A stretch of 64,000 nucleotides of DNA from Psilocybe cubensis (GCA_017499595.2 CM039005.1:1240001-1304000); one strand, 5' to 3'. Shown: positions 1 through 64,000, counted from the stretch's first letter. Translations and numbers: made by a program. The notes: generated from the letters alone by a model not told the origin.

Positions 1-531
1 ATTTGGTTAAGAGCGTGTGTAACCTCTCTAAAATGTCGAAATGGAATGTAACCAGACACCAATGGAGCAAGAAGGGGCATAACAAGAAGCACTATGTGCA
101 TTGAATCATTGTCCTTGTCGGATATCGGAACAGATATCACTTCCAGAAGAGGGACTGCATTATTGCGAGGATCTGCGCGCATCTCATCCGAGTTTAGATG
201 CTGTAGCAGCGATATGTTGTCATGCTCAAAAGTCGACCTCTTTATCACGACTTTGAGGCCATCTTTAACACGAACAGCATCTATAACGTTGTGCCTCTGT
301 GCAGGAGTCTATTAGTAACCTAGTAAACTTGTCATTAAAAAGAAAGCCTCGCACCTCTAGTACAATTGAATCTTCACAATCTTTCATGGATTTGTAAAAG
401 TTCCGACGCTTTTGCCACGATGGTTTCCACGATGGATGATACCTGGGGCGTAGCATATAGCCAGAATCGCGGAGCACAGGTTGTAACTTAACCCATTCTA
501 CCTCTGCATCCATGAGTGAATCAGACATCAT
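1..531 (-). CDS. AgaK1-type (Agaricomycete-expanded) protein kinase-like gene, 5' part; runs off the window start
   Basis: Translates MMSDSLMDAEVEWVKLQPVLRDSGYMLRPRYHPSWKPSW...CEDS, then after an intron NVIDAVRVKDGLKVVIKR...DPRNNAVPLLEVI. Clearly paralogous to the genes at 47568 and 52434. The W..LQP.L...GY.LRPRY.P.W.PSW N-terminus is typical of this family. Confidence 0.8.
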
Positions 532-1583
532 GATTGTGTATGAGTTTTGCCCAGATATGCAAAGAAATGCTACATACATTTGACCATAAAATAAATGTGA
601 AAAAGCATCAAAAACTTAAGAAAGAACGAACGTTTCACGGTTTAAATTTGGTTGAACACAATTTTAACTGTTCGGTCCTAACTCTTGGTTGCAGGCAAAC
701 CGAAGGCAGCTGGGGAAGTGATAAGCCAACTAAGATGTAACAGTAAGGATGCGTTGCTCACAATTTATTGGGGAGCTTGCTCCCCTTTGTACTGGTGGGG
801 ACCCAAAATGCTTAAGCACACGTAATCCACCAGTGTTTTGATCGTCACCCCGTGCGAAAATGGCACCCCGTGTGAACTTACCAGCGAGACCTGCCGAAGT
901 TTGTGATGCGGCAAGATTCTACCTAGAGCATGCCAGGTACTGGCATAGCAAATTAATCGTTCTAGGGTTAATTAAGGATCTTATAGCCCAAGGTGGGTAA
1001 GTGTCGTTTGTTCCGAACTTGATCATAAAAAGGTTCAAAAGGTTGAACCTCCAGCATATTTGATACAGAATGTTCCAAACGGGTTAAAACGTTACCTAAT
1101 ATGTGTACCAATTGAAGAAATTCTTGCAAATCTAAAGAATCAACAAGAAACCAGAAGTGTTGAACGTTGTAAACTGTCGCTGCCAGTTATTGTGTCGGGG
1201 CTGCCATCCTAGGGGCACCACGTCTGGTACTTCACTTAAAGCACTCCCATTCATTCTACTGAAATCTTAGCAATCGAACAAGCCCACTGTCGGGATAATC
1301 CAAGAATGCTCGTGTCGCTTTCTTCAAATCGACTTACTCTGGTTCCATCCTTTTCTGTGCATAAAAATTCCTTCATTTTCCGAGAACACTGGAATCGCGT
1401 TTGACTCCAGATTTATGATGTTGACGGAATGAACCTCGGTAAAGTGCATGTTTACAACAGAGACCCAGGTTCACACGACAATGCTCGGCGGTACTTTATT
1501 GCAATGCACCTCAAAGATGACGACCATTACTACAGTACACTCTTCATCCTCTCACTCAACTCCTTGGTCAGCAGAGTGGACCT

Positions 1584-3738
1584 ATGACCATCATCCTAAC
1601 TGTTGCCTATGTTTTTGCGGTCGTCGGAGCAGCTAAATTAGTTGCGAAATTTTTAACATACAACAGAAGTCGAATTGCCTATCCTCCAGGCCCCAATCCC
1701 AAACCAATATTCGGCAATGCTTTTGACTTTCCTAAGTATGACGCTGCGATGGAATACTTGAACTGGGGAAAAAGATATAACAGTCAGTGGTGTATTATCT
1801 GTCTCTCCTGCAAGTTATCATAATGACTTCACACTGCAGGTGACATTCTTCATGCCGAAGCGTTGGGAAACCATGTCGTGATTCTTAACAAAAGGGAGGA
1901 TGTAGATGCTATACTTGAGCAGTCTGATCGCGCAAAGCTCTATTCAGATAGACCCCACGTGCCTATTTTTAAGATGTGAGTCGATAAACCACAAATCTGG
2001 TTGAATAACTTCGATGATTGGTTATAGAATGGGTTGGGAGTATAATTTTGCTATGCTTCGATACGGCGATGAATGGAGGGAACACAGAAAAATCACAAAC
2101 CAAAACTTCAACCCGCAAGCAGCGAAGCAATATCAGTCGCTTCAACTGGAAAAAGTCGGTCAACTACTGCAAGGTCTTCTCGATAGCCCAAAAGATTTTT
2201 TAGAACATGGCAAAAAGTATTCCTTCGCAATTTCCTGTTGTATATCTCAATATCTCATGATTTACACAAGGTTCTCGATTGCACTTACTATGGCTATGAT
2301 GTATGGATACGAGGTTAAATCTATAGACGATCGAGCTGTTTCAGTGGCGGAAGAAGCTCTGGCTCTGGGGACCCAGTTGCTCACTCCGGGTGGCACTCTC
2401 ATTAATGTTATTCCTGCACTGCAATACGTCCCAACATGGTTTCCGGGTGCTTGGTCTCGAAGGCTGGCTGCAAAAGTACTAGAATTATCCGAGGAAATGA
2501 AGAGAATTCCAACTGAGTTTGTAAAGAAGAGCTTGGTATGCTTGTTCCCCATCAGTATCGATGTAGCTGTTGACGGTATACGCAGGCTGAAGGCACAGCT
2601 TCTCCATCTCTTGTTACTGAATTCTATGAAAGGAAATTCGCGGTCGGTGCCACTCAACATGAAGAAGATGTTATTAACAACGTTGCCTTCACGGTCTATG
2701 GAGGTAAAAAATTCAATCTTCAATGCTCGTATGACAAGGTGCTGAAATAACTGTTCAATTAGCTGCCTCTGACACAGTAGCGACGTTTTCTTAGCCTTTC
2801 TGTGATTTACGCTGAAGCCTCCTTTCATCTGACAGACAATATCCGCGACAAGGACTTTCTTTTATACTATGGCAGCTAACCCTGACGTCCAAAGAAAGGC
2901 TCAGGCTGAACTTGATCGAGTGATTGGCTCGAAGCGACTACCCAATTTCGACGACCGCGAGTCGCTTCCTTACATTGAAGCTATATACCGGGAGGTTCTC
3001 CGATTTAGGCCTCCTGTTCCAATTGGCATTCCTCATTGCTCCACTCAAGACGATCATTATAAAGGCTACTATATACCTAAAGGTATTGTCGGCTTTGACT
3101 GTTTTTTCTGAAAACTTTTAATAGTATCTTTGCACTGAACAGGGACCAGCATCTTTGCAAACATATGGTTAGTGCTAATTATCACTATTTCTTCCACTTT
3201 AATCCAATAATAAACAACCCTTTTCAAGGGCCTTAGCTCATGATGAAGCAGATTATCCTGAACCGCACTCCTTCAAACCGGAAAGGTTCCTAGACGAAAA
3301 TGGCCAGTTGAACGATGACGATAGAATATTGGCATACGGTTTCGGGCGAAGGTAAGCCATTCATAAATTGTCAATCGATACGTTTCTCATTTTTAAAACA
3401 GAGTCTGTGTGGGAAAACATGTTGCCGGTGCTACCGTCAGTACTCCTTTATTGCCGAGTGCATATCCCGAATCAATTTCAATTTCAATTGAATATTGCTT
3501 CATAGATGTGGATACTTATAGCATCGGTCCTTGCTTGCTTCAACATCACACAGGCTAAGGACGAAGAGGGCAACGACATTGAGATCAACCCCGATTATGT
3601 CGATCTTGGATTAACCAGGCGAGTAGTAACGTACTCATCTTTCCACCTCGTTTTTGACCAGATTTAAATAGCATAAAAAGTGCATTCGAGTGCTCCTTTG
3701 TTGTCCGTTCTCAAGAAGCTCGGAAATTGATTGCATAA
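1584..3738 (+). CDS. Cytochrome P450 (CYP5144/CYP64-clan-like), multi-exon
   Basis: N-terminal TM plus YPPGP hinge, I-helix GAASDT (14-nt exon 2763-2776), EXXR (YREVLR), FKPERF, heme motif YGFGRR/VCVG split by an intron at ~3352-3402, stop TAA at 3736-3738. Confidence 0.93.
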
Positions 3739-4357
3739 CAAGATGTTTACGAAGTTTCTTTCGTGTATGGGTATCTCTTTATCACTGCGATAATTTTGAC
3801 GCCACCACTAGAAATCTTAGTACACCGTGACTAAATTCTTCTTGAGTAATATATAGATGCACTTTGGATGTACTTACTATAAATTTTTTTCTCTTTCCAC
3901 CTTACTCGCAAAATGGGTGTTTGTATCACGTGATATGTCAGGATTTTCGTCGAGTTCTAATCGAATTCTCTCTCGAGTTCCTCCCTCACACATGCCCGGC
4001 ATTGCCACCTGCTCCTTGATTATATGAATCTAGCTAGACTCTACACATGCTCGTAGTCTCCACATGCTGGCGTATCAGTGCACAGAAGCTGCGAGATCAG
4101 GATTTTTACTTCATCAATTGTTCTTTCATTGATGTAGCTGCTCAGCTTCACTTCTTTTGTCTTTTGAATGGTATATATTCTTTCTTTGCAGTGGATCTGA
4201 ACCAAGCTAACGCTAAAATCCCTGATTTTTTAGATTAATTGCGTGTTAAATTTACAATGAGCGACATAGCGCAAAAATAGTACAGTGTGGAAAGCGAAAA
4301 TCTAGGAATAAGTTACATGGCGACAAGGCAGGCGCATATGTCAGACGGTGAAAGAGT

Positions 4358-6394
4358 TCAATTATCACCTGTGTTGAAAAATCCTCCTGGTATCCAATCG
4401 CGGCTAGAACGTCTTTGCGTCCCGTATCCCCCGGCAGGATAACGGTGAGAATTGCCCCCTTTTTTATGCCCTGAACGAGGGTGGTGATAGTCTGTCCACG
4501 GCATGGCTGGCACATTCGATGGCGTGGCGTTATGCCTGAGAGTACCGGCAGACGAAGTTATCGGACGACTGGCCAAAGGCGACGATTTTGGGCTCAACCA
4601 GGATGACCCAGATGAGCGGGGAAAGAAACGCATAGGGTTGAAGACGTTTTGCGATTTTGTCCGGCTTTTACGGTTTCGACTGTTTTGAATGCTCATTGGT
4701 CGAGATCCATTTCGTTGCCCTGCTGGTTCAGGCCAGACAACAAAATTCGGAGAATTGGGAGGGAAGTCATCCACCGACGAATCGCTATAATCATCGCCAT
4801 ATATTGAATCCTCGGTGACGGAATAGATGGATGTGTTGGGGGAGGAATATCTTTTCGCAGTTCTGTAGGCGTCCATGTAGGGCGCATCCTGGTATTGGAG
4901 GAATGGTTTTGACTCCATGATGGGTGTATCCACGAAGACTGAAGATGCATAACGGTTGGTTTCGGGGGTTTCAGTAGCTGAGGAGCCAGTGAACGAGGGG
5001 TATGCAGTGGGTTTTGCATACAGATTCTCCGAGTCGTAGTCGTATGCGGTTTCCATGTCGAAATTGTTTCTGACACCACGGTAACTGAACTGATCGACGC
5101 TGCTGGGAGTACTGGGTTCTGAAGGATCCGAAGAGTACGAGGATCTGCCAGAACTTCCGTATGGGACCTGAAGCTCGTTGTCATAAACGTCCATTCCATA
5201 ATGGCGTGCATCGTACACATTCTGCTCTCCCTTCCAAGGGTCTCTCTCGAAGTAGCCTTCAGTTGTGGACGCCTGACTTTTGAATGTCGAGGCAACTGCA
5301 GACACGGAAAGTACGCAGTACGGTTCGACGCCCTCTGGAATTTTGGGCACCGGTCTCTTTTCGTGGCCAGCATCTTGAGGCTCAACATTTCCAAGGTCCA
5401 TACCAGCTTCCCATGGGCACCGAGCGAGGCTTCCTTCAAATATGACTTTGTCTGAATAAAAAGATGTGACGTTTTGAATACTCTGGCGAAGCTCCGAAAG
5501 GGACAGGCGGCCTCTCCAATCAACATCCAACGTTTGAACGAGAATGTCGTTGAGCTCCTCGGAAATGGGCAATACGCTCATGAGGAACTGAAGCGGATCT
5601 TGGCGATACGCTTGATATGTGGGATCGTCTGCCATCGCAGACCTCCATGGATTTCTTCCTGTCACAAGATTGAGGAGGATGATACCCAATGACCAGATGT
5701 CGTTGTGCATGGGCGAGTACGCAGGAGACGTCTCTGGGTCGCCCGCTTGGCATTCTGCTCATTACATTCAGCTCAATTCAGCTATAATGTGCAAACGTAA
5801 ACACGCACCTGGGCTCATATGATACACGCTACCCGTGCGGAACTCCTTGCTCATTTTATCGGTGGTGGCAAGGCCAAAGTCGGTAATTGCGACTCGATAA
5901 CCTCCGTCGAAGCAGAGGATATTCTCGGGCTTCAAATCCCGATGGAAAATACCCAACGAATGGCAGTGCTGCACGCCGTCAATCAACTGCAGGAACACAT
6001 GCTTGATCAGGGCGTTATTACCCAAATATCTGGACTTGTGTAGAATCTGGGTGAAGAGGTCGTCGTCGGGGGCGTACTCCATAATTATGAACATATGGTC
6101 GTGGTCCTCAACAATACGATGAAGGGTGACTACCCCTGGATGAACTGATGCGATCCGGTGGAGGGTAATTTCTCGAATATGGACCTGCCGCCGTAGTACT
6201 GAATGACTATGGGTACTGGCCAGGCATTTGACTGCGAATGAGCGTCCCCTCGACGGAAATGTTTCGACTGCTCGATAAACGACGCCATAACCACCGACAC
6301 CAAGAACTTCAACCAATTGTAAGGCATTGCCGTCGATCAAGGTGCCCAGAGGAGGATGGGAGGCAGGTGCTGAGACTGGCGCTTTTTGCGGCAT
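4358..6394 (-). CDS. Ran1/Pat1-SKS1-like Ser/Thr protein kinase
   Basis: LGVGGYGVVY, AVKCL, HRDLKPEN, DFG, GSVYHMSPEC (one intron ~5755-5808), DIWSLGIILLNLVTGRNPW, followed by a long S/P-rich tail. Confidence 0.9.
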
Positions 6395-8429
6395 TGGAGC
6401 TAGTGGCAGAGTTTGAGGAGGTAAGAAAGATACCTCTTTGACGAACGAGATTTTTGCACTGACAATATAAGCAGCGCAGAACGAAAACAGCTGGTGCACC
6501 TGTGAGGTCTGTTCAGTGCGTGCACGGCATGCGGATGTGAAACACCTACAGGTCACAAAAGCACGCAGTTATCTGCTGACTGGGTCGAGCTCCCCTTTGC
6601 CCTTGAAAGCACAAGAAGTATGTCTTCCGTACGCAGCCCGTTCGTGACAAACAGAAAAGACGAGTGGAACGTTTTCAAGTTTTATGACAGTTCCGTCAAT
6701 TCCCCTATCTGAACCATGCCGAGGAGTTGCCTTGACTCGCCCCAGCACAACATTGGACACGCACTGAGCTATTTCCCTTTCAATTCCGTTCTCAGAAGTT
6801 TCGGATGGCCACGTTTTGTGTCTATGTTGGGAGACAGGGATGCGGTGAAGCTGGTGCCACTCAGACATTTCGCCATATTGGGATCTCACCGGCGTATGAA
6901 CTATTCATCGTCATGTTTTCAGAGTGGGCTTCAGCATTAACCCTCATTAACCTGCTTACTGGACCGATCCTTTTCAATAATTGACTGCGCAAAAATTGGA
7001 CGAGAGGAACGCATCCCGTTCCGAATGTCGCGGCCGTGCTCTGCACATTCTTATCCGATAGGCAGCATCCGGTTTAACTCTTTGGATCAGCAAACTCGAT
7101 CGGCCACAGTTCTCCCGTCTACGTCATTAAATCGTCGATCGCAGAACCTAGTGCCATATCCTGGCGTCCGTGTTTGGTACAGCAAGATGCAGCAATTGAC
7201 GGCAGACTTTCAAAATGTTTCTGAATTACTGAAACAGGCAGCTTTTCGGTTTGAAAGCTCCGGGTTGCGCTGTGCAGGTCGAACAGCAGAATTCCATTGG
7301 CTTCGACCGTTCATTTGGAATGGTTTACCCTGCATTCTAGTTAACGAAGAGACTATTGAAAACTTGTTTCCGTTACGGCGATGGAGATGCAATTCGTGAA
7401 TGAGACCGAGTCTGAACGACCGCATAGCCTTGTCTGACTGAAAGGGTCTCATAGTATACTTCCCGTTTAGGGACAACAAAGGATATTTATGGGAAGAATG
7501 TCACCGTCTTTTTAGTCGGCGCACACTGATTCAAATCAATTCTAGTGTATTTCACAATACCGATCCAAGATATATATCTGCGCAGTTCGAAGACAAAGGA
7601 AATAAGATAGAGAAAAAGTCCTCTGTAAGCTATGTACAGGAACCAATAATTAAAGAATGTATTGTCAAATTTTTATCAGAATACGAGATCAACCAGGGAG
7701 AGATAGGAAGGCATATGGCGAGTCGTCTACGAGTACAAGGGATTTACGCCCTATGGGCTGATGCAAGAAAAGAGATGGCCTCCTCCGCCTCAGGGTAAAA
7801 GTACTGAAATGGGTGATTGTCCGGTGTGCAAAAAGGGCAGAGAGCAGTATGAAAGTCGAATGATAAATCGGATAAGGGAGAGAATGAAAGAATTGCCCAA
7901 CACCCAACCAGACACAAAAGGGATGATTCAGGTCCTACATCCGTCCGCCGCAAAGAACTTCTGAGAGAGCCACAAAAGAACCGTCGGTCGGCTTGATCCA
8001 GAAAAATCAAGAATGGAGAAGGCGTAAGAGTACTTGTACAAGAGCCACGGAGAGGTGTAATGAAATGGTACATTCGAAGGAGAAGGCCAATGTGGGGAGT
8101 AGGACAGTCGTGGATGCATTTCTTCTATGTGTGATACACGGCGGCGCAGCGATAGGGAGGAGCGACGACCGCAAATGATAAGAAAGGAGAGGACAGCGGC
8201 AAACCGTAGCCGCCTGGTGTTGCAAACGAGATATTGAGCGAGCGAGCGAATTGATTCGATATTCTATGTGTATATTTTTTCAGGAGCAACCTGGTCCTGA
8301 AAAAAATGTATTATTGGTATACTGGTAAGGCAATCAGACATGTACCCGCGAGGGTAAGAACTTGAAGGTGATGTATAGGGGTGGAACGGGACGTGATTTT
8401 CCAGACAGATTTTAGACTGGCATCGAACT

Positions 8430-11400
8430 CTATTTCCCTCCTGATGTCTTGAAAAGCACGAGACCGCCAAGTGCAATGGAGTAACCTGCGAAAACGTAAA
8501 GAAAACAGTGTTAGCATTATATAGAATAGGAAGGCAACGGATCGAAGCAGGCAAGTCAAGAAGAAGTATAAGTAAAATGTGGCTAAGGTGGATGAGAACG
8601 AGAAAGACATGGCAACAGGGAAAGCAGAGAAATCCCAGAGTAAACGGACGGCGCCAAATGTGGAAAATGGATTTCAAAAAGATTGGAAAACAAAAAATCT
8701 CGAAAGAAGGAATAGAATCCTTGCTCGTCCACGCAGTCAAATCCTAATGACACAACATAAAAGGGGAAAAGGTTTGAAAGACATGGCAACATCAGGATAT
8801 TTGTACCCAGGCGAAGCGACGACGCGAGACTGCGAAGAACAGAACTTCGAACTGGCGCAGCAAGTGTGGCGTTTAGAGATAAGATGGAAACAAGAAGAAG
8901 GGGCAAAATTGAACACAGGAGTAGCTGCGGTAAGTAGGCAGGTGCTCAGAAGCAAACCAAAAGAGATTCAGAATTGGTTTCCTCCTCAGTAAGAGAAAGC
9001 CTAACAAGCTCTGGCCAAATTTACGCAAAAAGACGCACTCAAAAAAGAACAGAAAGGCAAAAAAAGGATTGAACATAAGAAGGAAAGTATGTATGAACGC
9101 ACCAAAGACCTGAAGAGGAGTGATTTCACTTCCAAATATAATGACTGATCCAGTGATCAACAGGATATCCTGTGAATAACAAGGAAAAGACAGTCGGCCA
9201 ATTCCAGAATTGACGCGTCATGTCATCCGTTGTCGTTTACAATAGATCGTGGCGTCGGTCGGAGGAGGGAGGATCCGTTAGATATACACGGCGAGGTTTA
9301 CATAAACGTCAATTTTGGAACGTGGGGTTGAAGTGATCCATGAATAGATAACATAGGAAGCCAAGAGCGTGTGGTAAAGTGTATTCATTTTTGAACCCGC
9401 GATTCATCAAAATTTGAAGCAAGTGGTTGACCGGTATGTCCATGAATTTAAGGGACGCAGTTGGGATAGGCCGAGCGATTTTTTGATGTCCCAGGAAGTA
9501 AGATCAGCAGGTCGAGAGTTTGATCGCAAAGCCAAGCGAGACACGGTACGGAGTTGGGCAGAGGGGAAAGGGGGATAATGGTTATCAATCAGTAACAACG
9601 TCTAACAAAGTGAGGATAGGACAAAAGAGGGAATAAGAAAGAAAACAGAGATTGAAGAAGGTAGAACGGAACTCGGGAGGAAAAAGAGAGACAACCGAGA
9701 CAGGAAAATAAGCACCGCGACATGCGAAAAAGAAGAGTGAAAAGGAAGAACGCCCGACAAAAATATTCAGAGCGGGATGGCAGTTTCCCAATCGTCCTTG
9801 CATGCTCTGTGAATATAGAAAAAGCTCGGTCCACGACCTTGGGAGACATTTGGTCGCAAATACACGTGTACAGCGAGATACGCGAAATAGCGTAAAAGGA
9901 GATGACAGTAATGTGAAAATTATCAAACGTGATCTATTTCGCCGAAGCCCTCTCCCCCCAAAAAATAGGCGCATACAATGGCGATAGAAGGCCACATGAG
10001 GGACGCAAATCGCGAAATGATGTGTCCACTGAGCAAGACGTGGGTCGGGCATCATCAGGCATATCCATCAGGTCTGGTTTAGGGTTCAGGAAGAGCAAGG
10101 TCCTTCTTCCCTGACACGGTATTGAATTTAATACCCGAACGCGTCGTGCGAGTCCCTCCCAGATAAACTGGATGTAAGTGGCTAATCCCTGCGCAACTGG
10201 TAGTCATCAAATCCATAGCGCCGCTGAAATGCATTGCGCTTTTATCCAACCATTAAAATAAAAAGGCTCCAAAATAGGCGAGCAAAGGGCCAGATGACTG
10301 GAAAGGTGTTCTACAATGCAAACTGCAAAGAGACGATTTCGCGAGAGAGATTCAAATCTCTCTCGCGAAGTACGATGTAAGGAGAAAAAGTATAGGCGAT
10401 CCTAGAATGATTGGGCCTAAGATATGTTTGTCGATTGTTCACCGACAAGAATTGACTCCAGGAAGTTTCCATCTGACCCATACAAAACCAAAAAGATTTG
10501 GGGCGCAAATCCCATTTTGGATAATGAATATAATGGGAATGGAAAGAAGGAAGACCAAATGATGATGAAAAGTGGACAAAGGTGTACCCGCCAATGAGCA
10601 GTTTAGTACCACGCACAGCAAAGTGGTGAATTGAGAATGCTCAGTAAAGAATAGGGGTAAAAGAAGATCGACCAAAGGAATAAAACGAAAGAGAGAAGGA
10701 GAAGGAAAGTTATGGGTAAAGAAAATTCGGCTCACCTTGAACACTCCAGCGAGAGTCAAAATCAGACCGCTACCCACGCCAACCAAAAACACAGCTGCTA
10801 CGTTCAATAAGAATGCAACTGAGGCATTGCTGATCAATACAAAGATGCCCAACTTCTGCAGCTCGTAGAAGGGTGCCAGTCCTTCTGTGAAAGGAAGGAA
10901 GAAGAGGTTGATGATGGCGCAGACCGGTGCATAGTAGTGCAGGGATACGAGAGGGTCCATCTTGAGGTTGTGCAACAGGATCTGAATCATCACAAGCCGG
11001 GAGGCCTCAAACTAGATAAATGAAAGTTTTAGATGGTCGGCAACGCCAAAAGTTTATTATAGCACTTACGGCAACACCTGCAGCTTGGACGAGGAAACCA
11101 ATCATATTGAAACGCATTTCTCCCTGAGACGCAAGGGCGACACCCGTAGAGATCATAACTACGATGATACCCAGCTTCTTGTTAGGCTCTTGGATACGGA
11201 AGGTCCATGATATGAGTAGAATTGCGACGGGGACGAAGGCCTGTGTAGAATCAAGGGCAAAAATCAGCAACACGTTACTATGATGCAGATCAGTATACAA
11301 ATATGCACCTTGAGCATCTGAATATAGGACACGCTCAGGTATAGGTAAGCCGTGTTGCTGAAGATCAGACTTCCGGAGAAGAGGAGGCCAATGGGCAATA

Positions 11401-11812
11401 TTGACCGCACAAACATTTCCTTAGTCATATGTACGTCCTTCACGCCATCAAGGAGGTTGGTGGTGCGCTGCAGAATTCGCGTACCAATAGCGGCAAAACC
11501 CAAATGCCATGTCACAAGAAAAACTGGGAACTTGAAGTTGAGGGTGTTGTAGAGGTAGTTGTTGTAAATGATGACAGCAGAGCTCAGGGCGATCCAGATA
11601 GGGATGACCACCGCTGAGGAGAGCTTGTACTTGGCTGCCGTTGGGGTGGCCTTGGGCGGCTGTGCGGACACTGGAGAAGGCAGGTCCATCGACGACGACG
11701 ATGGCAATTTGACTTGCAACATCTCTTGTTCCTCGGCCTGTTTCTCCTGGTCGTGCTTTGAAGAAGACATGGATGAAATGCTAGAAATGCTTACTGAGTT
11801 CCTGTTAGGCAT
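8430..11812 (-). CDS. Triose-phosphate/nucleotide-sugar transporter family protein (Cryptococcus CAS4-like)
   Basis: Five exons join in frame: 11812-11309, 11240-11070, 11011-10736, 9169-9103, 8485-8430. Protein contains WIALSSAVIIYNNY, FPVFLVTWH, SNTAYLYLSVSYIQMLKAF, EASRLVMIQ, AGVFK|DILLITGSVIIFGSEITPLQVFG|YSIALGGLVLFKTSGGK*. The start codon is less certain. Confidence 0.88.
10338..10369. repeat. Perfect inverted repeat (15-bp arms) inside transporter intron 3
   Basis: ttcgcgagagagatt-ca-aatctctctcgcgaa; the arms are exact reverse complements. Confidence 0.9.
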
Positions 11813-12068
11813 AGTGAGAAATAAGAAGGGCCTACAGTGTGGGATACGCCAAACGGTCGTCGGTGGTGCTGGGTGCTGGTGGGGGAGGAGGAGAGTCGGG
11901 CTGGCAGGTGGTGAATGGGAGAATGATGCCAAAACCAGAATACGGCGGTGTCAAATTTAATTTGCCAACAAGAGTGCCAACCGCCAGCGCCAGCCACAGC
12001 CATCAGCACGTGCATGCACGGACCCAACTTGCCTTTTCCGCTCCTTTTCTTGTGCTCGTCCCAGCGCC

Positions 12069-12459
12069 ATGTCCACCCTCCAGGGCTATGTTGACCGTCG
12101 TGTCCTCCTCGTGCTCCAAGATGGACGCGCAATCGTGGTCAGTACTCTTTTTCTCTGCCTTGCTGACCGCTCATTCTCTCCAGGGCGTGCTGGCAGGATT
12201 TGATCAAAAATCAAACATCGTGCTAGCAGACTCCAAGGAGCGTGTCTACAGTGCCGATGAGGGTGTGGAGGAGATTCCTCTCGGTCTATATCTCGTCAAA
12301 GGAGAGATGATGTCAGTCCGCCATAGTCTTTGCTCCTATCGCGTCCTGCTAACGCGATCTTTAAGATGCCTCGTGGGCGAAATTGACGAAGAAATCGACA
12401 AATCAGTCGATTTGGCATCGATACGCGCAGACCCTATCCCACCTATTCGCTATGGTTGA
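12069..12459 (+). CDS. LSM8: U6 snRNA-associated Sm-like protein LSm8
   Basis: MSTLQGYVDRRVLLVLQDGRAIV|GVLAGFDQKSNIVLADSKERVYSADEGVEEIPLGLYLVKG..|LVGEIDEEIDKSVDLASIRADPIPPIRYG, with Sm1/Sm2 motifs and two introns. Divergent from the transporter gene, ~255 bp apart. Confidence 0.92.
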
Positions 12460-15400
12460 TGTCAATTCAGTCGTTGTTGCTACCAGAAGCTATGGTCTGT
12501 CACGGCTCTCGTCTACATTCACTCGAAGCTGCCATATCTCCATTCAATGTTTCCTGGGAGCATATTAAAAGCGCGACGTCGTTCAATCTTTGTTTGGGGC
12601 GTCCGTCTAGTCGCAAAATGGCAGGCTGGCGTCTTATGTTGGCGTTGATCCGATTCCTAGGCCAGACTAGTGAAGCATCAGTCAGATGTACGTATTTAAA
12701 AGCAGGAATTCGAAATTACCGACATTTGTTTTCATTCCAACTAGTCGAATAATCGTCGTCACGCAGCTCTACGGAAGAAAATCCACCTTGTATCCAAACG
12801 CACTTCTCTCTCTAAAAAAGAAAGGCATCATGCAATGGTACACCCATGCATTGGATCTGTGTGCAAAGCTACCCTACGCGACCAATCATAACTGACTTGA
12901 TACATTTGGAAACCGCAAATCATACAAGCTGGAGTTCGACTTCATAGTCACTACATTTAAACGAACAATGTCAACGACCTAATGGCCTCTTTGTTCCATA
13001 GATGCTGCCATACTCTGACCCATCTTCTTATCATTTTGACTCTTGTTTGCCTCGGCTTTTTTATCACTCTGTGCAGCATCCGTCAACTATCGATTTCATA
13101 GGCGACCATCACCAAAACGAAATACATACTGCGTGTTCAAAATATTCTAAAAGACAGTAATAAATGAGTGCAGTGCCCAGATCAAGATTATATGAAACCG
13201 CACCTTTCCTCTGTTCTCGATCAGAAATATGGCCTGCGTCAATCGGACTGTCCACGGACGCCCGTCCCATTGGCTTCTCGTCCGCTGCAGGTGGCGAATT
13301 GGTGCCGCTCCCGATATCTTTAACGCGTTGGCAGTGGTCCGACATTCTTAAAGTGTTATGAACTAGTGATTGTAGGTGGCTGATTTGCTTTGTCTCGAAC
13401 TGGAACTCAAACGCTCGTTTATGTAGCCAGACGAATGTATTTCTGGCTGGATGACATCAGGTTGGTGTATTGTTTAGGATGATGTCACCATCCAGGCGCT
13501 GATTCCACTCTTGGATGTCACTTCCTGATCCGGAAATTATTTCTACTCCAGTCCAACATGACCTGATGGTTTCTGTCAAGGTCAATTTTTGAGAGGAAAC
13601 AAATGAGGTGCTAATTTTCTGGTCCTACATTGCGGCGGCAGCATATAGTAGTATGTCATCTGTAAGTGTTCCGTTCCGTTTGTAATGCGTGTGCGGAGGA
13701 TAATAACTTGTTGAAATCTTCATTCGTCAATTACCAGTCACTTCATTGAGAAAATGTCGCAGATTCCGACTTTTCACTGTCTGCTCGCCGCTTACAAAAT
13801 AATTGCAATGACGGTTAGCAAAACCTTCTCTCCGTCGCAAACTTTATGCTTTGATTGATTTGTGAGAGCCTTGAAATATGCTATGATGCAGATCAACATT
13901 GACTCAACTATGCGAACCATGTTCGCAACATAGCTGTTTTATAAAAGCGTGTACGATTCATTGAATCGAAACACTTAAAAAAACTTACTTTCAAAGCCTA
14001 GCTTAATACGGTTTATCCGTGCCTCGCAAGATGATTTATATGTCTTCTGTTAGTCTTTGCTTCTACCGCATGGTCATTTGTTTGCCAGGGATTTTATGAC
14101 AAGTGCTTTGGGTATGACTGTTCAATTCTTCATGATTGTATGAATGTACCTCCGGGAGATTTATGGTCGGTTTAGGGTCATACCTTTGATCATGGTTCGT
14201 TTCAATTGATCACTGTTTAAATATCATTCTTATTTCACCAAATTTATTTGTCAGTCTTTCTGGCCCTGTAAACGGCTTCTGAGATGCGATTATATTTGCT
14301 TGGATTGAGAAAATGTATCACCACATCTCTACACATGAAGGAGCTTTGCACCAATGTGCTCTTGGTAGGCTCTACTCTACATCTGTGCCTTTTGTGAAGT
14401 CGGACGTCAATGCACTAACCTGTATCGGGCCCCGCTTTTCTGTGTGGGATATAGATCAATCGCAGCAACACGTCCGATATCCGATGGTGCTCTTCAGCAC
14501 TGGTATTTTCTCCGCTATCTTTTCATTCTGGTCCTTGCAATCCCAGTCTCCTCTCAAATTTTAACCACGCGGTATCTAACTGCCATCGTGAAAGATATAC
14601 AAAATTGTCAGCCTACGCATGCAGCCGCTCTCTGGTTATTACCACATGCTCCTCTTGCTCTGCTTCATAGCCATCATGGGCAACCTGGAACATTTGGGGA
14701 TACATTAGAAATACCTCCTTCAACGAAGGGTTCTCGAACGCACAACTCACATACCCTCAAGGCGATAGAGCGCACCGTCCCGAACCTCCGCGGTTTCTCC
14801 GAGCGCATAAGCCGTGAGGTGCCGTTTGCCTTTTACACTCTGTTTTGTAATCATAGTTTGGGAAGTTTCGGGATGAACTGAAGAACTTCTATCAGAATGC
14901 AGGGTATCTGCCCAGTCTGGGGATTTATCCCCATGAAATTGAACGTCAGCTGAACGGTTAATACGAAAGGCGGCAAGGGGTTAGCAAAGTTTGTCCCTTT
15001 GAGATCACCCACCGTGAGTTGAACTGGGATATAGGTTGAGAATCCTCAATGGTTAATATAACAAGCCATTGGACAAAATAGGGCGTTAGGAATCCGCAGT
15101 AAATCGCCAGTATGTATAACGGACGTCAAGTACCTGTGAGGCAGATTATTAAAACCATTGAACAAAGAAGCACGTATAACACGGACATGTGGACTTCGCG
15201 GCTCGGAAATTAATTTCAATTCAATCAATTGTTATTATAATCGGTATGTCCCCTCAGTTACTACTAAGCAAGGGCAGGGAGATCGAGGCCAGGGACATAT
15301 CATGCTATCAACTAATATATCAAGTTACCAACAGGTTATAGAAAAATTACTCATCTCTCTCAAATCAGAAATTCTACTTCCAACTTCCATCAAAGAGATA

Positions 15401-16099
15401 CACGTTTATCCTCTTCCCGTACACTTAGTAGCACCGGCGCACAGCAGTGACTAAAAATGCAAAGATAAATAGACGCTTTAACAAAGTTGTCCCATTAGCT
15501 CACCCTGGACATTGAAGACTGTCACGGTAAACAGGCATGCAACTACGAACCCACATCGTAATAATGTAACATGATCTAAAGTGTGTTTTTGACTGAAAAC
15601 TAGAAATATATCAATGACCTTCAAACTAGGGCTGCTTTTATTCGAGTCGGACTTAATGTCGGAAGCGTTAACGTAGGGTAAAATGATTCAAAAAGAATAT
15701 TTATTTTTACAGAACCGTTAAAAAATCTCCCAGAATACAAGAAGGAACTATCCAGTAAATATTAATGTGGTGCTACAGCCACCAGAGTTTTATAACTGAG
15801 GTTTATGTGAGTGATTGGTTGGGAACATCGAATTTTAAATAATGATTTGGATATCAAGCCGGGGAAAACCAAGAGGTACTACTATCGAAAAATCGACAAA
15901 GATGAAAATTAAAACTCTGGGTCTATTCTACTATTCAAGTTCATCTTAACATAGCATCGGTCATTTCGGGGTCAAAATCAAAGTTAAAGTCGGCGTTTGT
16001 ATGCAAGGTTACTGCCATTCTGAAGAGAACGTTGTCGCCGGTCGGTTGTTTTGATGGGTTGTTTTCATTTGATTCCATGATTTGTATTTAGCCATGTGG

Positions 16100-17301
16100 A
16101 GGACCCCTGACAATAGGCCCAGAGGACGTTCCCGAAAAAGGTCGATTTTTGGGTTTTTTGTCCGTCGCGATTTTCAAAATTTCTGTCCGGATATAGAACG
16201 ACCTACCAATTTTTTCAAAAATTTGTCCGGAAATCGGGAACAACCCTCGGGAGGCCCAATTTGTGTCCGGACAGGCCTAAAAATCGATTTTTTCGCCGCT
16301 GCGCGCGTTCAGCTGAGTTCAGTCGCAAATGGGACGCTTCAGAACAATGTTAAGAATCACTGTAATAAAAAAAAACCTGCCTAGTACAATACAAAACCAT
16401 AAAACGAGTATGCGATGCAAAAAAAGCTATGTACTACTATCTAGGTTTCGCTTTGCAAACATTTTCATCGCTTTTTTGATGCTCCCTACTCCCTCAACCA
16501 ATGTCTTGTAAAGCGAAATATCTTGCGCATGAACTTCAAAACCTGCTGCAGTGACAGACAAGGGTTTATGATAGAGGAGGGTGAGTAACTTGCAGGAAGG
16601 CAGGTGTGCAAATTCAGATACATTGAGCAAGGCAGTTTTGGTGGGTCTTGCAGTGAAGTAGAGGCCATGACTGTGCTCGAAGACTTGAAAAGATGCTTTT
16701 GAAAGGGCACAGACATTGGTAGTAGTCGCAACCGGCTGGTTTCGTGAGTGCTTTCCGTTTGGTTTCTCACTCAAAGCAATGACTAAAGTACGGCGTGATC
16801 ATTAGTCACTACATCGAAACAGCTCCAACTGATAGTCCACTTTACCTTTGCCAATCTGAATCCTATCATCAAGAAAAAGGAACTACAATTGAATGTGTGA
16901 TGCAGAAAATCTATGTAATAATATCTAAATTTCGCTTTGCAAACATTTTCATTGCCTTTTTTATTCTCTTGAACTATGGGTTTACTAAGGGCAAAATACT
17001 AAAAAGGCGATATTGAGATTAGAAACAACGACGTAGTATCACAATACGAAGGGCGGGAGCGACTACACGCTCAGCCTCTATACTAACCGATGACTTATAT
17101 TTTGAGGGTCGTTGATCACGATATATGTCCGGTTTTTGGATCGACCTCGGCGGTCCTGCAACTTTTCTGTCCGGATTTTTGGAACGACATTTTGCTCAAA
17201 ATCTGGGATTTCTGTCCGGTTTCGGAACGTCCGAAGGGGTCGATTTTCAAAATTTTTGTCCGTCCGACGGAACGTCCTCTGGGCCTATTGTCAGGGGTCC
17301 T
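16100..17301. mobile_element. Non-autonomous DNA transposon (1.2 kb) with perfect 33-bp TIRs and target-site duplication
   Basis: aggacccctgacaataggcccagaggacgttcc at 16100-16132 and its exact reverse complement at 17269-17301. Flanked by a direct repeat ccatgtgg (16092-16099, 17302-17309). Many subterminal tgtccg(g) motifs and an internal coding fragment at 16427-16774 (-). Confidence 0.9.
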
Positions 17302-18059
17302 CCATGTGGCCGCCGATTATGTAGAGCTCATATCAGCCCGAGTTTCAACTTGTAAGATGATTGTAGTGAAATAGACTTTAACCAATTTATAGAGTTCTGG
17401 AGTAATACCGCTGTTCATTGTTAAGTAGCTACTTGCACCTCCACAATGTAGGAGAATGTAGGTCCACATGTTCATTCATTTGCATCCGCTCCAAAGAACG
17501 TGGCAATCGCGTGGAATTGGGTATAAATCCGTGTATCTCATCACGTGTCTGAAAAAACATTCACGCGACGCGCTTGGTTCAAAAGAGGCACAAGAAAGGT
17601 AGAATAAAAATATAAAATAAAACCTTATTTTAGTTTGTGGGGGGCGTAATAGAATAGATTGGCTTCTAAGTAGAGTTTACTGGCTTGATGCAATTGCGTT
17701 TCTCTAGATGTGCCTACTATAAAGACCCCTAGTATGTTGGAATGATTTTCTGCCTATTAATGTTCAAAACAAAGCTGATTCGCTATTATACGGTGTATGT
17801 ATGTGTAGATGATATCAAAAAGCCTAAAGCTGTTTCAAGATGGAACAACAACGACATACAATTGCCGCCGGCGCGGCGCCTACATAAAAGGTTAAAAATT
17901 CACACCGCTTTCAGTATCACCTGTTAAAGCCTGTTAATCATTCTGATTTTGCTCAAGCAATGATACAACATTAAATCTGGGTAGAAAATTAATTAAAATT
18001 TCTCTATCAGAAAGATCCAAACCTATCCAAGTCCAACCTTCATTGACTATTGCTTTTCT

Positions 18060-19470
18060 GGTGCACCATAATACCATCCGCACCGGGCTTATGATTAAAA
18101 CCACTTAGATCAGCAGCAACACGATCAAGCATCATGGTAAATACAATGAGACAAGGAAGGTACAACTTTAACTCTTATTACTTCAAATACGCACATACAT
18201 ACCTATAAAAATACAGTTCTCTGCTCCGCGCACTTACTAGCTGTGTCTTGGAAGTACATGAACTGAGGCCATAAAAAAGCAATACTCGCAATTGAGTAGC
18301 CTGCGGGGTGGAACTGGAAGACGATTAACTCCGAGATATGGTGATTCGAATACAATAATAATGTCATTTACTCTCATTAAATGTACCTGGAGATCCCAGC
18401 AACCTTAGAAGTGAGCGGCCAAGTACGTTCCACATGGGTTCTTAACCAGGTATATAAAACCGGCACAGGATTTCATGAGGGTTGGCAACGAAGTTGGGGT
18501 TGTGATTGAATCCTTGAAAAACCCCAAGGCGACGGCCCCGAGGTATGAAAACATAAAGGTAACATCACTGATGTAATGTTGAATCACTTTTTAAAAATAT
18601 AAGTGGATTCTAATTGCGCTTTGGTGTTGCTATGACCAGTGGGACGCATAGAGTTCACCAAGGAGGCTAGTATCTGTCAGACCTTATTTAATACAAGTCC
18701 TTTACCATTGTTGCTATGAGCGCTTCAAGGCGCTTCATAATTAACCGAGCAAGAGATATCACAGTCGTTCCCCATTGTCCTATACTGCCTCGCATCGTTC
18801 ATCAACGTATGAGTTACATTCAAGCAAATGCGGTCTGAGATCGCTGACCCAGTATGCGCAGATTTTCGCTTACTGAGCACGAGGTATGCAACTCAGGCCC
18901 TCGGGTATGTTCACTCCGCCATTCCTGAAGTCCAAGAGTTTCCTAGTCGCGGGAAAGGATCAGTGCTCCCATGGAAACCAAGATACCATATCCGTTTAGC
19001 CCCTCCAAATCTTACAAAACTCCAGCGTCAACGATGCATGGCTGGCTATAACTGGTCACATTTCCGAAGATAGAGAGCTAGACGAGTAGTGAAGTTTTCA
19101 AGACTTTAAACACTTATGCAAAGGCCATGGAACTCCGGGGAGCAAGAGCACGCAAAGAAAATGAATGTCCTCAAAGCCTTGGCAAATGTCATACCATCCT
19201 GCTCGGTCACGAATTCCTCTGGTATAACAATGATGAATGAAGCCTTCTCCAGAATTTGGGATCCTAGAGGGACCGAAAGAAACTTTCATAATGAAACGGC
19301 ACCGATAAGATTCCTGCAGTCAATCCAAAAGTTCCGAGGTGTGGGACTAAGTGTGAGGTGAACTGTAAGCTGTGATAACCGGTGGAGTACAATACACAAC
19401 TTCAAAGTGTAATTTTTAGTTAACAGAGGCCTCCATCCTGGACGTTGGAAGTACATACCGATCGCCACAA
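18060..19470 (-). pseudogene. Degraded gene, possibly a MYND-finger-like protein
   Basis: Protein-like stretches interrupted by stops (LGSQILEKASFIIVIPEEF...FAKALRTFIFFAC) and a C-terminal Cys/His remnant (RLLNCEYC...HKP). No intact model could be built. Confidence 0.25.
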
Positions 19471-19730
19471 ATTAATCATCGTATACAACGGATCAGTTGA
19501 GTAATGAATGCAAGGACGTATCGGTGCAAAAAGGAGGACATTAGAGAGGTCGTTCAGGATTTAACATAAATAGTTTGATATGACGTAACCATTGAATTGG
19601 GTATGGAAAGTTCGTTTATTTAGAAATTAGAATACCTGGACTTCAATAACGATATTCGAGTTCAAAGTTAAGTACAAAACTAGACAAGTTAGAGACGTAC
19701 TTTGACTGATTAACGCTCCTGGTCTACCCT

Positions 19731-21015
19731 TTATTTTTTGAGATAACTGGTCCACCACTCTTCGAACAGTGAAAGTCCAAGGCCACCATCCACAGCTAAA
19801 TCTTCTGTTTCTTTTGTATATAAATGACAGTCACGAGGGCGTGTTGTAGCGCCCTCTCCACTGGGCGGCTCGGCGTCCGGAATTATATGTTTGTGAGGGA
19901 GGCCTAGAATCTTTGCGAACGTAAGGCAGATTTCATATTTGGTGAAGGGTTCATCTGAAGAATAGTGGAGGATGGGCGGAATAGGTTTTTTTAAACCTGG
20001 ATTTGCATAAGGCACAGGGAAGAAACATAAAACGTCAGACCTGCTTACCTGTTAACCGTACCAAGAAGTCTGCAATGTCTAGGACGTTTGTGGGATACCG
20101 GGTGGCGTAGTGATCCATTTTGTATGTTTTCCCTGACTGATCTTGAACAACATCAAGTAATATGTTAATAGCAGAGTCAGAGTTTTGAGGGGCGGGGCCG
20201 TATCTAAATAACAAGGGTACCTCCTGATAAATGGAGGTTCGTGGTAATGATTCACGTAAGGGAACTTACAGCACAGGCACTCTGAGAACGATGACTTTGG
20301 CACCGTCAACTCCTAGAACGGCAACCTCTCCGTCTCTTTTAGAGCGCCCATATAACTGAAGTGGGTTCGTAGAAGAAGAAGGGGTGTATGGAGGAGAGGT
20401 GCCGTCAAAAACGTAGTCTATTTCGCATGTGAGCAGTTAATCATCCCTGTTACAAACATTGAAGAAAAATACCAGTTGAGATGTATACCAGTTTGAATTT
20501 CAACGCTTTCGATAGGGAAGCTAAATGTCCGGGAACTTCTGCATTCAACTGTAGTGGTCACATTGGACGGGTACGCATATAGAGGAGGGATGGAAATAGC
20601 TTACGCGTTGCGCCGCTTCCGGATCCTTGGAAGTGTCAGGCAATTGTCAAGGGCATATTTGAAGGTCGGCGCACCTTTTCAGCAACGTCTGGTCGTCGTT
20701 CAGCAGCACAGTGGATCACCCCTGAGAACCGAACCGCATGAAATCTCGCAATTGATTAGGAGAAAGCCAAGAACTAGTTACAGTCAGGCTTGACTTTGTG
20801 GAAGAAAGCGTCGACTTCTTCCCCATTTCTGAGATCCAGTTTTTGCAGACCGTCACCGACTCGTGAATTGGCGAGCCCAACGGCGTCAAACCCTGAATTC
20901 TTGAATGCGCCGAGGACCGCTGAACCCAAAACTCCAGATGCACCTGCAAACTTCCGTCTTTAGTTTCATTCAAACCAGGGTGAAATAAATCCATGCCTGT
21001 CACGACGACTTTCAT
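19731..21015 (-). CDS. RmlD-like NAD(P)-binding reductase (dTDP-4-dehydrorhamnose reductase / MAT2B-like)
   Basis: MKVVVT|GASGVLGSAV Rossmann motif, IHCAAERRPD, LVYIST|DYVFDGTSPPY, YGRSK, LRVP.LY, RYPT, HYSSDEPFTKYE, RP.DC.L. Confidence 0.88.
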
Positions 21016-23842
21016 ATTTCACTAGATTCGACCTGTAAAAGTTGTGGTATGTAGAACTCGAAGGTAGGCGATGTCAGGAGTACACCGCAGTCAATTGACG
21101 GTCACGACAATCTAATCTCGGTATTCCTTCGGCGATCCCCGGCTGATTTGTTGCCCAAGAGATTGACGTTGTTGTTGCTCTCCGCCATTCCCTTCCTTCC
21201 ACCAAGGTGCTATTGGAGTTTCTTTCATACCCGCAGTCTCAACATCTCAGGTTTGTGCCGTTGTACTGGTAATTATTGGTCACAGGAGCACCTCATATTT
21301 CAAAAACGGTGTCATATACCGGGGTACTCGATTGGGAACGACAAACTCGAGATCTTCCACCCGTTTAAACCGTTTTAGCAAGGCCTTACTACAAGCTCTC
21401 CAATTACACCAGAGAAAGGTCTCTGGCGGACGATTGTCTTGTTCTAGCATCTTCGCTGCTGGCATTGCCCGGTCACACCGTACTTGTTCTGTGCGTTATG
21501 GTACGGCGGAACCCAATGAATGCGCCAAAACTTCCTCGGTGGTTTTTGTTCATCTATGTCTACTGGTCCACTGTTGACTTTGGCATGGGGAATCCCGTGT
21601 ATCGGTGACCATTGCCAATTTGATGCCGGAGCTTACGGGCATTGATTCTCATCCAGTCATCATCCACCTTCGACTGGATTTTTCCTCTTTCCCCGAATTG
21701 GGAATTAAACATGATTGAATGCAACTAATTTCTAGATAGCGGTTGATCAGATGTCTCTCAACGGCTCAGTCTGGACTCTTCAACGGCTTCCGGCTCTATC
21801 CAGGTTGAAAACCAATCAACGCTATGGCAATAACAGGGCTCGACGTCGGTGGTTCAACCCGAAATAACAGTGATGGTGAAGACCGTACGATACGTACGTC
21901 ATCTGCATCTGCGAATTTATTCAACCGCGGTGTACGACTAGCATGTAGAGCAGTATCTGTGACAATCATCTACTATCAGCCGGTTCAATGACTTTCATCC
22001 ATGGCTGGTCATGGGTCCATGTTAGTCGCAAGTATGGGAGGCATACAAATATATTGTCCAGTTGATTCGTTCAATTTCTTTCTTTATGTCCAAGCCCACG
22101 CTTTGCCTGCTTCCGTGGCTATTTAGTTTTTACTCGCTCAGCAGTGGCTTCTTTCAGCACATCGCTTCTTCTGTCGCCCAAACCCGCCACTCAGCTTGCG
22201 AACTCACGGATAAGACTACGCAGGCATCACACGAGAGGGGAGGCCTAATATAGAGATGAAGCCTCGTACACTCTATCAATAGAGGAATATCTGCGTCATG
22301 GGACCTTTCTGTTCGATATTTCCTTCACATAGGAGAAAGTTGATTCTTATGAACACGCTCGAATCTCCAACACGAAACTTCTCGGTCCCGTCAGTAATGA
22401 ATTGGATTTGTGTTCGTGAGCGTCTCCGGTCTTAAAGGGCCGACACTATCCTATATTCCGTTGACGATCTTTTGGAAAACGGAAGGCAATACCACTCTAT
22501 GAATTGGTTGATATACTTAGGTCAACATTAAGCATCTGGATATGTAACTCAATATATATAAATATTCCAAACGGTAAATATGTTCATCCCTTTGCACATC
22601 TCCGGAGAAGACCTCGCTAAGCAGAAATTTCACAAAGCTCATCCACCCTGCTCTCCCAATGGCAACAAGCTTTTCTCACTCTTTTTATCAGAGCCGCCAC
22701 AAACCTAGACATACTCCAGCATCCTCTAAGCAGGAAAAAATGTTGACTATTCCTATCTCTTGGGCCACTTTCCTTACTTTGTTTTGTGTGTAGAACAATA
22801 ATTCATTGCTCCAGTGACGAAATAATTGCTACCGCCAGGTAAGGTTCCCGGCCTATATCATTTAACTTTGGCGCTCTTGGTTGAAAATTGTAGGAGGTTC
22901 AACATCAAGTAGGGGCAGAATTACTTTTTGTGAATGCCATTTATTGCGCATTAATTCAACAAGTGTGATATTTATTTACTATAGCAGCAAGTTGAGCACT
23001 GGCGTGAAGATAGAGACTAAATAAATCGATGATCCTTGGCCTTTTCTCATGGTCAAGCGAGCCCAACCTTTTGCTCGATGCGGGATGGTATCCTCGTGCC
23101 GCAAAATGCGGCGCGGCCGTTGAATCAACGAATTACCTACACCCATGCGATAGATCTGGGTTGGACCATCGCGATGCGACAGATCCTGATTTGCTGGCGT
23201 ATTCCCGACGAAGATAGAGCACGTGCCACAATAGCGGTTTCCGGAGTCAAAGTCAACGCTGCCTTTTCCATTGCAACCACTGCTTTCACCGCCATCCTTT
23301 GTATCTGGAATGGTCCACTCACTCTGTCAATGTTATCCTGAAATAACTTTGAGACCCATATAACCTTCTCGGACAGGCAAAATGCAATCTTTGGCGTCAC
23401 TGGATCGATGAAGATCTTACTGGTGATCCTACGACAACCGCCCTTCTGATATTGAAATTGTCCCGATGTCATGACATCGCGAAGAAACCTGTGTGGAAGT
23501 TTTTGCTCTTTTCGGAAATGTTGGCAGTTTCCATTAGGAACACATGAGAGAGGGTATGTGCGGAAGCGTGAGATTTTGTGAATCCCCATGTTGGTTTCTG
23601 ACCTCCAGGTAATCTGTTTCAGGATTTTGCAATGTTGGACCCATTCCTTCGGTACTCTACATTGGTAGGGTTTCTGAATCTCATCAGTGATCACCACATA
23701 TAGAACCCATATCGTTGAATTTAAATTTTTTTTGGCTTTGTGTGGTTTATGTCAATTGGCTCCATGTACCTGCTGAGCTTCTTTTGGGTGTCGCCTAAAA
23801 GATGCTGTCTTGTTGGGTATATGTACCCCTACCTGACAAAAC

Positions 23843-25590
23843 ATGCTTCCTACCCAAGGCCAGGCTTCGCTGTCTGACGCCCTCCCTCGTACTTCCGTTG
23901 CGATTGAAAAAGAATACACACTCTTTTCTTCTATGCGACGCCGTGCAAACACCAACCAGTCTAGCGAATCAGCTCGACCTAACTTCAAGTTCGCACCAGC
24001 ACCCATATACTCTCATGTGTCTACATATCGGTGTGTGTTGGTTACGAGTACGGCGTAGGAAACATAACTCACCACAGACCGCTATAGTTCCACCAAACTT
24101 GAACTCCAGTTATACAGTCCTTCGTTGAAAGTTCATGAAGACGAACGAGGTCCCGTCGCCGTATTTAGTGACCATGACCAAGTGACTGGCAAGGTCAGCC
24201 TTGACTCAAGTTGTCATCATACAGGAAAATTAGCTATCTCGGTATGTACTTACTACCCCTTGTGGAGTAACTGGCTAAAATTTCTTAAACAGATTCAAGG
24301 TTCATTCTCGTATCTCCCGACCAAGAATATGGACGAACCTGCAATGGTTGTTGAGGCTCAACAATATACCTTTTTTTCCTCAATGACTACCATTTCAATA
24401 TCAAATGGCGAGACTAGTACCGCGAGGTCAGCATTCCGAGATGCATTCGTCAGGCGTCGGCCCAGCATTACGAACATCAACATTTCAACTTGCAGCACTG
24501 AGCGGGTCCATCCATTTTCTTTTTCTCTCCCTGAAAGCATTCGCCTGGGTGAAGAAATGCCCGCGACCTTCAGTTCGGCCAAAGACCCGACTTCGCCGGA
24601 TTATTTTGAAGTTACATACAAAGTAATAGCTGACTGGGAGCCCAACGATCCAACAGAAATACCATCGCAGTACGCCAGTCCACTACGCACTCTATGCTAG
24701 TTTCTAACTTGCTTAGCCTCGAGGTACCGTTTTTGATTCAGCCCGATGCCGACTTTCAATGCGCCGATGCATCGGTTGCTACGCCGGAGTCATGGCTGGA
24801 GATGCCTCTCAAGTCTGACAGACCGATCCCGGTACGCTGTGCTGTGCGTGCATCATTCCTAGCTTAATCTTGTTTTTCGCTGGCTGATAATGTAATGAAA
24901 TACAGATCACACTTCCCACCGAGTTGACATTTTCCCGGTCATCGTCCATCCCTTACTTTGTAGTTTTCACTACGACACCACGTTCGAGTGAATTGGCTAA
25001 AGAAACCGCAGCGGATGCAACTATCGCAGTCTCTTTGATCCGTCAGACAATCATCACGGACAAAACAACCTTACCCCCGACGCCACCTGCCACCCCTTCC
25101 AGCGATGAAGGAGAAAGCTCCTTCCGTCCAAAGATCTTACGGAGAGTTGCTAAGTCTCAGCCACGACTGAGGTCCCGTCGTCCCTCCGATCCCGCACCTA
25201 GCGTTATCTCAAGTCCCACACAAGAAAAGCCTTTGCCGCAGATACCCGTGAACCCGCTAATATTTTCCGATACACGAACCATTCAGACCGAGTTTTGTAT
25301 TGGCTTCCCAAAACGGCCTCGACAGCTCTTTGACAAAGAGAACCATCCGTCGCTGGAAACTATCGCTGCTCTTCCAGATGGTCTTCATAAAGCTAAGATC
25401 AATCTAAATAAAGACATGCTACCCTGTATTGATTGGGGAGGTGTCAGCGTTAGAGTGAGTGAAAATCTACTTTTTTGAATTTTTTAAAATCGCTGTTACT
25501 GACTTCGTGTATTACCAGTACTACCTTGACGTTTCAGTTCTTTTAGGAGCAGATGATCTTCGTGCCCGAATCCCCATTCGAATTGTTTAG
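23843..25590 (+). CDS. Hypothetical protein, arrestin/Ig-fold-like
   Basis: Several spliceable exons: VAVFSDHDQVTGKV, HPFSFSLP..MPATF, FEVTYKVIADW, IPYFVVFTT, YYLDVSVLLG..DLRARIPIRIV*. The pattern is typical of basidiomycete arrestin-like proteins. Confidence 0.6.
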
Positions 25591-26147
25591 ACATTAATTG
25601 CTTTCGTTAAATTCGTCGTTCATTTTTCGTTATTACCCAAATACTTTTGCGATACCAAAGTCTCTTTGCACACATCACTCTTGCTTTCAGCGCATCCTTT
25701 GTATTAACACAGTTGTATTTTTAGTAGATAATTTGCTCTTATTAGTAGTAATGGTTTAGCTACCCAAGGTGATTAGTACCTTGGGGAATTGGCACCTTCG
25801 GGTACCAGATTCTTCCAAGCGGTTCTGAAATCCGCTTCAATTGTGATTTGTGCTGGTCGCATAGCTTTAGCAATATTATTATTCCTTTATTTATCCATCC
25901 TTCCGGCTTGTTTTCAGGTCACTTCAAAATTAAAAGACATCAAGTTTGATGAGGGCAAGTGTAATACAAGGCCCCTAATGAACATGATCGTGACACTAGT
26001 AATACGTATGGCTGTGACCTACTCTGCCGTTGGCCGTTCTTCATATAACCACCATTCACGTTGTTCACTCATATCAGGCTGTCTGGGTCTCCTTTCATTT
26101 CACCTCCTTGATTTTGAGTTGGATCTGTAACACTCGTACCTGTCAAA

Positions 26148-29100
26148 ATGGTCGAAATGGAACATCCGACATTAACATGGCAAGCAATGCAAGAAGGCAA
26201 TGTCTTCTACAGACGCCAACAGTGCTACTCAACTCCGGATAAGTTACCAGAGTTAGGCGACTACATAATTGCAGGGTGTAGGTATGGAGGGCCTATAGGT
26301 GTGTAAATTACTTACAATGCGAAGAGGAATGCTAATACCGCAAGTTAGCGCTTATGCGTGACAATACAAAGCTCACTGCCCTTGGACGCTCAACCCCAGC
26401 CGTGTCGAAATCTCAGATCCAAATATATTCTCCTGCCGGGGAAAGCTTGCTTACCTTTAGTGTGGATGATTGATTTAACCTGAGAAAGTATGTGTTTTAA
26501 CTAACGTTCTGTGCAGTGGGACCAGGGCCGAATTATACGATTCGGATGGACAATAGAGGAGAAGTTGGCGGTCTTGAATGAAGAAGGCGTTTATCGACTT
26601 TATGACTTACAAGGAGACTACGAACAATTTTCTTTAGGCTCTGAGGCCGCAGAGCTTGGAATCGTTGATGCGAGAATTCATGACAATGGCCTTGTCGCGT
26701 TGACCAGCACACTTACTTTGCTTGAAGTGAAAGGATGGGAAGGCGTTCGGCCATTGACCCTTGCAAATCCAGGTATATATTCTTCATAGTTACTGTCTAT
26801 ATAATCTCAACATTAGACCGACAGGCCTCAGCGAGCCACCACATTCATGGGCAGTTATTCCCCCCGACTTAAATATATCCAGACATGTCGAAGTTCTCCT
26901 ATCGGTCGATGCCACAATACATACGGTCGACAATCTAGAAAGCGTGGATCAACGACTTTCACGAGGACCCTTCACCCATGTCTCACCATCGCCAAACGGG
27001 AAGTCATTGGCTTTGCTGACTTTCAATGGAACACTATGGGTCGTTTCGGCTGATTTTCAACGAAATATGGCTGAATTCGACACTTCCACTGTAGTAGGAG
27101 CTGAAGGACCCGTTCGTCAAGTCGAATGGTGCGGCAATGACGCGATCTTAGTAACGTGGCATTCTTTAGCTGTTCTTGTTGGACCATACGGTGATACTTT
27201 GCAGTAAGCGAATTGAAAATTTGGTCCGCAGAATAGTTAATGGATCTGGTATCTAGTTACCCCTACTACGGATCCACTTTTGCTATCACAGAAATGGATG
27301 GAGTTCGCGTTATAGGTCAAGAAGTATGCGATCTGATCCAAAAAGTCCCAGGTGTGTGCTCGTTTTATGTATTATTAAAGGATTCCCTTTCTAATTCTTT
27401 CCTGGATTCGTAACCAGCTTCCAGCCTTTCAATATTCCGCCCTGGGTCTACCTCAGCCTCCGCGATTCTTTTTGATGCTTGGGAAAGTTTCAATAAAAAA
27501 TCCCCGAAGGCGGATGAAAACATCCGGAGCATTAAACCTGAACTTGCGAAAGCAGTAAATGAATGCATTGATGCTGCTGGACAGGAATGGGAACCTTATT
27601 GGCAACGTCGACTTTTAAATGTTGGTGATATCATCCATCGAAGCACATGTATTTTTTAATCGTGCATTTGACTTAACAGGCTGCCAAATTCGGACGTAGC
27701 TTCCTGGACTTCCATAATCCGACCGACTTCGTGCAGATGGGTCAGACGTTGAAAGTCCTCAATGCGGTGCGATTCTATGAAGTTGGTATTCCCCTCACTT
27801 ATACCCAGTGAGCAGTTTCCCGTATATCTCGTAGGCTTTACTGATATCAATACAGATACAACTATGCTTCTCCTTCCCGCCTGATCACTCGGCTAACGTC
27901 GCGCAACATGCATCTCCTTGCCCTTCGAATATCGGCATTTTTAGGACTCAAACCTGACGCTGTATTGAAACATTGGGCATGTGCCAAAATTCTCAAATCT
28001 CGTCCAACTACTACAGGGACAGGAAAGGACGCTGAACTTTCGGGCGACGATGATGTTTGTCGCACGATCGTAGAGAAATTTGAAGAATTGGGTGGCTCAG
28101 ATGTTAGTTACGCTGACATTGCAAAGAAAGCATGGGAAGTCGGTCGTGGAGGCCTGGCCACGAAGGTATGGCCCTCACCCTCTTGACTGATCGAACTGAA
28201 CTGACCGGTGTTTGTTAGCTTTTGGATCATGAACCGAAAGGCTCTGATCAAGTGCCACTCCTACTAGCTATGAAAGAAGACAGGCTTGCCCTTGTCAAGG
28301 CAGTCGATAGCGGGGATACTGATCTCGGTAACTTGGATTTCAATCCACGGCATCCCATTCTGAGAAACTCACTGTTTACACTCTAGTATACCATGTTCTA
28401 CTGCATCTTCACAAGAGACTACCGCTAGGATCATTTTTCCGCTTGCTCGAAGACGGCGGAAAAACTCTGGCCCCCGCAACCAAGCTCTTGGAAGTTTATG
28501 CACGCGAGCAAAATAGAGAGATGTTACGGGATTTCTATTACTCTGACGACCGTCGCGTCGAGAGCGCTGTTCTTTCTCTGGATGAGGCATCCCGTATGCA
28601 GGTTGGTCCTATTTTTTCATTATTGCTGTTCCATGTATAACTCACACATCTATTCATGTCTTAGGATCAATCATCCAAAATTGCCGCTGTGAAGACCGCT
28701 CAGAAATTCTTTTCTGAAGACAAGGATCGTTCTTTCGAAGCAAAGGTGTGCCTCGATTTTGTTTTGTTGTACAACTATAACTAAAATATCTACCCAAGGT
28801 TACAGATGAATATTCACGCCTTCTCACAATACAGCAACAGCTAGAAGGCGAAGCTGATGGGAAAATCAAGTTTTTTGGATCAAGTTTAGATGAAACCATC
28901 CGGCTTTGTATAGTAAACGGATTCTCAAAACGCGCAGACAAGCTAAAATCGGACTTCAAAGTCCCAGACAAACGGTTAGTGGTTCTGAAAGAAGTTGATC
29001 AAGAGCAATCATAACTCCGTTTTTGACCGTAGATTTTGGTATATCAAGTTATATGGTCTTACAGAATCACGGGACTTTGAAGGGTTAGAAACATTTGCGA

Positions 29101-29414
29101 AGTCGAAAAGAAGTCCCATTGGTTACGAGGCATTCGTTCGTCATCTGGTCGAAAAAGGATATCAGAAAGAGGCCATTACTTATGTTGCAAGATGTGATCC
29201 GCCGAAGCGGGCCGATCTCTACATAGAATGTGGTGAATGGAGGATGGCAGGGAAAGAGTGCAAGGATCGTAATGATAAAGCCAAACTAGAGTGAGTGCGT
29301 TTTGACTGACATTATGAAGTAAATTTTAATGCTTTCACTAGTGACTTAAGGAAACGAGCACCTAATTCACTGATACAGCGAGAATTGGATCAAATTGCTA
29401 CTAACATGAAGTAG
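26148..29414 (+). CDS. VPS16: HOPS/CORVET subunit Vps16
   Basis: N-terminus [94 protein letters not shown]; stop TAG at 29412-29414. Confidence 0.95.
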
Positions 29415-31499
29415 ATCCTAACACCTGTCGTAAATTTACCCTCTTCGTTAGAAGAATATACCTTGCTACTACCAACTGCCACTTTGCGACCAAACCCCGC
29501 ATGTACGGTATGTAGTCCGATTGAAATGGCGATTTCTTGATAATTTCCTCTGCTTTCCTTTGCCGAATCGTTTGACTTCCTTGGTCATGGGCGTACTACA
29601 AGACAGACATAATTATTAATGGTTATATGACATTGAAATTCGAGGAAGCGTAGCTTGGCATTTCATTCTTTTTAAATCTTAGCTGATGTATTCACTGCAA
29701 TCACATCGGTTCTTATTTCGCCGATGATTGCGGCTGATATCATCTAGATTTTACACACCATATACGCATATGGAGGCCAGGAGGTTGAAAATAATATAAC
29801 TTTCAAGTTATAGTTATAATGGATTTAATTGCTTGGCCTAGTCCGGAGTGGCCATCGATGGTTCTGAAATATTTTAAACCTTGCGCCATGACTGCATTGG
29901 CTGCTATAAGTCCGATCTATGCTATTCTCCCTCGAGCATGAAGCTCTACGTGCAACTGTAGAGATCCATCAAAAAGCTATATATATACATTTTCGGGAGT
30001 CATTGAGAAGAAACCTGATCTGGCCAATTAGGATGCGTGGGTCCATCACCGCCTCTCAAGATCTAAGCAGTCAGTATGCTTGTAAGCGTTTTATGCTCAC
30101 TGTCAGCGAGTCGATCGCCACGTTTCGCTGTTTGCAGGTATCTTGTAAACGACATTGCTCCACCCAACTCCAAAATTTCAAGCAAGCAAACATTCGAGCG
30201 CTGTGTTTATCGTTCTCGTAAGGTCTGAGGTCATATCCAGGGTCCTAGAAACGCTTTCAGAGTTTCTGACGAAGGAAGCCTCTTTCCATCACATTGATAG
30301 GTACCTGGTCTACATCAAAGGCCCAGCGTTCATGCAAGAAGCTAGGGTCGCGGCATGATGGAAAATAGGTGAATCTCTAAAATGACCGATTCTGGCGGTG
30401 AGTGTATGTGTAGGTGACACTAGGTGTGTAAATGACTCAAGAGTACTTGACAACGATGTATGGTCAGGTCCTATCTTGCACCACGGTCCAAAAATGACAA
30501 GTCATATCACTCTTCAGAGCGGTAAGATGTGACCGCTCTATTCTTTGATACCTCTATTTTTCGAGAGTGCTTTCGTTCTTGTACCTAAGATGATAGATCA
30601 CAGATTTTAGGACATTTCGAATGCTGGATTGAAAATAATGAAATCACGTCCTATAAATTTGGCTGATAATCAAAAATGTTGAATGAAGAGCACATAAGAC
30701 GCTCGAAATATTAGATGCGATTGTATCAAACTACTTTGTACAGTCATTCAAGATCTATGCAGACAGCGTGAATATTTTTTGAATACGATGCTGTCCCCCA
30801 CTCACAGTTCAACACATTGGTGTGTGAAGCCAGCTTTTGAATGCCTCCTCGACTTTTCCCACTCGGAAAAGCGCAGCCTGTCAAAACAAGGACTCGACGT
30901 CGAGGCATGCCCATTTGGTACTGAGGTTTTCAGGATTTGATTCACAGCGATAACATACGCACAAATCTCACAACGCGCAGTGTATCACAGGATAACTTTC
31001 CCTAAATTCCCTCAGCGTAGGCGTGCTATTTTTAATACCAGAACCAAGGGGACGAGAATACGATAGCATATGTATGCGAACTTAAAAAAAGATTGCACGA
31101 TTTTCCTGTTGCGAGTCAATAATTCAACTTTCAAGATTGTCAACGTCATCTCCATTGGAGCCGCCCAGCTATGATTCAGATCGTGCAGGCCCAAGTGTGA
31201 CCAGCATCCATTCGCGTTCATGGAAACGCCGAAGAAATTCTCTCTCTCAGGTGACAATGTTAATGTCCGCTGGTGACCCTGGAACGTCCGTTGAGCTGTG
31301 AGCCTGTGCGTTCTGAAAGGCCCGTCAAACTCCTCACTCAGCTGGTCAGCTCATGAGTGCATTTTATGCTATTTATTTCCGTAATTCTTTTCTGATCTGA
31401 TGGATTGTCCTCTGGGGTTGGGGTAAAGTCTCGACAGACACAACTTTGTCATCTGGTGATTTCCGAAGTGTGTTTCGTCCATGGGGCTGGCAGTGGTAC

Positions 31500-32606
31500 A
31501 ACATTGGGCATCCTGGGTTTGTAGGCGCTCTTGGACGTAATAGCACCAGTCGATTTGAATTGGCGGTTACTTAGGCAAGTCGAAAAGCCGACCGATGCCA
31601 TTGACTATGTAACGGCAAGCTGGTCACCAATTCCCGCGAAGTCAGGTAAACTATTGGCAAACCCTGGCGTGGCGAAAATACAACGTCTCTCATTCCTGAT
31701 TCACCTAACGCCTGCTCCTGACGCGCCAACGCCCTGACGTAGGGACTACCTATCAAAAGGCATTAACATAAGCCACACCACGAGAGGGCATTACCGTTTC
31801 CTCTACGTAATCTGCGGCGCTGAAACCACATCTTTCTGTCCGTCTCCATAACCGCCAATCCATGGGTACTAGGGACAGCAATCACGACCTTCGTGCATAT
31901 GGTTGTCCTAGGTCGTGATAAGATTCGAGGGCAATCCTACGAGACCGTACACGAGTATCCGGGCTAGAAGCTCGCCTCTGCGAGGTTGTCATCTAGACAT
32001 CATTCAACCCCGGAAAATTTGGAACTGATAGTGCTGGGACGGTTAGCAAGCGGCTATGGAATTGCGATATCACACATGGTGCGCGTGAATTATGAGCATG
32101 GATTGTTGGCATTGAATTGGATGGGATAATCAAGATTGGATCATATAAGAGGTTCTGTTTCGCGGCACACGAAGTCGTCAGTATTTTAGTTTTTGAAAAA
32201 TTGATGAATGAATTGAAGAAGGGGTCCCACAAACAGACGAAGGAAAATTCGACCTGTCGTGAGAGGACGAGTGTTCCTTGCTCCCAGTAGCTTCACGTTT
32301 CGACAGCTGGTTTAGACTAATCAATCAAATAAGAACGACGCCAATTTTATTGATAGGCCTGAAGTCGATTTTCCTTTGATATCGCAAGGCCTCTTGTACA
32401 TGGAATCTGAAGTCCAAGGTTTCATCGGAAACGCCATGACTGCAGAGTTGAGATGGAAACACTTGACGAAGACGCCACAATTCACAACGTTGATTGACCA
32501 AAGGACATCTAGGAATCTTGAGGGGGACAAAGCTGGCGCAATAGAAAGAATATTAGTCAAATGGACCAATGTTCAAGTAAATCCACGTACGTTCGTGTTA
32601 TATTAA
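31500..32606 (+). pseudogene. Possible degraded hypothetical gene
   Basis: Protein-like segments (e.g. the 32376-32606 ORF) broken by stops and frameshifts; no family motif recognised. Confidence 0.2.
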
Positions 32607-32719
32607 AGGTATATTATCAGCATTTACACGTTGTAAAACCTGATCTTTGGTTAGTCTGGTGACAAAAATAATCTCCCAAAGACGCACTATTGGGTATGTA
32701 TCCCTATTTTCAACTGCTA

Positions 32720-33768
32720 TCAACTTTTAATATCCTCTTTCGGCGCCTTAGCCTTCCTTTCCTCCAGCCTCTTCAGTAGCACCCCCGTACAGCTCTCCAG
32801 GCTCTGTGCTTCTTCCAGCGTCGCATCTGCCGAGCCACCCCAGCGAATCTTGAGATTCTCGTCAATTAAATACACATATCCGACTTTACTATTCGTCATC
32901 CCCAGCGGGTCGCGAACATACTCCATATTCTGGCTGGAGACAAGGTATGTAGGCTGGAGATGGGCAGGGACTGACGAGCGCAAGGAGCTGGAGAACAGCT
33001 TGACAAGGAACGACTTGAGCAAGTTTTCTTGGAGATTGATTTGTACATATTGGTACAAAGGGTTGTCCTGATATCGGGCATTTGTGCTGTAGGCGAAAGA
33101 CCTAGCGTGGGCCTAAGGAAATGGTTGTTTACAGAAGTCACTGCAAAGGCGCTACGCATATACACACCTCGGATATGTTTGTGCCGAGCATAGCGAGCAC
33201 GGTAATTTTGCCGTAGCACAAGGTGGTGGTGTCCTTCTTTGTGCCATCGTTTAGAGCGGACCCAGAGACGTTGGGGAGGTAAAGGGCTTTCTGGCAATGC
33301 AAATCAGACTCGGAAGGTATGTTTTGAAGCGGGCATACGGACATCTTCGCGGATGAGAACCTTTGGCGCGATCCAAGTCTTTCCCCCGTGTCTTCGCGTC
33401 ATATTTAGATCGTGAAAGTACCCTTTTCCTACTTCCTTGATTCTATCGTATGTCAGCTCGATGGTCGTTTGGAGAATTCATTTCGAGTTAACTGACAAAT
33501 GTCTTCGTTGGGCCATCAGGGCTTCGGTGTCCATCAGACTTTTCACTCTGTCCATGCGCGATACGGGCACCGTCGTTGGTCGCTGCCTGACACCTAGTGG
33601 CCGGTTTAGCGGCGGTAATGGCTGGTCGCTGCGCGGTGGGTCATTGAGATTTGGCAAAGGTTGCGTAGCTGGCTTTTGCTTCTCTTTCAACAAAGACTGG
33701 GAGATATGTATTGTCCTGCTGAAGCGCGGCTGTCTGGCCAACAAAGAAAAGCGTAGTGGGAGGGCCAT
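32720..33768 (-). CDS. ATP10: Mitochondrial ATP synthase assembly factor Atp10
   Basis: Mitochondrial presequence MALPLRFSLLARQPRFSR, LNRPLGV..RP, GYFHDL..TRRHGGKTWIAP, ALYLPN, VQINLQENLLKSFLV, GMTNSKVGYVYLIDENLKIRWGG. Confidence 0.9.
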
Positions 33769-33957
33769 TTCAGGAGCAATGGCGTTGGCCTCCGAGAATC
33801 GAGAACAGGTCACGGCAATTTTTGGTGACGCGCTGCCGATCACGTGCGAGGCATATATAGACGCGTTTCGTGACTTTGTTGAGCATCTTTCCACCTTGAA
33901 CTGCAACCACCACCATCCACCCAAGCCTCCCACCTCTTTCACAACTAATCTATCGAC
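33769..33957. promoter_or_regulatory. Short bidirectional promoter between ATP10 and H2A
   Basis: ~190 bp between divergent ATGs. Contains CACGTG (33841-33846), a TATA-like TATATA (~33854) and an MCB-like ACGCGT (33861-33866). Confidence 0.5.
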
Positions 33958-34720
<763 letters not shown>

Positions 34721-35234
34721 TCTCTTTCATACTAGTATCTGTTGTAATTCAATTATTCTGTATTTTTGGCACCCCCCTTTGTTGCCTGTAGCTTTGTGGC
34801 ATTAAACAAGCAATGTAATATACTCGCCTTTACACCTCATCAGACTTGGTTGCGATGATGTGGAAATGAGTCATCTTGGTTCCGCAATTGTTCAGATTGA
34901 AAAGCTAGTTGGACAACTTTTGAGAGAATTAAGAGAGATATGTTATAATGAGTGGCCAAATAAAGTGCCGTCATTAGCATTCTCTCGGTTTTGTTCTTGG
35001 CGTTTTAGGTCCAATTCGCAAACCACCCAATCTATCTTTCCAACCAGCTCCACCTTCCATCCTTCGCGCTCTCTGCGCTGGCATAGCTTCATTGGCTATC
35101 TGCCCCTTCAACTAGGCCTTTTTGCGTAGCATTCAAGTGCCCGCCATTGACTGTATTGTTCAACACTTCTTGTGCGACATCTCTTGTTGTCCGCCTTGTT
35201 CTCCTCCACCACCTAGCTTGCGGAGGTAGCCAAC

Positions 35235-37125
35235 ATGCGCTGGCCAGCACCGCTCGACAAGCGGGAGACCCTCTTGATATGTCTGTCAATTACGGTCTAT
35301 TTCCTTGCATATAACATCGACACGTCGATGCGGATACTGGGGATCGACCCCGCTACGACCCATGGCGCTCTGAATCGGCTCGGATGGGTCGGGACGAAGG
35401 AGATAGGGAGAGACGGGCGCAAGCCAGAAGGATGGCGAGACGCCTTGGAGAACAACATCTACGGCGACTGGACATGGAGCCGTGGGCATATTGCAGGAGA
35501 TGGGGCGGAGAGGAGTCAGCCGGTGGGCACAGGACGCCACGGTGCGACTTGGACAGCGCGCGAGCCTGAACTCATCAACGCCGCCACTTCGTACAGCGAC
35601 GCCAGTGTTAACGACGCCCTGACGAAATGGGGCATCAACCTCCCGCAGACGCGAGTGATCAAACACACAGCGGGTATGTGTTTTGCTCAAATTTTCACAA
35701 GGACAGCCCGTATTCATTAAGTGTGCTCTATTTTCTAGGCTACACCATCCTCGAAAACGCCTACGTCTTTGACGGGACTGTTTACTTGATTACAGATAAC
35801 CCAGGATCCTTACCTCCTATCTCAGACATTGTCGAGTCTGTTGGAAATGGATTCGGCCGATGGAAGACGCTAACATCAGAACAAGCTCAGACCGTAATGG
35901 GCACCTACGGTTCATTGTATGTCTCTACCCTCATCGCTATCGTGCGCCTCTAACCATCTAACAAAACGCAGCATCCGAGGGGTCTCATGGATGTCTGCCG
36001 ACTCCCATTACGGTCCGTAATATCTCTCATTCCCAACTTCAAACGTCAAGTCAAAATCTGACACTCGTGTAACTGCAGACAACTCCACCCTATTCGCTCT
36101 CTGGCGCACATACAGCTCGCTCGACGAATCCATCGATGAAAGAGGGAACACCCTCCTCCCCCCGCCGCGCCGGCTCATGTTCCCACACAACCGCTTCTTC
36201 ACTGACGCCAACCCCGACTTCTCACAGCACTGGCTCCGCCGCGTGCGCGCGGACACCGGCTTCCACCCGTACCTCGCCAAAGTCGCGCTGCCGCAGCTGA
36301 CGGTCGAGTACTACGAGGACTGGGAGGACTACCAGAAAATCGGGATCCCATTTGTGTACGAGCGCCTCGTCGTTGCGGACCGCCGTGCCGCTGAGGAGAA
36401 CGTAGAGGAGGGCTGGCCGGCGTATGCGTCTGCGTTTGACCTCGACGCGTCGGAGTACTGGTGGGAGCCTGTGCGCAAGAACGTGGCGCAGTTTTTGGGC
36501 GAGTATGATGTGAAGCCAGGGGCGAAGAAGGTTATCACATATCTGCACACCCAGTCCGATTCTGGTGCGAAACTATCGAGGGCGAACCATGATGCGCTCA
36601 TAAAGGCGTTGCAGTCAATGTCTGATCGACAGGGATACGAGCTGAGTGTAGTATCGACACTAACGTCGGACACGGATTGGGCGGATCGGATGAGGGCTAT
36701 TGTGAAATCATCGGTGAGCATCCTAGAAAGTGGATGGTATATGCACAAGCGGATGATCTGACCGCGGTCATTGATATTTTCCAGATAATTATCAGTGTAC
36801 ACGGAGAGCACTTGATGGACAGCGTGTTCATGCGACCAACACCGCCTTCAACACTGTTTGAACTCTTCCCACCCAACAAGTTCGAGCGCGATCGCGAGTA
36901 CGCGATCCAAGCTCTCAACCTGCGGTACATCGCCTGGCAGGGCAGCAAGTGCGTATTTTTTCACTTTTTCCAACCCCTTGAATGATTGGTGAAGTTCTTA
37001 TTAATGAAAATCTTCGTAGATCGTTTGAAGGAGAAGATTTGCCTGCATACTCGCCACCGTCAGACGAGGAAGTTCCAGTGGACGTCACCTCGCTGGTACT
37101 CGCCGTCCAAAAGGCTCTGTCATAG
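35235..37125 (+). CDS. CAP64/CAS3-like, GT61(DUF563)-related type II membrane protein
   Basis: N-terminal TM, GYTILENAYVFDGTVYLITDNP, RRLMFPH, VYERLVVADR, VITYLHTQ, a degenerate GT61-like motif ISVHGEHLMDSVFM, LFELFP..F.RD.E; stop at 37123-37125. Confidence 0.7.
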
Positions 37126-37893
37126 TGCTCATAGGGCGGGCGCCTTGATGACACGAGATACGCCACCGTCTCATCACCCCCGTTTCTTGCGCATTATGAT
37201 TCGACTCGGACTGATTGAATGCGTGTTCTTTGGCTTGGTCGATCTTCCTATTTACGCATGCGTTTATACCTCGCTTCATACCTACCTATCTACGAAGGCA
37301 CATAATATCTCAACGACAATCCCAAATCCTGCCTCGCCGCTCCTTTGTATCGTTTCGCGTGAGAGAGAAGGAAGAGAGGAAGAAAAAGTAATAGTTGGAA
37401 GCTCCAGGAGAAGAAAGGGGGAAGGAGAATAATGCTGGACAAATAAACCATACATATATCCGTACTCGGTTGGAAGAAAAATTTTCGGACGGCGACTACG
37501 ATGGAGGGTACCGGTATACCGAGCGGAAGGCGCATCACCATTACATATTGTCCTTATATTTATCATTTTTTTTACACCAGGGAGAATACATACATACGTA
37601 CATATGGTCATTTATATTTATTTTATGCACACTTTTCCGTCGTTTTGTCTCTTCTAATGGGAATGTTTTCTGTATTTTGGGATTGACGGACGTTTTGTTG
37701 TTTGTTTGTTCGCCCTTTTCTTTTCTTTAATGGATTGCATACATAGATAGTTAGATAGAATACATACATACATTTCCTTTGCTACTATACATACAGATGT
37801 CTTCCGAGCCACTGGGTAAGCTGTAATACAAAGTCCTTGTACAGGCTATCGCGTCTGAGCGTCCTATAAATGTACACCCACCAATCTTCTCTA

Positions 37894-40800
37894 TCACCAA
37901 AATCGACCAAACACACTTGCCCTCCCCACACCACCCTCGCCCAAAAACATCCCAACCCCCTCCTGTATCGCCACACTCACAGGGCGCATCGGCGCCGAAT
38001 CAAACACGTGCGGACACGGCTGCGGCAGCGGTCTTGTCGCCATACCACCACCACCACCACCACCACCGCTGCTACCACCACTAAAGGACTGCGGATTGGC
38101 CGGGTCAAATGAAAGGTCGCGTTCATAAATGGACGGCAGACGTGGAGACTCTGCGAGCGCGGTGTACTGCGGATCATCGAACGTTTTGCGCGCGGTGCGC
38201 AGGCGCGTCAGAATCTGCTCATAAAATGCGATTTCGCCGTCCAGATGGTCCGTCGCGACCGTCTTGAGATCCTCGACTTTCTGCGTGTGGTACACGTCCA
38301 TCTCCGCCATGGTGGTGTTGAGCACCGTTTCGCATCGGCCTGCCATATCTTCGTTTGCCTGTACCGGAAAAGTATATTAGAGTGTTTACAAAGAATAATA
38401 TGTTGGGTGGAAGGAATGGAAGGAGAAGGCTTACATATGTCAAAGCTGATTTATTCGATATGCCCACTGCTTCGCGGTAGCGCGATAAAGTCGACTTATG
38501 GGTCGTAATAACACTCTACAATTCCCATCACATGCATCAGAATCAACAACAACCACCCAACATCCAAAATCCCCCAAAAACGCATACCTCGTACAAAGAA
38601 GACGGATGCGCCATAAGCTTCAACGACTCATGCGTAGCCAGCTGCGTCCGTCGCGCCTAAGTAGCACACCATTAACACATTGAACGTCTCTTCATCAAGG
38701 ACAGACAGTAAAAAGCGGAGAGAAAACACATACGTGACCATCATACAAATTCGCCACGGTCTGCAGCGTCTCCGAAGTCTTTTGCACCGCCTTGGTCAAC
38801 TTCAAACAATCTGTATGAACCAGCAACCCAGTATAACGTAAGCCATGAATCTGAACGCGCACATATGTATACATAGTATCCAACTCGAAAGCAGACGACA
38901 AAAGCGCCATCGAGCAAACACACAACAATACACCACTCACCCGCACAATTTTCGCGCCAGCACCATGCGCCATCGCTATTATTCAGTCCTTTCATCTTCT
39001 CCGCCGCCGCCGCCGTCGTCGTCGAGTGCCCGCTCGCGTCTTCCTCGTCGCGTGTTGTACCTGGGGCGCTGGACGCCGCCATCGGCTTCGACGTAATAAG
39101 CGAAAGCAACGAGTACGACAACAACCGCTCCGCTTTGGACATTTCTACCGTTGACCGAACCCTTCATCAGATTTCCGATTTGCCATAAAGAAAAGAAAAG
39201 AAGGAAGGAAGGAAAGAAAGAACAAACGGAAGAAAGAAAAAAAAAAGAAAAGGGACGGGTGAAAATGAAAAACTCAGAAACTTACCAATCCGCGCCTCTC
39301 TAATCCTTCCAAATACACTTCGGAGTCCCTGTACGCTTTTCCCGACTGCGCGCGCGTGGTTTTGGAATGCGTTGATGGCTTCTTCTGCGTCTTCCAAGTC
39401 GACGTTGAACGCGGGGTGGTACACGCGGGCGTAGAACGCAGGGCCAGCAGCGGGCGCTGATATATGCTGTGGCCAAAGTCTCGCCCACTCCTTCATTCCA
39501 AAACCAAAACAAAGAAAAAAAAAAAGAAAGAAAGAAAGAAACAACATGAGAAGAAACACTTAGAGGTAACGAAAAGACATACGCACACTATCATTATCGC
39601 ACCCCAAGAAAAACGTCAGAGCCTCAGCATATCGCACAACGGGGTGCCTGACGATCTTGGAGAGATAGCGCTCCAGATCGCCGCGGCGCGCTTCGACAAA
39701 GTCGTGGCTGAACCGCCCCGCGTACTGTTTCTCCGGCAGCGGGGGCAGCACGATGCCCGGCAGCCTGCGCGACAGCGCCGTGTGCAGCATCACAAAGTGC
39801 GAGAAGCGGCGCTGGACGGTGATGCGCGTCTTCCCGTCTCCTCCTACACCTGTAGACGCAGATGAAGATGCAGATATAGCGGTGGGCGACGGCGGGTGCA
39901 CGTCGTCCGGGTCCGGGACCTCGACCCACTCCGCAGCAGCAGCAGCCTGCGCAGGCGAGGGCGCAAAGATGGACGTGATACTGTACATCGTGTATGCGCC
40001 TGTAAGCCCCGAGGTGCGCTTGCTGGGTGAATGTACGAGGACGTTAAGCGGCGGCGTTTTCGCGTGCCATGCGGGGCCAGCAGGGCCTGCGTCGATGAGG
40101 TGCTTGTCCGCCTCCCCCAGCCCGAGAATCGCGAGCCGTGTGCGTTCCTCTTCGGACGCTTCGAAGAGCGAGGCGGATGTGTCTTCCTTTGCGTGCCCGG
40201 GTTTAGAGATCGGGGTGGGTTCGACTGTGGCTTCTGGGGTCGGACTGCCGTTGAGGAGGAAGGATTCGGCGCCGCTGGTTACGAAGCTTGAGAATCTGTT
40301 GAGCGATTTCCCACCGAGGAGGCTTTGTCGGAAGCTGGGAAAGTTGGGCAGCCACTCTCCAGTATGCTGAGGGATCAAGGGTGTCAGCGATCCCTGATGC
40401 GCTGACGATCGCGGCGAGCCCCGTGGTGTGATCGACGACCCAGACGCCTCGCGCCGTTTTGTGCGTTGCGCGACATCGACATCGACATCGAGCTGGATAT
40501 CAGGCGAAAGCGCAAGTTCAGTGGTCAGCTAAGTGCGATTCCAGGGTCCTCTTTGAGAACGAAAAGGGCTCATCAAACATCAAGTGCCTGCGCATCGAAG
40601 ACATACCGTGTAATAGGACTGCGGCAAGAGGCCGACCTCCCCCGTAGTGTCTTTCACGAGACTCCAGCCGTCGCCGACGTCTTCTTTTATGACCTCGAAC
40701 TCGTCGCCTGCTTCGACGCGCAGCTCGCGGAACTCGGGTTTGCCCTCGAATGCGTACAGCGCGCGTGCGGGACGCGTCATCATCTCCGGCTCGTCATCAT

Positions 40801-41023
40801 CATCATCTTCTTCCTCTGAGAGCGACGGTTTGGCGTCTGATTCGGACAGGTACCGCCGCGAGCGCGCCTTGGAGAGTGAGAGCGGCGAGGACGAGGCATT
40901 CTCGAGGTGTTCGGTCCAGGCCACGGATGTGTTGATGCCTGAGTCAAAATCAGAGACAGGGCGGTGAAATGAGGGATCTGCGGGCGCCGGTGGGTACTTT
41001 GTGGACCTAGGAAGAGTAGCCAT
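37894..41023 (-). CDS. SH3-PX-BAR sorting nexin (SNX9/18/33-like)
   Basis: SH3 (ARALYAFEGKPEFREL..GWSL..GLLPQSY), PX (VQRRFSHFVMLH..LPPLPEKQYAGRF..RRGDLERYL..HPV), then a helical BAR region (GAWCWRENC, RCETVLNTTMAEMDVYH). Confidence 0.88.
38045..38081. repeat. (ACC)n microsatellite encoding a poly-Gly tract in the sorting nexin
   Basis: accaccaccaccaccaccaccacc; reads GGGGGGGG on the minus strand. Confidence 0.85.
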
Positions 41024-41890
41024 GCTTAGTGAACTGAAAGGATCAGACTGATTGGATCAACAGCGTTCGATGAGTGTAGTAGACCCAGGCAAATGAGGAT
41101 ATATCGTTAGTATTTCATGGATGTGAACGAAAGAGACCTATTGTGGTCTTTGTCGTGGCTGGAGGGAGAACGTTGACAGTCGTCATACCCAGAAGTCTAA
41201 ATCGGGTAGGAGCTGCCAAGAGATGATAAGATCGATGCTGTCTAAATTTGCTATGTTTGTCGTTCAGAGTGTGAAGTCATCCTGGTTGGCGTTACAGGTA
41301 AAGTTTTCCTTCCGAATCCCGGAGAAAATCACGAAGCCACGAGAACATTCCCCGGTCGACGGTCGCTTTTTTGTGTTTCATGGTTGTGCTTCGAGTACAC
41401 GTATATGGCCGGCCAATATGTGTGCATGTAGTGTTGTCGGCGAGCGGCAGTTGAGCAGGCACATGTGTACCTTTCCGAAATGGCAATGTGAGAAAGCGGA
41501 CCCGGTGTTGTACTTGGCAACAACTCGCCTCTCTCTTTTTACCTAGCTCAATCCCTGCAGTCTTTTCTTGAATGTCTAGTTTATCGATGTCTGAAATAAA
41601 GGCCCTTCTTTACCGTCTTTGCTGTTCTAGTGCACCCCATCAAACTCCACAAACGCCCACAATGCTGAAATATGAACAGTCATTCCATTTCAGCACACCA
41701 AATTGCTTCCGGCGCGGGGCGGATAATCGTTCTGACAAAACTTTTATAACGTGAAAATGCGAGGTCGGACGGCCTCCAAGATCCTGCATGACCTCCACAC
41801 CATGCTTAAGTAGAGCCTTCATCTAGGAAGGCCCCATTTTTCACTTTCTCCTCTTTTTCCTTTTTGTATTTGTCCTATAGCTGCATTCTC

Positions 41891-44513
41891 ATGTCAAATA
41901 ACGAAGAGAAAATGTCCTCCAGACCAGGAAGTGTACCCATGTCCGCCACTCCCTCCCTCGATTCCTCCGTCACCCATGTACAACCTCTTGAAAAGCCACA
42001 ACATGTTTCAGAGCCATTCACCCGGCTCGAAAGAACCTTGTCCCCTGGGCACGGAGAGTCTGCCTTACCCGAAGACAAGATCGGAGAAGCAGTCGAGAAT
42101 CTCGAGGACGATTGGGAAAACGACCCCGAAAACGCCAGAAATTGGTCAACTAAAAAGAAGTGGACGGCCGTTGTGATTGTGAGTTTTCTCGTTTTTTCAC
42201 TTGGTAAATTTTTTGCCCCTATTGACCTATACCGGTTATTTTTAGCTGTCATCATATACTTTCGTATCTCCGTTGGCTAGTTCGATGATGGCTCCCGGTA
42301 TCCCAGATCTTGCCTTGAAATACGGAATCACAAATTCAACCGTCGTTGCGCTTACTCTGAGCGTTTTCCTACTTTCATTCGCCATCGGGGTTAGTCCTGT
42401 GCTTCATTAAGGCCTTTCCATTATCCTGGTTCTGACGTCATTGACAGCCACTCATCCTGGCTCCTCTATCGGAGATGTATGGCAGAACATGGGTACGCAT
42501 CGAAACAAACTTTTATAACAAAATGGGAAAGCTTATATGTTTGGTAGATTCTCCACTTTGGCAACCTCTTCACGATAGCGTTCAGTTTGGGCTGTGCATT
42601 TGCACCAACGACAAACTCATTCATCGCATTCCGTTTCCTATGTAAGAAAACACCAAATATCCTTATAATTCCCTGAACTCAAACGAACTCAATTCAGCTG
42701 GCTTTTCCGGAAGTGCGCCGATTGCTTGCGGTGGTGGTTCAGTGGGAGATTTGTTTGCTGCAAAGGATCGTGCGTCGGCCATGGCGCTGTACAGTCTAGG
42801 CCCACTGATCGGTATGTCGCCTCAAAATCGTATCCATAGTGCATCATCTAACATAAATACGATTTCAGGCCCCGTCATCGGTCCAATTGCTGGAGGATTC
42901 ATCGCACAAACAATCGGCATCAAATACGTCTTCATCGTGATCGCAGGTACATCTTCCTTTTTCCTTCCCCTCCACCTTCACTCAATTTTTTCTTTTTCAA
43001 CAGCAACTTGCGGCGCAGTCTCAATGGTCGCTATCCCCTTCCTCCGGGAGACCTACGGCCCCGTAATCCGTATGCGCCGCGCCGCGAAATCAGGCGACCC
43101 AGAAAAAGCCGCTGCGGCCCACCCCCACCTGCAACAAGAACACGGCAGCAAGCTCCACGTGCTCTGGGTCAACCTCGAGCGCCCGTTCGAGATGCTGTTC
43201 CGCAGCTCGGTGTGCTTTATCCTTAGCTTGTATATGGCTTTGTGAGTATATGAATTGTGATTCTGTGATGCTATGGCTAACCATTTTTATTTTATTTTTG
43301 AAGTATGTATGGAATCTACTATCTCATGTTCGCTACCTTCGGATGTGAGTCTTTGCGTCACTCCAAACGTACGACTTACTGATTTTTTTCCCTTGGTGCA
43401 GCATTGTTCAGCGTGACATACGGATTCAAAGCCGGAATCGGCGGGCTCGTATACCTAGGCCTCGGAATCGGCTTCTTCTCAGCGACAATCTTCGGCTCCA
43501 TCTTCGCTGACCGCGTATACAAACACGTACGTCGCACGTTCAATTTCCACCTCCTTACCTTACCCTCCTTACACTGGCTTTCAACTAATCCTAACACTAA
43601 TACTAACGCGCCCTCCTTCACCTGGTACTGTAGCTCGGAGCGAAGAACGGCGGTGTGTGTACCCCGGAAATGCGTATCCCCGCGTTGTTCTTCGGGTCGT
43701 TCTTCGTGCCTGTGGGACTCTTGTACGTCTCTACCTTCTACCCTCTACCCCTCTACCCGCTACCCGCTACGTCCCGCGATGCTGACGCTGACGGTACATA
43801 ATTTTCTAGTTGGTACGGCTGGTCAGCACAAGCGAAGCTGCACTGGATAATGCCTATTGTCGGATCAGGGATATTTGGGTTTGGGATGATGACTACCTTG
43901 TACGTCCATTCTCCTTGGCTTTTGTTGCTTTGTTGCTTTTGTTCGCTTCGCCTTGGCGGCGCTTGTGTGTTTTTGGTTTAAGCGCCCGCCCGCCAGGACT
44001 GCTATTTTGACTTTGATTTTGATTTTGATCTTGATCTTTGATACATTGATGGATGACTTACGGACGTATTTGTTTGTTCGTTGGTATATATAGCCTGCCT
44101 ATCCAGCTATACCTAGTCGACTCGTTCGCATACGCTGCGAGTGCGACAGCTGCTGCCGCTGTACGTTCTTTCCCATCCATCCTTTATACAAATTCCATGC
44201 ACTGTAACTTACGTTTTGGACGGGGATTGTAGCTCTTCCGCTCGTTGCTTGGCTTTGCGTTCCCACTATTTGGACAGCAGATGTTCGATGCGCTCGGTCT
44301 GGGCGGTGGAAATTCCGTACGTCCTATACACTTATCATCATCCCAATACTGTGAAATGAACGACTCATGTGATGTATCACGCTGTAGTTGCTCGCTGGGC
44401 TGGCGATCGCGCTAGGCATTCCCTTCCCCGTGTGGCTTTACTATAACGGCGAGAAAATGCGCGCTGGGAACCCGCTCACACGCGATTCGACGCTGGTTGG
44501 GTACAAGAATTAG
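41891..44513 (+). CDS. MFS transporter, DHA1 (drug:H+ antiporter / polyamine transporter-like)
   Basis: DPENARNWSTKKKW, SPLASSMMAPG, PLSEMYGR, GGGSVGDLF, GPLIGPVIGPIAGGFI, RETYGPVI, PEMRIP, YLVDSF.YAASA, RSLLGFAFPLFGQQMF; stop at 44511-44513. Confidence 0.92.
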
Positions 44514-44676
44514 ATGTGATGCGGTTTTGCGCATATAATTCGCCACACTCGCCCATCTGCTCTGACGCATTGCATCGACGACTTCCCTCGCCTCTCGTCG
44601 ACGGGACCACTAGCGACTACTCCCCCAGTCGGTTGTTATCCAAACTTCATTGACCCATTGCATTCACGACCCATTA

Positions 44677-44740
44677 CATCGCATCGCATCGCATCTCATC
44701 GTATTGCTCAAGCTCACGCCATCAACATCAACAACATCAA
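44677..44740. repeat. (GCATC)n and (AACATC)n short tandem repeats downstream of the MFS gene
   Basis: catcgcatcgcatcgcatctcatcg ... atcaacatcaacatcaac. Confidence 0.7.
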
Positions 44741-45876
44741 CATGCACCGTCAATCAGCTATAGATATACCATACACATACACATACCGTACAACCCCGCC
44801 AAACAGTTGGCGGATCCCACGTTCGTTTTGTTTATTCTTATTCGGCATTTAATGCGTTTTGCGGGTTCAGTTCGGGGTGGCGTTGGCGTGTGGGCTTTCA
44901 GCTTGGGTCCAGTTAAATGCCTTGCTTGCTTGCTGGAGCGCTCGCGCTCGCTCCGAGTCGTAGGTTTATTCTTTCTTGGAGTCGGAGGTTTAGGTTTAGG
45001 TTTCCAGTCACGGTTGGAACCATGGACTATGGACGATGGACCCATGTAAATGCAGCCCGAAGATTATCACCCACCACCTCCATCCCGTTTTTTTACCCCC
45101 TCCCATCCCCCCCTTTCCTCCTCCCTACCTCAGTTCTACAATACCGGATACACATTAATGAAAAAGAAGAAGAAGAAGAATTCAAGAAAGTACTTTTACA
45201 TATCACTTAATTCAATAATCCCCGTTTGGCCTTTCCAATAGTCCAAATTTAAACGTCAAACGTCAAACTTTTGCTCACTGTTTTTTACACTTTTACATTT
45301 TTTTTCTTTTGGAACACGCCGCTGCATATCATATCATCATCACCAAGCCTCCCATCACCCCTCCCCTCCAACTCCTTTTGCATGCATCTTTCTTACTTGT
45401 TTTTTTACAGATAGAATTTGTTGTTGTTATATTTTACATTTTATATTTTTATAATTGTATACACGCGGATGTGGATGGTGCATCTTAGACTTTGGTTTTC
45501 ACTGTCAATGATATTTGGGTTCCGATGGCCCTGTAGGCTTTAGGCTGAAGTAACCGTAGCCACGAACAAGTGCCAAGTGGGCATCATCTGCTGGATGATC
45601 ATAAGCGCTACTCTGCTCGTGCTCTTGTCGACAAACACCAATCAATAGAATCTGGAAACAAATGGCGTTCATACAAAAATACTTCAGTTAATACAAAATA
45701 AAATACGATGGGTAGCGTAACTATCATCAACATGGCGTGTATTATTGATGCGTATGATGTATGGAGAGAATTTAAGCATTTCGGCGGTTAGGGCGGTGGA
45801 GAGGTGGCGATCACGGTTCGAGTCTGTGTCTCTGCAAGATGTGGGTGGGGGATTAGATCAAGATCAAAATCACTGA

Positions 45877-46501
45877 TCACAACTGGACACCACAACGCGC
45901 GCATTTTTTCTGGGTGTCGGAGCTGTGGGGCGAGGGCGTCATATTTGAGTGTTATGAAATGAACTGGGTGGAGCTGGGGTTGACTTACAATAGACAGATG
46001 AGGCCGCAGGGGAAGCAGACCTGTGGATTGCGCGCCATAGATGGCGGGTGCACGTCAGGAGATGGAGGATGTGCAATTGTAAGTTTTAGCTGGGACGTAC
46101 GACTGCCATTATGATCCCTAAGATACCGTAGTTTGTTACAACCTCATGCTGTCCGGCCGCACACTGCGCAAGAACTGTGCGTGAAGTGGTTTGCATAAGG
46201 ACCTCAAGTTACAGTACATACATATTCAAAGGTAGATGGAGATTTACGTACGTTGATCGCGGTACTGCTGGCCTGCAATGGCTGCACCCATCACTGGGTC
46301 GACTGGTCCCAGCGAGGTGCCGCCTGTTTGCTGTTGGTTTGCTGGGTTCCCCGATGACGCGTGCATTTGCTGCATGGGATACTCTCCCCTTGGAGTGTTT
46401 GTTTGCGGGAACGGTGCGGCGTGGGGCTTCTCAGAATGGACCGATGTGGGTGCTTGAACTTCATCCTGGTGCGTGGGTCCCGCCTGCTCTTCCTTAAACA
46501 T
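45877..46501 (-). CDS. BRI3/DUF2367 (LITAF-like) small Pro/Gln-rich, Cys-rich membrane protein, copy A
   Basis: Four exons give MFKEEQAG...GAAIAGQQYRDQ|LLAQCAAGQHEVVTNYGILGIIMAV|VCFPCGLICLF|SDTQKKCARCGVQL*: a C..H knuckle, a hydrophobic segment, then CxxC. Confidence 0.85.
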
Positions 46502-47567
46502 GGTGAACTCGATGAAATTTGCAGGTTTTCGTGTGGTTTTGGGCTGTGGCGAAGGGTGCGGGGAAAGGCTATGTAGGCAAGCGTAATCCTCGATGGCATT
46601 TATATATGAACTTGGTTGGATGAATATTTTTGGCAGGGTTATGGACTATCATGGAGCGCTTGATGGTGATAGGAGATGAATAAAGTATGCCCTCCGCTCG
46701 TATAGGTCATCGAAAAAGTTTGATCTTTTAGATTGAACATTGCGTTGTACAGATTTGGCTTAAATTGACAAGTTCGAAACTGTTTTAGCTGCCCAGACGA
46801 GTAGTAGGAACACAAAGAACGATTAAAAAGATGGGCATATGACGACTTTGCCGACTTTGGAGTTCAACGCGAGAATTTAAGAGGTATGCACTTGTTTTTC
46901 GATATCTATGATTGCCTTCTTTGTGCTTGAACATGGTAATGTTACTTGTCATCGTGATCCAGAGTCAAAAGCGATTCCAGTAATGTCCAGAAAAATAGAG
47001 GAGATCCAAAGTAATTTGAAGGATGAGATACAAATCACTGTGAGACTTATCCAGTGTAGTAGCCTCCCAAGTTCTGGGTCGATTCGTCGTACGTTCAAGG
47101 GAAGCCGGAAGTGCCAGAAGCGGAGCCGCCCAAACTCCAGATCTGCACGAAATTTTATGTTTGGTGTAAATATTAGGTAATTTAATATCCGTTTTCAAAC
47201 ATTTTGTTGCCAATGACTGACTTTGGCACGTTTAATGAACAGATTTAGAACAAACAAATGTTACGTACCAATTTTGCATTAACTTCGAACAAACATCTTT
47301 TCGCGAGACTACTCATTACGACTACTGTTTCCCCATCCCTGTAAGATTGTAAGTAATACATCCTTTTTATGAACCTACCAATTTTCAGTCAACTTTCTAG
47401 CTGTTTCATAGGTTCCAGCTGGCTCCGACAGCAAAAGGTTGAAATCATCGTGTTCATCCACCAGACCTTTGTTAGTTCGCTCTTCTCAGGCTCTCTTGGC
47501 GCTGTGACCTTACTCGAATGCTTGCAGCTCTGTTCCGGGATTTCGAATACCACTGTAGTTAAGTACA

Positions 47568-49015
47568 ATGGGCAAGTTACTCACTCCTGCAGAACTAGAA
47601 TGGGTTAGGCTGCAACCATTACTCCTGGAACGTGGGTATAAGCTACGTCGTAGGTATCAACCATCGTGGAAACCATCTTGGACAAAGCCATGGAACTTCT
47701 ACAAATACGAGACAGAATGTGAGGATTGGTTTCAGCTGAAAGTGGGACACTTATTTTCATGAGTTTATTTAATTACTGATGATGTTTCTGTAGACGCGCA
47801 ATGTTATTGATGCAGTACGCATCAAGGACGGTGCTAAAGTTGCAATAAAGAAGACAATCTTTGAATACGACAACATACCTCTCTTACAGCATCTAAATTC
47901 GGATGAGAGGCGTGCCGACCCCCGGAATAATGCAGTTCCTCTTCTTGAAGTGATTCCTGTCCCGCAACCTGACGATGACAGTGATTCAGATCACATAATG
48001 CTCCTTGTTATGCCAAGGCTTGCTCCGTTAGTGTCTGGCCATATTCCATTCCGCCATGTCAGAGAGGTTACATACGCTCTTGACCAAATTTTTCAGGTCA
48101 GCGCTTACAATTCAAGTTTTGAACTATCTGATAGAGTTGATTTTTAAAGGGAGTTGAGTTTCTACATGATAATGGCATTGCTCATCGGCAAGTGTTTCTC
48201 ACTGCGATTGATATGTTATAATCATGGAGATGTATAGGGACGCATGTATGCTCAATTTCATGATGGACCCAACTGATGTGATACCTGGTGGTTTCCATCA
48301 CTCAAGGCAGTACCTAAAACCCAATGGTAAAACTCGGATTCGTGTTAGGGATCGCTGCAAGGTTCCATCACTCAAGTACTACATTATTGATTTTGAAACT
48401 GCCGAATACTTCATGCCAAACAGTCTATGCATTGGCCACTACGGTCAGGAGAAAGAAGCCCCCGAATTGTCGACGACAGTACCCTTTGATCCTTTTAAGC
48501 TTGACATATACCAACTTGGGAAGTTGGTTCACAAACTAATGCAGGTAAATCCAATCAATGTCAATCAATATTGTACTATAATTCATTTGCCTCGCTTTTT
48601 GTAGGAATTCGACGGCCTGGAACTTCTTTGTCCCCTCCGTGATGCCATGACCCACAAAGAACCCAAGTTGAGGACAGATATTTCACAAGCTCTCCGGATG
48701 CTGCATAATATTGTGTCTTCCCTGGAAGAGACCGATCTTTCCAGGGTTATCCAGAAGCGAGATATTTCTGAAGAACTACTAAATGAATGTAAAGCAGAGC
48801 TTGCTCGAAAATTAGCAGCACCTCAATTAGGGTGGGTACATCCGAGACGAAAGTTACCTCAACAAATGATGGCTCCTCAAAGAGAGTCGGTACCTCCTAA
48901 ACAAGAGCCAATTTCTCGGGATCACCCTTCAAGTGGGCGCCGATTCTCATATATTTGCAAACGAAGTTTTGCAAAGTTTACCAAGTCAGAGAATGCCTTC
49001 ATCTTTTCACTTTGA
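47568..49015 (+). CDS. AgaK1-type atypical protein kinase, copy A
   Basis: GYKLRRRYQPSWKPSW, VAIKK, DPRNNAVPLLEVI, LVMPRL, FLHDNGIAHR|DACMLNFMMD (GC-AG intron 48188-48237), YYIIDFET, APEL..PFDPFKLDIYQLG. Confidence 0.88.
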
Positions 49016-49297
49016 ATTTACTGTCAGTGATATTTGAACTACTGTACAGTGATTTGTAGAGAATATAACCACTATAACACTTTTTTTCTTCCATACTACT
49101 GCAGGAAACCTTTGCAAAACCTGTGATTCTGTGATTTGCATACTCAGAGCGGTCAAGTCCAGTGACACGGCTGCTTCAGCCCAGTCAACCTTAAATGGGT
49201 ATTCAAGACACTTTTCCACAGCTTGTACGTGATGTTCCCAGTAATCGATCATATAGTACATGCCTTCACAACGTAATGTCGTTCATGTGTTTAATTA

Positions 49298-50572
49298 CAG
49301 CTACTTTCATATCGATAGACCTAAAATGAAAATATACACATACAGGCGGACTTTGAACCTGTTGTAAGCGAGTCATTTCGGCTATGTTTCTATTTTGAGC
49401 TGACTTTGAACAGTGGCACGATCTTCAACGATGCGAAGTCGAGAAAGAAATAGCCTTAAAAATGTCATTGGAGTGAAATCTGAATGAAAAAAAAAACCTA
49501 ACACTATAGCATCACCCTATAATCGACTCTGAAAAAAAAATATCTTCCCCTAAACTTTGACGTGTTGTGTAGGCTCGTACACCAGTCGTTTCTGACTCAG
49601 CATATTTCGAGCTCCGCTCGGTTTCGTCAGAAACGGCTGGGCCAAACGGTTCGGTTTTGGCAGAGTCACGCTTTGTCACGTCGGACTTGGTGAAATTCGA
49701 ACAACTACGTCACCAACTACCGCGTCGTACTCGATTGCGACCACTACCCGTCCCCCTCCCCCTCGAATTCTGAATCCTCTGAATCCTCAATAACATCGTA
49801 CTCTTCCTCTATTTCCTCAAGATCCATGTCAAGGTCAAACCCTGCATGCTAGACTCGCCCATACTGTCTGAAGCTGAAGCATGATTTGAATCTACAGAGG
49901 ATGTAGAGACTGCATTTGGGACAATCTGGGTATCCAGAGGTTCACTTTTGATGGAGGTGAGATGTGCAAGTATGTCCCTTTCATTGTCTGTTTCATCTGC
50001 AGAGACTGGGTTCATTGACCGCCCGGACCTGCCATCTAATCTTAGAAGCAGTTCACCTGCGCCATGATATATGATTTTTCGGCTCAAATTACAAGTCATT
50101 TTTTTCTCAAAAATTTTTTTTTTCGTGACCTTGTAAAAATGAATTTTATTATAAAAGAAACCTATCTAAATGATTCTGTAGACAACTTTTTTTTAAGTTG
50201 TGGAAGGTTGTTGTTGAGGCAAATCGCGTTTTTTTCACTAAGTCCGAGTCACAAAACGAGGATTCCCTCAAATCCGAACCGTTTGTCCCAGGCCTTCTGT
50301 GAATCTCTCTCTTTTCGCACTCCGATCAATGTTTGACGACATAAATAAAGACAACATTTGTGCAAACATATTACTCGGTACCTGCCTTATCTAGAAAAGA
50401 GACGAGATTCACAGAAGGCCTGGCTCGCGAGGCTACGTGTTGTGTTCTATATATATGCCCGCCGAATATCTTGGCATATTGCCGGACTCACGTCCAAGCT
50501 CCGCCAATTGAAATTTCATTCTCCGTATATGTGTAAATTTTGACATTAGGCCTATCAATATGAAAGTAGCTA
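49298..50572. mobile_element. Degenerate non-autonomous TIR element (~1.3 kb), TA-flanked, Tc1/mariner-like termini
   Basis: The left end TA|cagctactttcatatcgatagacctaaaatgaaaatatacacata matches the reverse complement of the right end (TA|tagctactttcatattgataggcctaatgtcaaaatttacacata). The TIRs are ~50 bp and imperfect. A frameshifted acidic protein tail lies inside (~49747-50070, -). Confidence 0.75.
50288..50423. repeat. Internal inverted repeat (20-bp perfect core, ~29 bp with one indel)
   Basis: ccaggccttctgtgaatctc (50288-50307) versus gagattcacagaaggcctgg (50404-50423). Confidence 0.85.
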
Positions 50573-50989
50573 TAAGCGCCAATATGCTATATTGAGCTTG
50601 CGGCCTTGCCTATCCAGTTGCACTTGGTTAATTAATTTGCTTACGTTTCAATTTGAAGTGCAACCACTACGCTCCTGTGCATCCCAAAGTACGATGACCT
50701 GAGGCATATTTTATGTTTTAGGATTGGATTTGTAGCTCTTTTACTCGCCCCTTGGCTTGGTATTCTCTCTGTTTCTGTTTCTACAGAAGATGTGTGACGA
50801 CCTCGGGCGCATTGGCAAAAATACTGTAAGCTCTTCACCATTTCTTACATCGGACCGTTGTCATATTCTGATTTGTTTATAGTTGGCATGACGTGTGTGT
50901 TATAGACACTAGCTGGGCTGAAGCAGATTAAGTATTACATGTCGGGATTGAAAGAAACGATTGCGAGTTGAAGCTAGATTGTAACGTGC

Positions 50990-51374
50990 GACTGCTGTTA
51001 TGATACCACAGATATTGTAGCTTGTTACAGACTCATGATTTTTAGACGCACGCTGAGAAAAAACTGTAGGTGAAGGGGTTTGATAAGGATCACAGCTATG
51101 GTATACTCAAAGAAAGAGGAAGATTTACTTACGTCGATCACGGTACTGTCGTCCAACATTGTAGCCATTGCGGGGTCAACTGGTACTGTTGTAGTCCCGC
51201 CTGGGTGTTCGGGTGACGAGTACTCCAATGGCGCATGCATTTCCTGCATTGGATACTGTCCACCTGTGGTGTTTGGTTTGGGGTACCGCAAGGCCTCGGA
51301 CATTACAGAATAAGCGGTGGGGGTGCTTTGACTTCCACTTAGGGCATGGATCGCGCTTGCCCTCCCTTGGACAT
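50990..51374 (-). pseudogene. BRI3-like pseudogene, copy B
   Basis: ATG TCC AAG GGA GGG CAA GCG CGA TCC ATG CCC TAA (early stop). Retains GGQYPMQ and PVDPAMA homology. The exon-2 donor is changed to gcacgt, and exons 3-4 were not found. Confidence 0.8.
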
Positions 51375-52433
51375 GGTTGAATTCGATGATTGGAGGTTTT
51401 AGTGTGGCGAAGTTGTGTCGAGGGAAGGGGGAAAGGTTAAATGTCCAAACGAATACCTTGATGGCATTTTTATGCAACATTGGATGTATATTTTCGGCAG
51501 TATTATCGACTGTGATGGTGCCCGGAAGGTGAGCACGATGTGAGAAGAGGTAGAGAAGCAATGTCCGAGTCCCTGTACAGATCATTGTTATTTTTGAGCC
51601 CTCCGATTGACCATTGCAATGTACAGCTTGGTCGAGTTTCACAAATTCAGGGCTCGTCTAGAATCCCAGGACATACCAGGAGACCGTAAGAACCAAAAAA
51701 TGACGGAGTACTAAGGACACACAAGGTATAATTCATATTTGCTGGATCTGGTGTTGAATGGGAAAAGTAAGTGCACATTAGTTTTCCACCTCTACGGTAG
51801 CCTTCTTTGAGAACGTCACGGTAAAGTTTTTGTTGAGGAAGTTCTCGTGTATGGGTCTTTGTTGTCCGAATCGTGATCCGTAATAACGGTCAGATGCTAA
51901 AATGTCCCGGAAAATCAAAGCATTTCGTGAGACAGAAAAAAAAAAGCCAGAGTAGGGAGAGAAGCGGCACAGGAATTTGTCGGGCATGTCCAGAATCGCT
52001 TTCTGGCTCGATTGCTAACGAATTTGATAGTAAGAAAGCCAGAAACTCAAAGTTGCCCACGGTGTCACCCTGAGTTGGCCGCGACCGTAGATCGTGATCC
52101 TTTTGTACTAATATTAGGTAATGACCCGTTTGCAATGATGTGGGGCAAATAACCCAGTTTTGGTCCTTTTGGTTGACAAAAGTTAGCACAAGCCAATTTC
52201 GAACACATCTTGCAGTGCAACAACTCTTTGTTCAATTAGCCCGTATCCCTAAACTCCCTATAAGAATGTAAGTATTGGATCTTTTCCGAGTGTCAATGCA
52301 AGCGTGACGATGAATAGCTATCTTTAGTCGCCTCATAGCTAGTACGCTTGTAACTTCCCGGTGCCTCAGAAACCGAAAAGTTGAAGATACTACCTCGTTC
52401 ATCCTGTTCAGCGCCAGCTTCTACATAATTAAA

Positions 52434-53806
52434 ATGGAATGCTTACTCACGGATGATGAATTAGAATGGGTTAGGTTGCAACCTTTTCTCCTTCAACATG
52501 GTTATAAGCTACGTCCTAGATATCATCCATCGTGGAAACCATCGTGGAAAAGGCCATGGAATTTCTACAAATACGAAGCAGAATGCGAGGACTCAATTCC
52601 GCTGAGAGTGCGACAATTTTTCTCTAACATTTATCCAGTCACTAATACATATTACTTGGGTAGACGTACAATGTTATTGACGCAGTGCGCATAAAAGACG
52701 GCGTTAAAGTTGCAATAAAGAGGACGATTTTTGAATACGACAACATACCGTTGCTACAGCATTTAAACTCGGATGAGATGCGGGCGGACCCCCGGAATAA
52801 TGCAGTTCCTCTTCTTGAAGTGATCCCTGTTCCTCTATCTGTTCCTCTATCTGACGAGGATAGTGATCCGGATCATGTAATGCTCCTCGTTATGCCCAGG
52901 CTTGCTCCGTTAGTGTCTGGTCATATTCCATTTCAACACGCCTGCGAGGTTACAAACGCTCTTAGCCAAGTTTTCCGAGTTAGTGTTACAATTTTAAGGA
53001 AGGCCCAATCTAATACAGTAATTTCTATAGGGCATCGAGTTCCTACATGACAATGGCATTGCGCATCGGCAAGTGTCTGATTGCTGCCACAGTTTATACG
53101 TTATACTCATGGAGATGTTTAGGGACGCATGCATGTTTAATTTCATGATGGACCCAACTGATGTGATACCTGGCGGCTTCCACCACTCGATACAGTTTTA
53201 CCAACCTGATGGTAAAACACTCATTCGTGTCAGGGACCGCTGCACGGTTCCATCGCTCAAGTATTACATTATTGATTTCGAAACTGCCGAATACTTCCCG
53301 CCAAACAGTCTATGCACTGGTCTCATTGGACAGGAGAAGGCTGCCCCCGAATTATCGCGAACTGTACCTTTTGACCCTTACAAGCTGGATATATACCAAC
53401 TTGGGATGCTAGTCCACAGATTGATGGAGGTGATTATGTTGAATGCCAATCAATAGTAGTCGATTTATTTACCTCGACTTTTTTGCAGAAATACGATGGC
53501 CTGGAATTTCTCAGTTCCCTTCGTGATACAATGACCCATAGTGAGCCCAAGTCAAGGCCAAATATTTCAGGATGCATCAGAAAATTGCATGATATGGTTT
53601 CCTTGATGGGGGAGGCTGATCTTTCTCGAAATATTAAGCTGCGAATGGACTGGATCAAGCCTCATCCACAAAGTGACGTTCCAAGTGGGCCTGCTCAATT
53701 GGAGTCAGTGTCTTCTTTCAGTCGGTTTTCAATGCGCCAAAGATTGGCGTATCTTTGCAAGAGAGGGTATTTATTTACTAAGAAGGCCTTCCTTTGTTCA
53801 TCATAG
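52434..53806 (+). CDS. AgaK1-type atypical protein kinase, copy B
   Basis: Same exon structure as copy A: GYKLRPRYHPSWKPSW, VAIKR, HR|DACMFNFMMD (GC-AG intron 53069-53122), YYIIDFET, PFDPYKLDIYQLG; divergent C-terminal tail. Confidence 0.88.
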
Positions 53807-54016
53807 ACACGGTACATGGGACAACATTACATATCTAGTTTGCTTGTTTCAATTAAACATACATATCATTGTCATCATCGAAGTCATTCCCCTCATCCAT
53901 GAATGTAGGTGCTTCGTGTCCATTGCTAACTTCTGTAGGGGCAGAGGAAGAACCTCCCAAAACAGGTTGAGGTCCAAATATGTTAGAAAAAGGGCGTGGG
54001 CCTCGTGGGACAGGCC

Positions 54017-55140
54017 TTAAACGGACAAACCAATTAGCACAGGGGTAGAACGTGTCAGTGACATCTCAAACAGTTCACACCTTTGCTCTTGTGTATTCGT
54101 AACATTCTCTGTATTTGACTCGAGATCTTCGAAAGGCTGATGAGGCCTGCGTCTAGGGGGAGGAGGAAGACTCTCATAATTTAAGTCGGAAACTTCGCGT
54201 TGATGAAAATGCCTGAAATATACAATCATATCAGCCAAATGATTACCAGGATGACTGGTATGCTACACACGCGTTCTCTTCCTCATTACGACGCCAGCGC
54301 TCCATCTCCGAAAGGTAAGGGCGACGGACAGGAAAATTAGCCCATCCTCCTTCTCGTTGAATGGGTTGTTCCCCCCTTTGGATGAAACGATGTCATACAT
54401 GATGTTAATTAAATGGAAATGGCAAAATTTATGATCAAATTTATAGTACCTTGGTGCTGCCGGGGTTTCTGTACCCAACTCCACTCTTGTTGTAGCCCTC
54501 GATCGAGTCCTGTGATTTCATTTTTCACATCTGATCAACTCATTAAATTCGATGCACGTACGGGTGGTTGCTTCCTTCCTCAGGTGGAATCGGTTGAGGT
54601 CCTTGGGGTGATCCCCTCGTAGTCCCATTGAACGTGAGTCGAGAGCTTCTTTCTTGGCTGGGTTGCTTACAAATTTGCAGATTATTTGTCATATTGTTGC
54701 GCCGGCGTCTGTTCTCCTCAGCGATTTCCTGTAATTGTCTACTATTTTGCTAAAAAAACGTAAGTTTTTGAAAAGGTAGTTATCGGTATTAATGGTTCCA
54801 CCGTGTATGTCTCCATTAATAAGTTGAGTTCTTTTTCAAAGCCAACAACTTCGACGGTCGTTGGACTTTTTTTAAAAAAATTGTGGGCTGTTTTTTTGAC
54901 CTTTTCCCTTAATAGTAAAACAGAATTTTTTATTCTTCTCAGGTATTAGCTAATGATATTTCCAACAAGGAAACGACTTTTGAAGGCTTACCTTTCAAGG
55001 TTTAAGAGACTTTGGTCCCTCAGGTGAGTGTTCGATTCTGCCTCAAAGGTGGCACGGAACTCTTCAATTTTCTCGAGAAAATTATCAAGACGCTCTAGCT
55101 TCTCCTTCACCGATAGGTGAAGACGACTCTCGTGTTGGTT
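54017..55140 (-). pseudogene. Degraded hypothetical gene
   Basis: Collinear protein-like pieces interrupted by stops: a coiled-coil (LSVKEKLERLDNFLEKIEEF), PRYYKFDHKFCHF...RKRTRV*, and HLADMIVYFRHFH. Confidence 0.4.
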
Positions 55141-57564
55141 AGTAGGGGGTGACATAGTAATCAACTAAAGCAGAGATCGAGAAGATAGAGTGTCGAAGTA
55201 TGTAGAAAAATCTTTGAAGGTATACTGGCTTTTTATGCAGATTCTGATTCTTCGTCAGCTTTGAATTCCAAAAGAATATAGAAATATTCCAAACACCTGT
55301 TTCTCCCTTGTCAGCCTGAGTAGCTTGTGATGAAAAATGACGGCATTCTTGTTCCTTGCTCATTGTTCTGTCACTCATCGATGGAGGTAATAACACACAA
55401 GCCAAATACCTGGATGAGGGCTTATCGATGAAAAATTGTACACATCGACAATGCCACTGAGTGCATTGGGGTTGTGGGAACTGGCAGCGATTGAAACGTA
55501 TTAATCCGGGTAGGAAACAAGGCCACAGCGGACCTCAGTGGCACAAAACCACAGAGATTTGGTGGGAAGTTTGCACGACTGAAGACAAAACAAGTAAATA
55601 GTTAGTGAAGCATATGGACAAGTATCAGGGTGGGTACCTTACTCAAGCATCGCGCAGGTGTTAAGACACTAGAAGTGCCATCCAGACACATATTTTCTGC
55701 TAAAAGGGGAAACGAATGGAAAGAGAGATCGTCGGATAAAGGACAAACAAAAGCTGCAAACGTCCGTGGGATGAAGAAATTCGTAGTCAAATTTTTGAAT
55801 ATCAGGAACGAGGGAACAGAGTGTCAGACTCCATGCTTCGATGCCTGGATGACTAGTTGAAGACATCAAGGAAGAATGACTCGACAACTTACGCTGAGTA
55901 ATGGATGTGTACCTCACTGAAAACATAAGCGCCCGCTGAGAGACACCGTGAAGTCTGCACATACAACGTTATGGTCCAGGTGGTCAAAAAAGTCGAGACT
56001 GACGGGCCAGATAATTGAGTTTTCTCTTAGTGGTTATGGGTGAAACGTGCGCGCCAGCAGAGCAGATATCATTCCAAAATCGACTAATTGTTCCCAGAAG
56101 ATTGGGCTGGCACATCGAGGTCGAACCCAATTATGATCGTTTGTGCTGGTGTATTGACTAGATGCAACGAGGCCTAACCGAATTATGATCGTGTATACCG
56201 ATATATTGACTAGGTGCGAACCAGAAGTTTCCGTGGATGACCGAAGGAAGACAAATGCTCGAATATGACTCGGCGTGGTGGAGACACCAAGGGAAGCGAT
56301 GGAATTGGAGCGGACACTTCACAGGGTGATTAGATCGATTTATGATGATTGTGCCAACCAACCAACCAACCAACCGATATTCGAATGTGGATGACTGACA
56401 GAACCTCAGGGAAGAAAGACACATGAACCAGCTTGTTGTATCCTGCAGTAATTTAGAGACGCACCACACACATCTACAGTGACACACCTCCTATAAGGGG
56501 ATGAGCCGGGTGAGCCGGGACCCTCTATGACCCTTCGAAAGATGATGCATTCGTTCCAATCCACTGGAGTCGAGGATATCGTGGCACCAAACACGGTGCT
56601 TTTAGCAAGCTGGCATGAAAGTCAAGGGAGACGAGTTGAGTCGTGGCTTGAATCAAGGCTGCAGGTCCACAACAAGAAAGTTATCAAATGATCGCTACCT
56701 GTTCGACTACAGACCACCGTCGAAAATCTCAGCAGAGTAAAGCAGCTCGCCGCCGAGGCATTTAACAAGCCTGGAGGCCTGGTCGAGGAATTGAATTTGT
56801 CAAAGCCCGTACAACTTAGTGCCAGTCGAAGTGTAAATCTCAGTACAACCGTGACCGGTTGACCCCCGTTGTCGTATGGCTTTGATTTTCAGCGGTTTGA
56901 GGCGAGTCAGAAGACGAGTCCTGAGTCTGCGCATTGGAATAAGAAGAAAAGTTCTGAGTCATGAGTGGGCAACTTAGGGGTACCCACCGGGATGAGCCGT
57001 TATCGTACGTTGCTGGATATGTGTATCTTAGTACTTACACTATATCTGAATGTTTGTTTTTCTTATTGAGCGTATCTGGACTACGATATCCCCTGCAGCG
57101 CTATATAGCCTATGTTGCTCATTTGCTTTGAATAATACTAGGCATTTTGATCAGTGTATAAGAAACAGTGCGTGGTTTCCGTGCTTTGATTGTTGCGCTA
57201 TTATGGGATGTTGATACGGGCGGTTATTGTATTTATGAACAGGGTGGCATGACCCGTTGTATAGACCGTAAAGCGCTGTTTTACCCGTGCTCATATTGAA
57301 AAGACAGTCGAGATCCAATAAAGGCATACGTATAATAAAACTTTCATTAATACAGTGCGTAGAAATATTATCATCGACGTTGCGTGTATTGATATGATGC
57401 GTGGAGAGGCCTTCAAATAAGAATGTGGATTAAGAATCGACGTCCGTCGAGGTATATAGCGAGGCATAGGGGTATAAGTAAAGGTGGTTGGGATGCTGCA
57501 AGTGATTATGATTCTAATGTGTTGATCGTGTTTTGAGTCTTCAAGATTTATTCTGGAGATTAGC

Positions 57565-58157
57565 TCAACGAGACAACGAGACACCACAACGCGCGCATTT
57601 CTCCTCTGTGTCGGAGCTGTGGGGCGAGAGGTCACGTTTGAGCGCCATGGCATCATTATGGTACGAATCAGTGGAGTTGAACTTACAATAGACAGATGAG
57701 ACCGCAGGGGAAGCAGACCTGTGGTTTGCGCAAAATAGTATGGTTGATGCATGTCAGGAAAGCAAGATAATTGAAACGTACGACTGCTGTTATAATCCCA
57801 CAGATACCGTAGCTTGTTACACGCTCATGCTGTCCGGCAGCGCACAGGGCAAAAACTGTATGCGAAGGTGTTTTGATAAGGATCTCGGTTATGGTATATG
57901 CAAAGGAAGGGTTACTTACGTTGATCGCGGTACTGCTGACCAGCGATGGCTGCTGCCATCGCGGGGTCAACTGGTCCTGGTGTAGTGCCGCCTGGTTGTT
58001 GGGGTAAGGGGTATCCCGATGGCGCAGGCATTTGCTGCATGGGATACTGTCCGCCTGTTTGTGGGTACGGCGAGGCTTGGGGCATTGCAGGATATACGGG
58101 CGGGGGTGCCTCGACTTCCGCCTGGGGAGTGGATCGCGCTTGCTCTTCCTTGGACAT
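57565..58157 (-). CDS. BRI3/DUF2367 (LITAF-like) protein, copy C
   Basis: MSKEEQARSTPQAEVEAPPPVYPAMPQASPYPQ...AAAIAGQQYRDQ|LFALCAAGQHERVTSYGICGIITAV|VCFPCGLICLF|SDTEEKCARCGVSLSR*; same intron positions as copy A. Confidence 0.88.
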
Positions 58158-59577
58158 GGTCGAAGTTGGTAAAATGGATGCTTGGTTGTGCGCGGCTGGT
58201 CGTGTCGAGGGCAGCGGGGAGAGGATACGTGACAAAGTGCGGGCATCGATGGTATTTATACATGCAGGGTTTCAGTGATGCATATGTTTCTGGCTGGGTC
58301 GTGGATCGTGACGGACCATGCAAGGCGATGCATATCAGGTAGTAATACCAATACGGTTTTGGCGATGATTGCCTAGGCCGTTCACAGCGGATGCTGGATG
58401 CTGTAAAGCACCAGGCGCCTCCATTCACTCTATAAACAAAAACCGATGAAACAAACGCCCAAAGGCGTGTGAATCAGAAGGGCGATATCGGATAATAGCA
58501 GAGATTTGTGGTTTTTAAAATGAGTGCACAGGAGATGAACTGATAGAGGTGGATAAAGCTGGCAATACCATGTTTGGTGTGTCCAATCACCTGTGAATGT
58601 TCATCTTGGCATTGTTGAAAACAGTGGCAAAAACACTGAAGTACATGCGATGACTCGAGAAAGTCGGGTACTGTTTGCCGCAACGGTGTACGAAGATATG
58701 ATTCTCTATAGGCGTAGAAGAGCTATACCAGCGCTACTTGGCGTTATGCCGAGTGCTCGAAAACGGGTAGGTTTTTGGGCAGATCAAGTATGAGCATCGC
58801 ATTACCCAAACTATTAACCCAATACCTGGCTGAACCATGAGTTGGATGATCAGTTGTTATTGCTGTCCGTGTCCGAGCTACTAACACGATTGCTGATATA
58901 AAGTTTGCAGATAGAGGAATTCTGGTCGTCCAGGACAGAATTATGAATAGCTTTGCCTAGTTCGGGCGCGAAAATACATTAGAAAGTCTACGGATAGACG
59001 AGTCGCCAACTAGAATACGCGTTCCAAGGCTAAGAGCATAGCACAGCCTCTCCCGCTTACGCAACCGAAATTCACTCTCCGCTTGAAATAGGTGCCGTTA
59101 TGCTGACCTAATACGCGTCGAAAAGTGGGTGGTTAGGCGTTCCGCGTTCCGCGTGTAGCCTGTTGACCTTCTCAATGCCTTAATTCTAGTTGGTTCTTCG
59201 TCGAGAAAACTGGATTCTGAGTCCGCCTAGGTCCGCCTTGCTCGATTTTGCAGTCCTCAGACCGCACACGTTTGCAGGAGATTTGAATGCCAAGCAGGGC
59301 GACCGCATGTATTAGACTATAAGGGGCCATGGTTTGCCAAAAGAAGTGTTTAGCCCCTGGTGGGTGATGATGTGCAACGAGCTGATACGCACAATAATGA
59401 GGCCTTCTCATTATCGCCTTACTTCTTTCTCCACGACCTTGCCCATTGACGACCCATTGAACGAAATTAACGACATTATTGAACGACCATCAACTCGATC
59501 ACCCACGACTTCTGCACGTTACACACCCCACGTCACAGACGCTTTTGCTGGCCATTCTGCCAGTAAAGAACTCTTCG

Positions 59578-62500
59578 ATGCCCACAAATACATCCCCGCA
59601 TGCACCGTTCAACCCAACTCTGGACCCATCTGCAATGGCCTCGTCCTTGTCGCCGAACAACCATTCACCTGATCGTAGGGAAACTATTTTGAGTTTGGTG
59701 GAAATGCTCTTGCGGAATAACGATACCATGAGCCCAAGTACGTTCCTATTGCTATGCTATGCTATACATCAAGTTCTAAACATAGCTAGGAAATGTCCAG
59801 GCTCCTTCCTTTGAGGACGACAGAGACGTTCGTGAGTTAACGTACCAATTCGCCGTCTCTATTCAAAGCTTGACGGCGTGATGTCATAGCATCCGTTGAC
59901 GAACACCTACAAAATGTTGGAGCTGAGGCATTCCATAGACTCCAGAGGTGAGAAACGTTTCGCGCAATTTTCATGCTATATTTGGTTCTCATCTGAACCC
60001 ACAGCAAGATCAATAACCTCGACAAAGAAGTTCGTATTCTATACATGCCCCCCCCAATTCTCAATATTCTGAACAAGGTTATTAGCTCCGTAATTTTGCA
60101 AACGCTGCGCGACAGTTAGGTAGCTCGGTTGCCATACTTTCCTCAGCGTATCACCTCCGCGATCGTCTGGCGCAGTTGCTATTTCTGTATCACGAAAATG
60201 CAGCCGACCTTTTCCCTCGTAAAATATCCCATATAGCACGTGAAACCACAGAAGACTCTGAAGCAGCGACCCAGCACCGCAAGATATTCCGGAGAGTTCG
60301 AGGAAAAGCCCAACTTCACGTTCCTCGGCCCACTGTTAACGAAAAATTGGATGCCGAATCTTTCCCGCAACAATTTGAACAATTTTCTAAAGAAGTCATG
60401 ACATTTCTGCGCTGTTTGAATGAATTTCCGGAGTTCACAGATGAGGCAGTCAACACGTCAATCTTGTCGTTTGAGGGTGATCTAAAGGTGTGTGTGTTTG
60501 ATGGTTGACTTCTTTCCAGTCTTAAATTTCCTCTTCTTTCAAGTATTGGGCTTCATGTTTAAAAGAATACTCCAGTAAGTCGTTGCATAATATGAAATGT
60601 GCCTCATCCATTCATATATCGAGTCTAGCTCAATTTCGCTATCCCGCCGTTCAAAGATACATCCACGACCTTTCTAGTGAAATGGGAGAACATCTTGATG
60701 AGTTGTCGTCTTCGCTTTCCATGTTCATTGAAGTTGGTGAGTTCATTTGGCACTTATGATCGTTTGGCATCATTCAAACTCCTGGGTAGGCGTACCGACC
60801 ATTCGATTTGCCCAAAAGCACGGTGCAGAGAATCTCCTCAATCTTTCCACTGTAGCCACCTTTTTTTCTGCCGTCACTGCCACAACAATGCAATTTTCTT
60901 TCGAACTTGAGCACACCACAGTCGCTGATTCGGTCAATGCATTTTGGTTTGCATCTTTAGTCTTTAGTATCGGGGCAGCCGTGAATAGTCTTCTCGGTCT
61001 GACCTGGAAACAGGCAATGTAGTACGTTATGTTTTGGAGATGATTCTTTTTCTTTAGATGATCTTACTCAACTATTTCTAGCCGTTCTCCTGGCCACAGA
61101 GTGCCGTGGTGGGTGTTAATTTGGATAAAACGTTCTCCGCTGGTTTTCTTGGTTATGTCTGTAGCGTGCTTTTCGATCGGACTGTGTTGCTTTGCGTATG
61201 CTTCCCACCAAGTACGCGCCCTTACATTTGTGATCCATTATTTTACTGAAGTTTCCATCATCATCAAGGCGCGCGTTACATCTCTCATTACCTCTGTTCT
61301 GACTGCATTTACCTCTTTTGGCCTCGCTGCAGTGTCTGCTTGGTTTGCCTCCGAACGATGGGCATTTACTCGGCATCGAGGTCAAAAATGGTTGAGCGAC
61401 GTGCTATCAGAAGCTGTTGATGCATTCTTTCAGCTCAAAGCTATCCGTTGTCTCTTAAAGATCAAAGATTTGGCCTTCAGACATTTTGGCAAATTACGAA
61501 AATTCATTCTACGAATGTGCGCAGACATTATGGCTAGTGTGGCTGCATGCAACGCCAAAAAGCATAAAGGAGATGTAGAGGCGAATGGGCATCCTCCCTA
61601 AGATATATTGCCAGCGGCCGAGTCGAAAGACCGTCCAATTAGCCCATCGACTGGACGTCCTTCTGATGCTACAATCGTGATGAGCGAGCCTTCCGCATAT
61701 ACTCCATTCTCTGTACCTGCGACACCGGTCAATTCACCCTCTGATAACGACTTTCCACCGACAACTTCTCCGCCGACAGCGTCAACAACTCCGACAGCGC
61801 CGACTCTAGGGAAACAGCTGTGGAAGAATGCGGTTCGGAATGTAACTATGCGGAATGCTCTTGCGCTTGCTCCACCCACAGCTTCGGTCATTGGCACAAC
61901 GAACAAACCTCGAGCACCACCTATTCGACAGCGAACGATATCATCTGTAGTATCTCTCTCCAGTGGCGACGGTCGGACGAGGACTATCTCAGAGCCGGTG
62001 TACACGCGTTCAAGGTTGTCAGCTCTTGTACCAAAGTTGATTGAGTTGGAAGCGACACACGATCTCGCTGCTCATTCTGCGCTTGTCCGGCATATGCAAT
62101 TTTCACCCGATGGTACATTCTTAGCCACCTCAAGGTTAGTTCTCTTGTTGTGTGCCTGTTCATATCGTGGTTCACTTGAATGACATTTGATGTTTTCAGT
62201 TGGGATAAGACTTCGGTGATTTTCCGTGTGGGCGTAAGTGGTGTATTCTGAGTGAAACTATTGTATGCATAGACTAAGCATCATATAGACCCCATTTACA
62301 CCTCATCGTACCCTTGCACATCCACAAGGCTTTGTAGGACAAGTAGCCTGGTAAAAGCATGTTACCATCCACATGGACAATCATGAACTCAATTCGCTGC
62401 TTCAGGTCGCCGACAGGAAACATTTTGCTAACGAAAATGGCGAGAGGCATAAAAGTTTGGACGGCTGAGGTTTGTAATCTGTATCGAAGCCGAATGGTCT

Positions 62501-63894
62501 TCTTACTTGTCACTCACAGGACGGCGTCTGTAAAAAAACCATCAATCGCAACACAGCTATTGAAACTGTGACTTGGTTCCCAAGCGGCGACGGTAGGTTA
62601 AAGGCCACCTTTTCGTGCTCAAGGTTTGATGAAATCTTACGTCAATAGCATTCTTATCCATCGAGGATTCCACGGCTACAAAGATGGTAAACTACTTTAA
62701 AATTCACACACTCACACAACTAACACCAAACTTTCTGTCAAGGACATCAATGGGAATGTACGCCCGCCCTTGCCTCCCTGCCTTCTCATAAGTCAAACGT
62801 TTGTTTTCTCAAGGTTTTGGACCAATATGAATTCGCAAATATGAAACTCCTGGATGTTGCTATTACCCCTGATGCCACCCGTTTAGTAGGAGTAGGGCCA
62901 CTTCTACAATCTCCTGAAGGCCTTCAACCAAGCAAATCTCGTGTTGAAAAGCGGTTGGTTGGTATGTTGGATTTGCTATTTTCTTTTCTCGCTCGGAACT
63001 AAGCTCTCGTTATTCAAGTTTATAATGTAGAAACCAAACAAATTGAAAAGTATCCACATTTTGTTAGTGTCTGCGGGTTTTGTTCTGACGCAGTGTTTTA
63101 GCATGACTCCTGTGCTTGAAGTGGTTCGAGATATAACGCTCGCTCAAACTTCGCGAAATGGATTGGTGGCTTTGATTAGTTATGAACATAAGGTCAGCGT
63201 CTTCCTTCAACCCGAAATCATTCTCATTCTCGTTCTGCTCACTAGGCTCCTCCTCAATTATGGAAACTCGAGCTTGTCAAAGACAGGGAAACGAATAAGA
63301 TCACAACTTCACGCCTTTCCTTACGGTATAGTTCATTTTTCAGCAATGGGACGTCTTCATCGTTGACCTGGCCACGCAGACATACATACATGCCAAAGGG
63401 TCCAGTCGACTTTGCGGGATCAAGCTACTTTGGAGGACAGAACAACGAATTGGTTATGTGTGCAGCTAAAGGTCTGGTATTCTGTGTTCTTTTTGACGTT
63501 TTCTAACTTTTTTTTTGCAGCTGGAGACATTCATATTTGGGATCGAGAATCAGGAGCTCTGCTCCATTCAATACGTGCTCAGGCTAATGGCGGCGACTTG
63601 ACGTGTATCGCCTGGAACCACTCCTCGAGCGACCCCTTTATGTTTGCCACTGGAAGCCATGATGGCGGTGTCCGTGTATGGACCAGACATCCGGCCAAGG
63701 ATCCAAATTTTCTAAACACGAACGAATTTCCTCGGAGCACGTCCCCGTACGGCCTAGGGTCCTATCGCAACGGATTCGACAGCATGCTCTCTTTGGATGA
63801 ATATCCATCTGAACATGACTCCCCCGAGCGTGACTTGACAGCTTCCGCTTGCGCAAGCCAGACGCGTCTCATCAGTGATGGGGACCCGCCTTAA
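59578..63894 (+). CDS. Large protein: N-terminal helical domain + multi-TM (DUF6535/PGG-like) module + C-terminal WD40 repeats; in-frame TAA at 61599-61601
   Basis: Helical region (FPEFTDEAVN..FEGDLK|YWASCL), TM block (NLSTVATFFSAVTATTMQFS..VNAFWFASLVFSIGAAVNSLLG..PLVFLVMSVACFSIGL), WD repeats (HSALVRHMQFSPDGTFLATS, DIHIWDRESG, FATGSHDGGVRVW). The start codon is uncertain. Confidence 0.8.
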
Positions 63895-64000
63895 TAAGCA
63901 TAGCCAAGGAATCCAACTGTACATCTCAGGCGAAACCCTTAACCTCACACTACAAGCCTGGCACCCAAAATCATGAAAAGTATGCCGCTCGAAGGCACAT

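Follow-up and report, generated by a model that had tools for sequence, protein, structure and literature searches.

The BRI3 (Brain protein I3) family, PF10164 and formerly DUF2367, carries two zinc knuckles, the first of which is a CxxC motif in animal BRI3 and a Cx4H motif in the fungal proteins. We know of no function described for a fungal member. LITAF/SIMPLE-like proteins and small PPxY adaptors of Nedd4/Rsp5 combine a proline-rich, PPxY-bearing N-terminus with a zinc site that is split by a membrane-inserted hydrophobic hairpin. BRI3 proteins follow the same general design, which does not imply homology.

In the Coprinopsis cinerea kinome, the AgaK1 kinases are placed in the 'Other' group. 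Compared to typical kinases they are devoid of the glycine-rich loop and of the lysine at the HRDxK position. A table in a published report (PMC4704728) names CC1G_09799, one of the C. cinerea AgaK1 kinases, as induced by bacteria.

In tandem arrays with chimeric junctions that evolve by birth and death, a partial duplication takes along a fragment of a neighbouring gene and is fused to the 5' region of another gene, the chimera is duplicated again, one copy turns into a pseudogene and transposon insertions vary between runs. The locus described here shares these features and is unusual only in its tidy head-to-head layout, which mimics a designed module.

In this study, we analyse BRI3 and AgaK1 genes that face each other in a window of 64,000 nucleotides of Psilocybe cubensis DNA (CM039005.1:1240001-1304000; all positions are counted from its first letter). 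An earlier note on this DNA had read the arrangement as a selected, co-regulated module for signalling, defence or cell death. We find that the locus is probably a lineage-specific chimeric segmental duplication within a large local AgaK1 array and not a conserved two-gene module.

Results

Organisation of the locus

The order given in the earlier note, BRI3-A (-), kinase A (+), a mobile element, a BRI3-B pseudogene (-), kinase B (+), 3.7 kb of DNA and BRI3-C (-), was recovered with all elements at the places claimed. Its span, 45877..58157, missed a third kinase copy, K0, which lies outside of it at 3-528 on the minus strand. The window holds the following features:

3..528, minus strand: K0, third kinase copy, truncated at the window start, with its ATG at 528, corresponding to P0006 (409 aa)
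529..1583: K0/P450 intergenic region, putative source of the kinase-side part of both spacers
1584..3352, plus strand: cytochrome P450, head-to-head with K0, exon 1 in the open reading frame 1521-1823
45877..46501, minus strand: BRI3-A, GT-AG gene model with 4 exons, ATG at 46501, stop at 45877, intact, 133 aa
46502-47567: spacer A, 1066 bp, between BRI3-A and kinase A
46546..46645: BRI3's own 5' flank in spacer A, common to BRI3-C
46765..46839, minus strand: relic of the P450 5' tip in spacer A, start codon and ~24 codons
47568..49015, plus strand: kinase A, AgaK1 family, gene model with 5 exons, intact, 410 aa
49296..50572: multi-copy non-autonomous element, 1277 bp, 48-bp terminal inverted repeats
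about 50978..51374, minus strand: BRI3-B pseudogene, TAA at codon 12, indels, exons 3-4 missing
51375..52433: spacer B, 1059 bp, homologous to spacer A throughout its length
52434..53806, plus strand: kinase B, gene model with 5 exons, intact, 383 aa
54749..56699, minus strand: spliced transcript with 8 introns, CT..AC joints in both RNA-derived runs
57565..58157, minus strand: BRI3-C coding region, 131 aa, spliced model identical to P0001 (JR316_0008915)

Self-BLAST revealed 77.8% identity over 1191 nt between kinases A and B, and K0 is 74% and 73% identical to kinases A and B, respectively, at the nucleotide level. BRI3-C shares 72% with BRI3-A and 75% with BRI3-B. Homology between units A and B is collinear from BRI3 through the spacer to the kinase, in agreement with the proposal that gene pair and spacer were copied as one unit.

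DNA contigs from two other runs span the same arrangement. In run X7 they cover 44557-47946, 47925-49295 joined to 50573-51269, 51251-52816 and 52795-60000; contigs of run X6 likewise cover long parts of the locus. The block containing unit A (at least 44557-49295) diverges from the X7 contigs by ~4-9%, compared to only 0.1-0.5% for 50573-60000.

The 'TE' of the earlier note is a mobile element, here redefined as a 1277-bp multi-copy element bounded by inverted repeats at 49295-49342 and 50575-50528. Its DNA word depth is 145-290 versus about 12 nearby, and its TA flanks suggest the Tc1/mariner type. The element is absent from run X7, in which a contig joins 49295 straight to 50573. Its absence there and the death of one BRI3 copy bear out the birth-and-death evolution that had been suggested for the locus.

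The description of the 3.7 kb as decayed DNA needs correction, since the minus-strand transcript with its eight introns is located there. Its joints were present in two of two RNA-derived runs and in neither of two DNA runs. The longest ORF of the reconstruction encodes 167 aa, and one exon searched against Pfam gave no match. The transcript lies outside all numbered gene models identified here.

The BRI3 genes

The assignment to BRI3 is supported, as PF10164 was matched at E<=0.01 by 35 of the 36 relatives in the alignment (best E 5.6e-10), several of them exceeding the gathering score. For BRI3-C itself (P0001) the match spans profile positions 4-104 of 106, with E 2.9e-4 and 21.8 bits against a gathering score of 25.9. 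BRI3 was the only Pfam family found among the 36 relatives at E<=0.01; no LITAF-domain profile matched, so that the term 'LITAF-like' used previously stands as an analogy only. Searches by sequence profile revealed no solved-structure relative of the BRI3 proteins. All 36 relatives exhibit a Cx4H motif, a hydrophobic hairpin with FP.G and a CxxC motif, and the Cx4H...CxxC pattern is also found in both BRI3-A and BRI3-C; C84, H89, F107, P108, G110, C122 and C125 are invariant across the 36 sequences. The putative Cys/His zinc ligands flank the hydrophobic hairpin, which is predicted to insert into the membrane. The N-terminus is proline-rich, and PPxY is found in 25 of the 36 relatives as well as in BRI3-C, where PPVY is located at residue 19.

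BRI3-A (exons 46252-46501, 46101-46174, 45989-46020 and 45877-45922) is transcribed and spliced according to RNA-derived data, with one contig piece ending precisely at 46252. The database model P0018 (JR316_0008911) is mis-spliced past residue ~108. BRI3-A has kept Cx4H...CxxC and lacks PPxY. Concerning BRI3-B, the donor of intron 2 has in addition changed from GT to GC. In BRI3-C, all three coding introns are backed by joints in two RNA-derived runs, and the transcript extends to at least 58835, including a 5'UTR intron (joint 58588>58643). Tree branch lengths are 0.027 for BRI3-C, 0.33 for BRI3-A and 0.67 for BRI3-B. The dN/dS between BRI3-A and BRI3-C is 0.33, which argues that BRI3-A is not simply decaying. 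BRI3-C, which has hardly changed and retains its own upstream region and the family motifs, is most likely the working orthologue. It would be a membrane-hairpin zinc protein and probably serve Rsp5/Nedd4-type ubiquitin ligases as a PPxY adaptor.

The kinases

The assignment to AgaK1 proved correct by sequence homology, with 31% identity over 336 aa to a C. cinerea 'other/AgaK1 protein kinase' (BLASTP, E 5e-36) and a profile match at E 1.6e-47. Both share the N-terminal extension E..WV...L..G..LRPRY.P.W.PSW as well as the motifs DA.R..DG..V.IK, H-RD....N.MMD, YY.IDF, PE and DPFK.DV, and in both cases members are locally amplified. The Psilocybe/Galerina subclade departs from this family in that DFG is replaced by DFE or DYE. 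With regard to the catalytic residues (beta3 Lys, HRD Asp, catalytic-loop Asn and DFG Asp), an alignment of 50 sequences shows K, RD, N and the 'ID' D in at least 80% of them, and lacks the glycine-rich loop and the HRDxK lysine. The gathering score of Pfam Pkinase (PF00069), 31.7, was not reached by single kinases (P0006 24.8, P0008 24.9, P0010 27.9 and P0007 21.4 bits; P0005 no match) and was passed only by P0003, a fused model of three kinases (57.4 bits); single exons gave no match. With Foldseek, the AlphaFold model of P0006 (pLDDT 81.8) matched PDB kinase chains, 500 or more of them at E<=0.001, the best being CaMK, DAPK and PAK structures at E of about 1e-10. The model indicates a eukaryotic protein kinase fold.

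P0006 is 98-100% identical to the K0 region in tblastn. Kinase A consists of exons 47568-47741, 47794-48096, 48150-48187, 48238-48544 and 48605-49015, and its intron 3 is of the GC-AG type. Both kinases A and B are transcribed and spliced in RNA-derived runs. For kinase A, the splice joint 47740>47794 is present, and a contig piece (48237-48542) agrees with exon 4 within 2 nt; for kinase B, one piece covers 53164-53427 and another starts at 53487, beside the start of exon 5 at 53489. The two RNA-derived runs with kinase A are the same ones that contain BRI3-A. The database model of kinase A (P0005, JR316_0008912) misses exon 3 and part of exon 2, and that of kinase B (P0007, JR316_0008914) is partial.

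In the kinase tree, K0 groups with A and B (SH-aLRT 100), and the branching among the three is not resolved. Their dS values (A-B 0.81, A-K0 1.05, B-K0 0.96) would fit K0 branching first, and the dN/dS values of 0.18-0.22 point to continued purifying selection on the kinases. In P. cyanescens, the sister-group kinases lie in one gene model (P0004) shared with a related P450. At least 12 related kinases are present on the same 3.34-Mb contig (JR316_0008845, 8847, 8853, 8855, 8856, K0, 8912, 8914, 8936, 8937, 8944 and 8945). Two of these 12 were seen to face BRI3, the neighbours having been inspected for the three kinases within the window.

Chimeric spacers

As previously noted, homology between the two ~1.06-kb spacers runs from end to end, and the short motifs quoted from them are present. 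Their local alignment scored 53 compared to 12.8 +/- 1.2 in 100 dinucleotide shuffles, and the reverse-complement control scored 14, so that the homology is restricted to the same orientation. Identity is 69% over 898 aligned positions, versus 67-82% for the kinase introns; the spacers are therefore no better conserved than introns.

The part of the spacers next to BRI3 differs in origin from the remainder. In spacer A, 46546-46645 matches the region upstream of BRI3-C (58202-58305) with 66% identity over 104 nt (E 4e-8; score 30, shuffles 12.8 +/- 1.6). Further upstream, 46765-47269 is collinear with the region upstream of K0 (1656-992). The K0/P450 intergenic region matches spacer A at 46957-47002 (1412-1369) and 47139-47269 (1133-992) and spacer B at 51905-52036 (1385-1250) and 52102-52151 (1111-1057), with scores of 30 and 20 against ~13 +/- 1.3 in shuffles.

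K0 is paired head-to-head with a cytochrome P450 and not with BRI3. Pfam p450 scores 92.7 bits on 2833-3111, and the P450 part of P. cyanescens model P0004 matches 2032-3352; exon 1 would belong with these later exons by strand and order. Both spacers hold a relic of the start codon and ~24 codons of this P450. In spacer A, 46839-46765 aligns to P450 positions 1583-1656 and now meets a stop after 17 codons; the wider match of 46765-46883 to 1656-1540 scores 37 (blastn E 2.5e-11). Due to this relic, each spacer must be regarded as chimeric, composed of the BRI3 5' flank and a segment of P450 tip, intergenic region and kinase. The homology to P450 ends at ~1656, and beyond this point spacers A and B still match each other. 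Since exon 1 of the P450 continues uninterrupted past 1656, the break lies in the spacers and not at K0. The contrast between coding and decayed sequence suggests that copying went from the P450 to the spacers. An RNA-derived contig covers spacer A from BRI3-A exon 1 to 47108, which would fit use of a shared bidirectional region.

Distribution of the gene pair

The synteny check that had been proposed for other species showed no BRI3-kinase adjacency in record metadata and one metagenome locus. The comparison was based on contig assignment, locus tags and accession order, with a word-filtered sample of kinases. In Galerina, one scaffold carries both BRI3 (KDR80329) and the closest kinase (KDR80043), at a distance of 286 accessions. 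The metadata place the two on different contigs in P. cyanescens, C. aegerita, D. fragilis and E. angulata. No shared contig was found in the metadata for 118 word-filtered kinase matches and the further BRI3 records looked up, and an independent metagenome BRI3 locus on an 11-15 kb contig contained no AgaK1-type kinase. BRI3 genes themselves form local clusters with 1-2 genes between copies in C. aegerita (CAA7264400, 402), and similar clusters are seen in Somion occarium (CAL1712644, 645, 648) and Abortiporus biennis (KAL4249073, 076).

Within the window, sensitive tblastn and blastn searches detected neither a BRI3 remnant at K0 nor a kinase remnant at BRI3-C. The partners are not intact in every unit, as the BRI3-B pseudogene lies beside an intact kinase B.

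Discussion

The reading of this locus as a selected module is not supported, in view of the P450 relic, the dead BRI3-B and BRI3-C without a kinase, the lack of adjacency elsewhere in the metadata and spacers conserved to the same degree as introns. A role of BRI3 as adaptor, substrate or inhibitor of the kinase found no support. What fits best is the scenario that the earlier note had named as its own refutation, namely a kinase that landed beside BRI3 and was passively duplicated.

In the sequence of events that we propose, the ancestral state would have been K0 head-to-head with the cytochrome P450. A segment consisting of kinase, K0/P450 intergenic region and the first ~73 nt of P450 coding sequence would have been copied and joined to a BRI3 copy, ~150-260 bp upstream of its ATG, thereby replacing the distal 5' region of this gene and creating a new head-to-head pair. 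This ~3-kb chimeric pair would have been copied once more to give units A and B. Subsequently, BRI3-B would have become a pseudogene, BRI3-A would have diverged and lost PPxY, and the MITE-like element would have inserted between the units, with the kinases under purifying selection. Each kinase presumably keeps the promoter it arrived with. Transcription of BRI3-A probably starts from the other side of this intergenic region, where the captured promoter once served the P450, and co-regulation, if any, would therefore be a by-product of promoter capture. The transcription and splicing of BRI3-A and of kinases A and B, the dN/dS values, the RNA-derived contig over spacer A and the BRI3 clusters with intervening genes in C. 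aegerita, S. occarium and A. biennis count against this scenario.

An alternative is that BRI3-A was re-purposed after chance juxtaposition as partner, substrate or regulator of the adjacent kinase and is co-regulated with it via the shared bidirectional region. BRI3-A would then have given up PPxY and kept the zinc-hairpin membrane anchor, in a locus that is strain-variable like defence or recognition loci. The intact, spliced and transcribed state of BRI3-A and its dN/dS relative to BRI3-C speak for this, as do the transcription of kinase A in the same two RNA-derived runs, the RNA contig that reaches 600 nt from BRI3-A into spacer A, the higher divergence of the unit-A block from X7 and the bacteria-induced listing of CC1G_09799 in the published table. 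However, kinase B is intact and expressed next to a BRI3 pseudogene, K0 has no BRI3 partner, the adjacency was not seen in other species (metadata and one metagenome locus), and the spacers show no conservation beyond that of introns. Moreover, the divergent haplotype block, which covers at least 44557-49295, may be unrelated to the gene pair. We consider such a functional pair unlikely. Still less probable is a more specific form, in which chance promoter capture created a strain-variable unit, a BRI3 paralogue without the ligase-recruiting PPxY is driven from the former P450 side of the bidirectional kinase promoter and serves the atypical AgaK1 kinase as membrane anchor or regulator, and the 4-9% divergence reflects balancing selection in recognition or defence.

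Two structural explanations have very little probability. K0 and BRI3-C could be the halves of a former third head-to-head pair whose spacer took one breakpoint of a ~56.6-kb inversion (about 1657-58305), so that the locus would once have consisted of three tandem units. The partial homologies of spacer A to the BRI3-C flank (46546-46645) and to the K0 flank (46765-47269) are indeed complementary and non-overlapping, and strand orientations are compatible with a simple inversion. Yet the K0-side homology enters intact P450 coding sequence, and as exon 1 runs on past 1656 there is no inversion breakpoint at K0. Comparison of the flanks, 1657-3200 and 58306-59800, revealed nothing in common (scores 13 and 14, the shuffle level), and position 58305 is crossed without a break by DNA contigs of two other runs. 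This makes the inversion highly improbable. A collapsed or mis-joined paralogous array has next to no probability: mis-assembly is a known risk with tandem paralogues and nothing specific points to it here, whereas the copies, at 72-78% identity, are too divergent for assembler confusion. Because the independent DNA contigs of runs X7 and X6 bridge the same order, the arrangement is not an assembly artefact.

Conclusions

The repeated pairing of BRI3 and AgaK1 genes has the appearance of an ordinary duplication accident and not of a proven functional module. Public gene models are wrong for both kinases and for BRI3-A, in part because of a GC-AG intron. Should the pair be a functional module after all, it would provide a first entry point to what the uncharacterised AgaK1 kinases do. 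For the fungal BRI3 family, the invariant Cx4H...CxxC hairpin and the widespread PPxY lead to the testable guess of an Rsp5/Nedd4 adaptor. The locus represents a clean and datable case of a module-like head-to-head pair that arose by accident, and cautions that repeated adjacency alone is insufficient for reading function.

Arrangement of the locus and gene models

Two divergent pairs, each consisting of a BRI3 gene and an AgaK1-like kinase gene, lie in the right half of the window, followed by a third BRI3 copy without adjoining kinase (BRI3-C); a third kinase copy (K0) lies near the window start. This confirms the gene order described in the earlier note. Some database proteins match window-encoded ones exactly and bear Psilocybe cubensis JR316 locus tags. 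Gene models were assembled by hand on splice signals, and the features are the following.

Features of the locus (window coordinates, strand, description)
3-528, minus, K0 kinase copy, found by self-BLAST, truncated by the window start
45877-46501, minus, BRI3-A, four exons, 133 aa, intact
46502-47567, spacer A, 1066 bp
47568-49015, plus, kinase A, five exons, 410 aa, intron 3 GC-AG
49296-50572, no strand assigned, mobile element with 48-bp terminal inverted repeats and TA flanks
about 50978-51374, minus, BRI3-B pseudogene
51375-52433, spacer B, 1059 bp
52434-53806, plus, kinase B, five exons, 383 aa
54749-56699 (overall roughly 53807-57300), minus, spliced transcript with eight introns
57565-58157, minus, BRI3-C, 131 aa, splice model identical to the database model P0001 at every residue

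In two other runs, DNA contigs span this arrangement as well, and mis-assembly is therefore ruled out. BRI3-B carries a TAA at codon 12, several indels and a GT to GC change in the intron-2 donor, lacks exons 3 and 4, and is a pseudogene. The public models P0005 (kinase A), P0007 (kinase B) and P0018 (BRI3-A) are all mis-spliced. Intron 3 of kinases A and B (48188-48237 and 53069-53122) starts with GC (GCAAGT) instead of GT and interrupts the codon immediately 5' of the catalytic Asp; this GC donor is probably the reason for the errors near the HRD motif in the public models of all three kinases.

By self-BLAST, kinases A and B are 77.8% identical over 1191 nt, and BRI3-A and BRI3-B are 72% and 75% identical to BRI3-C, respectively. 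The spacers match in collinear blocks from end to end, with a local alignment score of 53 as compared to 12.8 +/- 1.2 for 100 dinucleotide shuffles and 14 for the reverse-complement control, and the short motifs quoted for them earlier were found. Homology of the spacers along their length, and duplication of gene pair and spacer as a unit, are thus borne out.

The mobile element proposed between the two units is present in the window, its words being in 12- to 25-fold excess in the DNA runs, and absent from DNA run X7, in which a contig joins 49295 to 50573. To the left of this site, over 44557-49295 (BRI3-A, spacer A and kinase A), X7 differs from the window by about 4-9% (62/750, 59/1630, 34/379 and 80/1371); to the right, over 50573-60000, by 0.1-0.5% (1/697, 2/1573 and 38/7212). 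One X7 contig crosses this switch in divergence, and the divergent block reaches at least to 44557 on the left. Divergent kinase-A variants also occur in the RNA-derived run X10, and DNA run X6 looks mixed.

What had been taken for decayed DNA between kinase B and BRI3-C contains a spliced transcript from the minus strand, with eight introns of the CT..AC type. This transcript lies outside all numbered JR316 gene models identified, its longest reconstructed ORF has only 167 aa, and the exon tested had no Pfam match. Its 3' end and that of kinase B meet in one contig. Elsewhere in the window, the gene of an unrelated Ser/Thr kinase of canonical type (motifs GxGxxG, HRDLKPEN and DFG; long tail rich in serine and proline) occupies 4358-6568 on the minus strand, 4 kb from K0, and the stretch 8001-12000 is strongly asymmetric between the strands (GC skew +0.15 to +0.23, AT skew +0.19 to +0.30) with short ORFs mainly on the minus strand.

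The kinase and BRI3 families

The kinase shares 31% identity over 336 aa with a C. cinerea protein annotated as 'other/AgaK1 protein kinase', and a protein-kinase fold is predicted with confidence. It keeps the positions of the beta3 Lys, RD, Asn and DFG-Asp, lacks the glycine-rich loop and the HRDxK lysine, and has DFE in place of DFG; single kinase proteins score below the Pfam Pkinase threshold. Pfam searches with single exons gave no match for either kinase or BRI3, whole database proteins being needed.

Concerning BRI3, the Pfam family PF10164 matches P0001 over nearly the full profile length with 21.8 bits, below the gathering score of 25.9. Of 36 relatives in the alignment, 35 have a PF10164 match at E<=0.01; the LITAF-domain family was found in none of these 36 at the same threshold. 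A HMMER search of 1.84 billion representatives returned 185 relatives at E<=0.001, the named ones from many Agaricomycetes. C84, H89, C122 and C125, which flank a hydrophobic FP.G stretch, are invariant in the alignment; Cx4H...CxxC is present in 36/36 and PPxY in 25/36. BRI3-C has PPVY at residue 19, and BRI3-A is without PPxY. PPxY motifs are bound by WW domains of Nedd4/Rsp5 ligases, and BRI3-C is therefore a putative adaptor. A Protein Data Bank profile search with the BRI3 alignment gave no matches at E<=1. A complex prediction for the K0 kinase (P0006) with BRI3-C scored 0.00 against a mark of 0.34, with alignments unused, the partner fold uncertain and the pair non-cognate, and thus speaks neither for nor against an interaction. 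The available portions of the literature searched describe neither a BRI3-AgaK1 pairing nor a function of a fungal BRI3 protein (PMC4704728; bioRxiv 10.1101/349894).

Transcription

Runs X10 and X11, both from one study and presumed to be RNA, were treated as RNA-derived because of intron-less joints, which are present in them and absent from the two DNA runs. All three coding introns of BRI3-C are confirmed by such joints (57616>57687, 57716>57780 and 57855>57920), as is an intron in its 5'UTR (58588>58643), the transcript reaching at least to 58835. The BRI3-C leader is thus at least 680 nt long (58158-58835, own intron 58589-58642) and extends far past the flank of approximately 150 bp common to BRI3-A. 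For BRI3-A, one contig piece terminates exactly at the exon-1 boundary at 46252. Kinase A is represented by the intron 1 joint 47740>47794 and by a piece, 48237-48542, corresponding to exon 4, and kinase B by a piece at 53164-53427 and another starting at 53487. A single contig, 46283-47108, comprises BRI3-A exon 1 and 600 nt of spacer A including a relic of a cytochrome P450 gene; strand and start are not readable from contigs, and the contig would be compatible with transcription of BRI3-A from a captured P450-side promoter. The stretch 50704-52254, with BRI3-B and spacer B, has no RNA contig cover, which is not readable as silence.

Origin of the spacers

The upstream neighbour of K0 is a cytochrome P450 gene in head-to-head orientation. 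Its exon-1 ORF spans 1521-1823 with the ATG at 1584. The stretch 2833-3111 matches Pfam p450 with 92.7 bits, and 2032-3352 can be aligned with a P450 from P. cyanescens. Spacer A is collinear with the K0 upstream region in three blocks.

Blocks of spacer A and matching positions in the K0 upstream region
46765-46883, 1656-1540
46957-47002, 1412-1369
47139-47269, 1133-992

The first block spans the P450 start codon (P450 1583-1656 against spacer A 46839-46765, ATG included), and the relic in spacer A runs into a stop after 17 codons. The P450 homology stops at about 1656; the match between spacers A and B carries on beyond. At the other end, the homology is to the 5' flank of BRI3-C, spacer A positions 46546-46645 corresponding to 58202-58305. 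Since spacer A thus matches K0/P450 on one side and the BRI3-C flank on the other, spacers A and B are chimeras, in the order BRI3 proximal flank, about 120 bp without assigned source, P450 5'-tip relic, K0/P450 intergenic region and kinase.

We also considered an inversion, by which K0 and BRI3-C would be the halves of a split third pair. The neighbour of K0 is an intact P450 gene whose 5' tip is common to the spacers, and its exon 1 is uninterrupted past 1656, which places the breakpoint in the spacers and not at K0; the inversion was therefore rejected. No BRI3 gene adjoins K0, and sensitive searches revealed no remnant of one there and nothing above noise for a decayed kinase beside BRI3-C or a decayed BRI3 or kinase between the units.

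Phylogeny and distribution in other species

The kinases K0, A and B are united in a clade (SH-aLRT 100) with unresolved internal order, whose sisters are kinases of P. cyanescens and a further paralogue of P. cubensis. In P. cyanescens, two kinases of this type and a related P450 are fused in one gene model, which favours adjacency of kinase and P450 as the older arrangement. Kinase dS is 0.81 for A-B, 1.05 for A-K0 and 0.96 for B-K0, with dN/dS of 0.18-0.22. In the BRI3 tree, all three copies fall into a group (support 99, internal order unresolved) that also contains the orthologue from P. cyanescens and one further contig protein; the branch of C measures 0.027, that of A 0.33 and that of B 0.67. 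Between A and C, dS is 0.48 and dN/dS 0.33.

The same 3.34-Mb contig holds at least 12 related kinases. Among the three whose neighbours were examined, all inside the window (nine others lie outside), only A and B face a BRI3 gene. Galerina carries BRI3 and the closest kinase on one scaffold, 286 accessions apart; P. cyanescens, C. aegerita, D. fragilis and E. angulata have them on different contigs. Otherwise, the BRI3 records looked up had no contig in common with any of the 118 kinase hits. All these comparisons draw on metadata for a word-filtered sample and are for this reason a weak test of adjacency. A metagenome scan with a 6-sequence BRI3 alignment yielded two loci representing one sequence (99.4% identical), and this one independent locus has no such kinase. 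BRI3 itself forms local clusters in three other species, with one or two other genes between copies: Cyclocybe aegerita has a two-domain fused model and, two accessions further, another copy; Somion occarium has three copies in a span of five accessions, and the two copies of Abortiporus biennis lie three accessions apart.

Discussion

The earlier note read the BRI3-AgaK1 pair as a co-regulated functional module. Such a module is unlikely. Identity between the spacers (69% over 898 aligned positions) is on par with that of the four kinase introns (67-82%) and the BRI3 A-C introns (74-75%); the spacers show no special conservation, and their conserved islands are explicable without regulatory constraint. 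Moreover, one of the paired BRI3 copies is dead, K0 has neither BRI3 neighbour nor remnant, and the synteny check, within its metadata-level sample and one metagenome locus, showed no BRI3-kinase adjacency in other species.

The best fit is the scenario which the earlier note itself had named as refuting its reading, and passive chimeric duplication probably accounts for the locus. A kinase copy, carrying along its intergenic region and the tip of the P450 gene, would have been fused to a BRI3 copy, and the chimeric pair would then have been duplicated. Thereafter, the paired BRI3 copies would have drifted or died, and the unpaired BRI3-C would have stayed nearly unchanged.
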